In this document: piece by piece, positions 1 through 64,000 of the stretch | Position numbering within the stretch: the stretch's first letter is position 1 | Layout of the letters: every line of letters starts with the position of its first letter | Source: Planctomycetota bacterium | Lineage (GTDB): Bacteria; Planctomycetota; Phycisphaerae; WQYP01 | DNA: 64,000 nucleotides | Direction of reading: 5' to 3' | NCBI GenBank assembly: GCA_021819825.1 | Contig: JAKAEZ010000005.1 | Location: 6,542 to 70,541 of the forward strand | Program-made: the position numbers and the translations under genes | The notes under the pieces: generated by a model | Databases searched by the model: none | What the model was told of the DNA's origin: nothing | Seen by the model: only the letters and a program-made list of their open reading frames with translations

Positions 1-783
1 AACTTGATCTGCTTGAATAGGGGACATAAATTCTACGGTCAACGATTCACAATGAGCGCGCAAAACCGGCACGCGAACGCAGGTGGCAGAAATACGAATA
101 TCGGGGTCACCAAAGATTTTTCGCGTTTCTTTGACCATTTTTATTTCTTCTTCATTGTAGCCCGTATGCAAATCAACAGACGCGTTGTGGCTAAACACGT
201 TAAACGCGTACGGGTGGGGCAGCACCGTGGGGGGGTACTCCTGGCCATTGAGAGCTGCTTTTGTGGCGTCCAGCAATTCCTGCATGGCTGCCGCCCCGGC
301 ACCGCTGGCGGCCTGATAGGTAGCCGCAATAATCCGGGTGATTCGGTTAATTTTATATAGCGGCCACAACGGTACAATGGCAATGATCGTCGAGCAATTG
401 GGGTTGGCAATGATACCTTTATGGTTGTTGATCTCCTGTGGATTAATTTCCGGAACAATCAACGGCACATCCGGGTTCATCCGAAACGCCGAACTGTTAT
501 CTATGACTACCGCACCGGCTTTGGCGGCAATTGGACCAAATTTCTTGCTAAGCGAACCACCGGCGGAGAATAATGCAATATCCACGCCGGAAAAGCTCTG
601 CTCGGTGAGTTCATGCACCGCTAAGGATTGCCCGCGAAAGGCCAGGTGTTTTCCAGCACTGCGCGCGGAAGCAAAGAGCCGCAATTCAGCCAACGGAAAA
701 TTACGTTCCTCCAAGCATCGAAGAAACTCTACACCCACCGCACCGGTGGCACCGACAATAGCAACAATAGGAGGATGATTCAT
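1..783 (-). CDS. asd: Aspartate-semialdehyde dehydrogenase, N-terminal 261 codons (3' end runs off the window start)
   Basis: Absent from the ORF track because it is open at the window edge. My reverse-complement translation from the ATG (complement of 781-783) reads MNHPPIVAIVGATGAVGVEFLRCLEERNFPLAELRLFASARSAGK...FGPIAAKAGAVVIDNSSAFR...IIANPNCSTIIAIVPLWPL. This shows a GxxGxxG dinucleotide fold and the NPNCST active-site Cys motif typical of Asd. Confidence 0.9.
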   Translation of the reverse strand, partial: MNHPPIVAIVGATGAVGVEFLRCLEERNFPLAELRLFASARSAGKHLAFRGQSLAVHELTEQSFSGVDIALFSAGGSLSKKFGPIAAKAGAVVIDNSSAFRMNPDVPLIVPEINPQEINNHKGIIANPNCSTIIAIVPLWPLYKINRITRIIAATYQAASGAGAAAMQELLDATKAALNGQEYPPTVLPHPYAFNVFSHNASVDLHTGYNEEEIKMVKETRKIFGDPDIRISATCVRVPVLRAHCESLTVEFMSPIQADQV

Positions 784-947
784 GGCTTTCCTGTTAATCA
801 CGGTTCCATCTAACAACGCCCATTTCAACTTGAAAGGGCTTTTTCCGGAGGGATTATACTACAGGAGCACAGCAGATGGCACATCCAGCGACAAAGTGAC
901 GTTATTACTGCCCGTGACGGCGTATGGATTTGCTCCCATTTAGCGCA

Positions 948-975
948 ATTTAACATAACATATATTATCGGACCC
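948..975 (-). other. dif-like XerC/XerD recombination site (left prophage boundary)
   Basis: The complement reads GGGTCCGATAA-TATATG-TTATGTTAAAT. E. coli dif (from memory) is GGTGCGCATAA-TGTATA-TTATGTTAAAT. XerD arm 11/11, centre 4/6, XerC arm 7/11 with the inner ATAA conserved; 22/28 overall. Confidence 0.7.
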
Positions 976-1095
976 TGTAAATAACACCGGATCACGGGAA
1001 TTAGGCACCCAACGCATCAACCATCTCACGGGCAAACGCTACCACGCGGCCAATGCGTTCACGCCCGATAAGATCGCCGCGGCAAGGAACAAACC

Positions 1096-1293
1096 ATGCA
1101 AACCATCGCAACGACCTATTGCACACAATGCGGATACCTGTACTACGGAGAAGACCGCAAGGCAGCAATCAAGGCCAACATCAACCACGGAAGACAGCCC
1201 CAAAACAACAGCCACACCATCGTTACAGAAATCGCCCGCAAGGACCCAACCCGAGAACTCAAACCGATCACAATATTGTCCGCAAACCCCTGA
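1096..1293 (+). CDS. Small CxxC...H...H putative zinc-binding protein (paralog group with 9283-9483 and 9480-9686)
   Basis: 65 aa, ...TYCTQCGYLYYGEDRKAAIKANINHGRQPQNNSH... It has the same CxxC-(18-19 aa)-His-cluster layout as the two tandem mini-proteins downstream of the secretin-like gene. Confidence 0.5.
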   Translation: MQTIATTYCTQCGYLYYGEDRKAAIKANINHGRQPQNNSHTIVTEIARKDPTRELKPITILSANP

Positions 1294-1339
1294 ACAAAAC
1301 GGACCGACCAACAACCACGGGCACCTATTTTACAAGTGA

Positions 1340-1666
1340 ATGGAACCCAAGATGATGACCTATTGCATAAGAGGAAACGTCACCAACACCAAACGATGGA
1401 TGGACAAAGAAGGAACGCCCGGAACACTCGTTACCATCAGAGACGACAACCAGACCATGACCATCGCAACGACCAACGCACCACCAGAAATAGGCGACTT
1501 AATCGAAGCAATAGGCGGCCTGCGCGTAAAAAGCTACAAGGGATACACAAACACCGTCTTAACCCGGGCAACCATCCAAATTCTCATACCAGCAAAACAA
1601 TCCGAAACCGAAGGCGGAGAAACCCCGGCAACGCGCCGGGAACCGACCCAAGGACGGACAAATTAA
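1340..1666 (+). CDS. Hypothetical phage protein (ssDNA-binding role possible by position and size only)
   Basis: 108-aa ORF in the only frame with ordinary amino-acid composition. It lies just upstream of rep, where inoviruses keep small DNA-binding proteins. No motif recognised. Confidence 0.4.
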   Translation: MEPKMMTYCIRGNVTNTKRWMDKEGTPGTLVTIRDDNQTMTIATTNAPPEIGDLIEAIGGLRVKSYKGYTNTVLTRATIQILIPAKQSETEGGETPATRREPTQGRTN

Positions 1667-1678
1667 GGAGCCAGGACA

Positions 1679-1966
1679 ATGGCATCAGAGTACACATACC
1701 ACGGAATCCTGCAGGGAATCAAACCGGCCCTCGACTACAAGGGAAACCCGGAACCCGACTGCCAAGAGGTCATCATCAAGATCGACAGCGGCTTAGCCAC
1801 CGGCAGGGCAACCGGCGACTTCCCAGACATCGCGAAACACTTCGGCAAGGAAATCCGGTTAACCGGCCCAATCACCGTGAAATACTCCGAAAAGATGCGC
1901 AGAGCCTTTACGGACCTCGGCCCCGGCAAAATCACCGCCGCAACCAACCCCGGAAACCTCAAATAA
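1679..1966 (+). CDS. Hypothetical phage protein
   Basis: 95-aa ORF with an AAGGAG Shine-Dalgarno sequence 8 nt upstream of the ATG. Composition looks globular. No motif recognised. Confidence 0.5.
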   Translation: MASEYTYHGILQGIKPALDYKGNPEPDCQEVIIKIDSGLATGRATGDFPDIAKHFGKEIRLTGPITVKYSEKMRRAFTDLGPGKITAATNPGNLK

Positions 1967-1982
1967 GAAAACCTTTTCAAAC

Positions 1983-2038
1983 GGGGCCGGGCGAACGGCC
2001 GACGCGTCTCATAAACCCAGGCCAAGTACCCCGGCCCC
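1983..2038. other. GC-rich long-range hairpin upstream of rep (candidate origin or packaging signal)
   Basis: GGGGCCGGG (1983-1991) pairs with CCCGGCCCC (2030-2038). The loop contains the palindrome GACGCGTC. It is a conspicuous G-containing island in an otherwise G/T-poor strand, in the 90-nt gap before the rep ATG. Confidence 0.3.
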
Positions 2039-2056
2039 TAAGTAAAAAGAGACCAA

Positions 2057-3376
2057 ATGTACGTAGACAACCCACAACCCGAAACTGAAAAGCCGACCAC
2101 GCTATGGCGCGGAATCGACACGATCAAAATCGGCATCGGAGGAACCAACACCAACACCGCCCTACCCACACTACGCGAACTACAAGAACAAGTCCGGCAA
2201 TCCCCAGCCCAGTACCAATACGACTTAGCCGGCAAAGTATGGGCAATCCTCCCATACGGACGCAAAAAATACCGATACGGCCTGCAACACGGGCAACTAA
2301 GCCTATTCTTTTCCGAGGAAGAATACTCCCCGGAAACACCGAACATAATGGCCGAGGCCTACCCGTCCGCGATCGCCGGACGGAACGTACACGAACTGCA
2401 AAACGACATAAACATAGCCCTCGCAGAACTCGGAGTAGATCCCAACTGGACAAAAGTATCCGAACTACACCTAACCACCGATACACACGCCCCGGACAAA
2501 CTGGCCATCACCGACATCTACGACACCAACCACAACCCGCTATGGATCAGCAAGGCACGCAAAGTACAAGCAATCACGGACCACCAGCAGGACGTAGAAC
2601 GGCTAATAACACGCGGGGCAACCCTGCAAAGCCTCAGATACGGCGGATCACTGCTGCACGTCCGAATCTACAACAAGCAGGAGGAACTCAAAATACACCC
2701 CGACAAGCAATGGGAAATGACCCTATGGAACAACCCCTACGCGCAACACGTAACGCGCGTAGAATTCCAAATCCGCAGGGAAAAACTGAAATGCTTCCGC
2801 GTAGACGGAACCCAGAACCTACCAGGACAAATAGCAGGAATCTGGAAATACCTAACCGAGGAATGGTTCACATTAAACGAACGCAACCCCAACGGAAAGA
2901 ACCGCGACGCCACCCCATCCAAATTCTGGGAAACTGTACAAGGCGCATGGAAAACCGCAACACCACGGAAACCATACCCGAAGCCACAAGCCAACGCGGC
3001 CCAACGGCTTTCCCAAGCCTACGGAAACCTAATATCGGCCGCCGCCATACTGGACATGCACCAAGAGGCCCAGATAACCGACCTATTCAACTTATGGAAA
3101 CAAACCCACGGACAAGACTGGCCGGAACACGTCCGCCAACGCCAGGACAAAATACAAACGCTGCAAGGCAGGATACGCATCAGAGATCAAGCCCTCGAAC
3201 TCGAATTCGAGGAACACAATCGCGCACCGACTACCCCCATACTCGAAAAAACCAATGAAAATAAGCCCGAAATATCGCTATTTGCGCACTTAGAAGGGGG
3301 GATGCTATTAACCATCCCCAAAGCAGGCGGCGGCGTCTGCGCCGCCGCCGCCGCCAATGCCCAATGGGAAAGATAA
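2057..3376 (+). CDS. Rolling-circle replication initiator, Rep_trans (RstA/pII-like) family
   Basis: 439 aa. ...SLLHVRIYNKQEELK... resembles the R-x-Y-[DN]-K motif of Rep_trans proteins (pT181 RepC, CTXphi RstA). Size and position fit a filamentous-phage initiator. Confidence 0.7.
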   Translation: MYVDNPQPETEKPTTLWRGIDTIKIGIGGTNTNTALPTLRELQEQVRQSPAQYQYDLAGKVWAILPYGRKKYRYGLQHGQLSLFFSEEEYSPETPNIMAEAYPSAIAGRNVHELQNDINIALAELGVDPNWTKVSELHLTTDTHAPDKLAITDIYDTNHNPLWISKARKVQAITDHQQDVERLITRGATLQSLRYGGSLLHVRIYNKQEELKIHPDKQWEMTLWNNPYAQHVTRVEFQIRREKLKCFRVDGTQNLPGQIAGIWKYLTEEWFTLNERNPNGKNRDATPSKFWETVQGAWKTATPRKPYPKPQANAAQRLSQAYGNLISAAAILDMHQEAQITDLFNLWKQTHGQDWPEHVRQRQDKIQTLQGRIRIRDQALELEFEEHNRAPTTPILEKTNENKPEISLFAHLEGGMLLTIPKAGGGVCAAAAANAQWER

Positions 3377-3401
3377 CAAAAGAAACAAACAGGAAAAGAA
3401 G

Positions 3402-3662
3402 ATGAGGACGAAAACATGGATATACGTAATCGCGACAATCACTATTACCACGCTGGCATCGCAATCGCACGCATCGCCCGCACCCGTCACAATCTCCCAA
3501 CCGACAACAAGCCCAGTACCGGTATACCAGACGGAACCGGCCTACGACCCAGCCCTCGACGCATGGAGTGTAGTACAGGGATACGGCGACGCATTTTGCT
3601 TATGGGGCTTTACTTGGTCAGTATCGTATGTCTTGCGACTGCTTATCCGAACACTGTCATAG
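3402..3662 (+). CDS. Small exported protein (signal peptide plus hydrophobic-basic C-terminus), capsid or membrane component candidate
   Basis: MRTKTWIYVIATITITTLASQSHA/SPAP... looks like a signal peptide. The C-terminus is ...AFCLWGFTWSVSYVLRLLIRTLS. Start chosen at the internal ATG 3402 of track ORF 3357-3662. Confidence 0.45.
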   Translation: MRTKTWIYVIATITITTLASQSHASPAPVTISQPTTSPVPVYQTEPAYDPALDAWSVVQGYGDAFCLWGFTWSVSYVLRLLIRTLS

Positions 3663-3847
3663 CGTCAAACGCACCCACGACAATGCCAAATGGGGCAACA
3701 ATGACCGACAGCACGAACGACCCAAGCATAGTACTAAGTATCTGGAATGACACCGACCCGTACCTAATCAATCTGGCAGAAGCCATAGCCGCCCTCTGGG
3801 GCGCTTGGTGGGCATGGACGAAATTAACCGACACATTGACCGCCTAA
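3602..3847 (+). CDS. Coat-protein-like small protein (start uncertain: 3602 or 3683)
   Basis: This is the C-terminal part of track ORF 3416-3847. It has a signal-like segment MGLYLVSIVCLATAYPNTVIA, an acidic segment (TDSTNDPS...DTDPY), then the hydrophobic helix AEAIAALWGAWWAWTKL. It shares the WWAW motif with 3875-4210. It overlaps the 3' end of 3402-3662 in another frame. Confidence 0.35.
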   Translation: MGLYLVSIVCLATAYPNTVIASNAPTTMPNGATMTDSTNDPSIVLSIWNDTDPYLINLAEAIAALWGAWWAWTKLTDTLTA

Positions 3848-3874
3848 GCCGGGCCGTCAGAAAGAGAGGCCACG

Positions 3875-4210
3875 ATGTTGAAATCGTTGCTCCAAAACGC
3901 CACATCACGAGGCGTCAAGATCGTGAAGAACACTTACACCGCCCTCGGAAAAACCGGCCGCAAAATGGCCGCGCTGATCTTAGCCGGCGGAACCGTAACC
4001 GCGCTTGCCAACGTAGCGCACGCGAGCACTTCCGGCAGCACCACACCATCGACCGCTGCCGTGCAGTACTCCACCTTCTACAGCATGTACGACGTGCTTA
4101 ACAGCATATTGAACATCCTGTACCCCGTTGTGGTGCCCATCCTCATAGCCGGAAGCGCGATTTTCGTCGCGTGGTGGGCTTGGCACCGCCTCAAGGGAGC
4201 TGTCTCCTAA
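3875..4210 (+). CDS. Major-coat-protein-like (pVIII-like) protein
   Basis: 111 aa. Signal-like MAALILAGGTVTALANVAHA, a Ser/Thr-rich segment, the hydrophobic helix ILYPVVVPILIAGSAIFVAWWAW and the basic tail HRLKGAVS. AGAGAGG lies 5 nt upstream of the ATG. Confidence 0.55.
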   Translation: MLKSLLQNATSRGVKIVKNTYTALGKTGRKMAALILAGGTVTALANVAHASTSGSTTPSTAAVQYSTFYSMYDVLNSILNILYPVVVPILIAGSAIFVAWWAWHRLKGAVS

Positions 4211-4313
4211 GACAGAAGCCCCTTACAGCAACTGTGATCCGGCCGTGCGGCTGGCAGTAGCTTAATCACCCAAGACGGCCCGGCTTAGACGGCCAGCGCG
4301 AAAGGAAAGGACC

Positions 4314-6620
4314 ATGAAACATGTTACACGCAATCAGCTACATCGCAGGAATCCTATTATGGAAGTTCACCATGTACGACACTTGGTTAGGCCCAATGCT
4401 GGACCCGGAAAAATGGCGCAGGCCCCGAAGGTAGCCCTGCACTCCAACGGAGCCAACTTTCTCTACGCCGCCGCCCTCGGAACCGCGATACTGGCCGCCG
4501 CAGCCACCAGCGCAGGCGCGTACACCGCAGGATCAGCGGATTACGGACAAGTAATAAGCCAACTCCAACAAATGAACAGCGAAACCAGCCCAATGGACCA
4601 AGCAACGCTAACCTACCAAGTAGCCCAAGAAAACAACCTGCAAACCATCGAAAGCACCCTAAAGACCGCAACACAAACAAACCTAAACGGCACCCCAATG
4701 TCAATGTTAGCCCAAACAGTCGGCATCGGATCCTACAACCCGCCGACGTCGGCAATGACCTTCTCACCGACATACTACAGCCACGGAGGAACGGCGGCAC
4801 AAGGATTCCAAAGCGTATGGCAATGGATCCCAGGAACCCAAAGCCCCCGAAGCGTCTACGTAGACGGACAAGGATACTCCGTATTCCAAAGCCCCAACGG
4901 GAACAGCTACTTCGACTGGAACCCCTACAACGCGGCCGCCGTCAACGTGGAAACCACCGGCGACGCCAACTGGAACACAGCCAGCGCAACGACCGGAACA
5001 CCGTACAGCGTCTTCCGAGACAACTTCGGAAGCTCAGTGTTCACCAACACCAACGGACAAGCCTACCTATCCGCAGACTATCCCGTGCCACACGTGGCCA
5101 ACACAACTGCCGTTGGATCGGCCTTCACAACCGGCGTCGGCCTACAAACGTCGGTATTCCAATGGCAAGAGTACAACGCCAATACCGGAACCGGTTACGG
5201 CACAACCGAAGATAGCTCCGGATACCCAGAACCCATGTTCTCCGTGTTCACAGCAGGAAGCGGACCAAAATCAGGAAACGGAGCCCACGGCATAGGAAGC
5301 GTATTTGTCACCGACGACACACAAAACGGCAATGTAGACAATAGCGTATTTCTCGACCAATACGGAAACAGCTACCTAGACGACATAGAATCGGCACTAG
5401 CGCTGAGCACACCGACGTACCAAAGCATCTACGGCAACGCCAGCAACGGAAACACCTACGCATACAACCAATCCGGCCAACTCGAATGGATATCGCCATG
5501 GCAGCAAGGAGCCCAAACATACGCACAAACCAACGAACCCATCGGAATCGCCCAAATACTCGCCATAGCAGACGGCGAAGCCCCCGACTACAACCCAGCC
5601 ACCGACACGATAATGTTCACCCCATCCTACCAATACCTAACCAGCGCCAGCACGATGCAAAACCCACTAGAAACCATACAGCAATGGTACGCTGGACCCA
5701 ACGCCGGAGGCTGGCAATACAGCAACGAATTCGCCGCCGCTTTCTTTAATCCACCGGCAAGCGGGGCAACAACGCTTGTCCCTTATTTGTCCGCTTTTGG
5801 AGGCTGGCAAGACTCAATCGCCTACCAAGACAGCTTAACCACCAACGAGAACAACACCACCAGCGCAATAAACACGGCAGAAGGACAGTTGGACACCACT
5901 TTCAACAACTACGCGCCAACAACCACGCCCAGCCCGCAAACACCCGCAACCGGCTTACAAGGCGGCTGGTCCACATCATGGATACTGCCCATCAACGCAA
6001 TATCCACCACAATAGGGACAATCACCGACAGTGACACCGCCACCGAAGGAAACAACGCCGGATACGCCCTCGACAACAACTCGCACAATGTTGTAGGAGC
6101 CATACAAGACCTCATAAGCCGCATCCAACAGGGATCAGGATACAACCCGCCATCCAACCTACTGCAATACACCAAAACAACAAACTTAGCCCCGGAATAC
6201 ACCGGCGACGGAGGCGACAGCCCCAACGGCACAAGCAGCCAATACGCGACACTCGACGCGGTCGACGATGGAGAATTCAGCTTCCTTGCCGGAGCCGTTT
6301 ACGGAATGCAATGGTTCCGAGCCAATACGCCATGGCTGGCCTACATTTTCGGATTTTTCTTAACGCTCTTCACCGTACTGAAGGCATGGCAATTAATCTA
6401 CTGGGGAATCAACGGTGGAAGCTTCCCGCTCATATTCAACCCTCATAACCGCGTCCCCGGCAGCGCCGACTTAACGCCCGGAATAGCCAACATCGCCGGA
6501 ACATCCACGGCCAACGTCAAACCCGACTTTGCCACCACACAAGAACAATGGGAAACCCAGGACAAACTACGAAGCGGCCGCACGTTCACCAAGGCCGCAG
6601 ACGGGACGGAAGTATCATGA
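4314..6620 (+). CDS. Large adsorption/minor-coat (pIII-like) protein
   Basis: 768 aa. N-terminal hydrophobic segment FLYAAALGTAILAAAATSAGA; an N/T/S/G/Y/Q-rich body with recurring SVF motifs; a C-terminal membrane anchor WLAYIFGFFLTLFTVLKAW. GAAAGGAAAGGA ribosome-binding site. An alternative start at 4413 (MAQAPK...) would give a conventional signal peptide. Confidence 0.55.
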   Translation: MKHVTRNQLHRRNPIMEVHHVRHLVRPNAGPGKMAQAPKVALHSNGANFLYAAALGTAILAAAATSAGAYTAGSADYGQVISQLQQMNSETSPMDQATLTYQVAQENNLQTIESTLKTATQTNLNGTPMSMLAQTVGIGSYNPPTSAMTFSPTYYSHGGTAAQGFQSVWQWIPGTQSPRSVYVDGQGYSVFQSPNGNSYFDWNPYNAAAVNVETTGDANWNTASATTGTPYSVFRDNFGSSVFTNTNGQAYLSADYPVPHVANTTAVGSAFTTGVGLQTSVFQWQEYNANTGTGYGTTEDSSGYPEPMFSVFTAGSGPKSGNGAHGIGSVFVTDDTQNGNVDNSVFLDQYGNSYLDDIESALALSTPTYQSIYGNASNGNTYAYNQSGQLEWISPWQQGAQTYAQTNEPIGIAQILAIADGEAPDYNPATDTIMFTPSYQYLTSASTMQNPLETIQQWYAGPNAGGWQYSNEFAAAFFNPPASGATTLVPYLSAFGGWQDSIAYQDSLTTNENNTTSAINTAEGQLDTTFNNYAPTTTPSPQTPATGLQGGWSTSWILPINAISTTIGTITDSDTATEGNNAGYALDNNSHNVVGAIQDLISRIQQGSGYNPPSNLLQYTKTTNLAPEYTGDGGDSPNGTSSQYATLDAVDDGEFSFLAGAVYGMQWFRANTPWLAYIFGFFLTLFTVLKAWQLIYWGINGGSFPLIFNPHNRVPGSADLTPGIANIAGTSTANVKPDFATTQEQWETQDKLRSGRTFTKAADGTEVS

Positions 6621-6985
6621 ACGACGTACTGCAAATCGGAGATTTTGCCGCCAGACTCTTCTGGCATTTTGTTGTAGCCGCCCTTGGCCTCATTCAACAA
6701 CTCATAATATTTGTCACCCAAACCGGCTGGCAATTCCTAACCCAACTCCTCCAGGACGCCGCCAATATCTGCGGACTGGGAAACGCGATCCAACCCATCC
6801 AAGGGGCAATGCTGCCCTACTGGAACGATTGCAGCCTTATTGTCAACTGGATGGCAAGCACTTTCGTGGGCAACGGAACCCTGCAACTCTGCCTAAGCAT
6901 CATCATCAACGCACTGGCCGTCGCGCTGATCCTGCGAGGCGTATTCACCATCTACAGCAAGATACCAGTAGCAGGGAGAAACTAA
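6617..6985 (+). CDS. pVI-like integral membrane protein
   Basis: 122 aa starting at an ATG that overlaps the upstream stop (ATGA at 6617-6620). Hydrophobic segments FWHFVVAALGLIQQLIIFV and LCLSIIINALAVALILRGVF. It sits between the pIII-like and Zot-like genes, as in inoviruses. Confidence 0.45.
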   Translation: MNDVLQIGDFAARLFWHFVVAALGLIQQLIIFVTQTGWQFLTQLLQDAANICGLGNAIQPIQGAMLPYWNDCSLIVNWMASTFVGNGTLQLCLSIIINALAVALILRGVFTIYSKIPVAGRN

Positions 6986-7086
6986 TGATATTCGGATACA
7001 TCGTAATATTCATATTCTGCGTACTACCCACCCTACTTATGCTCGGAATATGCATCATGAACACATGGGAAGAATGGAAAAAGTAA
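6985..7086 (+). CDS. 33-aa hydrophobic peptide (pVII/pIX-like by size)
   Basis: MIFGYIVIFIFCVLPTLLMLGICIMNTWEEWKK. Its ATG overlaps the upstream stop (TAATG). It is too short for the ORF track except as the tail of spurious ORF 6529-7086. Confidence 0.35.
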   Translation: MIFGYIVIFIFCVLPTLLMLGICIMNTWEEWKK

Positions 7087-7089
7087 ACC

Positions 7090-8292
7090 ATGGACGGAAG
7101 CCTTACCATCATCGACGGCGAACCCGGGAACGGCAAAACCCTGCAAACCGTAAGGCTTATGCTGGACTCGGCCCGCAGACACCGCCACATCACAACCAAC
7201 GTGGCACTGAAGGCCGGCTTCATAAGAACCGCCAAGAAAATCTATCCCGACATCAAAATAATCAAACCCACCGCGGCCGAAGCCAAACTATTCTGGCAAT
7301 ACATACCGCCCGGAACCGATATCTACATCGACGAAGCCCATTTACTGTGGAACAGCAACTTTTGGAAGGAAAATCGGCAGAAAGATTTCCTTGAATACAT
7401 CAGCCAATTCCGCAAGGAAGGCGACACCATCTATCTATTGGCCCAGCACTACGAAAATCTTGACCTATTCATACGCCAACGCGCGTCAACACTGTGGACC
7501 TGCCGAGTACTCCGCTGGCCCCGCTGGATACCCATTAAATCACTGAAAACCGATACCGGCGGAAAACCGATACTCTTCTCGGTCAACGCATGGACCACCC
7601 GGGAAGGAGAACGGCACACCCGTAAATTCTTTCTACCCAGAATCTACACGCCCGGAATGTGCCAAGGTCTGTACCAGATGTACGACACCCGAGGAACCGT
7701 CGAAACATCCACAACCGGATACCGACACACCCGCCCAACATGGGCCCAATTCATGCAGCAGCAGGAGCCGAAAACCATGGCAACCATCCTAACCGAGGAC
7801 AACCCGACCGGAGAAGCCCAACCCGCCGCGGCAGCCCCGGCCACGAACCCAACCGTAGTCATCAACAACCAAGCCCCGACCGAACCACAGAAAAAGAGCC
7901 GACTAAAACGATACGCGACGATCACCGCAATCATACTTGCCGCCGGATTCATAGCCACGCAATATCAAAAAGACCACCCCAAAAAGAAAGAAACCCAACG
8001 GGCCAGCACAACGCGGATAGCACGCACAGGACCACCCAAACGACAACGGATCACCTACTACGGAACCATCGGAAACCAAGTCATTGTAAGCCAGAAAGGA
8101 CAATATGGACTCTGGACAATCGGGAAAAGCCAGGACGGATACGGTATCGCTATGGCCAATTCTAACGGTATTTTTCTGCGCGACCCTACTGGGAGGCTGC
8201 ACTACCGGGCTTGGTGGACTCCGCCGACCCATCACAATCACCATGACGCAACAAAGCCCAAACCCGCTACCGGGCCACTGGCCAAGTTTTGA
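7090..8292 (+). CDS. Zot/pI-family filamentous-phage assembly NTPase
   Basis: MDGSLTIIDGEPGNGKT...HITTNV parallels the CTXphi Zot N-terminus (...HHGAPGSYKT...HIITNV, recalled from memory). Walker B IYIDEAH. A single TM (YATITAIILAAGFIATQY) is followed by a ~100-aa periplasmic tail, as in pI. Confidence 0.85.
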   Translation: MDGSLTIIDGEPGNGKTLQTVRLMLDSARRHRHITTNVALKAGFIRTAKKIYPDIKIIKPTAAEAKLFWQYIPPGTDIYIDEAHLLWNSNFWKENRQKDFLEYISQFRKEGDTIYLLAQHYENLDLFIRQRASTLWTCRVLRWPRWIPIKSLKTDTGGKPILFSVNAWTTREGERHTRKFFLPRIYTPGMCQGLYQMYDTRGTVETSTTGYRHTRPTWAQFMQQQEPKTMATILTEDNPTGEAQPAAAAPATNPTVVINNQAPTEPQKKSRLKRYATITAIILAAGFIATQYQKDHPKKKETQRASTTRIARTGPPKRQRITYYGTIGNQVIVSQKGQYGLWTIGKSQDGYGIAMANSNGIFLRDPTGRLHYRAWWTPPTHHNHHDATKPKPATGPLAKF

Positions 8293-15567: not shown

Positions 15568-17145
15568 TTAATGCACGTTCACCGGTTTGCTTCGATGGGT
15601 CGGTATTTTTAGAAAAAATACAAAGGGAATGCAGCACACTACCAGCACCGCCATTAAGCGGAAGTTAAACACATACGCCATGACGCCGGCTTGTTGAACC
15701 AGAGACTGGTAGATCAATGCAAATGCCTGTTGATGGGCGGTAACCGCCGGAGCGTGCGCGGCGAACATGCCCTGGAGATGATTCACCCGAGTATTAAACA
15801 CAGGATTCAATTGTGTGGTGTGTGACACCAGCATATTCTGGCTGCTTTGACTTTCACGGCTAAGCAAGGCGGTGGTCACCGAAATACCGAAAGCACCACC
15901 GATATTCCGCATCAGATTGTAAATACTTGTGGCATTGCCCATCTGATCGTTGCGCAAGGTCCCAACCGCTGTGGTTGTCAGAGGTATAAACAACATGCTT
16001 GTGGCAAATCCGTTGATGATAATAGGCCAGGTAACGCTGAATTTTCCAATCTCCGGGTCGACGTGCCCCAGCAGGAAACTTGAGTAGGCCAAGGCCAATA
16101 GTGCGCTAATCATCAGAAATCGGTTGTCAATAAGATTCGTCAGTCGCCCGATGACCAATATGCCGATCACCGAACCAATTCCGCGCGGACTTACAGCCAA
16201 GCCGCTGTCCAACGCGGAGTAGCCCATGATTGTCTGAAGAAAAAGCGGCAGAAGCGCTGTCGTGGCGTACAGCACAATACCGACAATGAATATCAAGATT
16301 GTACCGATCAGCAGATTACGATTTTTTAACACCCGCAAATTTACCAGCGGTGCGTCACTGGTAAGCTCCCACACAATAAACGCGAGAAAGCCCAGTACGG
16401 CGATAGCCGCAAACCACCGGACCCACACAGCGCCAAACCAGTCCGCGTCCTGTCCTTTATCCAACATGATTTGCAGCGCCGCAATCCACACCGAAAGTAA
16501 AATAAAGCCGACGGTATCCAGTTTGGTCTTCAGGGCATGTCGGATGTAGGGTGGATCCTCCACGTACGTTTGCACCATAAGAAACGCCACCATCGCAACA
16601 GGGATATTAATGTAAAATACCCATCGCCAGGAAAAGGAATCGGTAATCCATCCGCCGAGCGTCGGCCCGATAACCGGTGCGCAAATCACGCCAAAGGTAT
16701 AAAACGCCATGGCTTGTCCGCGCTTTTCCACAGGGAAACTTTCCAGCAAAATTGCTTGGGCACTGGGCTGTAAGGCCCCCCCGCCGGCACCCTGAATAAC
16801 CAGCGCAAAGATTAAAAATGGAAAATTGGGAGCTGCGCCCGCCAGTACCGAGGCTATCGCAAAGATCGAAATACAGGTTAATAAAAACCGTTTCCGCCCG
16901 AAGGTTCGGCTCAACCACCCGGCGGCGGTCAATACCACTGCGTTGGAGATCAGATAGCTGGTCAATACCCAGGTTGCGTCATCCGGCGTGATGGACATGC
17001 TGCCGGCGATGTGTGGCAATGCCACGTTGGCAATAGAGGTGTCCAGCACCTCCATAAACGTGCCCAGCATCACGGATACCGCGATCATCCACGGGTTTGC
17101 CTGCGGCTTCCATAGCGCGTGGTCCTGCGACAATGCAGTGCTCAC
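15568..17145 (-). CDS. MFS transporter, DHA2 (EmrB/QacA-like, 14-TM) family
   Basis: 525 aa. N-terminus ...MLGTFMEVLDTSIANVALPHIAGS... and GWLSRTFGRKR (motif A-like). Confidence 0.85.
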   Translation of the reverse strand: MSTALSQDHALWKPQANPWMIAVSVMLGTFMEVLDTSIANVALPHIAGSMSITPDDATWVLTSYLISNAVVLTAAGWLSRTFGRKRFLLTCISIFAIASVLAGAAPNFPFLIFALVIQGAGGGALQPSAQAILLESFPVEKRGQAMAFYTFGVICAPVIGPTLGGWITDSFSWRWVFYINIPVAMVAFLMVQTYVEDPPYIRHALKTKLDTVGFILLSVWIAALQIMLDKGQDADWFGAVWVRWFAAIAVLGFLAFIVWELTSDAPLVNLRVLKNRNLLIGTILIFIVGIVLYATTALLPLFLQTIMGYSALDSGLAVSPRGIGSVIGILVIGRLTNLIDNRFLMISALLALAYSSFLLGHVDPEIGKFSVTWPIIINGFATSMLFIPLTTTAVGTLRNDQMGNATSIYNLMRNIGGAFGISVTTALLSRESQSSQNMLVSHTTQLNPVFNTRVNHLQGMFAAHAPAVTAHQQAFALIYQSLVQQAGVMAYVFNFRLMAVLVVCCIPFVFFLKIPTHRSKPVNVH

Positions 17146-17230
17146 AGAATCACTCCCGTGGTTCTTTCAGACTTGATCCTACCCTTATGGCCTTCATTGC
17201 GGCGCAACCTTTTCCAGGCGGCATGACTGT

Positions 17231-17635
17231 TCAAGCCGGGTTGGCGGCAAGTTTGTACATGACAAACCGCACCATCGTATTGACCGTAAATACGTCCCGG
17301 AATTTGCTGATATCCGGATCCTGTTCAAACGCAGTCATATCCGCCACCGCAAATGGCATACGTTTTTTCAGTTCCGCAATGCCGCCGGCGGTAAGTTTGC
17401 CATTGCTGACCAACTCGGGGTTTGTCAGGAACGACTCAATACTCATGTCGCCGGGCTGAATTTTGATGCCGAATGCTTTTTCCAACTGGAATTGAATATC
17501 CAGATAATCAATGGATTCCGCGCCCAAATCCTGCGTGAGCTTGGATTCCGGTTTGACATCATCGCTATCCACCGCCAGAGCCGAAGTCAAAACATCACGG
17601 ACTTTGGCAAAAACTTCTTCTTCTGTCATCGGCAT
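17231..17635 (-). CDS. Acyl carrier protein-like protein with C-terminal extension
   Basis: The N-terminal ~80 aa follow the ACP pattern (LTQDLGAESIDYLDIQFQLEKAFGI, with the Ser at the phosphopantetheine position). An extra ~55 aa follow. Confidence 0.6.
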   Translation of the reverse strand: MPMTEEEVFAKVRDVLTSALAVDSDDVKPESKLTQDLGAESIDYLDIQFQLEKAFGIKIQPGDMSIESFLTNPELVSNGKLTAGGIAELKKRMPFAVADMTAFEQDPDISKFRDVFTVNTMVRFVMYKLAANPA

Positions 17636-17757
17636 GTAATACTCCCGTTATCCTTCTATAGGAAACACTTAAGAAAATAAAACCACGACCCAGCCATCCC
17701 GGCAATAAGAGCCGCACGACTGCCGCCTGCACGCACAGGCAGCCGGTGTACCCTTTT

Positions 17758-18237
17758 TTAAGCGGCGACGGCTCGCTGAAGCTGCTGCCATTGTCGCCGC
17801 AATTGTTCTATTATAACAGCATCCAGCGCGGCGAGGCTGGAATCAGTATTTTTAAGACTTTTATGTACCAACTCAATACGGCCCTGAATCGCGGTTGCCT
17901 GACCGACCGTACCGCGAATTTTAAATTCACTGCCCTGCGCTGCCATACGAGTAACCTCCGCATGCACACGCAAGGCATTGCCCGGCGCTACAAACGAGCC
18001 ATACCGAATCCCCCTGGCTTCCCGCAGCACCACCAAGCTATGCTCAAACCCTTGGCATTCGCGTACCAGCCACGCCGCGGCCTGCACAGCCGCTTCCAGC
18101 ATCATCACCCCCGGTAGCACTGGAAAATCCGGAAAATGGTCCGCGAGATATTCCTCCGCCAGGCTTACCTGCTTGATCATGGTAATCGCCTTGCCGGATT
18201 CCAGACTTACCAGCGCATCGACCAGGGAAAATTTCAA
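17758..18237 (-). CDS. FabZ/FabA-like hotdog-fold dehydratase
   Basis: ...YLADHFPDFPVLPGVMMLEAAVQAAAWL... matches the FabZ active-site region (HFP..P.hPGV...E). Confidence 0.75.
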   Translation of the reverse strand: MKFSLVDALVSLESGKAITMIKQVSLAEEYLADHFPDFPVLPGVMMLEAAVQAAAWLVRECQGFEHSLVVLREARGIRYGSFVAPGNALRVHAEVTRMAAQGSEFKIRGTVGQATAIQGRIELVHKSLKNTDSSLAALDAVIIEQLRRQWQQLQRAVAA

Positions 18238-18704
18238 TTCACGACACCTTGTTTCGCCGGCCTTTCAGCCAAAAGCCCACCGGGAGCAGCACACGCTTTC
18301 CAACTTCCGACGGCATGCTGCATTTTTACACGCTTTGCGGCGTTTTGACAAGAAGCGTTACCGGATGTGCGCGGTTATTCGACTGGATCAGGTATCACAG
18401 CGAGTGCCATTATTTCTGAATTTTTCAAAGATACGAAGGGTATTGAGCCGATGCTCAAAAGAGTTATATGGAGGTCAAGCTATTTTCATACCTATCTGTG
18501 TTAATAAATTATTTGACATTGATATAATTTAATTTATTATGGAAGGAGGTACGTAAAAGCAATGGCGAGCCAATACGCGGTTACTCGTGTCTGGCTGGTT
18601 GATTGCTGATTTATCTTTTTGACGTAACCGTTATATGATCCCGCAAACAGGGACTTTGGCGGTATTGTTCAGTAGTTCTCAACGCTGCATTTCGGAGTAT
18701 TGAT

Positions 18705-19025
18705 ATGGTTTCCAAAGCGGATATGGAAAAAAGCCAGATGGAATTATGCGATTTATTTCGGCTTTTATCTGATCATACGCGCCTGCAAATTGTCTTGTTT
18801 TTAGCCACAGGTGAGCACACGGTCACCGACTTGTGCGCAGCCCTGAATTTGCCCCAACCCACAGTCAGCCATCACCTTGGCCTTTTGCGGATGAATCGTT
18901 TAATCGTCAATGAAAGACAGGGAAAAAAGGTTATCTATTCCCTTAGTCCTTCCGCGCGAAGTTTGAAGAAGGCGATTAAATTTTCGGTACCCCCCTACGC
19001 GGTCACACTCGAGGACAGCCACTGA
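18705..19025 (+). CDS. ArsR/SmtB-family transcriptional regulator
   Basis: LFRLLSDHTRLQIVLFLATGEHTVTDLCAALNLPQPTVSHHLGLLR is the canonical ArsR winged HTH. Confidence 0.9.
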   Translation: MVSKADMEKSQMELCDLFRLLSDHTRLQIVLFLATGEHTVTDLCAALNLPQPTVSHHLGLLRMNRLIVNERQGKKVIYSLSPSARSLKKAIKFSVPPYAVTLEDSH

Positions 19026-19059
19026 TCTATGACAATGCACTGAAGTGGTTTCCACTTAA

Positions 19060-20397
19060 GTGCTGTCCCGCACGTCAGAGATTCGGTCGTGTCCCCACAG
19101 CGATGTCCGGAGTGCCGCCGTGGATGCTGTCAAGTTTATTCCCGATGATCTCGCGTGCACGATTGCAGGTCTGAACTACCTGCAGACAGTACCGGGCAAA
19201 GCCCTGACTGCGGCGGTAACCCGTCGGCTTGCCCAGGAGAAAACAATTGCGGTTGCGGATGTTGCGTTATGGCGAAGGGAGCATCCCGAATACGCGGTGC
19301 CCTGTGCCATTGCCGTTTCGCAATGCCGCTTAAAAGGCACCGACAAATTTCCTGGAAAGTCCAATGAGCTATGGGCCGTTCCCGAAGCCCTGCAACAGGC
19401 GACCTCGGCCAGAGTCGCCGCCTATAAAGCGCAGCGGATTGCGGAATTAGCGCAGCCCAAAATCGTCCTGGATCTGTGTTGCGGCATCGGCGGCGATATG
19501 CTGGCTCTGTCCCGCATAGCACCCGTGCTGGCGATGGACATCAGCATGGTTCGCGTGTGGATGGCCCACCATAACGCCTTGGTATTTCCCGAAAAATACC
19601 GGGTTATGGCGGTTCAGGGAGATTTGCAGAATTTTCCCGTTCACCTTACGTCCGGAATCTTTGTCCACATTGACCCGGCCCGACGGTCTGATGGGAAGCG
19701 CAATTATGATTTTTCCGCCACGCACCCCGCCCCGAGCGTGCTTTTAAGAATCTTAGAAAAAGCTTACGCCGGCGTTATTAAACTAAGCCCAGCCGTAAAT
19801 TTCTCGACGTTGCCGACTGGACATCTGGAACTCATCAGCGAAAACGGCACCGTTGTACAGGCATTACTTTGGACGGGAAGCGTCGGTACAAAACTCGGCG
19901 AAAATAAACGAACCGCCACGGTCATTGATCGCCGCACAACATGGTCCATTTGCGAATCCAGTACCGACTGTGCCCCTCCGGAATTACATGCCTACCAGCC
20001 GGAAAAGTGGCTCTACGAAATCGACGGCGCTGTTACAAGGAGCCGCCTGGCCGTCGCTCTGGCGAAAGCGATTAAACTGCGCTGGCTTAGCCCTGACGGC
20101 GGTTACATGACCGGCCAGCAATACCTTCACCATCCTGCTTTAGCGGCCTTTGAAGTGTGTGACCATTTCGCTTATACCGAATCGGAACTCTTTAAAAAAC
20201 TAAAACACGCCTGCACCAAATACCCCCCCGCCGCCGGCACCATAGAAGTGAAAACCCGCGGCGGACTGGGGCTGAACACTGATGAATTACAAAAAAAAAT
20301 GTCCAAAATCTGCCATTGCGGTCTCACAGTCCTCATCTATCGTTGCGCACATGGAAAAGCCTGTATCATCGCCCGGCGGCCGATAATCGCCAAATGA
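19060..20397 (+). CDS. Class I SAM-dependent methyltransferase with N- and C-terminal extra domains
   Basis: VLDLCCGIGGDMLAL is SAM motif I (similar to RNA cap guanine-N2/TGS1-like methyltransferases). GTG start; the true start is uncertain. Confidence 0.7.
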   Translation: MLSRTSEIRSCPHSDVRSAAVDAVKFIPDDLACTIAGLNYLQTVPGKALTAAVTRRLAQEKTIAVADVALWRREHPEYAVPCAIAVSQCRLKGTDKFPGKSNELWAVPEALQQATSARVAAYKAQRIAELAQPKIVLDLCCGIGGDMLALSRIAPVLAMDISMVRVWMAHHNALVFPEKYRVMAVQGDLQNFPVHLTSGIFVHIDPARRSDGKRNYDFSATHPAPSVLLRILEKAYAGVIKLSPAVNFSTLPTGHLELISENGTVVQALLWTGSVGTKLGENKRTATVIDRRTTWSICESSTDCAPPELHAYQPEKWLYEIDGAVTRSRLAVALAKAIKLRWLSPDGGYMTGQQYLHHPALAAFEVCDHFAYTESELFKKLKHACTKYPPAAGTIEVKTRGGLGLNTDELQKKMSKICHCGLTVLIYRCAHGKACIIARRPIIAK

Positions 20398-20454
20398 AGA
20401 AAGCAGGCGACGCAGTCGCGTCCACGGAGAGGCGCGTTACGTTCCAATTTATCT

Positions 20455-20717
20455 CTAGTGCCCTGTTCCGGTCATAATTACGGGTTGACGGAGGGCCAAG
20501 GGGTTGTGGGCGCGAAGCGAGGAGGATTGCGTATGGATGCATACGTTGACGGCGAGCGACAAAGCCCGCGGCCCCTTGGCCCCCGCCCGAAGGGTTGGCC
20601 TTAAACCGGCCATCTGCGGCGTCGCGTCGGCTCAAGGGGTTTACGAACCCGGTTCTCGCCGCATCTGGCCGGTTTAAGGCCAATCAACCCGTAATTATGG
20701 CTGGAACAGGGCACTAG
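20455..20717 (+). ncRNA. Unclassified structured RNA element, copy 1 (263 nt)
   Basis: 34-bp closing helix 20455-20488/20684-20717, with two G-U pairs only if the + strand is read. Inner helices: 20490-20503/20572-20584, 20506-20511/20564-20569, hairpin 20530-20545, 20597-20611/20667-20681, 20615-20621/20657-20663, and hairpin 20637-20650 with a UACG loop. The helices covary with copy 2. Confidence 0.75.
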
Positions 20718-20951
20718 CTTTCGGATTGTTTTTTCACCAATTTCGCCTTTTCTTCGTTTGCAAATTCCACACAAAACAATACATATATAGGGCCATTGGG
20801 GCAAATGCGCGTTTCCTCAATCGCGTGTCCTGTCCAGAGACATTTTAGTGTTTTTGATATTTCCTGGGCCACAACGTACAGCGGTCAGGAACGGTTGCAA
20901 CTTTTTTTACCTGTGTTACAGTATTGATCGAAGTCAATACAGGAGATATTC

Positions 20952-21932
20952 ATGCACTATAGAATACTGGGTCGTACCGGCGTTAAAGTAACGCCGCTTT
21001 GTCTGGGCACGATGAATTTTGGATCTCGCAGCGATGAGGCGCAAGCGTGTGCCATTCTGGATGCGTATACATCCCTGGGTGGTAACTTTATTGATACCGC
21101 CAATGTTTACAACGACGGACGATCGGAGGAGATCATCGGGCGCTGGATGAAGCGGACTTCCAAACGCGATGAAATTGTGCTGTCGACCAAAGTCCATGGC
21201 CGCCGATCACCGCACATTAATGATGCCGGCAATCACCGATGGCATATTGTGCGGGAAGTCGAAAAATCGCTTAAGCGTCTGAACACTGAACGCATTGATG
21301 TTTATCATATTCATCGTCCGGATACTGATACGCCCATTGATCAGACGTTGCGGGCGCTGGATGATCTGGTTCGGCAGGGTAAGGTGCTTTATCTGGCCAG
21401 CAGTGTCTTTGCCGGTTGGCAGTTGGCCGAAGCGCATTATGTTGCCCAGTCGCTGGGAACGGCCCGATTTGATATTGAGCAACCGCAATTAAATATTATT
21501 GACCGCCGGATTGAAAGTGAAATCCTGCCCTTCTGCCGCAAGTATGAAGTGGCGACGATCACCTGGGCACCGTTGGCGCGGGGTCGCCTGGCGGGCGTAT
21601 ACACGCGCGGCGGCCGAAAAATTCCCAAGGGCAGTTGGTACGACGCACAAAAGAAAACCGACTTTCCCGCCAGCCAATGGCCGGTAATGGAAGCGGTGGA
21701 TCGGCTGGCCGACGCGCGGGGAGTTTCCAGCAGCCAATTCGCGATCGCCTGGTGTTTGCAGGTTCCGGGCGTCACGTGCCCCATCATCGGTCCGCGCACA
21801 GTTGAACAATTGCAGGATAATATGGCGGCATTAAAGTTCACACTTTCCGCGGAAGAATTAAAAAGCGTAGACGAACTTAATCCACCGGGAAATCTCTGCC
21901 GCGACCCGCAGCTTGGCGCTGTGCCGCGTTAA
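20952..21932 (+). CDS. Aldo/keto reductase
   Basis: LGRTGVKVTPLCLGTMNFG...FIDTANVY..G.SEEIIG is a typical AKR N-terminus. 326 aa. Confidence 0.9.
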   Translation: MHYRILGRTGVKVTPLCLGTMNFGSRSDEAQACAILDAYTSLGGNFIDTANVYNDGRSEEIIGRWMKRTSKRDEIVLSTKVHGRRSPHINDAGNHRWHIVREVEKSLKRLNTERIDVYHIHRPDTDTPIDQTLRALDDLVRQGKVLYLASSVFAGWQLAEAHYVAQSLGTARFDIEQPQLNIIDRRIESEILPFCRKYEVATITWAPLARGRLAGVYTRGGRKIPKGSWYDAQKKTDFPASQWPVMEAVDRLADARGVSSSQFAIAWCLQVPGVTCPIIGPRTVEQLQDNMAALKFTLSAEELKSVDELNPPGNLCRDPQLGAVPR

Positions 21933-22012
21933 CCCAGCGGCCCCGGCACCATTACAGCGCGGAATTAGTACCGCTAAGTGAGCCTTGCGCCGGCACACCG
22001 CGGAGATACAGA

Positions 22013-23113
22013 TTAATCTGATACGTCATCTTGGGGAGATGTAATCTGGTTTTCGGCGTCGGGATCGTCGGCTTGGTTTTTTTTCCGGGCGGTAACCAAT
22101 GTTGCCAGAACCACGCCCAGAACGTACAGCATAACCAGCGGCAGAAAAATGCTGGAAAACGTGACAATATCCGGTGTCGGTGCCAGCAATGCCGAGAGTA
22201 CCGCGAGAATCAGCACCGCATAGCGCCACATTTGGCGGAATTTATGCGCCGGCATAACGCCGATCTGAGCCAATACCATCATGACCATCGGCAATTCAAA
22301 AGCTAATCCGAATACCAGCGCCATGATTGTTACAAATCCCAGATAATCATGGAGCATGGGCAACGGCGCAAAAAGCGAATTGGCCGGCTGCGCATTAATT
22401 GCCAGAGTTTTATTATCCGCGTGAATCAACAGCCGGCCCTGCACGGCGTTATACCAAAGCGCAATGTGATGTTTGGGGAAATGTGTGGGATTGCTGCGCA
22501 CCATCGGTATAAGTAGTGGCTTGGCCTGATCGCCGGTTGGCAAATTAGCCCAATTATTGCCCACCATTTTATTGCCATAAATCAGATTCTCAATGGGGCT
22601 GGGTTGCAGGTGCGGCATGGGCACCTGCTGATTAAATGCGAGAAAAAATTTCAGCATGATTGGCAGCACAAGGAGAAAAAAGAATACCACGCCTGATATA
22701 AACAGGAAGATACTCGGACCGATATATCGATACACCAGCGATCGCTCCCGCTGGTAAAGTCCCGCCGCGACGAAAAGCCAGAACTGATAAATGATCCACG
22801 GGCTGGACAGCAGCAATCCGGCCTTAATTCCCAACATCAGATACATAATGACGTTACCGGCGGGCTTATTGTAAAGCAGATACTGTGGATATCCGGAATA
22901 ACGTAAGGCCAGCAGATACGGCTGAAATAGAAAGTCGATAATGTAATTAGCGAACAACGTGCAGATGGCAATACCAACCGCCGCCCCCAGCAGCGACAGG
23001 ATCAGGCGCTTGCGCAAGTCGTCAAGATGATCGCCAAACGACATGGCGGGCATCTGCTCTTCGTCGCCGGGGGCCTGGGAAATCTTGGCCAGAAAATGTC
23101 GCCATAGGGCCAT
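22013..23113 (-). CDS. tatC: Twin-arginine translocase subunit TatC (with ~90-aa loop insertion)
   Basis: MSFGDHLDDLRKRLI..., six TM segments and the ...LLAPTPDIVT... motif. At 366 aa it is longer than the ~250-260 aa usual length. Confidence 0.85.
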   Translation of the reverse strand: MALWRHFLAKISQAPGDEEQMPAMSFGDHLDDLRKRLILSLLGAAVGIAICTLFANYIIDFLFQPYLLALRYSGYPQYLLYNKPAGNVIMYLMLGIKAGLLLSSPWIIYQFWLFVAAGLYQRERSLVYRYIGPSIFLFISGVVFFFLLVLPIMLKFFLAFNQQVPMPHLQPSPIENLIYGNKMVGNNWANLPTGDQAKPLLIPMVRSNPTHFPKHHIALWYNAVQGRLLIHADNKTLAINAQPANSLFAPLPMLHDYLGFVTIMALVFGLAFELPMVMMVLAQIGVMPAHKFRQMWRYAVLILAVLSALLAPTPDIVTFSSIFLPLVMLYVLGVVLATLVTARKKNQADDPDAENQITSPQDDVSD

Positions 23114-23158
23114 ACGTGTTATATCCGTCTCAATTGGCAGAGGCCAAAGTCCTGCGAC

Positions 23159-23896
23159 TCATAGCGTACTAGCCACAATTTTTCCATCCTGTAACGTTAC
23201 CACCCGGTCCGCCTGGGCCGCAATATGAATATCATGCGTAACCAGAAGAATGCTCTGGCCGCTTCCTTTGTGCAAGCCCCGCAGGACATCCAGAATCGTC
23301 TGGCCGGTCTTGGGATCAAGATTACCTGTCGGCTCGTCCGCCAAGACCAACGCGGGTTCATTGATCAAGGCCCGGGCAATAGCCACACGCTGGCGCTCAC
23401 CACCGGACAACTGCGAGGGTCTGTGCCGCAAACGGTCCTTCAGCCCAAGCTGCTCCAGCAGTTCCAAGGCTCGCCGCTTGCCCGGTCTGGCCCGGATACA
23501 GGCTTTATACCATGGAGCACAAACCATAGCCGGAAGCAGGACATTTTCCAGAACGCTTAATTCCGGTAATAAATGATAAAGCTGAAATACAAAGCCGAAG
23601 GCGTGGTTTCTCAGGCGGTGCCTGGAATGGCGGGAAAGGCGGCTTACCTCCTGCCCGCGGAACATCACCGATCCGGCATCGGCCGACTCCAAAGCGCCGG
23701 CGATATGCAGCAGCGTGCTTTTGCCGGAACCCGAGGCTCCCACCAGCGCGACGAATTCCCCTTCACGAACCGTCAGAGAAGCTCCACATAATACCCGCAC
23801 ATCCGCCGGCCCCAGGCGGAATGTTTTGGTAATGTTGCTTAATTCCAACATCGCTTTACGTGTCGTAAAATCACTGGTCATAGTCGTATTATTCAT
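23159..23896 (-). CDS. ABC transporter ATP-binding protein, LolD/MacB-type
   Basis: GASGSGKST Walker A, LSGGERQRVAIARAL signature, LVLADEPTGNLD Walker B. Start set at ATG 23896 (8-nt overlap with the upstream permease). Confidence 0.9.
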   Translation of the reverse strand: MNNTTMTSDFTTRKAMLELSNITKTFRLGPADVRVLCGASLTVREGEFVALVGASGSGKSTLLHIAGALESADAGSVMFRGQEVSRLSRHSRHRLRNHAFGFVFQLYHLLPELSVLENVLLPAMVCAPWYKACIRARPGKRRALELLEQLGLKDRLRHRPSQLSGGERQRVAIARALINEPALVLADEPTGNLDPKTGQTILDVLRGLHKGSGQSILLVTHDIHIAAQADRVVTLQDGKIVASTL

Positions 23897-25595
23897 AACG
23901 CAGCGCCTCCACCGGATCCTGCCGCGCTGCAAGAATGGCGGGAATTAATGCGCCAAAAAGGCCGGCAAGAATGGCGAAAATCACAATCCACATGACCGCG
24001 TGCGGATCAATCTGATCGGGAATTTTGGAAAAGACGTAAATTTTCCGGTTCCAGATCGAAATGCCGAATATCCGCCATAGTATATGGTCGTGTATCCAAT
24101 TGTCATTGCGTACAAACCAAACTCCGGTAATTAAACCCAGCAAGGCCCCGGCGGAGCTGATCAACATGCCATAAAGCAGGAAAATTACCCCCACTCCTTC
24201 TTCGCTGCCGCCGATGGCTTTGATAATGCCGATATCACGCGTTTTATCCCGCACCATCATGTAAAAAATCAGAAATATGACAATGACCACTACTAAGCTC
24301 ATCAATCCCAGCAGAAAGGTGATCATATTACGCTCGTTGTCCACGGCCCGAATGTACTCTGCCTGCACCTGATCCCACGTTCGCACACGGATACCGGCAA
24401 TTTCCATCTGGGGATGCAGCAACTGCAACTGATGCACGACATGCGCGATCGCTTTGCGGGCGGCCAGAATGTTGGCCTCACGGGAATCATGTCGCACCAG
24501 TACCTGAATTTCACTGCATCGTCCCGGCCGCACTCCACCGGACAGCAGATCCTGCCGTTGCATAAATGCCATTTTCTGGGCGACATGAAACGGGATATAA
24601 ACAGTCTTGGAATCGACGGCGTAGACGCGCGTGCGGGAATCATCCACGATGACAAAACGCCGGCTTTGCGGTTGGGCCAGCGTCGCTTTCATCGTCACCG
24701 GCACCATGGTGATAATGACCGGAGAAAAGCGAACTCCCGGTGGTCGATGATAATGGCCAAAACGATCGCGCTTATACAGTCCCAGATCAACACCGATCAC
24801 GCAGCCATTTTTGGGTTCGTCGGCACCGGTCATATATCGACTGGCGGCCTGTGGCGGCGGAGTAAAGCTTGGAGCCTTGGGTACCAAGGCCTGCCGTAAC
24901 GCCGCGGCACTGCGAAAAGCTTCATTGGGCAATGCCTGCACCATACGCAGATCACGATCCGCGCGATTTTCTTTATAGACCGCCTGCTGATAATCTTCAT
25001 GGGCGATGACTTGCCAATGCTGCCGGATGGCGGCAAACCAGGCATGATTGCCGATGGGCTTAAGATTCGCATAATGCCGCTGGCGAGCCTCTTCGGTCTT
25101 AGCGGCCGCAAGCAGCCGCTTTTGTGCATACGCCAAGAGCTTGGCTCGCGTCGTGGGGAAGCCCACGCCGCGCAAATCCGCCACGGCCTGCATAGGTGCT
25201 TTATACTGCCAGAACAGGCTGCTTCCGAAGGAACTTACTTTGGATTCACTTCCCGCTTCCACGCCCATGACCTGGACACCAGTATTGACCTGAAATTCCG
25301 GCAGATTAAACAGGCCATAACCGCTGATCACGGGCGTACTGGCTTTCACCTGCGGCAACAGGGCCAAGCGTTTTTGAAGTTGCCGATAATACGGAAATCC
25401 GGCCATCGAATCGCTCTGGATCACCACATCGCCCATCAGCGAACGCCCCGCGTCCCGTACGCGGTTGACAAACCCGGTCATGATGCTATTCACGATAATC
25501 AGCATCATGACGCAAAGCCATACCGCCAGCACGGGAAACAGCACAATACCCTTGCGCGTTAGATAACGGAAACAAAGAAATATCTTATACATCAA
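23889..25595 (-). CDS. LolC/E-family (FtsX/MacB-type) ABC permease with enlarged periplasmic domain
   Basis: N-terminal TM (FRYLTRKGIVLFPVLAVWL...) and a C-terminal FtsX-like 3-TM bundle (...IGIIKAIGGSEEGVGVIFLLYG...). The ~390-aa periplasmic domain is larger than usual. Confidence 0.8.
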   Translation of the reverse strand: MMYKIFLCFRYLTRKGIVLFPVLAVWLCVMMLIIVNSIMTGFVNRVRDAGRSLMGDVVIQSDSMAGFPYYRQLQKRLALLPQVKASTPVISGYGLFNLPEFQVNTGVQVMGVEAGSESKVSSFGSSLFWQYKAPMQAVADLRGVGFPTTRAKLLAYAQKRLLAAAKTEEARQRHYANLKPIGNHAWFAAIRQHWQVIAHEDYQQAVYKENRADRDLRMVQALPNEAFRSAAALRQALVPKAPSFTPPPQAASRYMTGADEPKNGCVIGVDLGLYKRDRFGHYHRPPGVRFSPVIITMVPVTMKATLAQPQSRRFVIVDDSRTRVYAVDSKTVYIPFHVAQKMAFMQRQDLLSGGVRPGRCSEIQVLVRHDSREANILAARKAIAHVVHQLQLLHPQMEIAGIRVRTWDQVQAEYIRAVDNERNMITFLLGLMSLVVVIVIFLIFYMMVRDKTRDIGIIKAIGGSEEGVGVIFLLYGMLISSAGALLGLITGVWFVRNDNWIHDHILWRIFGISIWNRKIYVFSKIPDQIDPHAVMWIVIFAILAGLFGALIPAILAARQDPVEALRYE

Positions 25596-25650
25596 TGAAT
25601 CAGGAATGTACCGTCAGTGTGAACCGCCGGTGAAATATCCTTGTCCTTTT

Positions 25651-27186
25651 TCAGGTCTCTTGGGCCGGGACAGGGGAAGTTCCGGTCGCCCCACGGGATT
25701 TAAGCAACGGGAATAACACCACGTCGCGTATGCTGGTTCTATTGGTCAGCACCATCACCAGTCGATCTATCCCGATTCCCAGTCCTCCCGCCGGCGGCAT
25801 TCCGTGGCACAGCGCCGCGATAAAGTCATGATCCATGCGGGCCATGGAATCCTCCTCTCTTAAGCCCGCAAGCTGGGCCGAGAACGTTTCGTACTGTATA
25901 AATGGGTCATTAAGTTCGGTATACGCGTTCGCCAGTTCCATACCGGCGATATAAAGCTCAAAGCGTTCCGCCAGATGGGGCATGTCCACTTTCCGTTTGG
26001 TCAACGGACATAAGCCGGCAGGATAATCGTAAACAAACACCGGTTGATCATAGTCATGAAGTTTTGGCTCGGCCAAGCGTTCAAAGAGTGTTCCCACCAC
26101 TACGTCATGATCCATCTTGTCCACATCGGCCAGGCCATGCTCTACGGCGCGTTGTCGCACCGCGGCATGGTCCGTCATAGGTACACCCACATGCTCAAGG
26201 AATAAATCGCTATAGCTAATGCGTTGAAAGGGTGGGGTAAAATCGATGATTCTTTCACCGTACGGAAGTTTTACCCTGTCTACGGTGGTGGCAGGTCCAT
26301 TAACCGCAGCGTGACGCGCTGCCGCCAGAGACGCCAGCAGTGTTTCGGTAAGTTCCATCATGCCGGCCAGATCGCTATACGCCTGATACAGTTCCAACAT
26401 GGTAAATTCAGGGTTGTGGCTGGTATCAATGCCTTCGTTACGGAAATTCCTGTTGATTTCATAAACCCGTTCCATGCCCCCCACCAGGAGTCGTTTAAGA
26501 AACAGTTCCGGACTGATACGCAAAAATAATTCAATATCCAGGGCATTGTGGTGGGTCACAAAGGGCCGTGCCGCCGCCCCGCCGGGAATCGCCTGCATCA
26601 TGGGCGTTTCCACTTCCACGAATTGCCGGGCCGCAAGGAATTCACGGATCGAACCCATGATGCGGGAACGAGCCAGAAAAACATCCAACGAATCAGCGTT
26701 TGCGGCCAGATCAAGATAGCGCTGGCGATATCGTGCTTCAGTATCAGCCAAGCCATGAAATTTTTCCGGCGGTGGTAATAGCGCTTTGCCGGCCAAGCCA
26801 AAATCATCGGCCCATATCGTGATTTCACCAGTTTTTGTATGTCCAAGCTTGCCGGCAAACCATGCAATATCTCCCAGTTCCAGCAATTTGGCCTGATCCC
26901 ACCGCGGTGCCAGAAACTGCTTGGCCAGACCAATTTGAATTTTGCCGGTCCAATCACTGATGGTAATAAAGATCAACTTGCCGATGTCGCGAAGCAGCGT
27001 AATACGCCCGGCCACTTTAGCGGATGGCCCGCCATCATGGGGCGTGTCAGCGGTGTGCAAACTTCGCGCCGCCGCTGCGGATATCAATGCTTCTAAGCGT
27101 GTACCGAATGGGTCTGTACCACTGGCCCGCCATTTCTCCAGCCGTGCAAGACGGAACTTAAATTCTGGATTATCTGATTGAAGCAT
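25651..27186 (-). CDS. lysS: Lysine--tRNA ligase, class II
   Basis: ...RVYEINRNFRNEGIDTSHNPEFTMLELY... (motif 2) and ...GLGIGIDRLVMVLT... (motif 3). Confidence 0.95.
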   Translation of the reverse strand: MLQSDNPEFKFRLARLEKWRASGTDPFGTRLEALISAAAARSLHTADTPHDGGPSAKVAGRITLLRDIGKLIFITISDWTGKIQIGLAKQFLAPRWDQAKLLELGDIAWFAGKLGHTKTGEITIWADDFGLAGKALLPPPEKFHGLADTEARYRQRYLDLAANADSLDVFLARSRIMGSIREFLAARQFVEVETPMMQAIPGGAAARPFVTHHNALDIELFLRISPELFLKRLLVGGMERVYEINRNFRNEGIDTSHNPEFTMLELYQAYSDLAGMMELTETLLASLAAARHAAVNGPATTVDRVKLPYGERIIDFTPPFQRISYSDLFLEHVGVPMTDHAAVRQRAVEHGLADVDKMDHDVVVGTLFERLAEPKLHDYDQPVFVYDYPAGLCPLTKRKVDMPHLAERFELYIAGMELANAYTELNDPFIQYETFSAQLAGLREEDSMARMDHDFIAALCHGMPPAGGLGIGIDRLVMVLTNRTSIRDVVLFPLLKSRGATGTSPVPAQET

Positions 27187-27370
27187 GTTTCCTCATCTAC
27201 ATTCAACAAAGCGATGTATTGTAGCGGTCAACGCCATCCGTGAAAACTGCCGGCATCAATTAATATGACAAATCGTTGGCCACCCGACGACGCCACTGCC
27301 TAAGTAAAGCGGCAAGAATCTCCGGCCACCGCTATAATCGGGCAGGATGTTAACCGGAGCGTGACTTTCG

Positions 27371-28000
27371 ATGAGTTATGAGCTGATTGTATTTGATATG
27401 GATGGCACGTTGACGTTCGACGCCTTGGATTTTGACACGCTACGGAAAGAACTTGGACTGCACGTGCGACATCCGATCTTGGAGTGCATCGATAATTTGG
27501 AACCCAACCAGCGGCAACAGGCCTGGGAGACATTGCATCGTCATGAGGCGGCGGCGGCGGAAAAATGCCAATTACGCCCCGGTGCGGAACAGGTACTGGA
27601 AAAATTGCGGCAGCGCGGCCTGAAAACCGCCCTTCTTAGCCGCAACAGCCAGCGCAGCGTGGAAACGGTACTGCGGCGTTATCCAATCGCTTTCGACCAC
27701 GTAGCATCGCGGGATCAGCCCCCGATTAAACCGGCGGCCGAAAGCCTTCTAAGAATTTGCCGAGACTTGCAGGTCAGGGCTGAAAAGACATTAATGGTAG
27801 GTGATTACGTTTTTGATCTGCAGGTCGCGGAGAATGCGGGCACCCACAGCGTCCTGCTCATTGAACCGGACTCCACGCCAGCCGAGTTTGCGAAGCACGC
27901 AACTTATCTGATTCGGAAGCTGGAGGATATTGAACTTCTGGTTGCTAGCCCGGAAGAGTTTTTAAATACGCCAACCATGATCGAGGCAACAAAACGATGA
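27371..28000 (+). CDS. HAD-superfamily phosphatase
   Basis: LIVFDMDGTLT motif I, LLSRNS motif II, MVGDYVFDL motif IV. Confidence 0.8.
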   Translation: MSYELIVFDMDGTLTFDALDFDTLRKELGLHVRHPILECIDNLEPNQRQQAWETLHRHEAAAAEKCQLRPGAEQVLEKLRQRGLKTALLSRNSQRSVETVLRRYPIAFDHVASRDQPPIKPAAESLLRICRDLQVRAEKTLMVGDYVFDLQVAENAGTHSVLLIEPDSTPAEFAKHATYLIRKLEDIELLVASPEEFLNTPTMIEATKR

Positions 28001-28839
28001 AACATTTACGCCGGAATTATCAAAATGCTCCATGGCCGCCAATGCGTGAAATGCTGGCCACGGTCATCATACTGCTGGCATGGGCTTATTGTGGGATGCA
28101 GGCGGCAACCGCGCAACAATCTACCGAGATATCGGCACCAGCCGAGAATTCACAGCCAGCGGCGGAGCATGCTGAAATCCTTACGATTCTCAAGGCGCTG
28201 CAGCAGCGCGGTAAGACGCTGCATAATTTTCAGGCCCATCTGGTTGTGCAGGTGCATCATCTGCGAACTGATGAAAAAGATATGAATATCGGCCATATCT
28301 GGTATCAGCAAAATAATGGAACCACAAAATTCGATATCCGCTTTAATATGCTGGTGGTCGATGGAGCCATTGCCAAACGCCATGCGGATCATGATATTGT
28401 TTTTGACGGACATTGGCTTATTAATCGTAACGGCAGTGCTAAGATCTTTCGGAAAATTGAGATCGCTGCTCCCGGGAAAAAATTTAACCCGTTGCGCCTT
28501 GGTCAAGGGCCGATCCCGATTCCTATTGGCCAAAAGCCCGCGGATGTGGAAAAGGAATTTCACGTTCAACTGCTGAAAAACAAGAAAATGCCGCCGCATA
28601 CCGTGGGTTTAAAACTTGTCCCACGTGATAAATCCGCGTTTACCTTTGTGGAAGTGGATTTCTGGATCAATACACACGACTGGCTGCCGGTTAAAATTGT
28701 CCGCACAGATCCCGATGGAACTCCCACGACCGCCCTGTTAAGCAAGATTGTCCTGAATAAACCCATGCGGCACAATTTTCATTTATCACCGCCGGGACAG
28801 GGATGGACCGTGGTGGTGAAACATTACCACGACCACTGA
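27997..28839 (+). CDS. Exported LolA-like / outer-membrane lipoprotein-sorting-like protein
   Basis: N-terminal signal segment. The beta-rich body follows the pattern seen in LolA-fold proteins. Weak call made from overall pattern only. Confidence 0.4.
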   Translation: MKHLRRNYQNAPWPPMREMLATVIILLAWAYCGMQAATAQQSTEISAPAENSQPAAEHAEILTILKALQQRGKTLHNFQAHLVVQVHHLRTDEKDMNIGHIWYQQNNGTTKFDIRFNMLVVDGAIAKRHADHDIVFDGHWLINRNGSAKIFRKIEIAAPGKKFNPLRLGQGPIPIPIGQKPADVEKEFHVQLLKNKKMPPHTVGLKLVPRDKSAFTFVEVDFWINTHDWLPVKIVRTDPDGTPTTALLSKIVLNKPMRHNFHLSPPGQGWTVVVKHYHDH

Positions 28840-28906
28840 CATCACACAATTAGTCATGCGTGCCACCGCGCGAATATCTTCTTTATGCCGCACGGATACA
28901 CTTCCA

Positions 28907-29476
28907 TCAGCCGCCGAAGTAATCTGGGAGGATCTTCTTTTTGCTGCTTGGCGGATTCTGGGCAATTAATGCGGGGTCCGTCGTGACAATAATCACGCCA
29001 GCCATGGCACCGGGAAATCCGTGTACGCCCGGGCGATGTGCCGGCTGCACGCTGTGATGATAAATCTTGGAAAGTATGGCATGCACCGGGCAGTAATATG
29101 GATATATCCCCGGCTTGGTCAGAACTACTTTATAGCTATGCACACCCGCCTTAGGCCCGGTGGTTCCCATGAGCATTCCTGAATTAATGGCGGGATTCGG
29201 CTTGCCCGTCAGCGGGTAATAGCCGTCAACCATGTGATCTCCAGTATCTTCGTTAATAAAAATTACCGGCTCGCCGGGGGCAACCGCCACAATGGACTCC
29301 ACAAACGCATTGGCACCGTCCATGTGAATGTAGACGGGCTTCATAGACAATCCGGCAGGCGCAACCGGGGACTTGGCTATCAGAGGCCGCATAGGGTGGA
29401 ACACCAGCAGTGTTGTGGTAAGCACCGCGCCAAGAATAAAAGAAGCAATACCAATTCTAACTGTGGGACTCATCAA
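28907..29476 (-). CDS. Cupredoxin (plastocyanin-like) domain protein
   Basis: N-terminal TM/signal. ...TGDHMVDG...PGIYPYYCPVH...GAMAG... supplies a His/Cys/His/Met type-1 copper ligand pattern. Confidence 0.65.
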   Translation of the reverse strand: MMSPTVRIGIASFILGAVLTTTLLVFHPMRPLIAKSPVAPAGLSMKPVYIHMDGANAFVESIVAVAPGEPVIFINEDTGDHMVDGYYPLTGKPNPAINSGMLMGTTGPKAGVHSYKVVLTKPGIYPYYCPVHAILSKIYHHSVQPAHRPGVHGFPGAMAGVIIVTTDPALIAQNPPSSKKKILPDYFGG

Positions 29477-29524
29477 CTGACTCCATAATTACCAGAAATT
29501 ACCTATAAATACATCGCTGACACT

Positions 29525-31069
29525 TTATACGACTGCCGATGGGGATAGGATCTCAAAAGTTTCCGTTTTTATATCACGCCGCGACTGCCAAAGCCGATGG
29601 AGCGACAACCCGCCGACGTACAGATAGCCAAACATAAAAATAAGCATAAAAGGCACGCATGATGCGGCACGATTAAACCACAAGGCAATCGTGATACACG
29701 CCAGCAAGTACAGACCAATGGCCACTTCCGCAAATGGAATCCACTGCGCTTTATGGGTAAACGCCCCGGCACGCCGCTTCCATTGATCCGGAGATTCATT
29801 AATTCCGACACCATATTTCGGTGTCCGCACAAATTCGCTCTGATGCCCCGCCAGGCCCTCAATAACCGCGATGGCGTTGGCGAGACTTATCCCCATTCCA
29901 ATGGCCATTAAAAAGGGAACCAGCAGAATGCCGGCTAAATAATTCTCTTTAATTTCCCGCTGTGCCACCACATAAAATGTGCCGGCGGAAAACGTCAGAA
30001 GTGTGAAAAGCACCGACATAACCAACCATAAAATCGGATAGGTCGCCGACAGCTCACCGGCACCCGCAAAGCAAAAAGCCGGGAAAAATAAAATGGCAAC
30101 CAGTACCGCCAGGGGATAAACCACACCGGAAGTAAGATGAAAAAATGCCTCAATTTTTACCCGTAACGGCTGCGTTGAGCGTAATACCGTTGGCAGCAGT
30201 TTCACCGAGGTTTGAACACTACCTTTTGTCCAGCGATGTTGCTGTTGCTTGAATGCGGTAATTTCCGGCGGCAACTCGGCCGGTGAAGTTACGTCGCCGA
30301 GATATTTAATCCGCCAGCCGCGCAACTGAGCGCGATAAGATAAGTCCATGTCCTCGGTTAGAGTATCATGCTGCCAACCGCCGGCATCAACAATAGCGGT
30401 CTTCCGCCATACGCCGCCGGTACCGTTAAAATTGATGAATCTGCCGCTACGGCTGCGCGCGGTATGCTCAATAACAAAATGGCCGTCGAGAAAAATAGCC
30501 TGCGACCGTGTCAGCAGCGATTGGGTTCTATTGAGATGCTCCCAACGAGTTTGCACACAGCCAATTTGCGTATCGGTAAATTCGTGGATAACTGATCGCA
30601 ACATGTCCCGGCGCGGCACGAAATCCGCATCAAAAATAGCTATAAATTCGCCAGTTGCGCAGGCCATGCCGTTCTCCAAGGCCCCGGCCTTGAATCCTCT
30701 GCGATCGGTTCGGTGGATGTACTGAATGTCATAGCCTTGTTGTCGAAATTGTTCGCAGGTCTGTCGGGCGATCCCCGCGGAACAATCCGTGGAATCATCG
30801 AGTACCTGGACTTGCAGCAGTTCGCGGGGGTAATCCAGAGCACAAACCGCTGAAATTACCCGTTGCGTAACATAGCGTTCATTAAACAGAGGTAGTTGTA
30901 CGGTAACGCGTGGCAGAACAGTAAATTCCACCGGCTTACAGGGAATTTTCTTTGAATTTCGGTAATACAGGAATACCTCCCAGTACCGATGCATACCGTA
31001 AATAGTCAACACGACCAAGCATGCGAAATAAAGCGTAATGGGAACAAATTCTAACGTTTCTTGCATCAT
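29525..31069 (-). CDS. Processive family-2 glycosyltransferase (cellulose-synthase-like)
   Basis: Motifs VLDDSTD, FDADF and QQHRWTKG (QxxRW), flanked by multiple TM segments. Confidence 0.85.
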   Translation of the reverse strand: MMQETLEFVPITLYFACLVVLTIYGMHRYWEVFLYYRNSKKIPCKPVEFTVLPRVTVQLPLFNERYVTQRVISAVCALDYPRELLQVQVLDDSTDCSAGIARQTCEQFRQQGYDIQYIHRTDRRGFKAGALENGMACATGEFIAIFDADFVPRRDMLRSVIHEFTDTQIGCVQTRWEHLNRTQSLLTRSQAIFLDGHFVIEHTARSRSGRFINFNGTGGVWRKTAIVDAGGWQHDTLTEDMDLSYRAQLRGWRIKYLGDVTSPAELPPEITAFKQQQHRWTKGSVQTSVKLLPTVLRSTQPLRVKIEAFFHLTSGVVYPLAVLVAILFFPAFCFAGAGELSATYPILWLVMSVLFTLLTFSAGTFYVVAQREIKENYLAGILLVPFLMAIGMGISLANAIAVIEGLAGHQSEFVRTPKYGVGINESPDQWKRRAGAFTHKAQWIPFAEVAIGLYLLACITIALWFNRAASCVPFMLIFMFGYLYVGGLSLHRLWQSRRDIKTETFEILSPSAVV

Positions 31070-31222
31070 TCCTTATCCCAAAAGCGCCCCCGCAGATTCC
31101 GTTAACCATTGAAGCACCACGCGCCCACTGATGCCTACGCCTAGTTGAGTGTACGTCCTGTAAAAGTTGTTTGCAATACCTGATCGTCAATTTAACGCTT
31201 TCAGGAATTATTTGCCTTGTTA

Positions 31223-31693
31223 CTACGCGGAAATTCCGTTATCCATATTTTCGTAATTATTCTGTATTTTGCTTATCAGGTCATGCGCCTCCTGAGTTCT
31301 AAGTTTGCCCGGATGCCAGGGGACAAAAAAACCATCATCGCTTTTTCGCGGAATAATATGGTAATGCGCATGATGAACTGATTGCATGGCTTCAACGCCG
31401 CTATTAAGAAGAATATGACATGCGGGGGCTTGAACGGCGGCACATATTGCACGCGCCAGAGCCGGAAGTTCATGCCCTAAATCCGCAGCGAGCTTGGGGG
31501 GCATATCGAATATATTGCCAACGTGACGCTTGGGAATTACCAGGCTGTGGCCGACCACCACCGGGCCGATATCCAGAAAGCACAAAATATTTTGATTTTC
31601 TATAATTTTCTGACAGGGAATTTCGCCGGCGATAATCCTGCAGAAGATACATCCGCTGCTGTGCGGGGAGGGCTCTGACATGCAACGCTCCAA
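31223..31693 (-). CDS. HIT-family (histidine triad) nucleotide hydrolase
   Basis: CIFCRIIAGEIP... and the HAHYHIIPR histidine triad. Confidence 0.9.
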   Translation of the reverse strand: MERCMSEPSPHSSGCIFCRIIAGEIPCQKIIENQNILCFLDIGPVVVGHSLVIPKRHVGNIFDMPPKLAADLGHELPALARAICAAVQAPACHILLNSGVEAMQSVHHAHYHIIPRKSDDGFFVPWHPGKLRTQEAHDLISKIQNNYENMDNGISA

Positions 31694-31715
31694 GAGTCAT
31701 TTCAGCGAGACATAC

Positions 31716-32201
31716 TTAACTGCTTTTCAGTTTGCTTAAAACCCCGGGGATATCGGGAAAAAGCCGCCGTTCCAATTCACCGATTTTTTCAACGCGCCGC
31801 GCATGGCGGCCATCTTCAAAGGGCGCTTTTATCCAAGCCGTTACGATACGGCGGATTAATTCACCGCCGAGTAAATCTACCGCCAGGCACAACACGTTGG
31901 CATCGTTGTATCGGCGCGAAATTTCAGCGGTCAATTCATCGTGACAGATGGCAGCGCGAATGCCGGGAATTTTATTGGCCACAATCGACATTCCAATCCC
32001 GCTGCCATCAAGCAGAATGCCTACCTGAGCTTTGCCTTCCACAATGGCCAGCGAGGCAGGGACGGCAAAATCCGGATAGTCACACGCCTTGGCGTCGAAG
32101 GCACCAAAGTCCTCCACGCCATGGCCTTCCATCCGCAACTGCTCGATGAGCTGTTGTTTAATGTTAAATCCACGATGATCGCAGGCCAAGGCGATATTCA
32201 T
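31716..32201 (-). CDS. rpiB: Ribose-5-phosphate isomerase B
   Basis: MNIALACDHRGFNIKQQL...GILLDGSGIGMSIVANK..GIRAA is typical RpiB/LacAB. Confidence 0.9.
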   Translation of the reverse strand: MNIALACDHRGFNIKQQLIEQLRMEGHGVEDFGAFDAKACDYPDFAVPASLAIVEGKAQVGILLDGSGIGMSIVANKIPGIRAAICHDELTAEISRRYNDANVLCLAVDLLGGELIRRIVTAWIKAPFEDGRHARRVEKIGELERRLFPDIPGVLSKLKSS

Positions 32202-33328
32202 AATTCCATCTCCACAACGCGGTTACGAATCAGTTTTTCCAGCCGTTGTGCTGTTTTTCTATAAGCTTGCTCGCCCTTGCCAATCGGGTCATCAATATCG
32301 CCGTCGGGGTCCAAGGTGAACGTTTTTTCAGCCGCGGTCGGCATTCGAGATATTATTTCTTCACGATGCGCCTGCGTCATGGTAAATATCATATCGGCGC
32401 GCCGCAATAAATCATCCGTCAGCGGTGCCGATCGGTGCTTTTGAATATCAACCCCCATTGCCCCGAGCACTTTTACCGCCTCTACGGCTGCCGGCATGCC
32501 GCCGGCGGCGTGAACGCCGGCCGATCGAACCACGATATGCCGACTTGGCAGTTCAGCCGACGGAATATTAAGTTTCTCAGCAAGGATTTGCAATGCCAGC
32601 CCTGCGGCCATCGGTGACCGACAGGTATTGCCACTACAGACAAAAACGATCACCGTATCTTCCAGGCGACGAATCACGCGCTGGGCGATGGCACCTTCCC
32701 GCAGAACGTCCAGACGATGTCCTGTAACCCGTATGAGCGTGGAAATATTCTTATAACGCGGAGCCGGCCCGGCAACGGCAACCGATAATTGCCGCCGTAT
32801 CGCCGGCGGCAAATTCTCAGCATTCCCAATTGACTGATTGCCCGCTGTCCCGACGATTGTCACCAGTTCGCCAGTGAGGTCGATAATCTGACGGGTTTTA
32901 TCAACTTCCGTGCAGCGAAAGGTCACGTACCCATCCACCATCGTTTCAGCCGCGGTCTGCCGCCCGGTCAACTGTGCCAGTCGCTCCATGTCGTCCGGCT
33001 CCAAGGGTAGTTGAATGGACAGCGGCCCAGGCCACAATCGGCGGGCCAGCCGGCGAGCCAACGGTGCAACATGGGAAACAATCTTGCCGATACCGTCTGC
33101 TGAACTGACATGAATTACCCAAGCCGGCTGGTTCTGAATCGCCAAGGTTTCTTTTAAAGCCTTAAGGCCGACGGGTTGGGCCAAGCTGCAGGCAATGCCG
33201 TAAACCGTCTCGGTGGGAAGTCCCACCAATTTGCCGCCACGCAGAGCTTCCGCCGCACGGCTTAGCGTTTCATCCGGGGCAGACATGCTCGATCTGACAG
33301 GCATAACTTTCATTGGTGGTAATTCCAT
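32198..33328 (-). CDS. Fusion of L-threonylcarbamoyladenylate synthase (Sua5/YwlC) with a low-molecular-weight phosphatase
   Basis: The N-terminal half carries GKLVGLPTETVYGIA (YrdC/Sua5). The C-terminal half carries VCSGNTCRSPMAAG (the CX5R LMW-PTP P-loop). Start moved to ATG 33328 to avoid an 83-nt overlap with the sulfotransferase. Confidence 0.8.
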   Translation of the reverse strand: MELPPMKVMPVRSSMSAPDETLSRAAEALRGGKLVGLPTETVYGIACSLAQPVGLKALKETLAIQNQPAWVIHVSSADGIGKIVSHVAPLARRLARRLWPGPLSIQLPLEPDDMERLAQLTGRQTAAETMVDGYVTFRCTEVDKTRQIIDLTGELVTIVGTAGNQSIGNAENLPPAIRRQLSVAVAGPAPRYKNISTLIRVTGHRLDVLREGAIAQRVIRRLEDTVIVFVCSGNTCRSPMAAGLALQILAEKLNIPSAELPSRHIVVRSAGVHAAGGMPAAVEAVKVLGAMGVDIQKHRSAPLTDDLLRRADMIFTMTQAHREEIISRMPTAAEKTFTLDPDGDIDDPIGKGEQAYRKTAQRLEKLIRNRVVEMEL

Positions 33329-33338
33329 GTCCGGCGTC

Positions 33339-34166
33339 TTATCGCTTGTCAGGATAAAACGCGTTATAAAACAGGGCGTAATTGGTGCGAACCATATTAC
33401 AAAGATCTTTTCCCAGCACATCGATAAAATCAGGTGTCACCGGCTCAACCTTGCGGCGAATGCGATGATCGCCGTATATCGTGTGATACTGATCATTTTC
33501 CTGCGTCATCTGTGCCACATTATTAAAATCATGCTCAAAATATGGTTCTTCCAAGTAATCATAGACACGTTTCATGACATCGGCGGGATTGGTGGTCAAA
33601 TCTTCAAAACGCACCACATGTAGTTGCCGGACCAGATTGGTCTGAATGGCTTCAATCAGGCGGCCAATGGCAATGCCGACCGGCGGCCCGTTAAGCCAGC
33701 GCATCACGCGATTATTGACGGTGATCATGGTCAGGGTTCCGGTAACTTCATCGGCATCCGCGCGATCCCGATTCTTGCGGAACAACTTTTCCATTGATGA
33801 GAGAATGGCGCGTAAGTCGCGCACGCAGACAATATACTTTGGATTCGGCACATACTGTTTGACCCAGTCATGGTAATGAAACCAACTGCGGCATTTGTCC
33901 ACACATACCGGTTTATCGGTTACGCCTTCATAAAATCCATTGATGGCATAGCGGCAATAATTTAAAAAGCCTTTTTGCATGAGGTCCGGATCCTGGGCCT
34001 TAAATTCAGCTAGTTCGGTGTAATATTTTCGCGACGCAAGCATCAGATCAATAACCCCGCTGGTGGGTGTGCAATAAAAGCGCGGATTTTGCGCCAGAAT
34101 ATTCTGCATTAGCGTGGAGCCAGAACGCGGCAATGAGGCGTTAAACACCAGTTTTTTGTCGAACAT
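33339..34166 (-). CDS. Sulfotransferase
   Basis: LPRSGSTLMQNIL is the PAPS 5'-phosphosulfate-binding loop. 275 aa. Confidence 0.8.
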   Translation of the reverse strand: MFDKKLVFNASLPRSGSTLMQNILAQNPRFYCTPTSGVIDLMLASRKYYTELAEFKAQDPDLMQKGFLNYCRYAINGFYEGVTDKPVCVDKCRSWFHYHDWVKQYVPNPKYIVCVRDLRAILSSMEKLFRKNRDRADADEVTGTLTMITVNNRVMRWLNGPPVGIAIGRLIEAIQTNLVRQLHVVRFEDLTTNPADVMKRVYDYLEEPYFEHDFNNVAQMTQENDQYHTIYGDHRIRRKVEPVTPDFIDVLGKDLCNMVRTNYALFYNAFYPDKR

Positions 34167-34496
34167 GAACCCATCCTTTCAAAAGATAAACGGTGATCCG
34201 AAAACCAGTTGGGAAGTATACACGAACTAGAGTCAAGGCAAAACTGCGCTGCCGAATAGCGAATTAATACTTTGGCAAGCCGCCCGAAAATATCGCACCG
34301 AAAAATAGAAATTCCTTGACCCCGGCGAAATCCGGCGGTAGTTTATACATCAGCTGCCAAGAGGCGATTTCGTTTTCGCGGTGTGAATAAAGCGTAGTCA
34401 GGGCAAAAATATTAGCGGTTCAACAGGTTACGCAAAAATTCCGTCGCATTTTGCGAATTCATAAATTGTGTGTTTTTGTTACAGGAGTTTTCTTCC

Positions 34497-34958
34497 ATGG
34501 CAGCCAATACTGAAACAACGACGTCCGGTGCATGCGCAAGCTCATTACTGGCAACTGGGCTGGGCACCTTGCTGGTGAGGGTGGCGCTGGCCGTGATTTT
34601 CATTTATTACGGTGGACAGCATTTGTTTGGGTTGTTTGGAGGTCGCGGCATTCACTCTTTTGCGCGAATGTTGGCTTCTGACCACTTTTCCGTTCTGCCG
34701 GCGATTACCTGGGCATATATTTCCGGAATCACAGAATTTTTTGGTGGCATATTAATTCTGTTGGGCTTATTTTCTCGTATCGTAAGCATATTTCTCATCT
34801 TAGATTTGATTGGGATTATCTGGGCCTCATACGCCGGTGGTTTCGGCTCGATTGACTTTCAGATTGCGCTTATTGCAATCGCCGGGCTGATTCTCATCAG
34901 CGGGCCGGGGATGCTATCCGCCGATGCCGCGATCTTCTGTGGCAAAAGGAAAAAATAA
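34497..34958 (+). CDS. DoxX-family membrane protein
   Basis: ...LLVRVALAVIFIYYGGQHLFG... and four TM segments. AGGAG lies 9 nt upstream of ATG 34497. Confidence 0.75.
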   Translation: MAANTETTTSGACASSLLATGLGTLLVRVALAVIFIYYGGQHLFGLFGGRGIHSFARMLASDHFSVLPAITWAYISGITEFFGGILILLGLFSRIVSIFLILDLIGIIWASYAGGFGSIDFQIALIAIAGLILISGPGMLSADAAIFCGKRKK

Positions 34959-35079
34959 CGGCTCACTGGAAGTATTGGACGCATTTTCCATTGCGTTATT
35001 GACTGGCAGTGCCTTGGCCGCGCGGGATGAGATGTGGCCCACAAGACCGCGCGCTTCCGCTACCTGCGATTCTTCGGGC

Positions 35080-35517
35080 TTATTTACCTTTGCCAAACGC
35101 GTGTCTGATGTAGTTAATTACCTCCCAGCGTTGCTTGCGGCTCAATGAATCACGGAAACTGGGCATGGGGCTGTGACCGTGCGTAATTTTCCAGAAAATA
35201 GCTCCGTCTGTTTGCGCCAGGAAAGAAGCTTTTGTTAAATTGGCCGGATGGGGGTTTAAAAATGCTCCCGTCGGCCCATCTCCTTTTCCATTGGATCCAT
35301 GGCACGCCTCGCAATTTTGAGAAAATATCGCGTATCCCGCTTGAATGGCTGCCGCGGACATGGGAATAGGATTTTTCTTTTTCCATGCGGAATGCGGAGC
35401 TTTCCAACTTGATAATGCAATGGGTTTGCCAACGGTGGAAATGGCGATATTACCGTTGCTTGCCACCATGGCAGAGCCGATGATGACCACCGCTAGTTTC
35501 GATAAGTTTGACAACAT
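35080..35517 (-). CDS. Class I c-type cytochrome (paralog A)
   Basis: Signal peptide, CEACH heme motif, ...HSPMPSF... distal Met region. The C-terminal ~90 aa are near-identical to those of 35954-36397. Confidence 0.85.
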   Translation of the reverse strand: MLSNLSKLAVVIIGSAMVASNGNIAISTVGKPIALSSWKAPHSAWKKKNPIPMSAAAIQAGYAIFSQNCEACHGSNGKGDGPTGAFLNPHPANLTKASFLAQTDGAIFWKITHGHSPMPSFRDSLSRKQRWEVINYIRHAFGKGK

Positions 35518-35876
35518 CTAAACCATCTCCTGTTTGCGATCTTACCATTATACCAATCGTCAACCGCAGCCGTTGCAGTCTTTACGCTGATTCATAATAT
35601 CGCGATAGTTGCTGAATTGTTCAATACGTCAATACTTCATGTCAATATCCGCAGGCGCGAGCTTCAAACATGAAGGAATGAGTAATCACCAATAAAATCA
35701 GAGCACCGCTGTAATAATCTAGGTGAAATTCCTAGCACCCATTAGGCAAAATCGTAGTTACGGAATGGAATAAATCCTTACGCACTGTCGGGGATTAGCT
35801 CCGATTTTACTTTGCCTGACTTCTGCGATGATACGTTCCATGACAGACGCAAAAGCGTCCGAGGGCAGATGTTCTT

Positions 35877-35898
35877 GTTCGTGAAATGTTTCACGAAC
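35877..35898. promoter_or_regulatory. Rex-operator-like palindrome
   Basis: GTTCGTGAAA-TG-TTTCACGAAC is a perfect 10-2-10 palindrome. Its core TCGTGAAATGTTTCACGA resembles the Rex box TTGTGAA-N4-TTCACAA. It lies 57 nt upstream of the cytochrome c start, and rex is encoded at 43295. Confidence 0.6.
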
Positions 35899-35953
35899 CC
35901 CTTCGGTCGGCTAAATGTGTCGAGAAATATAGTTACTTGGAAAGGGAATCAGT

Positions 35954-36397
35954 GTGATGAATCAGCTACGCACGATCTTAGCAGTTGGTGGACTAGTAAG
36001 CGTCTTGGGTGTGTCCTTGGCGGCAGGCTTGAACATAAATACCTTCCGGAAGCAAATAGACCGCGTGGATTCATGGCGGGCACCTGCTTCCGCTGCGTCA
36101 AAAGCGAACCCAATTCCCGGTACTTCGGCCGCCATAAGCGCGGGCAGGAGCCTGTTTTCCGCCAATTGTGAGGCGTGTCACGGATCCAATGGCACGGGGG
36201 ATGGTCCGACCGGAGCGTTTCTAAGCCCGCATCCGGCTAATTTAACCACGGCATCGTTCTGGTCTCAGGGCGAAGGGGCCATCTTCTGGAAAATCACGCA
36301 TGGTCACAGCCCCATGCCCAGCTTCCGTGATTCATTGAGCCGTAAACAGCGATGGGAAGTTATTGATTATCTCAAGAAGCAATTCGATAAACATTAA
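35954..36397 (+). CDS. Class I c-type cytochrome (paralog B)
   Basis: Signal peptide, CEACH heme motif, ...GAIFWKITHGHSPMPSFRDSLSRKQRWEV... Confidence 0.85.
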   Translation: MMNQLRTILAVGGLVSVLGVSLAAGLNINTFRKQIDRVDSWRAPASAASKANPIPGTSAAISAGRSLFSANCEACHGSNGTGDGPTGAFLSPHPANLTTASFWSQGEGAIFWKITHGHSPMPSFRDSLSRKQRWEVIDYLKKQFDKH

Positions 36398-36559
36398 AAA
36401 CACTCTAATGTGTTGACGAAAAATATCGTGTGTGTTAAGAATTATTTTTGGGCAGATGAAAATAAGAAAGCCGCAAGGCTAATAAACAATTTTTTCCGGC
36501 TTTTTGGCACGCGCGTGCCAGGCCGAATTCGGGTGTGCGTTTACGGAAAGGAATGTGCC

Positions 36560-37936
36560 ATGACACACAAACGCAGGATTCTTATCAGTGTGGCGGCAGC
36601 GCTGGCAATTATGCCGGTGGCGGCGGCTTGGGCTGATCCGGCAGGCGGCGGAGCCGACTATCAAAAGCTGGAGCAAAAGTACCAGTTGCTCCAAAAGCAG
36701 ATGGCTACGATGGCTAAACAAATGTCCGCTATGCAGAAGCAGCAGGCTAAGCTAAAAGCCGCGCAAGCCAAGACCGGTGCCACGAACACCAAGGCCATTG
36801 ATCGTGAGGTCAAACGGCTGTACCGGCGCGTGATGAAAGACAGCCAGAAGATATCTGATCTGGAACCGGGCAACATCCAAGTGCTGATCGCGGGAGATGT
36901 GAATTTCCAATTTCAGAACGTGCAGGGTTCGCATTCCACGTTCTATGCCGACTCCAGTCCGATGATTCAAGTGCGCATTGATAAGAATATTTTTGTCAAT
37001 ACCGCGTTTGATTTCTATACACAGGCTGGTGCCGCCGGCGGTAGTGCCGCCGATATCGGTGCCGCCAATATCAACTACGAACTTAACAACAACATGACGC
37101 TCGGCGGCGGTTTGATCACCAGCCCCATAGGTGGCATTGTCGGGCAATATAACCCGGCTCCCTGGAATCGCTGGTTGGTGGATGGTTCGCTGGAAGACGC
37201 CCTGCTGCCCGGTAATGAACTGGGCGTATGGACCCGCGGCGGCCTTCCGGCCCCGGACAACATGGGCTATTTCACATATTTCCTATTTGTGAGCAACGGG
37301 CCGCAACTCTCTAGTACGACGCCCACGCCCGGATACGACAACTTGGCCTTTGGCAACTGGAATCCGGCAGCGCAGAACGGCAAGACCGTCGGCGGGCGAT
37401 TCAGTTACATTCCCATCCCCAATATCGAAGTTGGTTACTCTTTTGAATGGGCACGTCCCAGCGCGGATGGTTCTATTAATACCGTCAACTCCCTGATTAA
37501 CGCAGTAGATATCAATACCTATTATGTCAACAAAAAAATCGACGGATTATTCCGCTTCCGTGGAGGCTGGACTTGGGATCAGGTCGGCCAGGGTAACACA
37601 AGCTTTCCAAATTCGTCCCCGCCGCCTAACACGATTAACACCTTTGGTCTTGGTGGCATGTCCAATGGCGGACAGCTTGAAGTCGCCTATCAGCCCAGCC
37701 TGTGCGGCATAAAATACATCGACAAAATGATGGCCGCGTTCCGGTATGATCGTATTGACGGGCCGGCCTCCTCTAATTTCTCCAATGGTGCGTCGCATGA
37801 ACAGCGCTACAGCATTGGATTGGATTATTGGCTGCATTCCAATGCCGTGCTGAAGTTTGAGTATGAATTTGATAATCTCTCAAACAACCTGCACGGCGAC
37901 AATGCGATGTTCGTACAGTTTGCTGTTGGAATCTAA
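36560..37936 (+). CDS. Outer-membrane porin-like beta-barrel with N-terminal coiled coil
   Basis: Signal peptide MTHKRRILISVAAALAIMPVAAAWA; a Gln/Lys-rich coiled segment; an alternating beta-strand body ending ...VLKFEYEFD...MFVQFAVGI (aromatic C-terminus). Start moved to ATG 36560. Confidence 0.6.
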   Translation: MTHKRRILISVAAALAIMPVAAAWADPAGGGADYQKLEQKYQLLQKQMATMAKQMSAMQKQQAKLKAAQAKTGATNTKAIDREVKRLYRRVMKDSQKISDLEPGNIQVLIAGDVNFQFQNVQGSHSTFYADSSPMIQVRIDKNIFVNTAFDFYTQAGAAGGSAADIGAANINYELNNNMTLGGGLITSPIGGIVGQYNPAPWNRWLVDGSLEDALLPGNELGVWTRGGLPAPDNMGYFTYFLFVSNGPQLSSTTPTPGYDNLAFGNWNPAAQNGKTVGGRFSYIPIPNIEVGYSFEWARPSADGSINTVNSLINAVDINTYYVNKKIDGLFRFRGGWTWDQVGQGNTSFPNSSPPPNTINTFGLGGMSNGGQLEVAYQPSLCGIKYIDKMMAAFRYDRIDGPASSNFSNGASHEQRYSIGLDYWLHSNAVLKFEYEFDNLSNNLHGDNAMFVQFAVGI

Positions 37937-37969
37937 GTTACTCTGGCAATTTACTTGAGGAGTTACCTA

Positions 37970-38314
37970 ATGACTTTTATCACATATAAAATGACCAAAT
38001 CCATAGCCTTAACCGGTGCTGCCGTCGGAATATTGTTGATGGCCGGTTGCGCCGCTAACAAATCCACAAAACCTGCGGCCGCCGCTGGCAAACCCGCGAT
38101 ATGGCCGCTGACCTTGAAAGATCCGGCGGCCAATGAATCCGGTGCGCAAATATGGGCGGAAAACTGCATGCGGTGCCATGAACTGCGTTCACCATCGCAA
38201 TATACGCCGGCACAATGGGGCGTGATCATCCAGTATATGCGGCTTAAAGCCGGACTCACCGGCGTACAGGCCAAAAAAGTACTGGCGTTTCTGCAAAGCG
38301 CCAGCGCCCACTAA
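37970..38314 (+). CDS. Lipoprotein c-type cytochrome
   Basis: Lipobox LLMAGC, CMRCH heme motif. GAGGAG lies 7 nt upstream of ATG 37970. Confidence 0.75.
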   Translation: MTFITYKMTKSIALTGAAVGILLMAGCAANKSTKPAAAAGKPAIWPLTLKDPAANESGAQIWAENCMRCHELRSPSQYTPAQWGVIIQYMRLKAGLTGVQAKKVLAFLQSASAH

Positions 38315-38341
38315 ATTGCTTACTATCCCCAACGAGACGGT

Positions 38342-38373
38342 CCGGCTGCTGAAGAATCCTCTTCAGCAGCCGG
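38342..38373. terminator. Strong hairpin between convergent genes
   Basis: CCGGCTGCTGAAGA-ATCC-TCTTCAGCAGCCGG is a 14-bp perfect stem. There is no clear U-tract on either side. Confidence 0.5.
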
Positions 38374-38475
38374 CCGTTGGAGGGGACGAACTTGGCAAGC
38401 CTGTTCTTCAAGGTGGACGGCTTACGCCGTAATATCAACAAAAGGAACCACCCAATGGCTGCCCGATTGCGTGCG

Positions 38476-38964
38476 TTAATTCGTCGATTCGGTGTCCTCT
38501 CCCAGCAGCGCCGCAGGCACCGGGATTTGGCGTGGAGTCATCTTTCGGCCGCTGATGGAGCTGTCGATGATTTTCCTGATGGGCAAATCCTCCAACGCGG
38601 TGCGCCGACCGTGCCCGGGTCTCCAGGCGTGGCGCAAGGCGTTGTACTTGGCGTCATTAATAACCCGGACACGCGCTTTTTCAGTGAGATCTTCGACATC
38701 CATCAACCGCCCCTCCACCAGGATGGAGGCATAATCGTCGAGTTGATCAGTGAACACATCCATCTCAAAGCAGACCTGCTTGTTGACTGCGAGGATGTCT
38801 CCCTTGCGCCCGGTCATAGGCACACGGAGATAGATGGTATCTTCGATGCGGCAGAACGGCAGCGGAATAACATAAGGTCGCCCCTGGAGATCGGCCATCG
38901 CCAGCCGGCCGATGAGACTGGTGTCCAGGAGAGTGAAGATTTCCGTTTCGGTCATGGCAATCAT
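38476..38964 (-). CDS. Pyridoxamine 5'-phosphate oxidase-family (FMN-binding split barrel) protein
   Basis: ...LLDTSLIGRLAMADLQGRPYVIPLPF...IYLRVPMTGRK... is the typical Pyridox_ox_2 pattern. Confidence 0.7.
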   Translation of the reverse strand: MIAMTETEIFTLLDTSLIGRLAMADLQGRPYVIPLPFCRIEDTIYLRVPMTGRKGDILAVNKQVCFEMDVFTDQLDDYASILVEGRLMDVEDLTEKARVRVINDAKYNALRHAWRPGHGRRTALEDLPIRKIIDSSISGRKMTPRQIPVPAALLGEDTESTN

Positions 38965-39053
38965 AAGTAACTCCGGTTAAAATAAATCAACTGGATACGA
39001 ATATCTACATTATGCCATTATGTGTATATTCGTCAAGATAAGGAATCTCGGAT

Positions 39054-40220
39054 ATGGTCAGCAGCAACACCATGCGAATGCGGGCCGGCGCCTCAGCCGC
39101 CCGACCGGATTATACCGCGGATGATTTTCCCCATTCGCCGCTTGTGGCCTTTTATGAAGTCACGCGTGCCTGCAATCTTTTATGCCGCCACTGCCGTGCG
39201 GAGGCTCAGGCGCACAGCGACCCGCGGGAACTAAAGCCAATGACTTCACAGGCCCTCATTGATGATCTGGCGAAATTTCCCAAGCCTCCCCTCCTGGTGC
39301 TCACCGGCGGCGATCCGATCAAGCGGCGCGATATATTTGAAATTGTGCATCACGCCGTGGCTTCAGGCTTGAAAACCGCGATGACGCCGTCGGCAACGAA
39401 ACTCGTAACCACCGACGCGGTACAGCGTTTGAAAAGCGCCGGCCTGCATCGTCTGGCCGTGAGTCTAGACGGAGCGGATGCGGCCACGCATGACAATTTT
39501 CGGCGCGTACCCGGCAGTTTTCAGCGGACGATGGAAATCATTGCCGATGCCGCCGATTGCGGCTTGCCTCTGCAAATCAACACCACCATCGCCCGACACA
39601 ATTTTCACCAGATTGACGCCATCGCTGAAGCACTTGCCGCCTTTCCTATTGTGTTGTGGTCCGTATTTTTTCTCGTACCCACAGGCCGGGCCTTGGCGGA
39701 TCAGCGCATAACACCGGATGAATTTGAATTGGCGTTTGAGAAGCTTTATCAGCAGGGACTGACTCGGAAATATGCCATCAAAACCACCGAAGCCCCCCAT
39801 TATCGCCGATTCGTGCTCGAAAAAATGAAACAAACGGTTCATCGCTCCGGGGATCCCTCCGCCCGGCACCCGGTAATGCCCAATATCGTCGGCACCAATG
39901 ACGGGCGTGGGGTTATGTTCATCAGCCATATTGGCGAAATATTCCCCAGCGGATTTCTGCCCGTCCTGTGTGGCACATTTCCCACCGATTCGGTGGTGCA
40001 TACGTATCAAGCCGCACGCCTGTTTCTGGACCTGCGGAATCCCGAAAAACTCAAGGGCAAATGCGGTGCCTGCCAATATCGTGATATCTGCGGCGGCAGT
40101 CGCGCTCGGGCGTACGGACTAACCGGTGATCCCTTGGCTGCCGAACCGGATTGCCTATATGGGGAGTCTTATTATCAAAATCAAAACTCAAACAGGAGTC
40201 TTCCAATATGTTTAGCGTAA
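39054..40220 (+). CDS. Radical SAM/SPASM-domain enzyme (NirJ/AhbC/AhbD-related)
   Basis: CNLLCRHC is a CX3CX2C cluster. VFFLVPTGRA. C-terminal SPASM Cys motif KGKCGACQYRDICGGSRARAY. Confidence 0.8.
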   Translation: MVSSNTMRMRAGASAARPDYTADDFPHSPLVAFYEVTRACNLLCRHCRAEAQAHSDPRELKPMTSQALIDDLAKFPKPPLLVLTGGDPIKRRDIFEIVHHAVASGLKTAMTPSATKLVTTDAVQRLKSAGLHRLAVSLDGADAATHDNFRRVPGSFQRTMEIIADAADCGLPLQINTTIARHNFHQIDAIAEALAAFPIVLWSVFFLVPTGRALADQRITPDEFELAFEKLYQQGLTRKYAIKTTEAPHYRRFVLEKMKQTVHRSGDPSARHPVMPNIVGTNDGRGVMFISHIGEIFPSGFLPVLCGTFPTDSVVHTYQAARLFLDLRNPEKLKGKCGACQYRDICGGSRARAYGLTGDPLAAEPDCLYGESYYQNQNSNRSLPICLA

Positions 40221-41488
40221 CGAATTTACTTTGTGATCATCAGGCCGGAAATGAACGCCTCCGTTATGGCCACCGCACGGGCCATGGTGAATCTGAAGCG
40301 ACGCCACGCCCCGTGGTGGTTTGGGCGGTCACCAAAGCGTGTAACCTGCGGTGTGTGCATTGCTACGCTTCGGCAACTAACGCACCGGCTCCCAATGAAC
40401 TGACCCATGATGAAGGGCTTGCTTTGCTGGATGATTTGGCCGGATTTAAGGTTCCGGCCGTACTTTTCAGTGGTGGCGAGCCGTTAAGTCGCCCGGATAT
40501 TCTTCCTTTGATTCGGCACGCCCGGTCACTGGGACTGGCATGCACATTATCCACCAATGGGCTGCTGATCGATGAACAAATGGCGGACAATCTGGCGGAA
40601 TCCGGCTTGAAATATACCGGCATCAGTATTGACGGCATTGAAAGCCGCCACGACAAGCTCCGCGGGAGAGTTGGAGCGTTTAGCAGCACCTTGGCCGCCA
40701 TTGAGCGTTGCCGCGCACGCAGTATCAAAGTCGGCGTGCGTTTCACGGTTCATAGCCTGAATGTTGACGACCTGGATGCGATATTTGATATCTGCGTATC
40801 CAGTAATGTCCAGCGGCTGTGCGTGTATCATCTAGCGTATGCCGGACGGGCGGACAATATGCAAAAAGTAGATTTATCCGCCTCGCAAATCCGCAAAGTC
40901 GTGGATCGTATTTTTGAGAAAAGTCAGGAATTGCACCGCCAGGGAATCCCCTTGGAAGTTTTAACCGTCGATAACCATGCCGATGCGGCTTATCTCTTGC
41001 TACAACTGGAAAAGAAAGATCCCCAACAATATCAGAAAGTTCGCAGCCGGCTGGAAGGTACAGGCGGGAATCGGTCCGGCTGCAATATCGCATCCGTTGA
41101 TCCGATGGGCAATGTTCATTACGATCAGTTTACGTGGCATTACAATTGCGGCAATGTCCGTGAACAGAATTTCAGCAAAATATGGACCGATGCGACCGAT
41201 CCGCGCCTGGCTATCTTGCGTAACCGCAAATCCCATTTACCCGCCCGCTGCCAATCGTGCCGATTTCTTTCGGTCTGCAATGGCAATCTCCGTACGCGCG
41301 CGGAAGCTGCCACCGGTGATTGGCTGGGGTTTGATCCCGCGTGTTACTTAAGCGATGCCGAGATCGGTCTGGGGACTGCCGCAAATTCGGCAACCCAGAA
41401 ATTCAACAGTAATGTGGCAGTCTGCGGTCCAGCAAGCCACGGTCGCTCCGATTATCCATTGCCACTGGTCAGCGGAGTTGCGAACTAA
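40208..41488 (+). CDS. Radical SAM/SPASM-domain enzyme, NirJ/Ahb-like (tetrapyrrole-modifying family)
   Basis: CNLRCVHC cluster; GGNRSGCNIASVDPMGNVHYDQF; CQSCRFLSVCNGNLRTRA. CAGGAG ribosome-binding site before ATG 40208 (13-nt overlap with the upstream gene). Confidence 0.8.
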   Translation: MFSVTNLLCDHQAGNERLRYGHRTGHGESEATPRPVVVWAVTKACNLRCVHCYASATNAPAPNELTHDEGLALLDDLAGFKVPAVLFSGGEPLSRPDILPLIRHARSLGLACTLSTNGLLIDEQMADNLAESGLKYTGISIDGIESRHDKLRGRVGAFSSTLAAIERCRARSIKVGVRFTVHSLNVDDLDAIFDICVSSNVQRLCVYHLAYAGRADNMQKVDLSASQIRKVVDRIFEKSQELHRQGIPLEVLTVDNHADAAYLLLQLEKKDPQQYQKVRSRLEGTGGNRSGCNIASVDPMGNVHYDQFTWHYNCGNVREQNFSKIWTDATDPRLAILRNRKSHLPARCQSCRFLSVCNGNLRTRAEAATGDWLGFDPACYLSDAEIGLGTAANSATQKFNSNVAVCGPASHGRSDYPLPLVSGVAN

Positions 41489-42930
41489 TGGAATCAATCA
41501 TGCGGATAATTCAAGGTGGAATGGGAGTGGGAGTCTCGAACTGGGAACTGGCGAAGTCGGTTTCAAGTTCTGGGCAACTTGGAGTTGTTTCCGGCACCGG
41601 AATCGCGGCAGTTGTGGCGCGGCGCTTACAGACCGGCGATCCGGAAGGTCACTATCAGCGGGCTTTTCAAGCCTTTCCATATCGCACGATCGCCCAGCGC
41701 GTATGGGATCGATATTTTGTCGCCGGGGGCATCGGCTCCGCAAAATCATTTAAATCAACCCCATTGCCGGCCATTGGCTTCAGCCACGCCTTGACGGAGT
41801 TGACCGTTCTGGCCGCATTTTCCGAGGTATTTCTCGCTAAGGAAGGGCATTCCGGCGCGGTAGGAATCAATTTACTGGAAAAAGTGCAAACGCCGACGCT
41901 CACCACTCTTTTTGGGGCAATGCTGGCCGGGGTCGACTATGTACTTATGGGGGCCGGCATTCCGCGCTTTATTCCAGGGGTATTGGATGCTCTGGCACGC
42001 GGAGAATGCGTAGAATTGAAAATTGATGTTGAAGATTCTGATATCCCGGAAAACTTTGTCAGCCAGTTCAGTCCGGAAGAATTTATCGCCATGGACACCC
42101 CTGTCGGCAGGGTGTCGGCTCCACAATTAAAGCGTCCGAAATTTTTTGCCATTATTTCCTCGGCAACGCTGGCCATGACACTGGCGCGAAAATCCAATGG
42201 CCGGGTTGATGGCTTTATTGTTGAAACGTCCATGGCTGGAGGACACAACGCCCCCCCGCGCGGACCTTTGCAACTTTCTCAGCGGGGCGAGCCGATCTAC
42301 GGGCCGCGCGATGACGCGGGTTTGCAAAAAATTGCCGCAATCGGTCTTCCGTTTTATCTGGCCGGTGGATTTGGCACCCATCAGCAACTTCATTGGGCAC
42401 TGGCCCAAGGTGCCGCTGGTATTCAAGTTGGCACAGCCTTCGCGTTTTGCCGGGAATCAGGAATTCGTGAAGATATAAAGCAACAGGTCATTGCCATGGC
42501 CTCCTCCGGGAGAGCGACAGTTTTTACCGACCCGCAGGCCTCCCCTACCGGCTTTCCATTTAAGGTTGTGGCGCTGCCCAATACCATATCAGAACCGGAC
42601 ATATATGCGCAGCGAGAACGAAAATGTGACCTTGGATATCTGCGAAAAGTTTATAAACGCCCAGACGGCATCCCGGGTTATCGCTGTGCCGCTGAACCGG
42701 TTTCGGACTATGTCGCCAAAGGCGGCAGCGCGGAAACGACCACCGGCAGAAAATGTCTCTGCAATGCCCTGTTTGCAACCATTGGCTTAGGGCAGACTGA
42801 TCCACAGGGTGTTGAAGAACCTGCTATCGTAACGGCCGGTGATGACGTTTTGAACATTAGCCGCTATCTGCAGGCCGGACAGGCCGCTTACACTGCGGCC
42901 GATGTGCTAAGCACCATTCTCAATGGATAA
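41488..42930 (+). CDS. Nitronate monooxygenase / NPD-family FMN oxidoreductase
   Basis: IIQGGMGVGVSNWELAKSVSSSGQLGVVSG... and ...ETSMAGGHN... are TIM-barrel flavoprotein motifs. Confidence 0.75.
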   Translation: MESIMRIIQGGMGVGVSNWELAKSVSSSGQLGVVSGTGIAAVVARRLQTGDPEGHYQRAFQAFPYRTIAQRVWDRYFVAGGIGSAKSFKSTPLPAIGFSHALTELTVLAAFSEVFLAKEGHSGAVGINLLEKVQTPTLTTLFGAMLAGVDYVLMGAGIPRFIPGVLDALARGECVELKIDVEDSDIPENFVSQFSPEEFIAMDTPVGRVSAPQLKRPKFFAIISSATLAMTLARKSNGRVDGFIVETSMAGGHNAPPRGPLQLSQRGEPIYGPRDDAGLQKIAAIGLPFYLAGGFGTHQQLHWALAQGAAGIQVGTAFAFCRESGIREDIKQQVIAMASSGRATVFTDPQASPTGFPFKVVALPNTISEPDIYAQRERKCDLGYLRKVYKRPDGIPGYRCAAEPVSDYVAKGGSAETTTGRKCLCNALFATIGLGQTDPQGVEEPAIVTAGDDVLNISRYLQAGQAAYTAADVLSTILNG

Positions 42931-43294
42931 GATTCTGACTTGGTTTGCCCTGCTCCAGCGCCCCTGGACGGCACCAGGCACCTCTGAAAAATTCCACGCG
43001 AAAAACCTGTTCGTGTGCCCGCCGCCTGTGCCATCAAAAGGTTCTCACGTTATGGCTACCAAGTTGAAATCAAGACTATTTCGCTCTTACCCCGCTACGC
43101 GATGCAGGCCAAATCTTGCTTTCAGGCGTGATGCTTTGATTGATCTATAACCGAATTAAAAAAAAAACGGAAATTACCAATGGCCTCACCAATAGCACTT
43201 GACCCCATGGCGGCGCACCGATAAATTCTCATCGTTCGCGTGGTTCGTGTGTGATCGCTCGCCCTGATAATGGTTATTGCCTTGGGAAAAACGG

Positions 43295-43951
43295 ATGCGA
43301 AATGAAGAGATTCCAAATCCTGCCGTGTACCGATTGAGCTTTTACCTGCGCCAGTTGGAATCATTCCGGCGTGGAGATCGTCATACGATCAGCAGCAGGC
43401 AACTCGGCGAAGCTCTGGGATATTCTGATGCGCAAGTCCGTAAAGATTTGGCGTATTTCGGGCAGTTCGGCCATCCTGGTATAGGCTACCGCGTAGAGGA
43501 CTTGGTTCATCAACTGAAAAAAATCCTCGGCACAGATAAAATCTCCAATGTTCTGCTGGTGGGCGCTGGAAACTTGGGACGGGCATTGCTGGCCTATAAG
43601 GGGTTTCTCCAAAAAGGATTTCGAATCGTTGCCATTTTTGATGCCGACGCGGCGAAGGTGGGCAAAAAAATCGGCGATTTGCCTGTCCGTTCCGATCAGG
43701 ATCTTGCCTCGGTGGCGGCAGAATTACAGATTCGAATGGCCATGCTGGCTGTGCCCGTTGCGGCGGCACAATCTGTGGCTAATCAACTCGTGACGGTAGG
43801 AATCAAAGGTATTTTGAATTTTGCCCCAGTAGCGCTGAATGTTCCCCGCGATGTGGTGGTACAAAGCGTAGACTTGGCGTTACAGTTGGAGCAACTCTCA
43901 TTCCGGATGACTTTGGGTGACGCATCCCCAAGCGATGAATCAAGTCTGTGA
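43295..43951 (+). CDS. rex: Redox-sensing transcriptional repressor Rex
   Basis: IPNPAVYRLSFYLRQL...ISSRQLGEALGYSDAQVRKDLAYFGQFG.PGIGY, then the Rossmann motif LLVGAGNLGRAL. Confidence 0.9.
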   Translation: MRNEEIPNPAVYRLSFYLRQLESFRRGDRHTISSRQLGEALGYSDAQVRKDLAYFGQFGHPGIGYRVEDLVHQLKKILGTDKISNVLLVGAGNLGRALLAYKGFLQKGFRIVAIFDADAAKVGKKIGDLPVRSDQDLASVAAELQIRMAMLAVPVAAAQSVANQLVTVGIKGILNFAPVALNVPRDVVVQSVDLALQLEQLSFRMTLGDASPSDESSL

Positions 43952-44098
43952 AACAATTCAGCAAGCTGGCTGCCCAAACACCAGATCCATGGCGCGCAAG
44001 CGTTGGCGTACATTCTGTGTTTGCCATTCGCGGCATGTAACGGATGGCTGGTTCCTCGCCCGAAAGGCCGCCAACCGGTGGATATTCCGGCACGACAT

Positions 44099-44353
44099 TC
44101 AGCCCAGAAACATTTCCGATGGGCATGAATCCGCACATTCCTCACGGCAGTCGTCCATCGGAATGGTCTGGTTGACTTTTTTGGGCAGTCCACCAGATTG
44201 CGAAGCGAATGAAACAGGATAGGTCGAAACGCGACCCCGTCCCGCAACACTGCGCTGTGCAGGAACGTCGGTCAGCTCAGAACGCCGCGTTGCACTGGCG
44301 ATCGGCTGGGCATCAGGCTTGCCGCCTACGAACATGTAATCTTGATTTGCCAT
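44099..44353 (-). CDS. Orphan 84-aa protein with an acidic, Cys-rich C-terminus
   Basis: AAGGAG lies 6 nt upstream of the ATG (complement of 44351-44353). It has its own near-consensus promoter and follows a terminator. Sequence: MANQDYMFVGGKPDAQ...IPMDDCREECADSCPSEMFLG. No family recognised. Confidence 0.55.
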   Translation of the reverse strand: MANQDYMFVGGKPDAQPIASATRRSELTDVPAQRSVAGRGRVSTYPVSFASQSGGLPKKVNQTIPMDDCREECADSCPSEMFLG

Positions 44354-44412
44354 GGCAAGCTCCTTATGTTGTGGCAAACGGTCGGAGTTGCTCGGTCTTT
44401 CCACTGGTTGAC

Positions 44413-44441
44413 ATTATACACTGCGACTCCTTCAGCATCAA
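44413..44441 (-). promoter_or_regulatory. Sigma-70-type promoter of the orphan small gene
   Basis: The minus strand reads TTGATG (44441-44436), a 17-nt spacer, then TATAAT (44418-13). Confidence 0.55.
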
Positions 44442-44442
44442 C

Positions 44443-44476
44443 AAAAAAATGCCGAAATTTTCGGCTAAGTTTTTTA
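44443..44476. terminator. Bidirectional intrinsic terminator
   Basis: GCCGAAAATTTTCGGC palindrome (44451-44466) flanked by A7 (44443-44449) and T6 (44471-44476). Confidence 0.65.
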
Positions 44477-44630
44477 TGGCGTCCCACGCGATTACACTGG
44501 TGTAATTCACGCTTGGCAGACCGCGTTAAAGTTCGCATCCTCTGCCAGTGCGCGGGTAGACTGAAGGTTCATCACTCCCCTTCCAAATCCTCTGCCTGAT
44601 TTCTGTGTCGGCAGAAAATCGTCATTTTCT

Positions 44631-46259
44631 TTAATTTTTATCTTTGGGAGCGGCACGAGATGCCTTTTGCACCGCAGCGATGAGCGCCTCCGCACGACCC
44701 GTGAGTTTTACATAGTACCATCCTGCCGCGGCACGAAAGCCGTCACTGCGTCCTAAGCCATAAAGAGCAATATTCCGCAAAACAGAAAGTTCAACCTTTT
44801 TGTTCTCGCGCGCCAGCTCCATAGCTGCAAACTCACGAATCTTACGCGAATCCCGCTTTAGTAATTGCTTCCACCATGGCTGAATTAATGTCGAAAAATT
44901 TCTATGGTGGCTCTGAATCATGCCGGCCAATGCCGCTTCCACAATTCCCGCATTGGGAGAATCCAGATCGGCGGATAATATTTTTCGCTCCGCATTGCCG
45001 TCGTTATTGGCCAGTATTGTCGCGGCTGCCACAGCGCGTCGAAAATCCGTATCTTGACCATCTCCCGCGGCGGTGGCGTAGTTAATTAAAGCTGTCAATA
45101 TCGTCAGGCGATGCGGCGTAGCGTTGTTATCCGCATAGGCTAATGCCCAGTTTAAGAAAATGGGCTGCCCCTGCTCAATGAGCGATAAAATCCCCAGCAG
45201 TGGATCTTTACCTGATACGCACGCCGCGGCCGTCCGGGCGATACCGGTTAAAAGCGGGGAATCTGTCTGCCGCAGAGCTTGGACATCCGACAATGCCAAC
45301 CCCTTGGGATATTGGATGGCCAGTAAGCCCAATTCAATTTTATCAATAGTCCCCTTAGCGTCCTTCAGCATCGCGGCCAACAGCTTGGGGGCCATGGGAT
45401 TATTCAATACCAGTAACGACTGCACTGCCCGACGGCGCAAAGACCATGGGTTTTTATTTGCACGCGCGATTTCAGCGGCCCACGGTGCAGCAGCCGTGAT
45501 TTTCTGGGCCGCCACCCGGGCCAGAAGGGCATCTTTCAAGTCCAACAGCCGCGGTGCTGTGCGTGCCGCCAATTGCATCAGTAGTTTAAGGCCGCGTTCC
45601 GCCTGTCCGGGTTGTTTACATTGCAAGAGTGTCAATGCGGCGTAATAGCGCGTGGCGTCCGTTTGACTTCGCGTCAGCGCGTCAAGCACCTTAATCACCT
45701 GTGCGGATTTTCCGCGATTAACTAATTCAGAAGCGGCCATGAGTTTTTGTGACGGTTCAATGGCCTTATGAACTATCTCCATGAGTTGCGCCGAAGTAAT
45801 GTGCCCGGATTGAATCATCACTGCCAAAGACGGTCCGATTAACCGTGGAATGGGAATTGCTAGAAATTTTTCGACGTTAATAAGCTGCGGATTTTTGCTT
45901 ACGGCATTGGCATCCAGCAGACCGATGAGTTGCAACTCCGGCGATCGCGCGTGGCTAATCGTCAAGAAAAACGGCTCTAATCCGGGGTCATCCGTTGATT
46001 TCAGCGATCCCATGACAATGGAGCCAGTCATGCCCGGAACCAGGGCGGATTTGAATAGTTTTAGCGTTTCATTAAAAACTGGACCGCTCGTATTGACTGC
46101 GGCTTTTGTCGCCGGCAGCGCCGATTTTGCGGGATCCGCCACAGACGCGGTAACCCCCTGCACGCTGGCAGCGGTCAATGCTCCCCCCGCCACAAGCCCG
46201 CCACTGGCCGCAACCGCCAAGGCGATAATACAACACCTATAAGACCGATTTTTACCCAT
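44631..46259 (-). CDS. Exported HEAT/ARM-repeat protein
   Basis: Signal peptide from the internal ATG 46259 (MGKNRSYRCCIIALAVAASGG...). The rest is long, Ala/Leu-rich and repetitive alpha-helical. No enzymatic motif. Confidence 0.6.
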   Translation of the reverse strand: MGKNRSYRCCIIALAVAASGGLVAGGALTAASVQGVTASVADPAKSALPATKAAVNTSGPVFNETLKLFKSALVPGMTGSIVMGSLKSTDDPGLEPFFLTISHARSPELQLIGLLDANAVSKNPQLINVEKFLAIPIPRLIGPSLAVMIQSGHITSAQLMEIVHKAIEPSQKLMAASELVNRGKSAQVIKVLDALTRSQTDATRYYAALTLLQCKQPGQAERGLKLLMQLAARTAPRLLDLKDALLARVAAQKITAAAPWAAEIARANKNPWSLRRRAVQSLLVLNNPMAPKLLAAMLKDAKGTIDKIELGLLAIQYPKGLALSDVQALRQTDSPLLTGIARTAAACVSGKDPLLGILSLIEQGQPIFLNWALAYADNNATPHRLTILTALINYATAAGDGQDTDFRRAVAAATILANNDGNAERKILSADLDSPNAGIVEAALAGMIQSHHRNFSTLIQPWWKQLLKRDSRKIREFAAMELARENKKVELSVLRNIALYGLGRSDGFRAAAGWYYVKLTGRAEALIAAVQKASRAAPKDKN

Positions 46260-46521
46260 AGCCAAGCCACGCTCCTGCAAAACCAGCCCTCTATGATAAG
46301 CGAAGCCGACAAATTGCAGAATTAACTGCCCAGTGGCCGGGAATAGTAGTGTCATCGACTACGGCCTAAATAAAAATCCCACCCGTAGCCGATAAAATCG
46401 CGACGCCGTATCTCCGCAAGCATGGCGGCAGTGATGCCTCAGTTTTAAGACCAAGGCGTCGCGTTGTGTCCGGGCCTCTAGGAGCCTTGACCACATTCGG
46501 TGCATTCGCTAGCGTATTTTG

Positions 46522-47292
46522 ATGGTGACGTGGAATGCTGAACAGTATCTGAAATTCGCCGACGAAAGGTCGCGGCCGTGCCGAGATCTTATTGGGCGCA
46601 TTGCGCTGGGGGCACCGAAAGATATTGTTGATTTGGGATGTGGGCCGGGCAATAGCACAGCGGCACTGGTAAAGCGGTGGCCGGAAGCGGAAATAACCGG
46701 GCTGGACAGTTCGGCCGAAATGATTGCTTCGGCCCGTGGAGCATATCCGGAGCAGCAATGGATTGAAGCGGATATTTCCACATGGAAGGCCACCAAGCCG
46801 GTTGATCTGATTTTTTCAAATGCGGCTCTGCAATGGGTAGACCGGCACGAGCAGTTACTGCCGAGACTTATGGTAATGCTGAACCCCGGCGGTGCGATGG
46901 CGGTTCAGATGCCGGCGAATTATCACACAGCGCCGGCCCACCGCGCAATGCGCGAACTGGCGGCAGGAGGTCGATGGCGGGATAAATTCCCTTCCGAAGT
47001 TCGACGGTGGCATTGCCACGAGCCGGATTTTTATTATGGTGTGTTGCAGACCGTTTCACCTAAACTGGATATATGGACAAGTGAATATATCCATATACTC
47101 AACGGCCATGAGGATATCGTGCAGTGGTATATCGGTACAGGCCTGCGGCCTTATCTGGAGGTTCTGGCTGAATCAGAACGCAAGGATTTTATTGCAGCGT
47201 ATCAGAAGCGGATCACCGCCGACTATCCCAGGCAACCTGACGGACATGTGCTATTCCCATTTCGGAGACTGTTTTTTATTGCGTACCGGTGA
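46522..47292 (+). CDS. tam: Trans-aconitate 2-methyltransferase
   Basis: WNAEQYLKFADERSRPCRDLIGRI...VDLGCGPGNSTAALVKRWPEAEITGLDSS is collinear with E. coli Tam (recalled from memory). Confidence 0.85.
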   Translation: MVTWNAEQYLKFADERSRPCRDLIGRIALGAPKDIVDLGCGPGNSTAALVKRWPEAEITGLDSSAEMIASARGAYPEQQWIEADISTWKATKPVDLIFSNAALQWVDRHEQLLPRLMVMLNPGGAMAVQMPANYHTAPAHRAMRELAAGGRWRDKFPSEVRRWHCHEPDFYYGVLQTVSPKLDIWTSEYIHILNGHEDIVQWYIGTGLRPYLEVLAESERKDFIAAYQKRITADYPRQPDGHVLFPFRRLFFIAYR

Positions 47293-47420
47293 GCTGCGGA
47301 AACTTAAAATTACCCAAGTTGCCGCGTACAGCGAATACGGCAATCTCGGATGTTTTTGATGTGGAATAACTTTGATATAATCGTAGATAGGTAATATCCC
47401 GGCTTTCAGGAGAAACGACA

Positions 47421-49883
47421 ATGAAAGGTTTGTCTCGCAGAAAACTTATGACTGGTGCCGCCGCGGGTTCGGCGATGCTGCTGGCGCACCGGGCGGCACG
47501 GGCGACAATTCCCCAGGGGCGGCAAACCGGATACGCTTCACCGGGCACGGGTGCCATGAAGGCGTATGATTTTGATTTGGCCGATGTGAAAATTCTGCCC
47601 GGGCCGTTTCATGAGAACATGACCCGTGATCTGAATTATCTGCTGGCCTACGATTGCAACCGTCTGCTGGCCTCCTTTCAAAAAGTGGCGGGTATCGCTC
47701 CCAAGGCTCCGAATTTAGGGGGATGGGACAGCGCGGGGCAAGCAGGCACCATTTGCGGACATTACCTTTCGGCCTGTGCGATGATGTATTCCCATACCCG
47801 TGATCATCGCCTGCTGGAGAAAATTGATTATTTGCTGCCCCGTCTGGCGGAATGCCAAAAAGCCAATGGTAAAAGCGACCCGCAATTTAAGGGCTATTGT
47901 GCGGGGTTGCCGGCCAGCGTTGCGGCCTTCAAAAAGGCTCTGGCCGGTGACATCAACGTGGGCAATCCCAAAGCGCTTTTTACCTTTTCACTTAATGGCA
48001 TGTGGTCACCGTGGTATTCCATCCATAAAATCATGGCGGGCCTGCGCGATACGTGGCTTTATACCGGGCGTCCGCAGGCGAAGGATATTCTTATTGGTCT
48101 GGCGGATTGGAGCGCCCAATTTCCGCGCAAGCTTACTGAATCACAGATGCAGATCATGCTGATCAGTGAACAGGGCGGAATGAATGAAGTGTTGGCGGAT
48201 GTGTACAGCATTACCGGGAATCGCAAATATCTAAAAATCGCGGAGGCTTTTAATGAAAAATCCCAGCTTGATCCCCTGATGCACAGAAGGGATATTCTCA
48301 CCGGTTGCCATTCCAATCAGTATATTCCCCGCGTCATTGGCATTGCCCGGCAGTATGAACTCGGCGGCCGGCAGCGCTATCGCACGGGTGCGGAATTTTT
48401 CTGGGAAACGGTCGTCCGCCATCGCAGTTACGTATTTGGCGGCAACAGCAACCACGAATACTTTTTCCCACTGGGCGATGCCTGGCAGCAGCTAAGTGTG
48501 GGCACTGCTGAGACCTGCTGCACCTATAACATGCTGAAACTCACCGGCCATTATTTCTGCTGGAACGCCACCATGGAAGCCGCGGACTTTTTTGAGCGTG
48601 CTTTGGTGAATCATATTTTAGGCTCGCAGGATCCAGACACCGGCATGATGACGTATTACATCTCCATGCGTCCGGGCCATTTTAAGACGTTCAACACCCC
48701 GTGGGATTCCTGCTGGTGCTGCATGAGTACCGGCATGGAGAATCACGCCAAGTATGCGCGGGGCGTTTATTACCACAATGATAAAACTTTATGGATCAAC
48801 TTGTTTCTTGCCTCGGAACTCAATTGGAAGGCCGCCGGCATGACCGTACGCCAGAGCACGCGTTTTCCTGATGATGGCAAGGTACGCATGGATTTTACCT
48901 GCGAAAAATCCACCGAGGCGCTTATTAAACTTCGACACCCTTATTGGTCGACTCCGTCGATGGTCGTTCGTCTTAATGGGAAGCAGATCAGTGCGGGCAA
49001 TCCAGGCGAATATCTGGACCTTAACCGAACGTGGAATAATGGCGACAAACTGGAGATTGAACTTAAAATGCCATTGCGCATTGAACGCATGGCCCACCAT
49101 CCCTCCACGTTTGCTATTCTGGCCGGCCCGACCGTGCTGGCGGCCCCTTTGGGTAATGATCTGATGCTACCCCCGGTGCCGTATGCCAATGGCAATCAAT
49201 ATGAATGGGCCAATGTTGCTGATCCAGAGACCATTCCGCAATTGCTTGTGGATCAGGCTCCGGTAGACCAATGGGTAAAGCCTGATCCGCACAAACCGCT
49301 GGTCTGGCATACGCATGGCGTAGGTCGGCCACATGATGTAAAACTTGTACCGTTTTATAAAGTAGCCCATGAACGCTATGTGGTTTATTTTAATCCGCTA
49401 ACGCAAAATCAATGGCTCCAGGAAAAACGGCTTGAGGCCCAACGCAAAAAAACACAACAACTGATTCATCACGGCACCGTGGATCGGCTGATTATCGGGA
49501 ATGCTGCATCGCTTGCGGCTCATCAACTCCGTGATCAGATAAATGTGGATCAAGGACATTCACCGGAAGGCCGCTGGATCGACGCCCATGATGGCGGAGG
49601 TTTCACTTTTAACCTGAAAGTGTTACCGGATGCACCCATGGCTCTAGCCTGTACCTGGTGGGGAAGCGATAACGGTGCGCGAAAATTCAACATTCTGGTT
49701 GACGGGCACCCCATCGCCACGCAGGTGCTGGAAAACATCGACCCGGGCCGGCTGGATACCCTGCTATACGACATTCCGCGCACAATAACCCACGGCAAAA
49801 CAACCATCACCGTTCGCCTGCAAGCCGATCCGGGCAACTTCGCCGGCGGCCTATTCGACTGCCGCAGCATCAGGCTGCGGTGA
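47421..49883 (+). CDS. Tat-exported GH127-family (DUF1680, beta-L-arabinofuranosidase-like) glycoside hydrolase
   Basis: Twin-arginine signal SRRKLMTGAAAGSAML. ...NHEYF... and ...WDSCWCCMSTGMENHAKY... (the Cys-Cys motif of GH127). Confidence 0.75.
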   Translation: MKGLSRRKLMTGAAAGSAMLLAHRAARATIPQGRQTGYASPGTGAMKAYDFDLADVKILPGPFHENMTRDLNYLLAYDCNRLLASFQKVAGIAPKAPNLGGWDSAGQAGTICGHYLSACAMMYSHTRDHRLLEKIDYLLPRLAECQKANGKSDPQFKGYCAGLPASVAAFKKALAGDINVGNPKALFTFSLNGMWSPWYSIHKIMAGLRDTWLYTGRPQAKDILIGLADWSAQFPRKLTESQMQIMLISEQGGMNEVLADVYSITGNRKYLKIAEAFNEKSQLDPLMHRRDILTGCHSNQYIPRVIGIARQYELGGRQRYRTGAEFFWETVVRHRSYVFGGNSNHEYFFPLGDAWQQLSVGTAETCCTYNMLKLTGHYFCWNATMEAADFFERALVNHILGSQDPDTGMMTYYISMRPGHFKTFNTPWDSCWCCMSTGMENHAKYARGVYYHNDKTLWINLFLASELNWKAAGMTVRQSTRFPDDGKVRMDFTCEKSTEALIKLRHPYWSTPSMVVRLNGKQISAGNPGEYLDLNRTWNNGDKLEIELKMPLRIERMAHHPSTFAILAGPTVLAAPLGNDLMLPPVPYANGNQYEWANVADPETIPQLLVDQAPVDQWVKPDPHKPLVWHTHGVGRPHDVKLVPFYKVAHERYVVYFNPLTQNQWLQEKRLEAQRKKTQQLIHHGTVDRLIIGNAASLAAHQLRDQINVDQGHSPEGRWIDAHDGGGFTFNLKVLPDAPMALACTWWGSDNGARKFNILVDGHPIATQVLENIDPGRLDTLLYDIPRTITHGKTTITVRLQADPGNFAGGLFDCRSIRLR

Positions 49884-50030
49884 TGAATGCTGCGGCAGCA
49901 GTTGGACCGGGGGCCAGTCTCCACGGTTGGGTCCGAGCAAGCAAGGCCTGCCACATTGCGGCAATCAACACCGCTCCGGAGCCACTTGGTACTGGAAAGC
50001 GTGAACGGCAATCCGAGACCCGGTGGATCT

Positions 50031-50304
50031 CTAGTGCTCTGTCACGCCTAAATATTAGGATTGACGGAGGGCCAGGGGGCTGTGGGCGCGAAGCGAGGAG
50101 GATTGTGTATGGGAACATACATTGACGACAAGCGACAAAGCCCACGGCCCCCTGGCCCCCGCCCCGCGGGGTTGGCCGCAAACGCCCCATCTGCGGCGTC
50201 GCAGCAGCTCAAGGGGTCTACGGACCGGGTTTTCGCCGCTGCTTCTTGCATCTGGGGCCTTTGCGGCCAATCAATCCTAATATTTAGGCGTGACAGAGCA
50301 CTAG
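50031..50304 (+). ncRNA. Unclassified structured RNA element, copy 2 (274 nt)
   Basis: Perfect 34-bp closing helix 50031-50064/50271-50304. Same helix architecture and conserved single-stranded blocks as copy 1, with a GGAA (GNRA) loop and a UACG loop. 13 of 34 closing-helix positions differ from copy 1, and every one is compensated. Confidence 0.75.
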
Positions 50305-50485
50305 ACGGATAGACCGAGTTGGCTCGGCCCTAATGGTTGTTAAAAGGAGCCGCTGCCGGGCGCCTATGTTGATTTATTGACACCGGGCGCTTTGCCGCCA
50401 AAGCTCCGAACCACAGTGCTTTCCGAGACACAACCGGTATGAACGTAAACGGCCCGATGGACTAAATCTGGAACCCGGATCGTTC

Positions 50486-51472
50486 TCATGGGTTGCGCGG
50501 TGGGCCGAAGCCAAAGCCTGGAGGTGGGCCAAAGCCTGGGGGACCGAATGGACGTAGGCCTTGACCTCTTTGATACCGCCCTCGCCGTAATCGTCGGGGC
50601 GGCTGTTTGTAGAAGCTGTGGTCGGGCGTGCCGCGGAAGAAGCGGGATATCTGCGGGAAATTGTAGGTGACAACATAATAAAATGTGCCGTGCGGGTATT
50701 CCGGTGTAATCCCATACCGGCCATTGGCCTGATCCAGATCGCCCAGGCCCGGGACATAATGGAAGTCTCCCTCGAAGGTGCCGTCGTACTTACCGCCGGG
50801 TCCGCTCGGCGGATTGGGACGATTGCCGGTTTTGAGTTGATAACTGGATTTCAGCAGCTTGATCCCGCTGGAGCTATCGTGTGGATTTTTGTACCCCCAC
50901 GGCCCGTACATTGGAAATCCATCGGCAGCAAAGCCAATCAGACAGACTTTTCCCCAACCGCGGCGCTGCCGAATCAGATCGGTGGGTACACCGTGGTAGT
51001 GATACGTGCCGTCCCCCTGCACATGGGCGTGGCTTTGATCCAATCCTAACCGAAGATGACCGGTCAACAGACAATAATTCCAGATGGAACCGCGCTGGTT
51101 ATTCCAGAAGGCGGCTGTACCCGGATCAAATGGTACGCCGTCAAGACCGACGCCAAAAATAATTCTGTTCACCAGGGGTTTGAGAAAATGATTTTCGCGA
51201 GGACTTAGCGGCATGCGGAAATGAAAATTTTGCGGTTGGATTGTATTGGGGCATCCTCGGTCAGGAAACTTTCCAACCGGATGATTGGGAATATCGTTGC
51301 ATGTGATATAGCGGTAACCTCCGCGGATCGTCATTTGAAAAATGCTTTTGTCCGTAAGCGTAACATCGGGGTCAACAAACGCGCGGGCGTTTGATGCTGT
51401 TTCGGCCACAGCCGCAGCCATTCCCATTGCCTGCAAAAACGTGCGTCGTGTCTGAGGTGTTGTAAGTTCCAT
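50486..51472 (-). CDS. Tat-exported YHYH-domain protein
   Basis: Twin-arginine signal TRRTFLQAMGMAAA. GDGTYHYHGVP motif. Gly/Pro/Phe-rich C-terminal tail. Confidence 0.75.
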   Translation of the reverse strand: MELTTPQTRRTFLQAMGMAAAVAETASNARAFVDPDVTLTDKSIFQMTIRGGYRYITCNDIPNHPVGKFPDRGCPNTIQPQNFHFRMPLSPRENHFLKPLVNRIIFGVGLDGVPFDPGTAAFWNNQRGSIWNYCLLTGHLRLGLDQSHAHVQGDGTYHYHGVPTDLIRQRRGWGKVCLIGFAADGFPMYGPWGYKNPHDSSSGIKLLKSSYQLKTGNRPNPPSGPGGKYDGTFEGDFHYVPGLGDLDQANGRYGITPEYPHGTFYYVVTYNFPQISRFFRGTPDHSFYKQPPRRLRRGRYQRGQGLRPFGPPGFGPPPGFGFGPPRNP

Positions 51473-51639
51473 GATATGGCTCCTTTCATAATTCCATACA
51501 CGGGCGGCCTGCGTTCCGAAGGTTTAGTAGCACAAAGGCTGGAATTGGTTTCATTTTTTTTTGGTATGACAATGTGAGGGCTGGCGGAGGGCCGGTGCGT
51601 TCCATCCCCCCTTTCCCGGCGTCCAGTAATTGGTCGGGC

Positions 51640-52461
51640 TTATCGGATTATTTTCTGACATCGCACGCAATAGACCGTGGTGCGGCCACCAATGACATTG
51701 GACGTCAGTTTGGCTCCGCAGCGCAGACATGGCTTGCCTGCGCGGCCGTAGACGCACAAGCTCTGGGCAAATTGGCCGCGCTGTTGGGCGACGTTGCGAT
51801 AATCACGCAAGGTTGTGCCACCCATGCTGATGGATTTGTTTAATACCGCATGGATGGCATCCGCAAGGACCGCATGATGCCGGGGTCTGATTTTGCTTAG
51901 TACCTGCAGCGGATGAAGCTGCGCCAGCCAAAGTGACTCATCAACATAGATATTTCCCAGCCCCGCGACAGTCCGTTGGGATAGCAGATGAGATTTCAGG
52001 CGACTGTGCATGGTACGCCATGGCGCAAAATGCCCTGCGGTAATAGCCAAGGCATCCACGCCCATTTTTCCGGTAATTTCGGCCTTTTCCGCAGCTGCCC
52101 AGTGAGGATAGTGCCACAGGCCGCCGAAGCGCCGCGGGTCGCGCATACGAAATTCCAAGCCCGTAGCCAGAAGCATGGAAAAATGCGTGTGCGGCGCAAG
52201 CGGCGTTGCACGTTCGCAGCAGTCAATGCGACCGCTCATTCCCAGATGAATCAGCAATACCTGGCCGTCATCAAAAATGCAAAAGAGTTTTTTTCCGTGC
52301 CGAGCGGTATGGTGAACCTTACGGCCAATCAGAGAGTGAAGTGATCCGGCACCGGCGCGAATATAGCTTTTCCGGCTGATTTTAATATCAACAATTGGCA
52401 CATTGAGCACAAATGGCTCAAGCGTGCGACGCACTTCCTGAACTTCGGGAAGCTCCGGCAT
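51640..52461 (-). CDS. mutM: Formamidopyrimidine-DNA glycosylase
   Basis: MPELPEV N-terminus and a C-terminal zinc finger CLRCG...YCVRCQ. Confidence 0.9.
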   Translation of the reverse strand: MPELPEVQEVRRTLEPFVLNVPIVDIKISRKSYIRAGAGSLHSLIGRKVHHTARHGKKLFCIFDDGQVLLIHLGMSGRIDCCERATPLAPHTHFSMLLATGLEFRMRDPRRFGGLWHYPHWAAAEKAEITGKMGVDALAITAGHFAPWRTMHSRLKSHLLSQRTVAGLGNIYVDESLWLAQLHPLQVLSKIRPRHHAVLADAIHAVLNKSISMGGTTLRDYRNVAQQRGQFAQSLCVYGRAGKPCLRCGAKLTSNVIGGRTTVYCVRCQKIIR

Positions 52462-52497
52462 GTAGCTGATCCAGTTGCGGCCCCCGAGGCAGCGTGA

Positions 52498-52899
52498 TTA
52501 CTGTGCAGCCGGGGCCGGGTTAAGTAATTTATCCATGGATGTAATAAGCCGATCAATGCGGAAGGGTTTGTTGATGTAATCATCAACACCCAGAGTTTCC
52601 GCATAGGTTTTATGGCGTGTGCCCATATTGCCGGTGATCATGATAACAAAGGGTTTACTGCCTTTGGGTTTGCGCGCTTTGATGCGTTCCACGACCAGAA
52701 AGCCGCTGCGTTTGGGCAACATCATGTCCAGCACAATAAGGTCGGGTTGATCTTTTTCCGCCATTTCCACCGCGGTATTGCCGTCGCCCGCGGAAATAAC
52801 TTTGGCTCCCGTGGTTGATAAGGCGGCGGTGATGGTTGCCAGTACGTCCGCATCATCATCCACAACCAGAACCGTTTTATCTTTGAATTGTTCGCTCAT
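52498..52899 (-). CDS. Single-domain response regulator (CheY-like receiver)
   Basis: KTVLVVDDD...PDLIVLDMMLP...VIMITG... Start set at ATG 52899. Confidence 0.85.
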   Translation of the reverse strand: MSEQFKDKTVLVVDDDADVLATITAALSTTGAKVISAGDGNTAVEMAEKDQPDLIVLDMMLPKRSGFLVVERIKARKPKGSKPFVIMITGNMGTRHKTYAETLGVDDYINKPFRIDRLITSMDKLLNPAPAAQ

Positions 52900-53103
52900 A
52901 ATCAATCCTTTTGCCGCAACGCGGGCACTTATGGTTACATTCACCTGTTCCAACTGATTTGCACCAGAGGAATCCGCCATCAACTCCGGAGCTTAATATT
53001 AATAAGCCCATGGTTGAACTATATACCTTATAGCCGGCACGCCATCGCTGCAAGCGCTTTTTCGGCACTTTCCGGCAGGCCAATTATAGGCTGGTTCCCC
53101 GCA

Positions 53104-54390
53104 TCAGGCCAAATTGCGAATCAGGGCATCGGCAAACTCACTGCATTTGACTTCCCTGGCTCCCGCCATGAGCCGGGCAAAGTCGTAGGTTACGACCTTA
53201 TCGCCGATGGTGCGTTCAAGGCTTCTGACAATATTATCGGCCGCTTCCTGCCAACCCAGATGCTCCAGCATCATCACGCCGGAAAGTATCACGCTGCCGG
53301 GATTCACCTTATCTTGATTCGCATATTTCGGAGCCGTGCCATGGGTGGCTTCAAAAACCGCATGGCCGGTATGATAATTGATATTCCCGCCCGGTGCGAT
53401 ACCGATCCCGCCGACCTGTGCCGCCAGCGCGTCACTTAAGTAATCACCATTAAGATTCAATGTGGCAATAACATCAAATTCTTCAGGGCGCGTAAGCACC
53501 TGCTGAAGTGTAATGTCCGCAATGGAGTCTTTAATAACAATACCATTGGGCAACTTGCACCAGGGGCCTCCATCGATTTCAACAGCACCATATTTTTCCT
53601 TGGCCAGTTGATATCCCCAGTCACGGAAGGCCCCTTCCGTGTACTTCATAATGTTGCCTTTATGAACCAGTGTGACACTTTTACGCTTATGGGCAATGGC
53701 ATAATCTATCGCCGCCCCGATCAGCCGCTGGGATCCCTCTTTGCTGACGGGTTTGATTCCCACGCCGGATGTGGCCGGAAAACGGACTTTCTTAAATGTT
53801 TGTGGAAATTCAGCTTCAATGAATTTCAAAACCTTTTGCGCTTCCGGCGAGCCGGCGGCCCATTCGATCCCGGCATAAATATCTTCAGTGTTTTCGCGAT
53901 AAATCACCATATTAACCGCTTCCGGGCGCTTCACCGGACTGGGCACACCGCTAAAATAGCGCACGGGTCGCACGCATACGTATAAGTCCAACTGTTGCCG
54001 CAACGCGACATTCAAAGAACGTATTCCGCCGCCCACCGGCGTGGTCAAAGGTCCTTTAATGCCTACCAGAAATTTGCGAAACGCATTAACAGTATCATCG
54101 GGAAGCCACGCTTTGGCGTCGCCAACCGGTTCGCCGGTTTTGAATTTGAGGAACGATTTTTCCCCGGCATACACCTCCATCCAGGCAATTTTGCGTTTTC
54201 CCTTGTAGGATTTTTCCACCGCCGCATCAAAGACCCGCACCGATGCCCGCCAGATGTCCGGTCCGGTACCGTCCCCTTCAATGAACGGTAGAATGGGGTG
54301 ATCCGGAACATGGAGCTTTTTGTCCGATCCCATGGTAATGGGTTGTCCGTGTGCGGGAACCTGAACGCTGGTAAATTCACTGCTGCTCAT
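53104..54390 (-). CDS. icd: NADP-dependent isocitrate dehydrogenase
   Basis: ...[13 protein letters not shown]..., ...[15 protein letters not shown]..., ...[10 protein letters not shown]... Start set at ATG 54390. Confidence 0.95.
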
Positions 54391-54575
54391 GATTAGAAAG
54401 ACCTTCCAAAAAAATAGCCAAGCCATCATACTTCCGGGCGGTAGCTTAAAATACCAGGCCGGACTTAACAAGTTCCGTAGAGAATAACCGATTCGCGCCT
54501 GGCATTAAAGCAGTTGCCAAACCTCTCTTGCAGCGGTGCCGACCCCTGTGTTGGCTCGATCAAGCTGAACGGGGA

Positions 54576-55922
54576 TTACAACGGTGCGGCGATGATGGCA
54601 TCCAGGTCCGCGATGCGCGTGTCCAGATCGGCTCGCAAATTTACAATAGTTTGCTGGATTGCCAGCAACTCATCTTGGGCTCTAATCTGGCGGTCTATAC
54701 CGCCGTTACCCTGCTGAAAATCGGCGCGAGCCAGAGAGACTAAGATATTCAGTCGCGGCAGGATGGTATTTTGAAAAATGCTGATCTGGCGATCATCATT
54801 GTGCATGGCAATGATATCCACGAGCAGTTGCGTTGCCAGAGAAACGTGGGTGCTGCGCCAGGCGGCCTGCGTGGCTCTAAGCTGATCGCCGGCCTGTGCG
54901 ATTGCGGCATTGATAGCCTTATAGCGTAACACGGGAACAACCAGGGCACCGGAAAAACTCTGCGCTGTGCCATCCAAACTGCTGGAAAGGCCAATATCAA
55001 AATTGGGAATGTACTGCTGCTTAGCTCGGCGGATGTCAAAACGGTTGGCGGATACATCACGTGCCAGACCGCGCAATTGCGGATTGCGTTGGGCCGCCAG
55101 GAGCCAGAGCTGTTGCGCGTTCAAATGCGGCGCAGATAGAACCGCAATGGCCGACGGCGGAGAGAGCGGCTGTGCCGCAGGACGCCCAAGGACGGCATTG
55201 AGCTTCGCCAAGTCACGGGGCAGTTGGTGCTGAAGATTGATAATTTTCGCATCCATTTCATCCACAACATTCTGGTCGGCCAGCCACTGACCGGCACGCT
55301 TGCCGCCGGGGCTAATGCCAGAGCGGCTTAGTGCGGCACTGGTGGCCAGAAGCTGCCGCTGGCGTCGATTCAATCGCAAGAGTACCGCAGTTCGGCCATA
55401 CCGATACCAGGCCGCCAGCACAGCGCGGCGCACCGCAAAGATCGCGGCCCGATAATGCAAGCCCGCCGCCCGCGCTGCTTCCAGGGCCGCTCGTGCTTGT
55501 GTGGTAAGTTTAGAAGGCCAGCGAATATCGCTACCGGTCATATTGCCGGCACCCAAAATCGTATTGGCCAGCGAGGCCTGGCCATTTTGCAAACTCGTAC
55601 CGGCATTGAGCATTAACGTCGTGGCCTGGGTACCAGCTTGGGGAATCTGTTCAATGGCCGCCCGCCAGTTCCAATAAGCCTTTTCCACGTCCGGATTGTT
55701 CAGTATTGCGTAGCGGACCAACTGCGGGGATTTGGCGTTCAGCGGCAGCGGAGGAATATGGCGCTGGGCATACGGTTTCGCGTAGGGTATTCCCGCTTTG
55801 ACAGCCGCCCGGCGCAAAGCATTTTCCCCTTTCGGCGTAACGGTACAACCGGACAAAAATACAGCGGCTCCCAGCATCAGTACGACCGCGAGCTTTGACC
55901 GTAATGGGCGATTCAGTTTCAT
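54576..55922 (-). CDS. TolC-like outer-membrane efflux lipoprotein
   Basis: Lipobox VFLSGC. Two-repeat alpha-helical/beta pattern. Last gene of the RND operon (4-nt overlap with the pump gene). Confidence 0.8.
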   Translation of the reverse strand: MKLNRPLRSKLAVVLMLGAAVFLSGCTVTPKGENALRRAAVKAGIPYAKPYAQRHIPPLPLNAKSPQLVRYAILNNPDVEKAYWNWRAAIEQIPQAGTQATTLMLNAGTSLQNGQASLANTILGAGNMTGSDIRWPSKLTTQARAALEAARAAGLHYRAAIFAVRRAVLAAWYRYGRTAVLLRLNRRQRQLLATSAALSRSGISPGGKRAGQWLADQNVVDEMDAKIINLQHQLPRDLAKLNAVLGRPAAQPLSPPSAIAVLSAPHLNAQQLWLLAAQRNPQLRGLARDVSANRFDIRRAKQQYIPNFDIGLSSSLDGTAQSFSGALVVPVLRYKAINAAIAQAGDQLRATQAAWRSTHVSLATQLLVDIIAMHNDDRQISIFQNTILPRLNILVSLARADFQQGNGGIDRQIRAQDELLAIQQTIVNLRADLDTRIADLDAIIAAPL

Positions 55923-58900
55923 GCGGTGCCTCCTTCGTCAGGGGTAGGACTGCCGACCTTGGGCTGTTGGCTGGCGAAATGCCCCTTGAGGTTCCAAGCC
56001 ATCACGATGTAATACAGCGCGGGCAGCACCAGCAGTTCCAAAATAAACGCGCTGCCTAACCCGCCAATCATGGGTGCAGCCAGCCGTCGCATGACCGTTG
56101 CCCCAGCACCGTGGACCCACAAGAGCGGCGTAAGACCGATCAGGGCGGCGCATACCGTCATCGTCTGGGGCCGAATGCGGCGAACCGCGCCGTTGTGCAC
56201 CGCGTTAAATAGATCACGCTTGTTGCGCAATAATCCGGCCTGTTTCGCCTGCGCAAAGCTGACATCCAGATAAAGCAACAGCACCAAGCCCATTTCCGCA
56301 CAAAGCCCGGACAACGCAATAATACCAACCCATACCGCTACGGACATGTGATAGTGCAAAAAATACAAGGCCCAGATGGCCCCCACCAAGCCAAAGGGTA
56401 CCGACAACAGCACGCCCAGCACTCGGCCCACACTCCCGGTGGCTACAAACAGCAGAATAAATATCGTCAGCAGTACCATCGGCACGGCGAGTTTCAACCG
56501 GGCGTTGGCCTGCTGAATCTGCTTGTACAGGCCAATCCACTGATACGTATAACCCGCCGGCAGCGTTACGTGCGAGCGAATCGCCGCGTTGGCTCGGCGC
56601 ACATAACCCACCGTATTACTGCCCGTGGTGGTGATGTTGATATAATTGACGGTCATCGCATCCTGCGTATCAATTTCCGGCGGCCCGGAACTGTAGTGAA
56701 TATCAGCCAGCATTCCCAGCGTAATAAATGTTCCATTGGTAGCGGCGATGGGCAATTGTTTAAGCTCGGAAATACTGCCGCGAAGATTGCGGAAATAGCG
56801 GACATTAATGGGCAGGCGCTTCAGGCCCCGCACCATGGTACTAATTGGCTCACCGCCGATGGCCATGGTAATAATGCGTTGTACGGCAGCTTGCGTAAGA
56901 CCATATCGGGCGGCAACCAGCCGATTGACACGAATATCCAGGTAGTACCCGCCAAGGGTCTGGTTAGCGATGGCACTGCCGGTGCCGTGGACACGTTGTA
57001 GCGTCTGCGCAATGGAGCTTGACACTTTGCCCAGCACGCCAAGGTCCGAACCGAACACTCGAATGCCCAACAGTGTTTTGCTGCCGGTGTTGGCCATGTT
57101 GACCCGATTAGCGATGGGCATGGTCCAATAAGCAGCAAATCCCGGTATCTTCAGCGCCTGATTCATCCCTTCATGATGCTTACCGGCAGCATCCGTCCAG
57201 CCATTCATCACTTGGCTTAGCGTCACCGGTGCCCGATCGGGCCAAAACGTATGCTTGCATGGCCATTGCAACCAATGCGGCCAGGAATGATAGAAGCGGG
57301 AAATATTTATTTCCGGCCAACGTGCGCGGCGCTTCAGGCGGATAATCGTATCAATCATATTCAGGGGTGCGGAATCGGTGGCCGTATCGGCCCGGCCAAT
57401 CTGGCCCCACACACTTTTGACTTCCGGAAAACTTTTGATGATTTTGTCACTCTGTTGCAACACCATTTTGGCGGCCCCGACGCTGATGCCGGGATAGGTT
57501 GTGGGCATATATTCCATGTCGCCTTCATACAGTGGTGGGGTAAATTCGGTTCCCAGTCGGCCAAACGGCCAGATTACCGAAACGCACAAGACCGCTGCCA
57601 CGAGGATCAGCGGCCATCGCAAAAACATGGCTGCCCGGAAAATGGGATCAAAAATATGCTGCAGCAACGTAGCGATAAAATTACGTTCCTCATGGATAAT
57701 ATTCTGCGGCAATACCAGCAACGCGGCGAGAATCATCCAGCCGCCGCAAATCCACCAGCGGTAACGTGCCAGCAAGCCTCCATCATGGCCCATAACCCAA
57801 TACAATCCGATGGCCGGGCCGAAAATAATCGCAACGGCCAAAGGCAGCCAGATCCACCATGCCCAGGTTTTGGGAAAGAATCGGGGCGTAATAAAATAGA
57901 TCATCAGTACCGGCACAAGGGTAATCGACAGCAGCGAAGCCGAGGCAATAGCAAAGGTTTTCGTCAGAGCCAACGGGCTGAACATCTTGCCGCTTTCGCC
58001 GGGCAGAACAAAAATCGGCAGAAAACTGACCGTAATAATCAGAAGACTGAAAAACAGACTGGGACCGACTTCCGACGCGGCAGTCAGAATTAACTCCGTA
58101 CGAGGCGTGGGCGGATGGCCGGCCTGTGCGCGAAGCTCATCGCGGTTGAAATGCTGATGGGCGTTTTCCACCATCACGATCGCCGAATCCACCACCACAC
58201 CGATCGCAATGGCGATGCCGCTTAAACTCATAATGTTGGCGCTGATCTTAAGCCAATATAAAATTGCCAGGCTGATTATCATGCTCGATGGAATGACCGT
58301 AATAGCCACCAGAGCGCTGCGGCCATGCAATAGAAATAATAGGCAGATCAAGGCCACGACAATCATTTCTTCGGTGAGCGTATCGGACAGGGTGTTGATG
58401 GACCGATTGATAAGATTGACGCGATCATAGCCGGTTTTGAACATGACGCCCGGAGGTAAACTGGCGGCCAGAGCGGCGATCTTCTTTTTGACAGCTGTGA
58501 CCACGCGAAATGTATCGGCTCCGTATCGGACCACCACGATGCCGCCGACCGTTTCTCCCTGGCCATTCCAATCCAGAATTCCCTGGCGTTGCGCACCGGC
58601 TTTCTGGACCGTTGCCACATCGCTTAGCAGAATCGGTGTGCCGTTGATGGCCCGCCCCACCGGCACGGATCGCAGTTGTGCAAGGTTCTTAAGGTATCCG
58701 CGGCTGCGGACAATATATTCAAATTCACTGCGATCAATGACTGCTCCTCCGACCTCATTATTAGATTGTTGCACATCGCGGATCACCTGGTTGACACCCA
58801 GATGGTAGGCCACCAACTGGTTGGGATTCAATACGACCTGGTATTCCGTGGTAAAGCCGCCTATTCCGGCAACTTCTGAAACTCCGGGCACGGCTTCCAA

Positions 58901-59563
58901 CTGATAGCGCACGAACCAATCCTGCAATGAGCGCAGTTGGCCCAGATTCATATTGCTGGAAAGCAGCGGCTGATGTGACAAAGGCGATGTGCCACGCTTG
59001 TCAAATGCCCGGACCAGCACCAGCCGGGCTTGTACTGCAGTTGGTGCCGCACCGCGATGAGCGTACCATTTGTGCGCGGAGGGATCATGCCAGATTCCAC
59101 CGGGATGATTCTTGCAATACCACCCCGGAAACAAAATATATTGATAAGCCCAGCCGGCTCCGGTGGCGTCCGGGCCAAGCTGCGGATTCACGCCGGCGGG
59201 AAGCAGGGCTTTGGCGTAGCTTAAATATTCCAGCACGCGGCTGCGAGCCCAGTACAAATTGGTGCCATTTTTGAACACGACTGTAATTAGAGAATATTCA
59301 AACATGCTCTGGCCGCGGACGGCTTTCACATCCGGCACATGGATTAACTGCGCTTCCAGCGGATAGGTTACCTGCTTTTCCACCACGCCCGGCGATTGGC
59401 CGGGATAGTTTGTCAAAACCAGCACTTGCACATCGGAAAGATCAGGTACCGCGTCAAGCTTACTGTGAAACGCCGCCCACGTGGCCACTGCCATAGCCAT
59501 GGCGAAAAGCAGCAGCACCAGCACGCGGTTCTTAATGGATAGTTCAATAATTTTTCGAATCAT
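55919..59563 (-). CDS. Heavy-metal-type (CusA/CzcA-family) RND efflux pump
   Basis: 1214 aa, 12-TM RND architecture. N-terminus MIRKIIELSIKNRVLVLL... is typical of the HME family. It carries extra periplasmic insertions relative to the ~1040-aa norm. Confidence 0.85.
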   Translation of the reverse strand: MIRKIIELSIKNRVLVLLLFAMAMAVATWAAFHSKLDAVPDLSDVQVLVLTNYPGQSPGVVEKQVTYPLEAQLIHVPDVKAVRGQSMFEYSLITVVFKNGTNLYWARSRVLEYLSYAKALLPAGVNPQLGPDATGAGWAYQYILFPGWYCKNHPGGIWHDPSAHKWYAHRGAAPTAVQARLVLVRAFDKRGTSPLSHQPLLSSNMNLGQLRSLQDWFVRYQLEAVPGVSEVAGIGGFTTEYQVVLNPNQLVAYHLGVNQVIRDVQQSNNEVGGAVIDRSEFEYIVRSRGYLKNLAQLRSVPVGRAINGTPILLSDVATVQKAGAQRQGILDWNGQGETVGGIVVVRYGADTFRVVTAVKKKIAALAASLPPGVMFKTGYDRVNLINRSINTLSDTLTEEMIVVALICLLFLLHGRSALVAITVIPSSMIISLAILYWLKISANIMSLSGIAIAIGVVVDSAIVMVENAHQHFNRDELRAQAGHPPTPRTELILTAASEVGPSLFFSLLIITVSFLPIFVLPGESGKMFSPLALTKTFAIASASLLSITLVPVLMIYFITPRFFPKTWAWWIWLPLAVAIIFGPAIGLYWVMGHDGGLLARYRWWICGGWMILAALLVLPQNIIHEERNFIATLLQHIFDPIFRAAMFLRWPLILVAAVLCVSVIWPFGRLGTEFTPPLYEGDMEYMPTTYPGISVGAAKMVLQQSDKIIKSFPEVKSVWGQIGRADTATDSAPLNMIDTIIRLKRRARWPEINISRFYHSWPHWLQWPCKHTFWPDRAPVTLSQVMNGWTDAAGKHHEGMNQALKIPGFAAYWTMPIANRVNMANTGSKTLLGIRVFGSDLGVLGKVSSSIAQTLQRVHGTGSAIANQTLGGYYLDIRVNRLVAARYGLTQAAVQRIITMAIGGEPISTMVRGLKRLPINVRYFRNLRGSISELKQLPIAATNGTFITLGMLADIHYSSGPPEIDTQDAMTVNYINITTTGSNTVGYVRRANAAIRSHVTLPAGYTYQWIGLYKQIQQANARLKLAVPMVLLTIFILLFVATGSVGRVLGVLLSVPFGLVGAIWALYFLHYHMSVAVWVGIIALSGLCAEMGLVLLLYLDVSFAQAKQAGLLRNKRDLFNAVHNGAVRRIRPQTMTVCAALIGLTPLLWVHGAGATVMRRLAAPMIGGLGSAFILELLVLPALYYIVMAWNLKGHFASQQPKVGSPTPDEGGTA

Positions 59564-59581
59564 GGATGGGGCCAGTCTGTT

Positions 59582-61078
59582 TTATTGGGACAGGGCAGAG
59601 TTGGGCTTTGTCACCGGCATTTTCATTCCCTTGGGCATGGCGGCGGGTTTTGCCGCTCCGTCCGTCGAGCCGCCAGGCGGGCCTTCCCCCGCGTCCGGGG
59701 TAGTCGGCGTAGATTTGTTGGGCGATGTCGCGGCCGCAGTTGTTGGCACCTTGGGCATAAAACGGGATTTAATTTCATTGAGTTGCGATTCGACATCAAT
59801 CATGAACTGCCCGCTGGTGACTACCTTTTGCCCCGGTCCAACGCCGGAGAGCACTTGCAGAACATGTCGCATGCCGATGCCACCAGACAGCCCCGTGCGC
59901 ACCGGCACCGGATCGAAGTGCCCATGAGATATCTCCACAAAAGTGACTTCACCGGTACCGGAGTTAATGACCGCACGACGTGGTATCAGGATCGCGTGCT
60001 TGAATGGCGTGGTATGGATATCGGCCAGGGCATACATTCCCGGTCGTAATTCATTTCGGGCGTTGGGCAGTTCAATGCGAACGGCTGTGGTGTGATTCCG
60101 CGGGTTCTCAAACGCATCAATAAAAATAATTTTCCCATCAAACGTATGGCCGGGAAATGCGGCGATCCGGGCCGCGACGTGCTGCCCCATGTGAATCCAT
60201 GGCAACTGATTTTCATAGACATACGCATCAAGCCACAGGGTCGAGAGTGTGTCAACGCGCATGGCGGTTGTGCCCGCGGTGATTTGTGATTTCTGATGGA
60301 CCTTGATATCCGTAAGAACTCCGTCCGTGGGGCTGTAGAACGTTACATATTCCACGGGCTTTAAGGTGCGCGCAATTTTTTTTATCTGCGGCCATCCGAC
60401 CGCCAGATAATACAACCGCAATTCCACGGACTGCACCAGTTCACGCGTATCGCGAATGGCCGAGTGGTTCGCGATTTTCCGCGCTGCCGCCAACGCTTTC
60501 TGGGCTGCGATCAATTCCTCTTCCGCCGCCAAGATCGCCGGGCTGTAAAGCGTAAAGAGTCTGGCCCCCTTTTTTACGGTTGTACCATTGGTTGTCGCAA
60601 ACAACTTGCCAATCCAGCCGCTGGCGCGAATGGTGATGCTGTAGCGGCCCGGTGCAGGCGTACGCAGATAACCTACAACACGCACAGGGTGAACCAACGT
60701 GCCAAGTGTAACCGGCGCGGTCTGTATCCCCATATCCTGTACCATCGCCGGATCAACCGTCACTTCACCGGGCGTTCCGGCACCGGAGCTTGGCGCATAA
60801 ACTGGTATCAGCGCCATACCCATGGAACTGATGCCCGGCTTGGGAGAAATTGATGACGGCCCCACCATCGGGTCCCAGTAATATAGAATTTTTCGTTTGG
60901 GGCTGGTTTTAACCGCCATGGCGTTTCCTGCTGGTACCGCGTGCGGTCCGGTAGTAGATAGTGTGCCACCCGATCCTGCGAACTTGTTCCCGGAACCCGA
61001 TGCCAAAATTAATCCGGCCACCAATCCGCCAACCGCAGCCACGATGACCAGCCCTGAAATAAAGATTATGCGTCTCAT
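59582..61078 (-). CDS. RND periplasmic adaptor (CusB-like membrane fusion protein)
   Basis: YYWDPMVGPSSISPKPGISSMGMALIPVY is the N-terminal metal-binding-type motif seen in CusB-like adaptors. It is followed by barrel-sandwich/hairpin regions. Confidence 0.8.
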   Translation of the reverse strand: MRRIIFISGLVIVAAVGGLVAGLILASGSGNKFAGSGGTLSTTGPHAVPAGNAMAVKTSPKRKILYYWDPMVGPSSISPKPGISSMGMALIPVYAPSSGAGTPGEVTVDPAMVQDMGIQTAPVTLGTLVHPVRVVGYLRTPAPGRYSITIRASGWIGKLFATTNGTTVKKGARLFTLYSPAILAAEEELIAAQKALAAARKIANHSAIRDTRELVQSVELRLYYLAVGWPQIKKIARTLKPVEYVTFYSPTDGVLTDIKVHQKSQITAGTTAMRVDTLSTLWLDAYVYENQLPWIHMGQHVAARIAAFPGHTFDGKIIFIDAFENPRNHTTAVRIELPNARNELRPGMYALADIHTTPFKHAILIPRRAVINSGTGEVTFVEISHGHFDPVPVRTGLSGGIGMRHVLQVLSGVGPGQKVVTSGQFMIDVESQLNEIKSRFMPKVPTTAAATSPNKSTPTTPDAGEGPPGGSTDGAAKPAAMPKGMKMPVTKPNSALSQ

Positions 61079-61447
61079 AAAATTTTATCCTGACAACCCT
61101 TACGCCTGCATCAACGATTCCTCCGTTGACAATCAAGCGACATAGCCGAAGATTCGCCTGCCGCCAGCCCAAACACAAGGCCGTTGGCGTACAAACGCCG
61201 TCGCTGCACAATCAACGCGAAGTGGTCGCTAAAAAGTTCCCAGAGGTGAATCATAAATATTTGGAATTTTCAAATGGACTTCACATGACCGACTGGAGAA
61301 TATTGGGAATAGAGGACATGCTGGTATAATCACCATCAAGTTGCGTCGATGCGCTGTGGCCGGCAATTTTGAGGGCATGTGGAAGAAATTGACGCTATGG
61401 TCAAATGGATTTCCGCGGTCCCGGCGGCATCATGAACAGGAGCAGCT

Positions 61448-62059
61448 TTGAATTCGGATACGGCCCAGGACATCCCGGCGCAAAAACTGACGGAAAGTGA
61501 ACTGGCGGAAAAATTCTATCAATTGATCTGGCCGGAACGGGCCAATATTCTCCGATTTGCCATGTTTCTCACCCACCGCACCTGTGATGCGGAAGATCTG
61601 ACACAGGAGACGCTGCTGAAAGCATGGCGGGCGCTGGATCGCTTCCAGACACGAAATCACAACATCAAAGCTTGGCTTCTGACCATCCTGCGCAACTGCT
61701 GGACGGATTCCTTCCGACGCACGCGCCACGAACGCAACCAAGTGGCCTTGGAAACCCTTCCCCAGGAGCCTCCGGAACCGCAACAGAGCGCGCAGCCCGA
61801 GGAAGACCAACGGTGCGACGTGGAAGCGATTCTAAACTCATTTTCCGATCAGCGAATGATTGATGCTCTGCGGACACTGGGAGAGGATTATCGCTGGGCT
61901 ATTTTGCTGGTGGATGTTTCTGCCTTGAGTTATGACGAGGCGGCTGCTGCCATGGGCGTACCGGTAGGCACCGTTCGCTCCCGGCTGTTCAGGGGCAGGC
62001 GGATGGTGCGGGATTTTCTGATCAGCGGGAACTTTTCCACGGCCAAAGGCGTTGAGTAA
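61448..62059 (+). CDS. ECF-type sigma-70 factor
   Basis: Region 2 (...DAEDLTQETLLKAWRALDRF...) and region 4 (...LSYDEAAAAMGVPVGTVRSRLFRGR). TTG start. Confidence 0.85.
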   Translation: MNSDTAQDIPAQKLTESELAEKFYQLIWPERANILRFAMFLTHRTCDAEDLTQETLLKAWRALDRFQTRNHNIKAWLLTILRNCWTDSFRRTRHERNQVALETLPQEPPEPQQSAQPEEDQRCDVEAILNSFSDQRMIDALRTLGEDYRWAILLVDVSALSYDEAAAAMGVPVGTVRSRLFRGRRMVRDFLISGNFSTAKGVE

Positions 62060-62124
62060 TTAAGCGGTCCGCAGGTCCAGGAACAGCCCGCGGACAGGCA
62101 AAAAACGGACAGGAGCTGCCGATT

Positions 62125-62790
62125 ATGGATAACGATATGACACAACATGATGAATCCGACGCGGTACAACGGGCGATCTCCACACGCTTGGCACGATTGA
62201 ATACGATCCCGGTGGATACCAGTCGGCTGGATCAACTGTTGCGCGATCAGATTCCTATGCCTCGGAAACATCGCCCGTTTCTGGTATTCGGTTGGCTGGC
62301 CGGCGCAGGGGCAGCGGCTTGCGCCGCACTTATTATTGCCGCGGCGTTGCTGTTTACCGGACCGCCGCGACTATCAGCTGCGGAACTCGCGGGCGTATAC
62401 CAGAACCTCGCGGCCCAGCCCGGCATCAAGCAGACCGGCTCGCAAGCCAATTCTCCCGTCCAGATGGCACCGGGGATGGTCTGTATGTTGAAGTCCGGGC
62501 AGATCGCGTCGTGTTGTCGGCAGACGGTGGGAAAATATCGTCTGGCATGTGTTGCCGTAAAATCTCCATCCCGTGCGAGCGTGGTGATGGTGGCCGGCAA
62601 TGCCGGTAAAGTAAACTGTCCACAGGGGCAAGCAGTCACCATCGCGGGCCATTCATATTCGCTGGTTGTTTCCGGTCATATCAATATGCTTATGCGCCGG
62701 GTCGGTAAGCGCTGGTACTGTGCCATGGGATCTGAAAAACCCGGTTCATTGGCACAGTATCTGGGGCAGATTGCTCCGACGAAACGGTAA
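62125..62790 (+). CDS. Putative single-pass anti-sigma factor
   Basis: Located immediately downstream of the ECF sigma gene. It has a cytoplasmic N-terminus, one TM (FLVFGWLAGAGAAACAALIIAAALLF) and a Cys-containing periplasmic domain. Confidence 0.5.
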   Translation: MDNDMTQHDESDAVQRAISTRLARLNTIPVDTSRLDQLLRDQIPMPRKHRPFLVFGWLAGAGAAACAALIIAAALLFTGPPRLSAAELAGVYQNLAAQPGIKQTGSQANSPVQMAPGMVCMLKSGQIASCCRQTVGKYRLACVAVKSPSRASVVMVAGNAGKVNCPQGQAVTIAGHSYSLVVSGHINMLMRRVGKRWYCAMGSEKPGSLAQYLGQIAPTKR

Positions 62791-62843
62791 GCCCAGGAGC
62801 CTGTCCCAGTAATGGCCGGGATTGCGATTACTCGGACAGGCTC

Positions 62844-63569
62844 CTATCGGACAGGCGGAATTGAGGCCTCTGTCAAAACGTTCGTATTTGAGGCATGGCT
62901 CGGCAATAAATCGGCATAGTATCGACCATCGCGTACAACCACCTGTCCTGTTTGCACATCCAATGGCTGCGAAAAAATCGGACCGGCATAAACAAAGGTA
63001 TGAAACTCCCCATTTTCCCCGCAGGGATCAATGTCGGCAGGCAAATCAGAAAGTAATTGATTATCAAAGCTCCGCCCCCCAAACCCCGGCCCAACCTTGT
63101 CTTCAACACAGGAAAGATACCCTTTAAAACCCAGAGCAATTATCTCTCGGGCCAAAACCGAGGTAGGACGTTTCCAGAGCGGAAATATCGCCTGCATACC
63201 AATGGTAGCCAGATTTTTCTCCCGCCAGGCCCGAAGATCCTCCAAAAATAAATCGCCAAAGCCCACGGTTTCAACGCCCCGGCGTTTATAGCGGCCCATG
63301 GCGTCACCCATGATCTGTTCGTAAACTGCGTTGGTGCAGGGATGGGAATTTTGGGAGGGCAAATAGATTTTATCCAATGGAATGCCAATCGCCTGGGCCT
63401 GCAACTCCAGCAATTCCTCGCGCACGCCATGGTGACTGATACGTTTGAATTCTTCGGAGACTGTGGTCAGCAACGCCACCACTTCGTAATCCGCGCGGCG
63501 GGACAGCTCATAAAGCGCCATCGCACAATCTTTTCCCCCGCTCCAGGATAGGACCACCGGTATTTTCAT
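62844..63569 (-). CDS. PP-loop ATP pyrophosphatase, Dph6-related (DUF71/MJ0570 family)
   Basis: MKIPVVLSWSGGKDCAMAL is an SGGKD PP-loop. ~240 aa. Confidence 0.75.
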   Translation of the reverse strand: MKIPVVLSWSGGKDCAMALYELSRRADYEVVALLTTVSEEFKRISHHGVREELLELQAQAIGIPLDKIYLPSQNSHPCTNAVYEQIMGDAMGRYKRRGVETVGFGDLFLEDLRAWREKNLATIGMQAIFPLWKRPTSVLAREIIALGFKGYLSCVEDKVGPGFGGRSFDNQLLSDLPADIDPCGENGEFHTFVYAGPIFSQPLDVQTGQVVVRDGRYYADLLPSHASNTNVLTEASIPPVR

Positions 63570-63748
63570 TCCACCAACTCCGTAAGAAATGTAGGGACAA
63601 CCGTCTGATGCTGCGTACCCGTCCGGGATGTTCGCACATTATTCTTCATGGCTCGAACCGCTCGCATTTTTCCCCGCTCGCTGCGATTCCCCACCACGTT
63701 ACCCAGCGTGGAAATAACCGTCAAGCCGTCTTTTTTTGTCGATGATAA

Positions 63749-64000
63749 TCAACGGACATCACCGCCTGGCAGGTCACGAAGAGATACAACATTCTGATGC
63801 ACAAGGCCGCAGCTGGCCCCAAGGTCCGTATTTAATGGGTGGCTGCTCAGAATGCCCCCGGGGCCGAACAAGGTTGCGGAATCAGTGTTAATCAGCAGCT
63901 TCAGTATTGAGCAGTAGACCCAGCCGGAGACGGGGGCATTTGTCGCGCAATGCTGCAGCGGCGGTACTTCTGCGGAATGCCTGGCGCGAGTTTCGAGGCA
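63749..64000 (-). CDS. C-terminal 83 codons of an unidentified protein (5' end beyond window)
   Basis: My reverse-complement translation is open from the window edge to the TGA (complement of 63749-63751): ...LFGPGGILSSHPLNTDLGASCGLVHQNVVSLRDLPGGDVR. It is not in the ORF track because it is truncated. No family recognised. Confidence 0.35.
   Translation of the reverse strand, partial: CLETRARHSAEVPPLQHCATNAPVSGWVYCSILKLLINTDSATLFGPGGILSSHPLNTDLGASCGLVHQNVVSLRDLPGGDVR

Follow-up and report, generated by a model that had tools for sequence, protein, structure and literature searches.

Inoviruses that carry no integrase and reside at the chromosomal dif site are well known from Vibrio, Xanthomonas, Ralstonia, Yersinia and Neisseria. 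In the CTXφ class, the single strand contains two inverted attP sites, which pair to form a hairpin. The inovirus VGJφ of Vibrio cholerae has a single double-stranded attP without centre homology to dif on the XerD side; catalysis is by XerC only, and the integration is reversible in principle (PMC4246890). The satellite phage TLCφ of V. cholerae, which has no integrase, has a single double-stranded attP with a XerC arm and centre homologous to dif and a degenerate XerD arm, and the integrated element has a good dif at one end and, at the other, a site whose XerD arm is poor (PMC4246890, PMC9226527). The innermost positions 1 and 5 of the XerD arm are reported to be crucial for the TLCφ attP (PMC9226527). 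The gonococcal genetic island (GGI) of Neisseria lies between the host dif and a site with a homologous XerC arm and centre and a divergent XerD arm (PMC5357621). This divergent arm is thought to prevent FtsK-driven excision, and the island has no XafT-like gene (PMC5357621, PMC6744903). XacF1, a Xanthomonas inovirus of the Cf1c/φLf group, integrates at the host dif via XerC/D, and its attP lies within a putative regulator gene (ORF12) that is split on integration (PMC5666396). The Xanthomonas dif phages carry DUF3653 proteins, a family reported only in gamma- and beta-proteobacteria (PMC6744903). For Planctomycetota, a comprehensive dif prediction published in 2011 failed (PMC3025954), and our literature searches found no later description of a dif site in Phycisphaerae or Planctomycetota.

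Here we describe a prophage within 64 kb of planctomycete DNA (the window, by which we mean the whole stretch analysed). The reading that we favour, with a probability of about 85%, is that a 10.4-kb inovirus of a Phycisphaerae host, in the form of a double-stranded circle with a single attP, has recombined via Xer with the host dif between asd and an epimerase gene. The left host flank (1..783, minus strand) is, by translation, the 5' part of asd, encoding aspartate-semialdehyde dehydrogenase; the full 339-aa gene exhibits PF01118 and PF02774 in the related contigs L131 and L137. The right flank (11515..12492, minus strand, GTG start at 12492) encodes a 325-aa NAD-dependent epimerase/dehydratase identified with Pfam.

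The prophage body between them (976..11365, plus strand) is 10,390 bp long, corresponding to a circle of 10,418 bp with one att copy. It stands out by its polymorphic presence and its skewed composition (GC skew -0.20 and AT skew +0.37, against about 0 in the flanks). Plausible prophage genes are all on the plus strand, and in contig L137, where the identical prophage has 16 called genes, these lie on one strand. The pI/Zot morphogenesis ATPase, the hallmark gene of inoviruses, is found at 7090..8292 (plus strand) with matches to PF05707 (E = 2.1e-12, above the gathering score), phrog_197 and phrog_1675. The ATPase, the small genome of 10.4 kb and the location of the genes on one strand identify the element as an inovirus. 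A putative rolling-circle replication initiator of 439 aa (2057..3376, plus strand) exhibits a weak match to Rep_trans (E = 2.5e-4, below the gathering score) and a match to a PHROG endonuclease (1e-6). The candidate major coat protein (3875..4210, plus strand, 111 aa) matches no Pfam or PHROG family and was picked for its sequence features: a signal peptide ending in AHA, one C-terminal hydrophobic helix and a basic tail, a combination typical of inovirus major coat proteins. By its position and size, the large structural protein of 768 aa encoded at 4314..6620 (plus strand), equally without a Pfam or PHROG match, is possibly a pIII-like adsorption protein. The length of this ORF varies among near-identical prophages (735, 748, 753 and 768 aa in the window, L128, L129, L137 and L138), a pattern in keeping with diversifying pressure on a receptor-binding protein. 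A small CxxC (zinc-ribbon-like) protein of 65 aa is encoded at 1096..1293 (plus strand); it is 61% identical to its homologue in the related locus L008 (tblastn), and its frame is kept in the related phages L139 and L140.

One further gene (9686..10375, plus strand) encodes a TraX-like membrane protein that matches PF05857 (E = 7e-24), to which the F-pilin acetylase also belongs. This cargo is unusual in a filamentous phage, and is present in all five related inoviruses (in L139 at 7191-7955, in L140 at 12650-13963, in L142 at 14664-15449 and in L144 at 12197-12904, in addition to the window).

No integrase, resolvase or transposase was found in Pfam and PHROG scans of the element's ORFs, several of which match no family, and the precomputed Pfam matches of the identical prophage in L137, which cover its 16 called genes, include no recombinase either. 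The earlier note had likewise described the element as lacking an integrase. The element thus has no recognisable recombinase of its own, several ORFs being without any family. A megablast search of the element against 50,697 phage records gave no match, and a search of IMG/VR with the Rep protein returned no relative.

Two dif-like sites flank the prophage. The plus strand at 948-975 reads ATTTAACATAA-CATATA-TTATCGGACCC (complement GGGTCCGATAA-TATATG-TTATGTTAAAT), and its XerD arm is identical at 11/11 positions to that of E. coli dif (GGTGCGCATAATGTATATTATGTTAAAT; PMC3025954). At 11366-11393 the same strand reads ATTCGCCAGAA-CATATA-TTATAGGACGT. The centre of this second site is the same, its XerC arm has 8/11 positions in common with the XerC arm of 948-975, and its XerD arm matches at 7/11. 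The two sites are in direct orientation on either side of the 10,390-bp prophage. Taking the reconstructed native dif described below as the reference, we gave a score to all 28-mers on either strand of the window, with 20 shuffles as a control. The arm matches are 19/22 at 948-975, the best score of the window, and 18/22 at 11366-11393, each with a 6/6 centre. Since the next-best 28-mer (15/22) is no better than shuffled sequence (maxima of 14-16 in 20 shuffles), a chance match is excluded, and the window is confirmed to contain no dif-like 28-mers beyond these two. In the 64 kb there is one occurrence of the exact 28-mer, where 0 are expected.

If attP and dif exchange strands at the centre, the sites left on either side of the prophage must be reciprocal hybrids. 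We therefore fixed a prediction before the test: the native dif should combine the XerD arm and centre of 948-975 with the XerC arm of 11366-11393. This gives ATTTAACATAACATATATTATAGGACGT, i.e. ATTTAACATAA-CATATA-TTATAGGACGT, for the native dif and ATTCGCCAGAA-CATATA-TTATCGGACCC for attP, with …ATTCGCCAGAACATATATTATCGGACCCTGTAAATAAC… as the predicted attP junction of the circular phage. Read on the minus strand, the predicted order is attR (host XerC arm, centre, phage XerD arm), prophage, attL (phage XerC arm, centre, host XerD arm). Contigs were picked by an exact match to the epimerase protein of the right flank, which is present on 10 contigs. In the prophage-free contig L131 (GCA_021844265.1), from the same species, the epimerase gene is followed directly by asd, and exactly the predicted 28-mer lies between them. 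On both sides of it, the sequence of L131 equals that of the window (786-958 and 11383-11500) except for a single SNP in the right flank; L131 has the left flank and 948-964 in common with the window, and 965-975 is replaced by TTATAGGACGT. L134 is a second empty site in the same species. Other contigs of the species, from several samples, carry the prophage at the same spot between asd and the epimerase gene (L128, L129, L130, L132, L133, L137 and L138). The element is a polymorphic insertion in a single 28-bp site, and the crossover falls within the 12-bp core AACATATATTAT common to both partners.

The site at 948-975 (minus strand) is thus attL, a hybrid dif made of the host XerD arm (948-958), the centre (959-964) and a phage XerC arm (965-975). 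Its counterpart attR (11366..11393, minus strand) consists of the degenerate phage XerD arm (11366-11376, 7/11), the centre (11377-11382) and the host XerC arm (11383-11393). The earlier note had recognised the near-canonical dif-like 28-mer, with its E. coli-identical XerD arm, and the second copy with the same centre, a similar XerC arm and a degenerate XerD arm; both descriptions hold. Its identification of 948-975 as the dif site is right as far as dif-likeness goes, but this is not the native site, the empty site of L131 revealing that the XerC arm TTATCGGACCC is derived from the phage. The IMEX-type Xer integration at dif that the note had proposed for this integrase-less prophage is strongly supported by the predicted 28-mer at the same empty site. 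The insertion lies exactly in the host chromosomal dif, as seen from the empty sites of L131, L134 and the related genome L121, and the two direct dif-like sites are reciprocal attP/dif hybrids, as they are in the related prophages L140, L142 and L144.

The host XerC arm in attR is itself variable within the species. It reads TTATAGGACGT in the window, L128, L137 and L138, and TTATCGGACGT in L129, L130, L132 and L133; SNPs in the next few bases of the flank are linked to the arm variant (tacatat, taaatat or tatatat; cf. window 11383-11405). These variants could reflect a dif polymorphism of the host or independent integrations. Integration of the tRNA type was also considered and rejected, no tRNA or Rfam family being found near the junctions.

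The native 28-bp site, ACGTCCTATAA-TATATG-TTATGTTAAAT on the complement, has the 11-6-11 layout of a chromosomal dif, with arms that form partial inverted repeats. The XerD arm is the E. coli one, and the XerC arm agrees with B. subtilis dif at 9/11 positions. Among the matches listed (L008-L127), each fetched 8-kb locus has a single copy of the motif ATTTAACATAA-N6-TTATNGGAC, and the more than 120 genomes concerned span Bacteroidota, Sphingomonadales, Acidobacteriota, Planctomycetota, Elusimicrobiota and others. Among these matches, the E. coli-identical XerD arm is combined with a XerC arm TTAT[A/C/G]GGAC, and the commonest centres are TATTAA, TATAAA and TATATA. The motif is a widespread type of dif. 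It is very unlikely, in our view, that the 28-mer is something other than the chromosomal dif, namely an attachment site for another recombinase (a single Xer-like enzyme, an unrecognised integrase or a Rep-mediated activity) with a convergent or ancestral likeness to dif. Such a reading would accommodate the lack of xerC and xerD among the 33 host ORFs scanned, the several phage proteins that match no Pfam or PHROG family, and the failure of the 2011 survey to predict dif in Planctomycetes (PMC3025954). It is opposed by the 11-6-11 layout with its E. coli-type XerD arm and B. subtilis-like XerC arm, by the single occurrence of the same motif per locus across many phyla, by the mapping of the crossover to a core that contains the centre, and by the lack of any recombinase family in the phage.

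Relatives of the window organism exhibit the same neighbourhood. L121, L063 and L008/L140 are MAGs labelled Phycisphaerae/Phycisphaeraceae or Planctomycetota. In L121, asd, dif and the epimerase gene follow each other without a prophage, and the dif (3456-3483) has the centre CATGCA as opposed to CATATA. This mismatch would block recombination with CATATA-type attPs and may amount to a natural resistance. L063 has exactly the 28-mer predicted as native for the window. In L008/L140 a related prophage adjoins asd, with a Rep protein 69% identical to the 439-aa putative Rep of the window phage and an asd gene 79% identical at the DNA level. A search with the pI protein returned only 14 homologues, all from metagenomes or MAGs. 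More distant prophages are found beside asd in L142/L143 and L144/L145 (pI 48-49% identical); across L140, L142 and L144, pI is 44-49% identical to that of the window phage. All three have a canonical XerD arm on the asd side and, at the far site, a degenerate XerD arm with the same CATATA centre. A free relative is L139, a 10,440-bp contig with a pI 72% identical and one intact attP, ACCGTACACAA-CATATA-TTATGGGACGT; it is a circular genome, since its Rep ORF reads from the end into the start with a terminal overlap of about 18 nt. By analogy with L139, we infer an episomal form for the window phage. The exact attP 28-mer of the window phage was not found in IMG/VR, nor was the attP pattern found as a free junction in JGI metagenome contigs.

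The anatomy of attP is the same in all five phages: a XerD arm matching at 5-8/11 positions, a centre matching at 6/6 and a XerC arm matching at 8-10/11 (7/11, 6/6 and 8/11, respectively, in the window phage). The degeneracy of the XerD arm is concentrated in its outer six bases, and the innermost bases 1 and 5 (T....G) are kept in four of the five phages. This anatomy is of the TLCφ/GGI kind and not of the VGJφ kind. The window phage resembles TLCφ in its single double-stranded attP with a good XerC arm and centre and a poor XerD arm, in its lack of an integrase, and in being bordered, once integrated, by a good dif at one end and by a site with a poor XerD arm at the other (PMC4246890, PMC9226527). 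It differs in that TLCφ is a satellite that takes the XafT/DUF3653 route, whereas the element described here is a complete inovirus that brings its own genes for morphogenesis, has a planctomycete host and gives no match to XafT. No DUF3653/XafT protein was detected at permissive E-values (up to 1 or 10) among 18 small and otherwise unassigned ORFs and two attP-spanning proteins, nor among the six large ORFs scanned at E<=0.01, so that an activator of the TLCφ type would be lacking. The GGI, which is flanked in the same manner (PMC5357621), is in contrast a 57-kb island with a type IV secretion system and not a phage.

The VGJ-type mechanism that the earlier note considered compatible with the identical centres fits this anatomy less well. 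Such a route relies on XerC alone: it swaps one pair of strands between dif and the double-stranded attP, and the Holliday junction that results is then resolved by replication. The window phage is, like VGJφ, an inovirus with a single double-stranded attP, with no inverted partner, and with an integration reversible in principle (PMC4246890). Both its XerC arm and the XerC side of its centre share homology with dif, and an exchange initiated by XerC requires no more (PMC4246890). The feature that defines VGJφ, a non-homologous centre beside the XerD arm that leaves catalysis to XerC only (PMC4246890), is nevertheless absent: the centre is identical at 6/6 positions in the five phages, in attL, in attR and in the empty site. 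Moreover, a degenerate XerD arm (5-8/11) has been described for TLCφ and the GGI, and not for VGJφ (PMC4246890, PMC5357621). We thus regard a VGJφ-type route as rather unlikely. A route of the CTXφ type, in which the phage single strand would fold two inverted attPs into a hairpin for an irreversible integration by XerC, suits an inovirus with a single-stranded DNA genome, but no second or inverted dif-like site exists on either strand of the prophage or of the circular L139, the next-best scores being at chance level; we give it next to no probability.

We return to the favoured reading, Xer recombination between dif and a double-stranded circle. The circular phage form would bear the single attP GGGTCCGATAA-TATATG-TTCTGGCGAAT; that this attP recombined with the host dif is shown by attL and attR, the products of the crossover. 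Because the phage has no recombinase of its own, the catalyst is presumably the XerC/XerD pair of the host, by which IMEX elements are integrated; against this counts that no xerC, xerD or ftsK gene is among the 33 host ORFs scanned. A fully homologous 6-bp centre would allow both strand exchanges to be completed, and the integration should thus be reversible in principle. With its canonical XerD arm, and a XerC arm that stays inside the range of natural variation, attL is probably the working dif of the cell now, and a target for further IMEXs. In all five related phages attP keeps a weakened XerD arm as part of its design. This arm probably limits FtsK-driven excision, by analogy with TLCφ and the GGI; by the same analogy, it may require a phage-encoded or other activator of XerD.

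The attP of the window phage lies inside a gene for a ribbon-helix-helix (RHH, CopG-like) regulator. The 5' part of the split gene (11182..11388, plus strand) encodes 68 aa in the prophage and ends at a TAG codon (11386-11388) supplied by the host XerC arm. The displaced 3' part (965..1106, plus strand) continues the ORF from 11182 in the circular phage, and the motif QRIN..TGKRY.A..AFTP is encoded at about 1009-1106. Circular junctions were rebuilt for the window phage, L140, L142 and L144, and the real junction was read in L139. In all five phages attP is crossed by one long ORF, always in the same frame. The five aligned proteins exhibit an N-terminal RHH domain and a downstream motif N..TGKR..A..AF, of which N..GKR..A..AF is invariant; a second invariant segment, HIL.D, is encoded by the centre and the XerC arm. 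The L139 orthologue matches RHH_1 with 23.5 bits (cut-off 20.5). The attP-gene region of the window phage exhibits no blastn-level DNA similarity to that of L139, and the conservation of the gene is therefore at the protein level. Owing to its overlap with the conserved 65-aa gene in another frame, the tail of the ORF past about position 1106 is probably not all coding.

Integration thus splits the regulator gene and would leave a truncated protein of 68 aa. A similar arrangement exists in XacF1, which also resides at the host dif and has its attP within a putative regulator gene (PMC5666396). The Xanthomonas phages differ in carrying DUF3653 proteins (PMC6744903), none of which was detected in the window phage, and the XacF1 group has no detectable sequence relationship to it (megablast, 50,697 phage records). 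Truncation of the RHH regulator could make gene regulation depend on whether the phage is integrated or episomal, and one may speculate that the protein takes part in deciding on lysogeny or in controlling Xer. The phage family might even use an Xer activation or control factor other than DUF3653. The best candidate would be the RHH protein, full-length only in the episome and truncated on integration, acting as a sensor of the integration state that controls XerD-first recombination and lysogeny, in a phylum whose cell division is atypical; this stronger form of the idea we consider distinctly unlikely.

The GC skew is +0.004 over the 7.5-kb left flank (recovered from L137) and -0.010 over the 52.6-kb right flank, values of terminus-like sign and negligible size. 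No informative oligomer or gene-strand bias was found, and searches for KOPS-like octamers (GGGNAGGG, GAGAAGGG) and skewed oligomers gave nothing usable. The 33 host ORFs scanned include no xerC, xerD or ftsK. [quoted passage not shown] That the window spans the replication terminus, as the earlier note had supposed, would follow from this correlation, and is supported neither way by the present data.

The locus provides an evidence-backed dif site for the Phycisphaerae and Planctomycetota, validated by a natural insertion polymorphism, the same logic as was applied to the Legionellales (PMC9765430). It also extends the Xer-exploiting filamentous phages beyond the Proteobacteria. New are the host phylum, a small and previously undescribed phage family at an asd-adjacent dif, and the design with a weak XerD arm without DUF3653. 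This combination of a good XerC arm, an identical centre and a weak XerD arm, in phages without the only known activator family, gives a concrete starting point for finding other Xer activators. In genome annotation, the site points to a mobile-element hotspot beside asd and, by the general dif rule only, a probable terminus region.

Apart from the prophage, a nested-palindrome element about 270 nt long occurs twice in the window (20455-20720 and 50029-50305), the two cores being about 88% alike. The terminal inverted repeats of 34-36 nt differ between the copies, each copy being still self-complementary. The predicted RNA fold of 50028-50306 has an energy of -189 kcal/mol (z = -17.5 against shuffles), and the element matches no Rfam family. 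The copy at 20455 is located at the exact point where the 88-kb contig L006 loses colinearity with the window. The element is possibly MITE-like and situated at a rearrangement breakpoint.

Follow-up and report, generated by a model that had tools for sequence, protein, structure and literature searches.

A mobile Y-shaped palindromic repeat in uncultured Phycisphaerae, probably a non-autonomous MITE-like element

Introduction

Prokaryotic MITEs, whose features have been reviewed (PMC10969869; PMC2229807), include the Correia elements (CREE), ERIC, Nezha and Chunjie. CREE are 100-155 bp long and occur only in Neisseria, with 26-bp inverted repeats, a duplicated TA, an IHF site and promoters (PMC2649163; PMC10969869). 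In read-through mRNA, their long terminal helix is a substrate for RNase III in Neisseria (PMC2649163; PMC10969869). REPs are 20-40 bp palindromes with a GTAG or CGTC tag at one end (PMC3733652). Among insertion sequences, IS630 is described, in the passage of PMC2170065 that cites Tenzen and Ohtsubo (1991), as preferring TA within 5'-CTAG-3'.

Here we analyze a Y-folding element, hereafter the Y element, in a 64,000-nt stretch of Planctomycetota DNA (the window). The initial annotation of the window described it as a structured RNA. We find instead a dispersed, multi-copy mobile repeat, bounded by terminal inverted repeats and polymorphic for its presence at given sites. The Y element is very probably a non-autonomous, foldback-type mobile DNA repeat, MITE-like in character, of an uncultured Phycisphaerae clade related to Tepidisphaeraceae.

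Results

Fold and architecture of copy 1

The annotation proposed a Y fold closed by a perfect 34-bp duplex, and we recovered the closing helix and all parts of arms A and B (Table 1). The + strand of copy 1 has a minimum free energy of -182.4 kcal/mol, against -106.0 +/- 5.3 kcal/mol for 200 dinucleotide shuffles (z = -14.5). The closing helix does comprise 34 pairs, but it is not perfect: 32 are Watson-Crick and 2 are G.U, leaving the repeats 94% complementary as DNA. Two inner palindromic arms allow a Y fold in either DNA strand and in a transcript. The minus strand of copy 1 folds nearly equally well (-160.9 kcal/mol, z = -13.4), and the + strand also folds as single-stranded DNA under DNA parameters (-103.7 kcal/mol, z = -14.2); the fold alone therefore does not indicate RNA. 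Within this architecture, the first ~15 nt of the left terminus (CTAGTGCCCTGTTCC) are the portion conserved between subfamilies, and arm B of copy 1 carries an 11-nt internal deletion relative to the remaining type-1 copies.

The annotation did not recognize the element as any RNA class, in agreement with our searches, for which the Rfam families include 6S, RNase P, SRP, tmRNA, Y RNA, HEARO/omega RNA and riboswitches. Rfam returned 0 matches at gathering thresholds across the whole window and, at E<=10 in 600 nt around copy 1, 3 chance-level matches that all lie off the element or on the opposite strand; ARAGORN found no tRNA or tmRNA. A scan for sigma-70-type promoters found none in, before or adjoining copy 1. 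We considered the T-run 3' of copy 1 as a terminator tail and rejected it, as this run is what remains of the 3' end of a minus-strand gene that was deleted. A small ORF behind a GGAGGA...ATG in arm A was also rejected, its frame being shifted between copies by indels. The Y element has no coding capacity: ORFs across it are unconserved, and copies differ by 1-nt and 11-nt indels.

Table 1. Coordinates of the Y-element copies, their parts and a related hairpin in the window
Feature	Position	Strand	Description
Copy 1 of Y element, type 1	20455..20717	+	263 nt CTAG to CTAG; nhmmer E = 2.8e-90
Left terminal inverted repeat	20455..20488	+	34 bp; 5' strand of closing helix
Arm A	20489..20585	+	Outer helix, conserved 'internal loop', terminal hairpin at 20529-20546; GGAGGGCCAAGGGG/CCCCUUGGCCCCC, then GUGGGC/GCCCGC, then CGUAUG-GAUG-CAUACG hairpin
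GCGAAGC heptamer in arm A	20512-20518	+	
Arm A loop strands	20517-20526 opposite 20548-20557		GCGAGGAGGA opposite GACGGCGAGC; 3 repeats of G-C, G.A, A.G
3-bp hairpin at three-way junction	20586..20594	+	CCC-GAA-GGG, between arms
Arm B	20595..20683	+	GGCCUUAAACCGGCC/GGCCGGUUUAAGGCC, UGCGGCG/CGCCGCA, then GGGUU-UACG-AACCC hairpin
Right terminal inverted repeat	20684..20717	+	3' strand of closing helix; terminates in CTAG
Copy 2 of Y element, type 2	50031..50304	+	274 nt CTAG to CTAG
Mini derivative of family B	62792..62848		57-nt hairpin of family B termini only (GGAGCCTGTCC.AGTAAT + inverse); between convergent genes

Copy number, hosts and genomic context

We searched GTDB species-representative genomes with an exact 22-mer from arm A (GGGCGCGAAGCGAGGAGGATTG) and found 36 loci in five MAGs, all from Phycisphaerae/Planctomycetota: DZDI01 (14), DAHVEJ01 (10), JAKATV01 (9), JBMFGW01 (2) and JAJYZF01 (1). 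Y-element copies number at least 9-16 per MAG, with differing flanks. For most of the 22-mer loci a contig end is no more than about 250 nt away, as expected of a repeat that breaks short-read assemblies. Together, BLAST and nhmmer recovered 43 full or partial copies. A scan of JGI metagenomes with a different, central pattern gave nine matches, two of which were true copies (L044 and the more divergent L040); as only two copies were added, the family is narrow. Homologues of the window's aldo/keto reductase carry the names Tepidisphaeraceae or Phycisphaerales in their sources. Nothing in plasmid and phage collections matched the Y element by blastn. The window also holds a filamentous-phage-like prophage with a rolling-circle Rep-like gene.

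Copies are intergenic, and their flanks are unrelated from copy to copy. The nearest upstream gene lies on the same strand in 19 cases and on the opposite strand in 16, and one contig (L013) carries two copies 3.3 kb apart in opposite orientations. Decayed forms include an internally deleted copy (L002), three truncated copies (L010, L029, L035) and a solo terminus adjoining UbiE/UbiX/UbiA genes (L025). The element is about 90-93% identical in DZDI01 and the window, against about 66% for the flanking genes; this comparison suggests recent spread, horizontal transfer or strong constraint. Contig L037 is 99.7% identical to window 20455-25932 with a different left flank, and at the copy-1 site it carries a chimera of type 2 (5') and type 1 (3') joined in a 25-nt identical core; L015 and L064 match copy 2 in its right flank and have other left flanks. 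These cases may reflect genuine inter-copy recombination or assembly chimeras at repeats, and strain-specific flank differences at elements could in general be metagenome assembly chimeras instead of true rearrangements.

Two subfamilies and a related family with shared termini

The second copy reported by the annotation is present (Table 1), between convergent GH127 and YHYH genes. Its inverted repeat has one extra pair (50030/50305), and it is about 83% identical to copy 1 over the aligned 5' 210 nt. The two copies represent two subfamilies that occur together in single genomes, as they do in the window, with termini CTAGTGCCCTGTTCCGGYCATAATTACGGGTTGA for type 1 (copy 1) and CTAGTGCTCTGTCACGCCTAAATATTAGGATTGA for type 2 (copy 2). 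Across the window copies and all complete copies, Y elements are 263-278 bp long, with terminal inverted repeats of 34-35 bp that are 94-100% complementary and start CTAG-TGC-YCTGT.

We also identified a second, related element of about 286 nt, family B, with termini CTAG/CTGG-GAGCCTGTCCAAGTAATA; a full-length example lies in L036. The fold of family B (-167 kcal/mol, z = -10.0) is a branched structure closed by a long helix, and the family has an arm-B-like module in common with the Y element. Its terminus, CTAG-GAG-CCTGTCC, compared with CTAG-TGC-YCTGT in the Y element, shows that the terminal ~15 nt (CTAG, 3 nt, CTGT, C) are conserved across both families. We infer from this conservation a putative enzyme recognition site. 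The 57-nt hairpin of family B termini in the window, a collapsed form of that element, is analogous to a mini derivative of the Y element described below. The two families also meet at single loci: in L044 and L020 the terminal CTAG of a family B element or remnant is the exact position of a Y element, and L005 is a chimera of both.

Filled and empty sites

Contigs L050-L060 encode the aldo/keto reductase orthologue at 95-97% amino-acid identity without a Y element, in the gene order methyltransferase (+), 627/628-residue gene (-), reductase (+) and TatC (-). Window 19800-20459 aligns with L050 243-922 and window 20719-20773 with L050 923-977. These blocks abut in L050, so copy 1 was inserted exactly between two bases that are neighbors in the relatives. 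The 627-residue gene (L050 978-2823) was lost from the window separately from this insertion. The empty alleles read ..ATCT CCCG CTTTCGG.. (L053) and ..ATCG CTCG TTTTCGG.. (L050), and the filled window allele reads ..ATCT CTAG[TGCC...GGCA]CTAG CTTTCGG... An ORF that weakly matches Methyltransf_15 has its stop at 20397, 57-58 nt before the start of copy 1, and the annotation had raised a possible functional link to this methyltransferase. The link is refuted: sister lineages have orthologues of the methyltransferase and the reductase and lack the element, and other copies lie by unrelated genes. The adjacency is an accident of insertion.

A second comparison concerns the SecDF site of L001 (JAKATV01), for which we compared contigs whose SecDF protein is 99.6-99.7% identical. 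The site is filled in L001, L068 and L069 (..GGCGA CTAG[..]CTAG CAACTT..) and empty in L070 and L071 (..GGCGA CAAG CAACTT..), as well as in L065 and L066. In L067 it holds a collapsed 46-nt hairpin made of the element's first 19 and last 27 nt. A third site lies 50 nt downstream, where L071 has a further, type-2 copy that is absent from L070, L001 and L067 (..GGGATT CTAG TGCTCTG.. versus ..GGGATT CCAG GGAGTC..); the L071 contig stops inside the element, leaving the left junction alone visible. Searches for further empty sites ended early, as synteny around L030 and L040 stops short of the element and the next relatives of the YHYH homologues are only 65% identical. In L001, L019 and L012, the TAG of the terminal CTAG coincides with the last three bases of a flanking gene, and the L001 insertion cuts SecDF by 6 residues relative to same-species alleles.

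Overall, three filled/empty comparisons establish that the Y element is mobile. An IS-type explanation, which the annotation had set against its own RNA reading, is thus right in kind; it rests on mobility seen directly and not on similarity to a known IS.

Junctions of filled and empty alleles

Empty alleles have one copy of the junction tetranucleotide and filled alleles two, lengths that fit a 4-bp or a 2-bp duplication. The sequences are CAAG and CCAG in empty alleles within species and CTCG and CCCG across species, with CTAG at none of the 3 empty sites; in filled alleles every visible junction reads CTAG, with both ends visible at two sites and only the left end at the third. As read from these alleles, the pattern appears distinct from a classical target-site duplication. 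Mutation to CTAG shortly before insertion is possible, and would be needed twice. CTAG is ~3.5-fold under-represented in the window (26 seen versus 92 +/- 9 expected); 4 of the 26 are element ends, and about seven are unoccupied and intergenic. Because CTAG is depleted, recently arisen sites could by our own rough estimate make up 10-30% of all CTAG at 0.3-1% divergence. The termini of decayed copies still pair, as CTGG/CCGG in L033, CTAG/CTGG in L018 and CTGG/CTGG with G·T in L036, suggesting that the terminal tetranucleotides behave as members of the helix.

We compared these junctions with known modes of insertion. Each intact Y copy is flanked by C-TA...TA-G, as in IS630/Tc1-mariner MITEs. 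In IS630-type transposition the TA pre-exists in the target, whereas the same-species empty alleles of the Y element have AA or CA at the central dinucleotide (CAAG, CCAG). No IS630-type transposase was found among 20 window ORFs and five L025 ORFs. We wrote out three schemes, namely tyrosine-recombinase/circle-junction exchange, donor-flap carry-over and Tc1-like insertion at AA, and rejected each as a fit to CTAG on both sides because each predicts one target-type junction or an AA duplication. PATEs, the non-autonomous elements of IS200/IS605 type, have unlike left and right subterminal hairpins and no terminal inverted repeats, and insert 3' of a fixed tetranucleotide without duplication. 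This assignment was also rejected, since the Y-element ends are inverted repeats and the empty allele lacks the left-junction tetranucleotide.

Maintenance of the fold across copies

The annotation would have counted a lack of compensatory substitutions in further copies against its reading, and we observed such substitutions in 29 of 106 pairs. In an alignment of 11 complete copies sharing ancestry (A3), 97.7% of cells hold standard pairs. The 29 pairs with both-sided changes compare with 19.6 +/- 1.8 in column shuffles (0/500 reached 29) and with 0-7 in slid controls, whose partners were moved by 1-3 columns; the covariation score is 0.263 versus 0.121. By helix, the changes fall in the closing helix (17/34), arm A (5) and arm B (7), and the outer helix of arm B exists in three mutually compensated versions, GGCCTTAAACCGGCC, GGCCGCAAACGCCCC and GGCCGGAAACGGGCC. 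If only the closing helix covaried, transposase sites evolving together at the two ends could be the cause. Covariation inside the arms is not explicable by end sites, indicating that pairing within one strand has been preserved.

In typical MITEs the termini are most conserved and the interior drifts. In the Y element, the interior loops are the most conserved portion and the helices covary. This combination of conserved loops and covarying helices points to a constraint on the folded strand, one that would be superfluous in a plain cut-and-paste model. The large internal loop of arm A is regular, with GCGAGGAGGA opposite GACGACGAGC forming (G-C, G·A, A·G)x3. This motif is nearly invariant in 29-33 copies, although the invariance of columns 54-75, which were the search pattern, is partly ascertainment; the facing 3' strand lies outside the pattern.

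Strand asymmetry of the fold

The annotation argued that the G-U pairs and a UNCG tetraloop make sense only on a + strand transcript. Part of this argument stands. In the arms, nearly all non-Watson-Crick pairs that occur at high frequency read as G·U on the + strand (for example columns 50/117, 51/116, 53/114, 75/92, 165/210, 176/201, 177/200 and 179/198), and the (G-C, G·A, A·G)x3 motif would become pyrimidine-pyrimidine mismatches on the other strand. The + strand is also the more stable in 10 of 11 copies, by 6-27 kcal/mol, with L040 as the exception. The word "only" goes too far, as G·U and A·C cells are equally frequent in the closing helix (19 versus 22; 10 versus 7 after cleaning). The tetraloop argument is not supported either, as the UACG loop is not kept in all copies. 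Loop sequences vary and include GAUG, GGAA, GAGG, GAUA and AGAA, and both C(UACG)G and GGAA loops occur in type-2 copies. DNA and RNA alike tolerate tandem G·A pairs and G·T wobbles, and GCGAAGC is known as an unusually stable DNA mini-hairpin. The folded + strand is probably the relevant one, whether as RNA or as single-stranded DNA.

Discussion

The Y element shares the main features of MITEs: it is under about 500 bp, non-coding and bounded by terminal inverted repeats, with many dispersed copies and mobility seen in filled/empty comparisons. Like MITEs, it is intergenic near gene ends, reaches tens of copies per genome with strain-level presence/absence, and has subfamilies, decayed copies, elements inserted beside or into one another, and transcripts predicted as very stable stem-loops. 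In contrast to known MITEs, it is G+C-rich instead of A+T-rich, forms a covarying nested three-way (Y) palindrome with invariant purine-rich non-canonical pairs, and is flanked by a CTAG that is not simply a duplicated target. It has no sequence similarity to known families by the Rfam searches and by blastn against the plasmid and phage collections, and on this comparison the family appears previously undescribed. In behavior it comes closest to Correia-type elements, and like those of CREE in Neisseria its termini begin ..TAGTG.. next to TA; the CREE size, host, 26-bp repeats, TA duplication, IHF site and promoters all have no counterpart in it.

We propose that copies are moved in trans by an enzyme that would read the conserved ~15-nt termini common to the Y element and family B. 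For the remainder of the long helix and the arms, pairing alone may be required. A folded single strand, more likely the + strand, may matter for movement, or it may matter once transcription reads through the element. With read-through, RNase III-type cleavage of the long duplex would be expected, by analogy with Correia elements in Neisseria; the annotation had foreseen RNase III cleavage, which is plausible as a consequence of read-through. No autonomous partner or transposase was found among the 20 window ORFs, the five L025 ORFs or the loci collected.

The annotation's original idea, in its strongest form, is a family of stand-alone ncRNA genes whose + strand Y transcript is functional and whose copies persist under selection. 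The strong covariation, the lack of a match to any known family, the G.U pairs and (G-C, G.A, A.G)x3 motif fixed on the + strand only, the greater + strand stability in 10/11 copies and the C(UACG)G and GGAA loops of type-2 copies all agree with such genes. Yet insertions are polymorphic within species, copies are truncated, deleted or chimeric, orientation is unbiased relative to genes, the loops vary, and G.U is as frequent as A.C in the closing helix. There is also no promoter-like site in or before copy 1, and a mobile unit beginning at the helix base cannot bring an upstream promoter with it. The loss of 6 SecDF residues on insertion is likewise selfish rather than gene-like behavior. We therefore regard ncRNA genes as very improbable. 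Still less credible, to the point that we give it almost no weight, is an origin as a REP/BIME/REPIN-type repeat dispersed by a REP-associated tyrosine transposase (RAYT). In favor of this origin, the Y element is intergenic, palindromic and multi-copy, compensatory changes keep its hairpin, and there are short hairpin-only derivatives (window 62792-62848; L067). Against it, the Y element is about 270 bp long, with a nested three-way architecture and CTAG-TGC termini; its termini bear no GTAG/CGTC tag, and the 20 window ORFs include no RAYT gene.

Movement as a folded single DNA strand, with a recombinase or nuclease acting on the + hairpin as for integron attC, CTX-phage attP or IS200/IS605 ends, has more in its favor than ncRNA genes do, and is still improbable. 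The attC sites, CTX-phage attP and the T-shaped ITRs of parvovirus/AAV are sites within larger replicons, served by known tyrosine recombinases or Rep proteins. The Y element recalls their long stem with internal arms, conservation of structure over sequence and strand-specific non-canonical features. Unlike them, it is free-standing, ~270 bp long and without a linked enzyme, and the likeness is architectural only. Several observations would fit a single-stranded intermediate: helices that conserve structure over sequence, strand-asymmetric non-canonical pairs, the GCGAAGC heptamer, a single-stranded DNA fold at z = -14, terminal tetranucleotides that still pair in decayed copies (L033, L036), and a non-classical target, CAAG or CCAG when unoccupied and CTAG at the occupied junctions seen. 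The prophage with its rolling-circle Rep-like gene lies in the same window. Against this, the perfect terminal inverted repeats of the Y element, with their conserved tips, are of the sort that duplex-binding DDE transposases typically use, unlike ends of the IS200/IS605 type. The element has no linked HUH or tyrosine enzyme, the oppositely oriented L013 copies show no obvious strand bias, and no simple scheme we devised yields CTAG on both sides of a CAAG target.

We also entertain a more speculative version, in which the Y element is not an ordinary cut-and-paste MITE and which we consider rather unlikely. Here the foldback element would be mobile, or maintained, through its folded + strand: an enzyme would recognize the Y hairpin with its (G-C, G.A, A.G)x3 motif, templating or selection would keep the helices complementary, and insertion at a near-cognate C-N-N-G target would leave the element's CTAG on each side. 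If true, the element would represent a mechanistically new kind of bacterial non-autonomous transposon, on which a recombinase or nuclease specific for single strands might act.

Our findings remove a false lead, in that the locus is not a new riboswitch-like or methyltransferase-linked RNA. In its place stands what is apparently the first repeat family of this type in Phycisphaerae, one that interrupts MAG assemblies and marks the points at which strains are rearranged relative to one another. If the CAAG/CCAG to CTAG junctions and the strand-specific covarying fold hold, the Y element would offer a tractable case for studying foldback recognition and movement. If copies are transcribed, many genes would carry duplexes of about 35 bp in their 3' and 5' untranslated regions and would thereby form an RNase III regulon comparable to that of the Correia elements.

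Gene loss beside copy 1

In sister lineages, a minus-strand gene of 627/628 residues, with no Pfam match on record, lies between the methyltransferase and aldo/keto reductase genes. The window lacks this gene, retaining only its last ~18 codons (20719-20773, corresponding to 923-977 of the element-free sister-lineage contig L050). The edge of the deletion lies 56 nt from copy 1 of the foldback element, and the gene was therefore probably lost independently of the element's insertion. Its stop codon would have come from the element's right CTAG, two codons earlier than in L050.

Element derivatives and CTAG sites

At the SecDF insertion site, one contig (L067, ENA ERZ27237183 k141_610234, 5004-5049) carries a 46-nt perfect hairpin instead of the full element. 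The hairpin joins the element's first 19 and last 27 nt, with its turn at an internal palindrome, TAATTA. Excision may have left it as a footprint, the palindrome may have driven a deletion, or it may itself be a mobile mini derivative. In another contig (L026, 5315-5346), the left terminus is duplicated as a 16-nt degenerate version, CCAGTGTTCTGTCACG, immediately preceding a full type-2 copy that begins CTAGTGCTCTGTCACG.

The whole window contains 26 CTAG tetranucleotides, where dinucleotide shuffles predict 92 ± 9. Four of the 26 form the ends of the two copies of the element, and about seven unoccupied ones are intergenic.

Other repeats and mobile DNA in the window

The window also contains a filamentous-phage-like (inovirus-like) prophage at ~950-11400, which holds the ORFs listed below and is flanked by direct repeats that may be its attachment sites. 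Elsewhere, two cbb3-type cytochrome c paralogues face head-to-head in inverted orientation, which accounts for a 220-nt inverted repeat.

Coordinates of features in the window and compared contigs
Feature	Position	Strand	Detail
ORF	2057-3376		Rep_trans / endonuclease match, weak
ORF	7090-8292		Zot / protein I morphogenesis models matched
ORF	9452-10375		TraX match
39-nt direct repeats flanking prophage	946-984 and 11364-11402		74% identical
cbb3-type cytochrome c gene	35080-35517	-	
cbb3-type cytochrome c gene, paralogue	35954-36397	+	
Inverted repeat, 220 nt	35106-35325 and 36155-36374		78%; from the two cytochrome c genes
Missing part of 627/628-residue gene	L050 978-2823	-	window-L050 comparison
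Differing flanks at same element copy	L015 1-2416; L064 ~1600-1877; L037 1-3503		near-identical strains compared

Strain differences at element flanks

In L037 (ENA ERZ27237538 k141_61048), whose strain shares 99.7% identity with the window, a tandem array of about ten heptamers (~3375-3445; units GAACCTA, GAACCTG and GAACTTA) lies directly upstream of the chimeric element. Between near-identical strains, the DNA flanking the same element copy differs on one side; the elements thus coincide with rearrangement breakpoints, or else with assembly chimeras.

Follow-up and report, generated by a model that had tools for sequence, protein, structure and literature searches.

The 64,000-nt stretch of Planctomycetota DNA analysed here (the window) contains two copies of a strongly structured sequence, and the second of them (copy 2) raises the question of whether its structure marks an RNA that serves the host or a repeat that has spread through the genome. 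The earlier note had compared the two copies and had taken the compensated changes in their helices as the signature of selection on RNA structure, and not of a recently copied repeat. Copy 2 is indeed a real, diverged copy of the sequence at 20455–20717 on the same strand, and all of the blocks and helices that had been quoted from it were found where the note placed them (coordinates in the table below). It also lies between convergent genes as described, flanked by a GH127-like gene (47421–49883, + strand) and a YHYH-domain gene (50486–51472, − strand).

Features of the two window copies, their parts and the related family 2. Positions without a locus label refer to the window; L-numbers denote other loci.
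Feature	Position	Strand	Remarks
Element copy 1 (subfamily A)	20455–20717	+	263 nt
Element copy 2 (subfamily B)	50031–50304	+	274 nt, CTAG to CTAG; ends read CTAG-TGCTCTGTCACGCCTAAATATTAGGATTGA ... TCAATCCTAATATTTAGGCGTGACAGAGCA-CTAG
Element end sequences			CTAGTGCYCTGT... and CTAGGAGCCTGTCC...
Left CTAG of copy 2	50031–50034		Putative target-site duplication, or else a cleavage tetranucleotide; nearly all copies carry it at each end
Right CTAG of copy 2	50301–50304		Same basis as the left CTAG
5' arm of terminal inverted repeat / closing helix P1	50031–50064	+	
3' arm of terminal inverted repeat / P1	50271–50304	+	
Arm P2	50065–50161	+	Long irregular helix
P2 purine-rich internal loop	50088–50105 opposite 50122–50139		Possible tandem G.A pairs
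P2 apical hairpin	50105–50122		YGUAUG/CAUACR, loop variable
P3 mini-hairpin	50163–50170	+	CC-loop-GG, at the junction
Arm P4	50171–50271	+	7 covarying pairs
P4 hairpin	50213–50227		UACG loop, closing pair covaries
Family 2 elements	L058 4998–5282; L025 100–590; L005, L009, L014, L043, L045; L061 125–179		
Family 2 mini member	62793–62847	+	55-nt near-perfect hairpin; ends CYAG-GAGCCTGTCC...GGACAGGCTC-CTAK

The predicted RNA fold of copy 2 has three arms: P1 is the closing stem, and P2 and P4, both long and irregular, are separated by a mini-hairpin. Its energy is −186.6 kcal/mol (z = −15.9), and that of copy 1, which is without 11 nt in the apical region of P4, is −182.4 kcal/mol (z = −14.5); for neither copy was any of 200 shuffles as stable. 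The perfect 34-bp closing stem of the earlier description was confirmed at 34–35 bp, the 35-nt arms 50030–50064 and 50271–50305 being 100% complementary. The outer 12 nt of P1 (CTAGTGCYCTGT) are conserved in every subfamily, and the inner ~22 nt are subfamily-specific. In our own reading of the alignment, the large purine-rich loop of P2 can be drawn as alternating G-C pairs and putative tandem G.A pairs. The motif GGATTGACG at the P1/P2 junction (50058–50066) recurs, split round the apical hairpin of P2 (50100–50105 and 50122–50127), in the form GGATTG-hairpin-TTGACG and at equivalent positions in all copies, as if the junction had been duplicated and the duplicate then interrupted by the 16-nt hairpin.

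The pairs of the two window copies were compared by scoring them on the consensus structure. By the summary count, 21 helix pairs differ and 19 of them are still paired. The 13 preserved differences that had been counted in the closing helix were recovered in P1, where 13 of the 33 pairs differ and all remain paired; 11 of these changed on both sides, and two changed on one side only, giving G.U in copy 1. In the internal helices, both partners changed in eight pairs and one partner in two more, with pairing kept in all of these. The two broken pairs are both in copy 2, a C.C (alignment columns 155:233) and a G.G (186:200), so the description of the helices as fully compensated was nearly right and only slightly overstated. 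The single-stranded blocks are present as quoted but overall are not more conserved than the helices, with 17 of 66 unpaired columns differing between the subfamily consensuses vs 58 of 212 paired columns.

The same structure was examined in 17 full-length copies. Among them, 97.0% of the cells are paired, vs 36–46% when the partners are slid, and 29 pairs have changed on both sides, 16 in P1 (of 33) and 13 in the internal helices. The covariation score of these copies is 0.234 vs 0.106 in shuffles, and none of 500 shuffles reaches 0.234, although this control overstates the significance because the copies are related; a more honest guide is given by the slide control and by how many distinct pair types occur. 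The changes include transversion swaps (GC to CG at columns 156–158; CG, UA, and AU at 190:196) and three different closing pairs under a conserved YACG loop. Covariation in P1 alone is not evidence of an RNA, since a comparison of subfamilies would reveal it in any element with terminal inverted repeats, but covariation in the internal helices does indicate that pairing is constrained. In 14 of 14 copies the + strand folds more stably than the other; the mean difference is 12.7 kcal/mol with RNA parameters vs only 3.0 kcal/mol with DNA parameters. Seven pairs are G.U in the majority of copies, one of them being the U..G of the YACG tetraloop, and none is A.C in the majority; the wobble pairs of the consensuses occur on the + strand only. 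From the stability of the + strand, together with G.U pairs and no corresponding A.C pairs, it follows that there has been selection on some single-strand structure.

The distribution of the sequence does not fit the claim that it is not a recently copied repeat. When one genome per species was scanned for exact matches to the 18-mer GCGAAGCGAGGAGGATTG, 58 loci were returned, of which 10 are chance matches and 48 carry the element, all in seven Phycisphaerae/Planctomycetota MAGs. The total is ~50 copies in the seven MAGs (~20 in DZDI01, 10 in DAHVEJ01, nine in JAKATV01, and five in JBMFVX01), with the dispersal and the ends of a transposon-like repeat. Copies found independently of the 18-mer vary within it, its apparent invariance in the first alignment being an ascertainment effect. 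For finding copies nhmmer was sufficient, as they are at least 80% identical; one extra copy came from JGI metagenomes and four from ENA and JGI contigs. A second metagenome scan, with a P4-arm pattern against JGI, returned one contig only (L061), and the family is rare in the JGI data. Many copies are located at contig ends, and in Logan assemblies of another sample the contigs stop within each of the window copies, as assemblers do at repeats. The whole window gave no match to Rfam 15 at the gathering score and spurious matches only, mostly to miRNA hairpin models, at E ≤ 10; blastn against plasmid and phage collections did not match the element, and a scan of viral contigs gave one chance match only (L062). 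No paper on the family was found, and it appears to be undescribed so far.

Full-length copies measure 263–277 nt, and paralogous copies at unrelated loci of one genome are 0–2 nt apart (~99% identical). Copy 1 differs by 2 nt in 263 from a copy at a different locus (L029), and copy 2 by 2 nt in 273 from a copy (L024) in the MAG JAKATV01; this MAG is closely related to the window organism, the flanks being 95–98% identical. The two window copies thus represent two subfamilies, A and B, each amplified recently. The two subfamilies coexist in one genome with inner terminal repeats that differ at 13 of 34 positions, and either only the outer 12 bp is read or pairing itself matters. The JAKATV01 contigs carrying L024 and L004 were also compared with window positions 49733–50604: the downstream flank of copy 2 is found on one contig with a different upstream flank, and the window-like upstream flank is found on another contig, which ends inside the element. 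Either copies recombined and so rearranged the flanks, or the assembly was joined wrongly at the repeat.

The earlier conclusion of selection on RNA structure holds in so far as the compensation reaches the internal helices, but no constraint on individual insertions was seen. The subfamily consensuses pair at 102–106 of 106 positions. Private substitutions, however, are no rarer in paired columns (0.026 per column per copy) than in unpaired ones (0.019), and sporadic G.U (28 cells) and sporadic A.C (21 cells) are about equally frequent. The orthologues L018 and L049 are 94.9% identical vs 97.6% and 89.9% for the flanking genes, and copy 2 and its JAKATV01 orthologue are 99.3% identical vs 98.9% for the flank, so that orthologous copies diverge at roughly the rate of the sequence around them. 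It is in the propagating lineages, that is, in the founders, that the fold is selected, and not at each locus; a fold kept in founders without constraint in situ marks a selfish mobile element rather than a gene for a host RNA.

The orientation of the copies agrees with this. The earlier note had left the choice between a mobile element with CTAG ends and a module associated with 3' untranslated regions; the CTAG-bounded mobile repeat is much the better supported of the two, and the orientation to neighbouring genes is mixed. Each window copy has a co-oriented gene upstream of it, but over all sites the element has the same orientation as the upstream gene at ~8 and the opposite orientation at five, and it is antisense to both neighbouring genes at L014 and L054. 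A fixed 3'-UTR module was rejected on these counts. No promoter- or terminator-like sites accompany either window copy.

Nearly all copies are bounded by CTAG...CTAG, and the sequence beyond the CTAG is unrelated or variable. The earlier note had named a transposon with protein-recognised terminal repeats as the finding that would speak against its RNA reading, and a conserved inverted repeat with CTAG on both sides is what the copies have, although the transposase itself was not found. CTAG is rare in the window, with 26 observed vs 247 expected from base composition (~10-fold depleted) and 49 expected under a Markov model; the two element copies supply four of the 26 with their ends, and the other CTAG pairs of the window, checked as further elements, have no inverted repeats. 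TCGA, AGCT, and ACGT are also under-represented in the window. At L002 and L029, a flanking ORF ends on a TAG stop codon that is part of the terminal CTAG, and at L043 the stop codon abuts the CTAG. Derivative forms include an internal deletion (L003), truncated copies (L013, L015, L057, and L063), and a mosaic with subfamily-B ends and a subfamily-A core (L041). One copy (L066) has TTAG on its left side. A solo terminal-repeat remnant (CTAGTGCTCTGTCAC) followed by unrelated sequence lies at 41–55 of L037, where the adjoining ORF looks like the C-terminus of an RHS-type toxin.

A second family of elements (family 2) with ends CTAG-GAGCCTGTCCAAGTAAT... has the 5' strand of the P4 arm in common with the family described above (family 1), as well as a similar GA-rich loop and hairpin. 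It occurs in forms of ~55 nt, ~286 nt, and ~490 nt, the longest carrying an extra insert of ~260 nt. Chimeras of the two families were found at L006 and L019, and at L022, L025, L030, and L061 a family-1 and a family-2 element abut with a single shared CTAG. The P4 arm is better conserved between the families than the termini are. The 55-nt hairpin of the window reads CCAG-GAGCCTGTCCCAGTAATGGCC...ATTACTCGGACAGGCTC-CTAT (z = −5.5) and lies 3 nt past the stop codon of the ORF at 62125–62790, between convergent genes; the same kind of hairpin abuts the family-1 copy in L061. Directly downstream of that tandem, at 455–1048 of L061, are two small ORFs that, judged by eye, look like a nucleotidyltransferase/HEPN-type toxin-antitoxin pair.

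The ends of both families were compared with IS5-type ends. Members of the IS5 family make a 4-bp YTAR duplication and have ends starting with GA or GG, and IS630-type elements duplicate TA, here within CTAG. CTAG fits YTAR, and family 2 begins with GAGCC; family 1 begins with TGC or, should the duplication cover TA alone, with GTGC. Empty sites were sought by flank-to-flank blast among 60 loci, which yielded only occupied orthologous sites, and by an exact empty-site pattern for copy 2 in JGI metagenomes, which gave 0 matches. Exact-protein look-ups with all four flanking genes of the window copies led to the same contig or to Logan contigs that break inside the element. No empty site was found, and the duplication of CTAG and true mobility are therefore inferred rather than shown.

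The element appears to depend on functions supplied by others. An SD-like GGAGGA stands 7 nt ahead of an AUG at 50109 in copy 2, the AUG lying within the stem of the P2 hairpin, and the pair was considered as the start of a lost transposase gene; this was rejected, as the frame is broken by indels between copies, running for 23 codons in copy 1 and 67 in copy 2. A search of 5.8 billion proteins with the ORF of the element returned only 14 short ORFs (59–116 aa), all from other copies, and this only ORF is not conserved among copies. An autonomous partner was sought by its terminal repeats, which returned only element ends, the solo remnant in L037, and chance matches, and by a generic search for YTAR-bounded inverted repeats 0.3–3.5 kb apart, which returned no insertion sequence. 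All-against-all blastp of 756 ORFs in 411 kb of loci gave no multi-copy protein, and Pfam on 38 of the 53 ORFs of the 64-kb window (a greedy selection) gave no transposase, including no Y1 transposase. No longer element with the same ends was found. The missing transposase or autonomous insertion sequence is weak evidence, because the MAGs are fragmented exactly at repeats.

Two further features of the window were observed. A run of same-strand ORFs at 338–10375, most without a Pfam match and including a Zot-like assembly ATPase (7090–8292) and a TraX-like protein (9452–10375), may be an integrated filamentous-phage-like element. At 35080–35517 (− strand) and 35954–36397 (+ strand) are two divergent, closely similar c-type cytochrome genes (CxxCH); together they make up an inverted duplication of ~1 kb, and the inverted repeats at 35235/36245 match it.

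The best reading of copy 2 is that it is one insertion of a non-autonomous MITE-like element family of Phycisphaerae, because the element is small, lacks a conserved ORF, is multi-copy and dispersed, and has a 34-bp terminal inverted repeat, CTAG flanks, subfamilies, and derivatives. We consider it very probable that the sequence is a mobile non-autonomous repeat and not a host RNA gene. A transposase supplied in trans would cut at the conserved ends, and the element would have been inserted into the rare palindromic target CTAG, with duplication of either the whole CTAG, as in the IS5-type 4-bp YTAR, or the TA within it, as in the IS630 type. The three-arm fold of the + strand may be maintained by selection among the lineages still copying, acting on a single-stranded intermediate or on read-through transcripts; in transcripts, the fold would close the element into a compact hairpin and bury the SD-like/AUG sequence. 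A copy once inserted would be free of structural constraint and would decay. That the enzyme is specifically a DDE transposase acting on a MITE has, in our estimate, slightly less than an even chance. It is favoured by the anatomy of the ends, namely the conserved outer repeat, the CTAG palindrome, the tandems sharing one CTAG, and the insertions on TAG stop codons. On the other side, an enzyme that binds double-stranded DNA does not explain the internal covariation, the wobble pairs on the + strand only, or the YACG loop, and for a deletion-derived MITE it is unusual that P4 is conserved better than the termini between families. The missing transposase and empty site, and the coexistence in one genome of subfamilies with different inner repeats, also count against this reading. 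This strand-specific internal structure is the reason why a HUH/RAYT-like mechanism is kept as a strong rival.

The reading closest to that of the earlier note, in which a host-functional structured ncRNA or 3'-UTR module exists in few copies whose helices are selected at each locus, is improbable and strongly disfavoured. The internal covariation, the conserved + strand G.U pairs, the YACG loop with its covarying closing pair, the possible tandem G.A motif, and the position of both window copies downstream of co-oriented genes would suit such an RNA, but it would have to be reconciled with dozens of copies at unrelated loci with transposon-like ends, with truncated and chimeric copies, with insertions antisense to both neighbours, with private substitutions and orthologue divergence that point to no constraint in situ, and with the absence of promoter or terminator signals at the window copies and of any Rfam match. 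An explanation without structural selection would treat the element as a DNA quasi-palindrome whose arms are kept complementary by template switching or by gene conversion between arms and between copies, the compensation being a by-product. Long inverted repeats are known substrates for template-switch correction, the mosaic copies show recombination between copies, and individual copies are under no selective constraint. Template switching would, however, erase wobble pairs and asymmetric internal loops, and six G.U pairs of the helices, like the large purine-rich loops, are retained from one subfamily to another, with no A.C position retained; the same strand is favoured in all 14 copies, and the YACG loop is conserved under three different closing pairs. 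There is little likelihood, in our view, that such correction accounts for the element.

A mobile element that depends on its RNA is also very unlikely. In that case, the folded RNA would itself be copied (retro-mobility), or it would guide or recruit a recombinase acting in trans, and the element would belong, as a non-autonomous partner, to a transposition system that uses RNA. The asymmetry between the strands is of the RNA type, selection is seen at the founder level only, and the P4 arm and the GA-rich loop with its hairpin are common to two families with different ends. Terminal inverted repeats and a palindromic 4-bp flank nevertheless belong to the classic picture of a DNA transposon; no reverse transcriptase, IS110, TnpB, or IscB gene was found nearby among the window ORFs examined and the loci, no omega-RNA, bridge-RNA, or intron was matched in Rfam, and the loops have no obvious complementarity to the flanks. 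The REPIN-like alternative is unlikely but deserves more weight: a HUH tyrosine transposase (RAYT/TIRYT or IS200/IS605-like) would recognise the folded + strand as single-stranded DNA, cleave at CTAG, and insert the element 3' of another CTAG, so that the flanking CTAGs would be a tag and not a duplication. It would account for a strand-specific fold whose inner stem and internal arms are conserved in structure rather than in sequence and for selection that is visible in founders and not in situ; the tetranucleotide tag at the ends resembles the GTAG of REPs, and there is a minimal hairpin form of 55 nt. REPINs often show compensatory changes (PMC3116915), and REP/RAYT and TIR/TIRYT systems have been reported in Planctomycetes (PMC3733652). 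At 270 nt and three arms, however, the element is far larger than REPs or REPINs, its strand asymmetry is large with RNA parameters only, no Y1 transposase was found in the window ORFs examined or the loci, and a 34-bp end-to-end inverted repeat is typical of TIR elements and not of IS200/IS605 ends. Across these mechanisms, we regard it as rather improbable that the + strand fold is the functional core of mobility, used by a trans-acting recombinase, a reverse transcriptase, or a HUH enzyme; if it were, the element would be a structure-dependent non-autonomous transposon, of a kind undescribed in Planctomycetota, and not a passive deletion-derived MITE.

The MITE-like family is a cautionary case for RNA discovery, as perfect compensation between two copies, even in internal helices, can stem from the subfamilies of a mobile repeat. 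It is confined to the poorly studied lineage Phycisphaerae, and its evolutionary signature is unusually clean, with founders that keep a strand-specific three-arm fold and inserted copies that decay neutrally. If the fold is needed for mobility, the family would offer a tractable model of structure-dependent transposition and would mark CTAG, strongly avoided in this genome, as an insertion target.

Among known systems, bcr1 of the Bacillus cereus group (~155 bp) is a dispersed, transcribed, MITE-like repeat with short flanking direct repeats, in which compensatory changes keep a multi-stem, cruciform-like RNA fold and some copies lose the structure (PMC3184786). The element resembles bcr1 in being a dispersed MITE-like repeat with a fold kept by compensatory changes and some unstructured copies, and differs from it in its unrelated sequence and phylum and in its CTAG where bcr1 has 5-bp direct repeats. 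The element is also larger (263–277 nt), has three arms and a 34-bp closing stem, and is known from sequence alone. In REPINs, compensatory changes keep a hairpin in single-stranded DNA or mRNA, and selection acts on the replicative unit and not on the locus (PMC3116915, PMC3733652). REPs and REPINs share with the element a palindromic mobile unit and a conserved tetranucleotide tag, but they measure 20–40 nt and ~100 nt, respectively, and have a GTAG (or CGTC) tag and a linked RAYT gene, whereas the element has a CTAG tag, ~270 nt, and a branched fold, with no RAYT in the window ORFs examined; the size of a REP is matched only by the 55-nt family-2 hairpin. Like the IS5/IS630-derived MITEs (Nezha/ISNpu3, RUP, Correia/NEMIS, and ERIC), it has terminal inverted repeats, a short, putative palindromic target, intergenic positions, stable predicted RNA hairpins, and subfamilies, and it shows the general features of MITEs, being shorter than ~500 bp, without a transposase gene, and present in many near-identical dispersed copies. 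It differs from them in that no cognate insertion sequence was found in the searched loci and in that its internal region is not mere filler, as 13 internal pairs covary and two families share an arm. Its covariation and fold stability are comparable to those of curated RNA families in Rfam 15, but its copy number, ends, and pattern of decay are those of a repeat and not of a gene. As mobile repeats with compensatory hairpins are already known in bcr1 and REPINs, the kind of element is known, and this family of it appears to be new.
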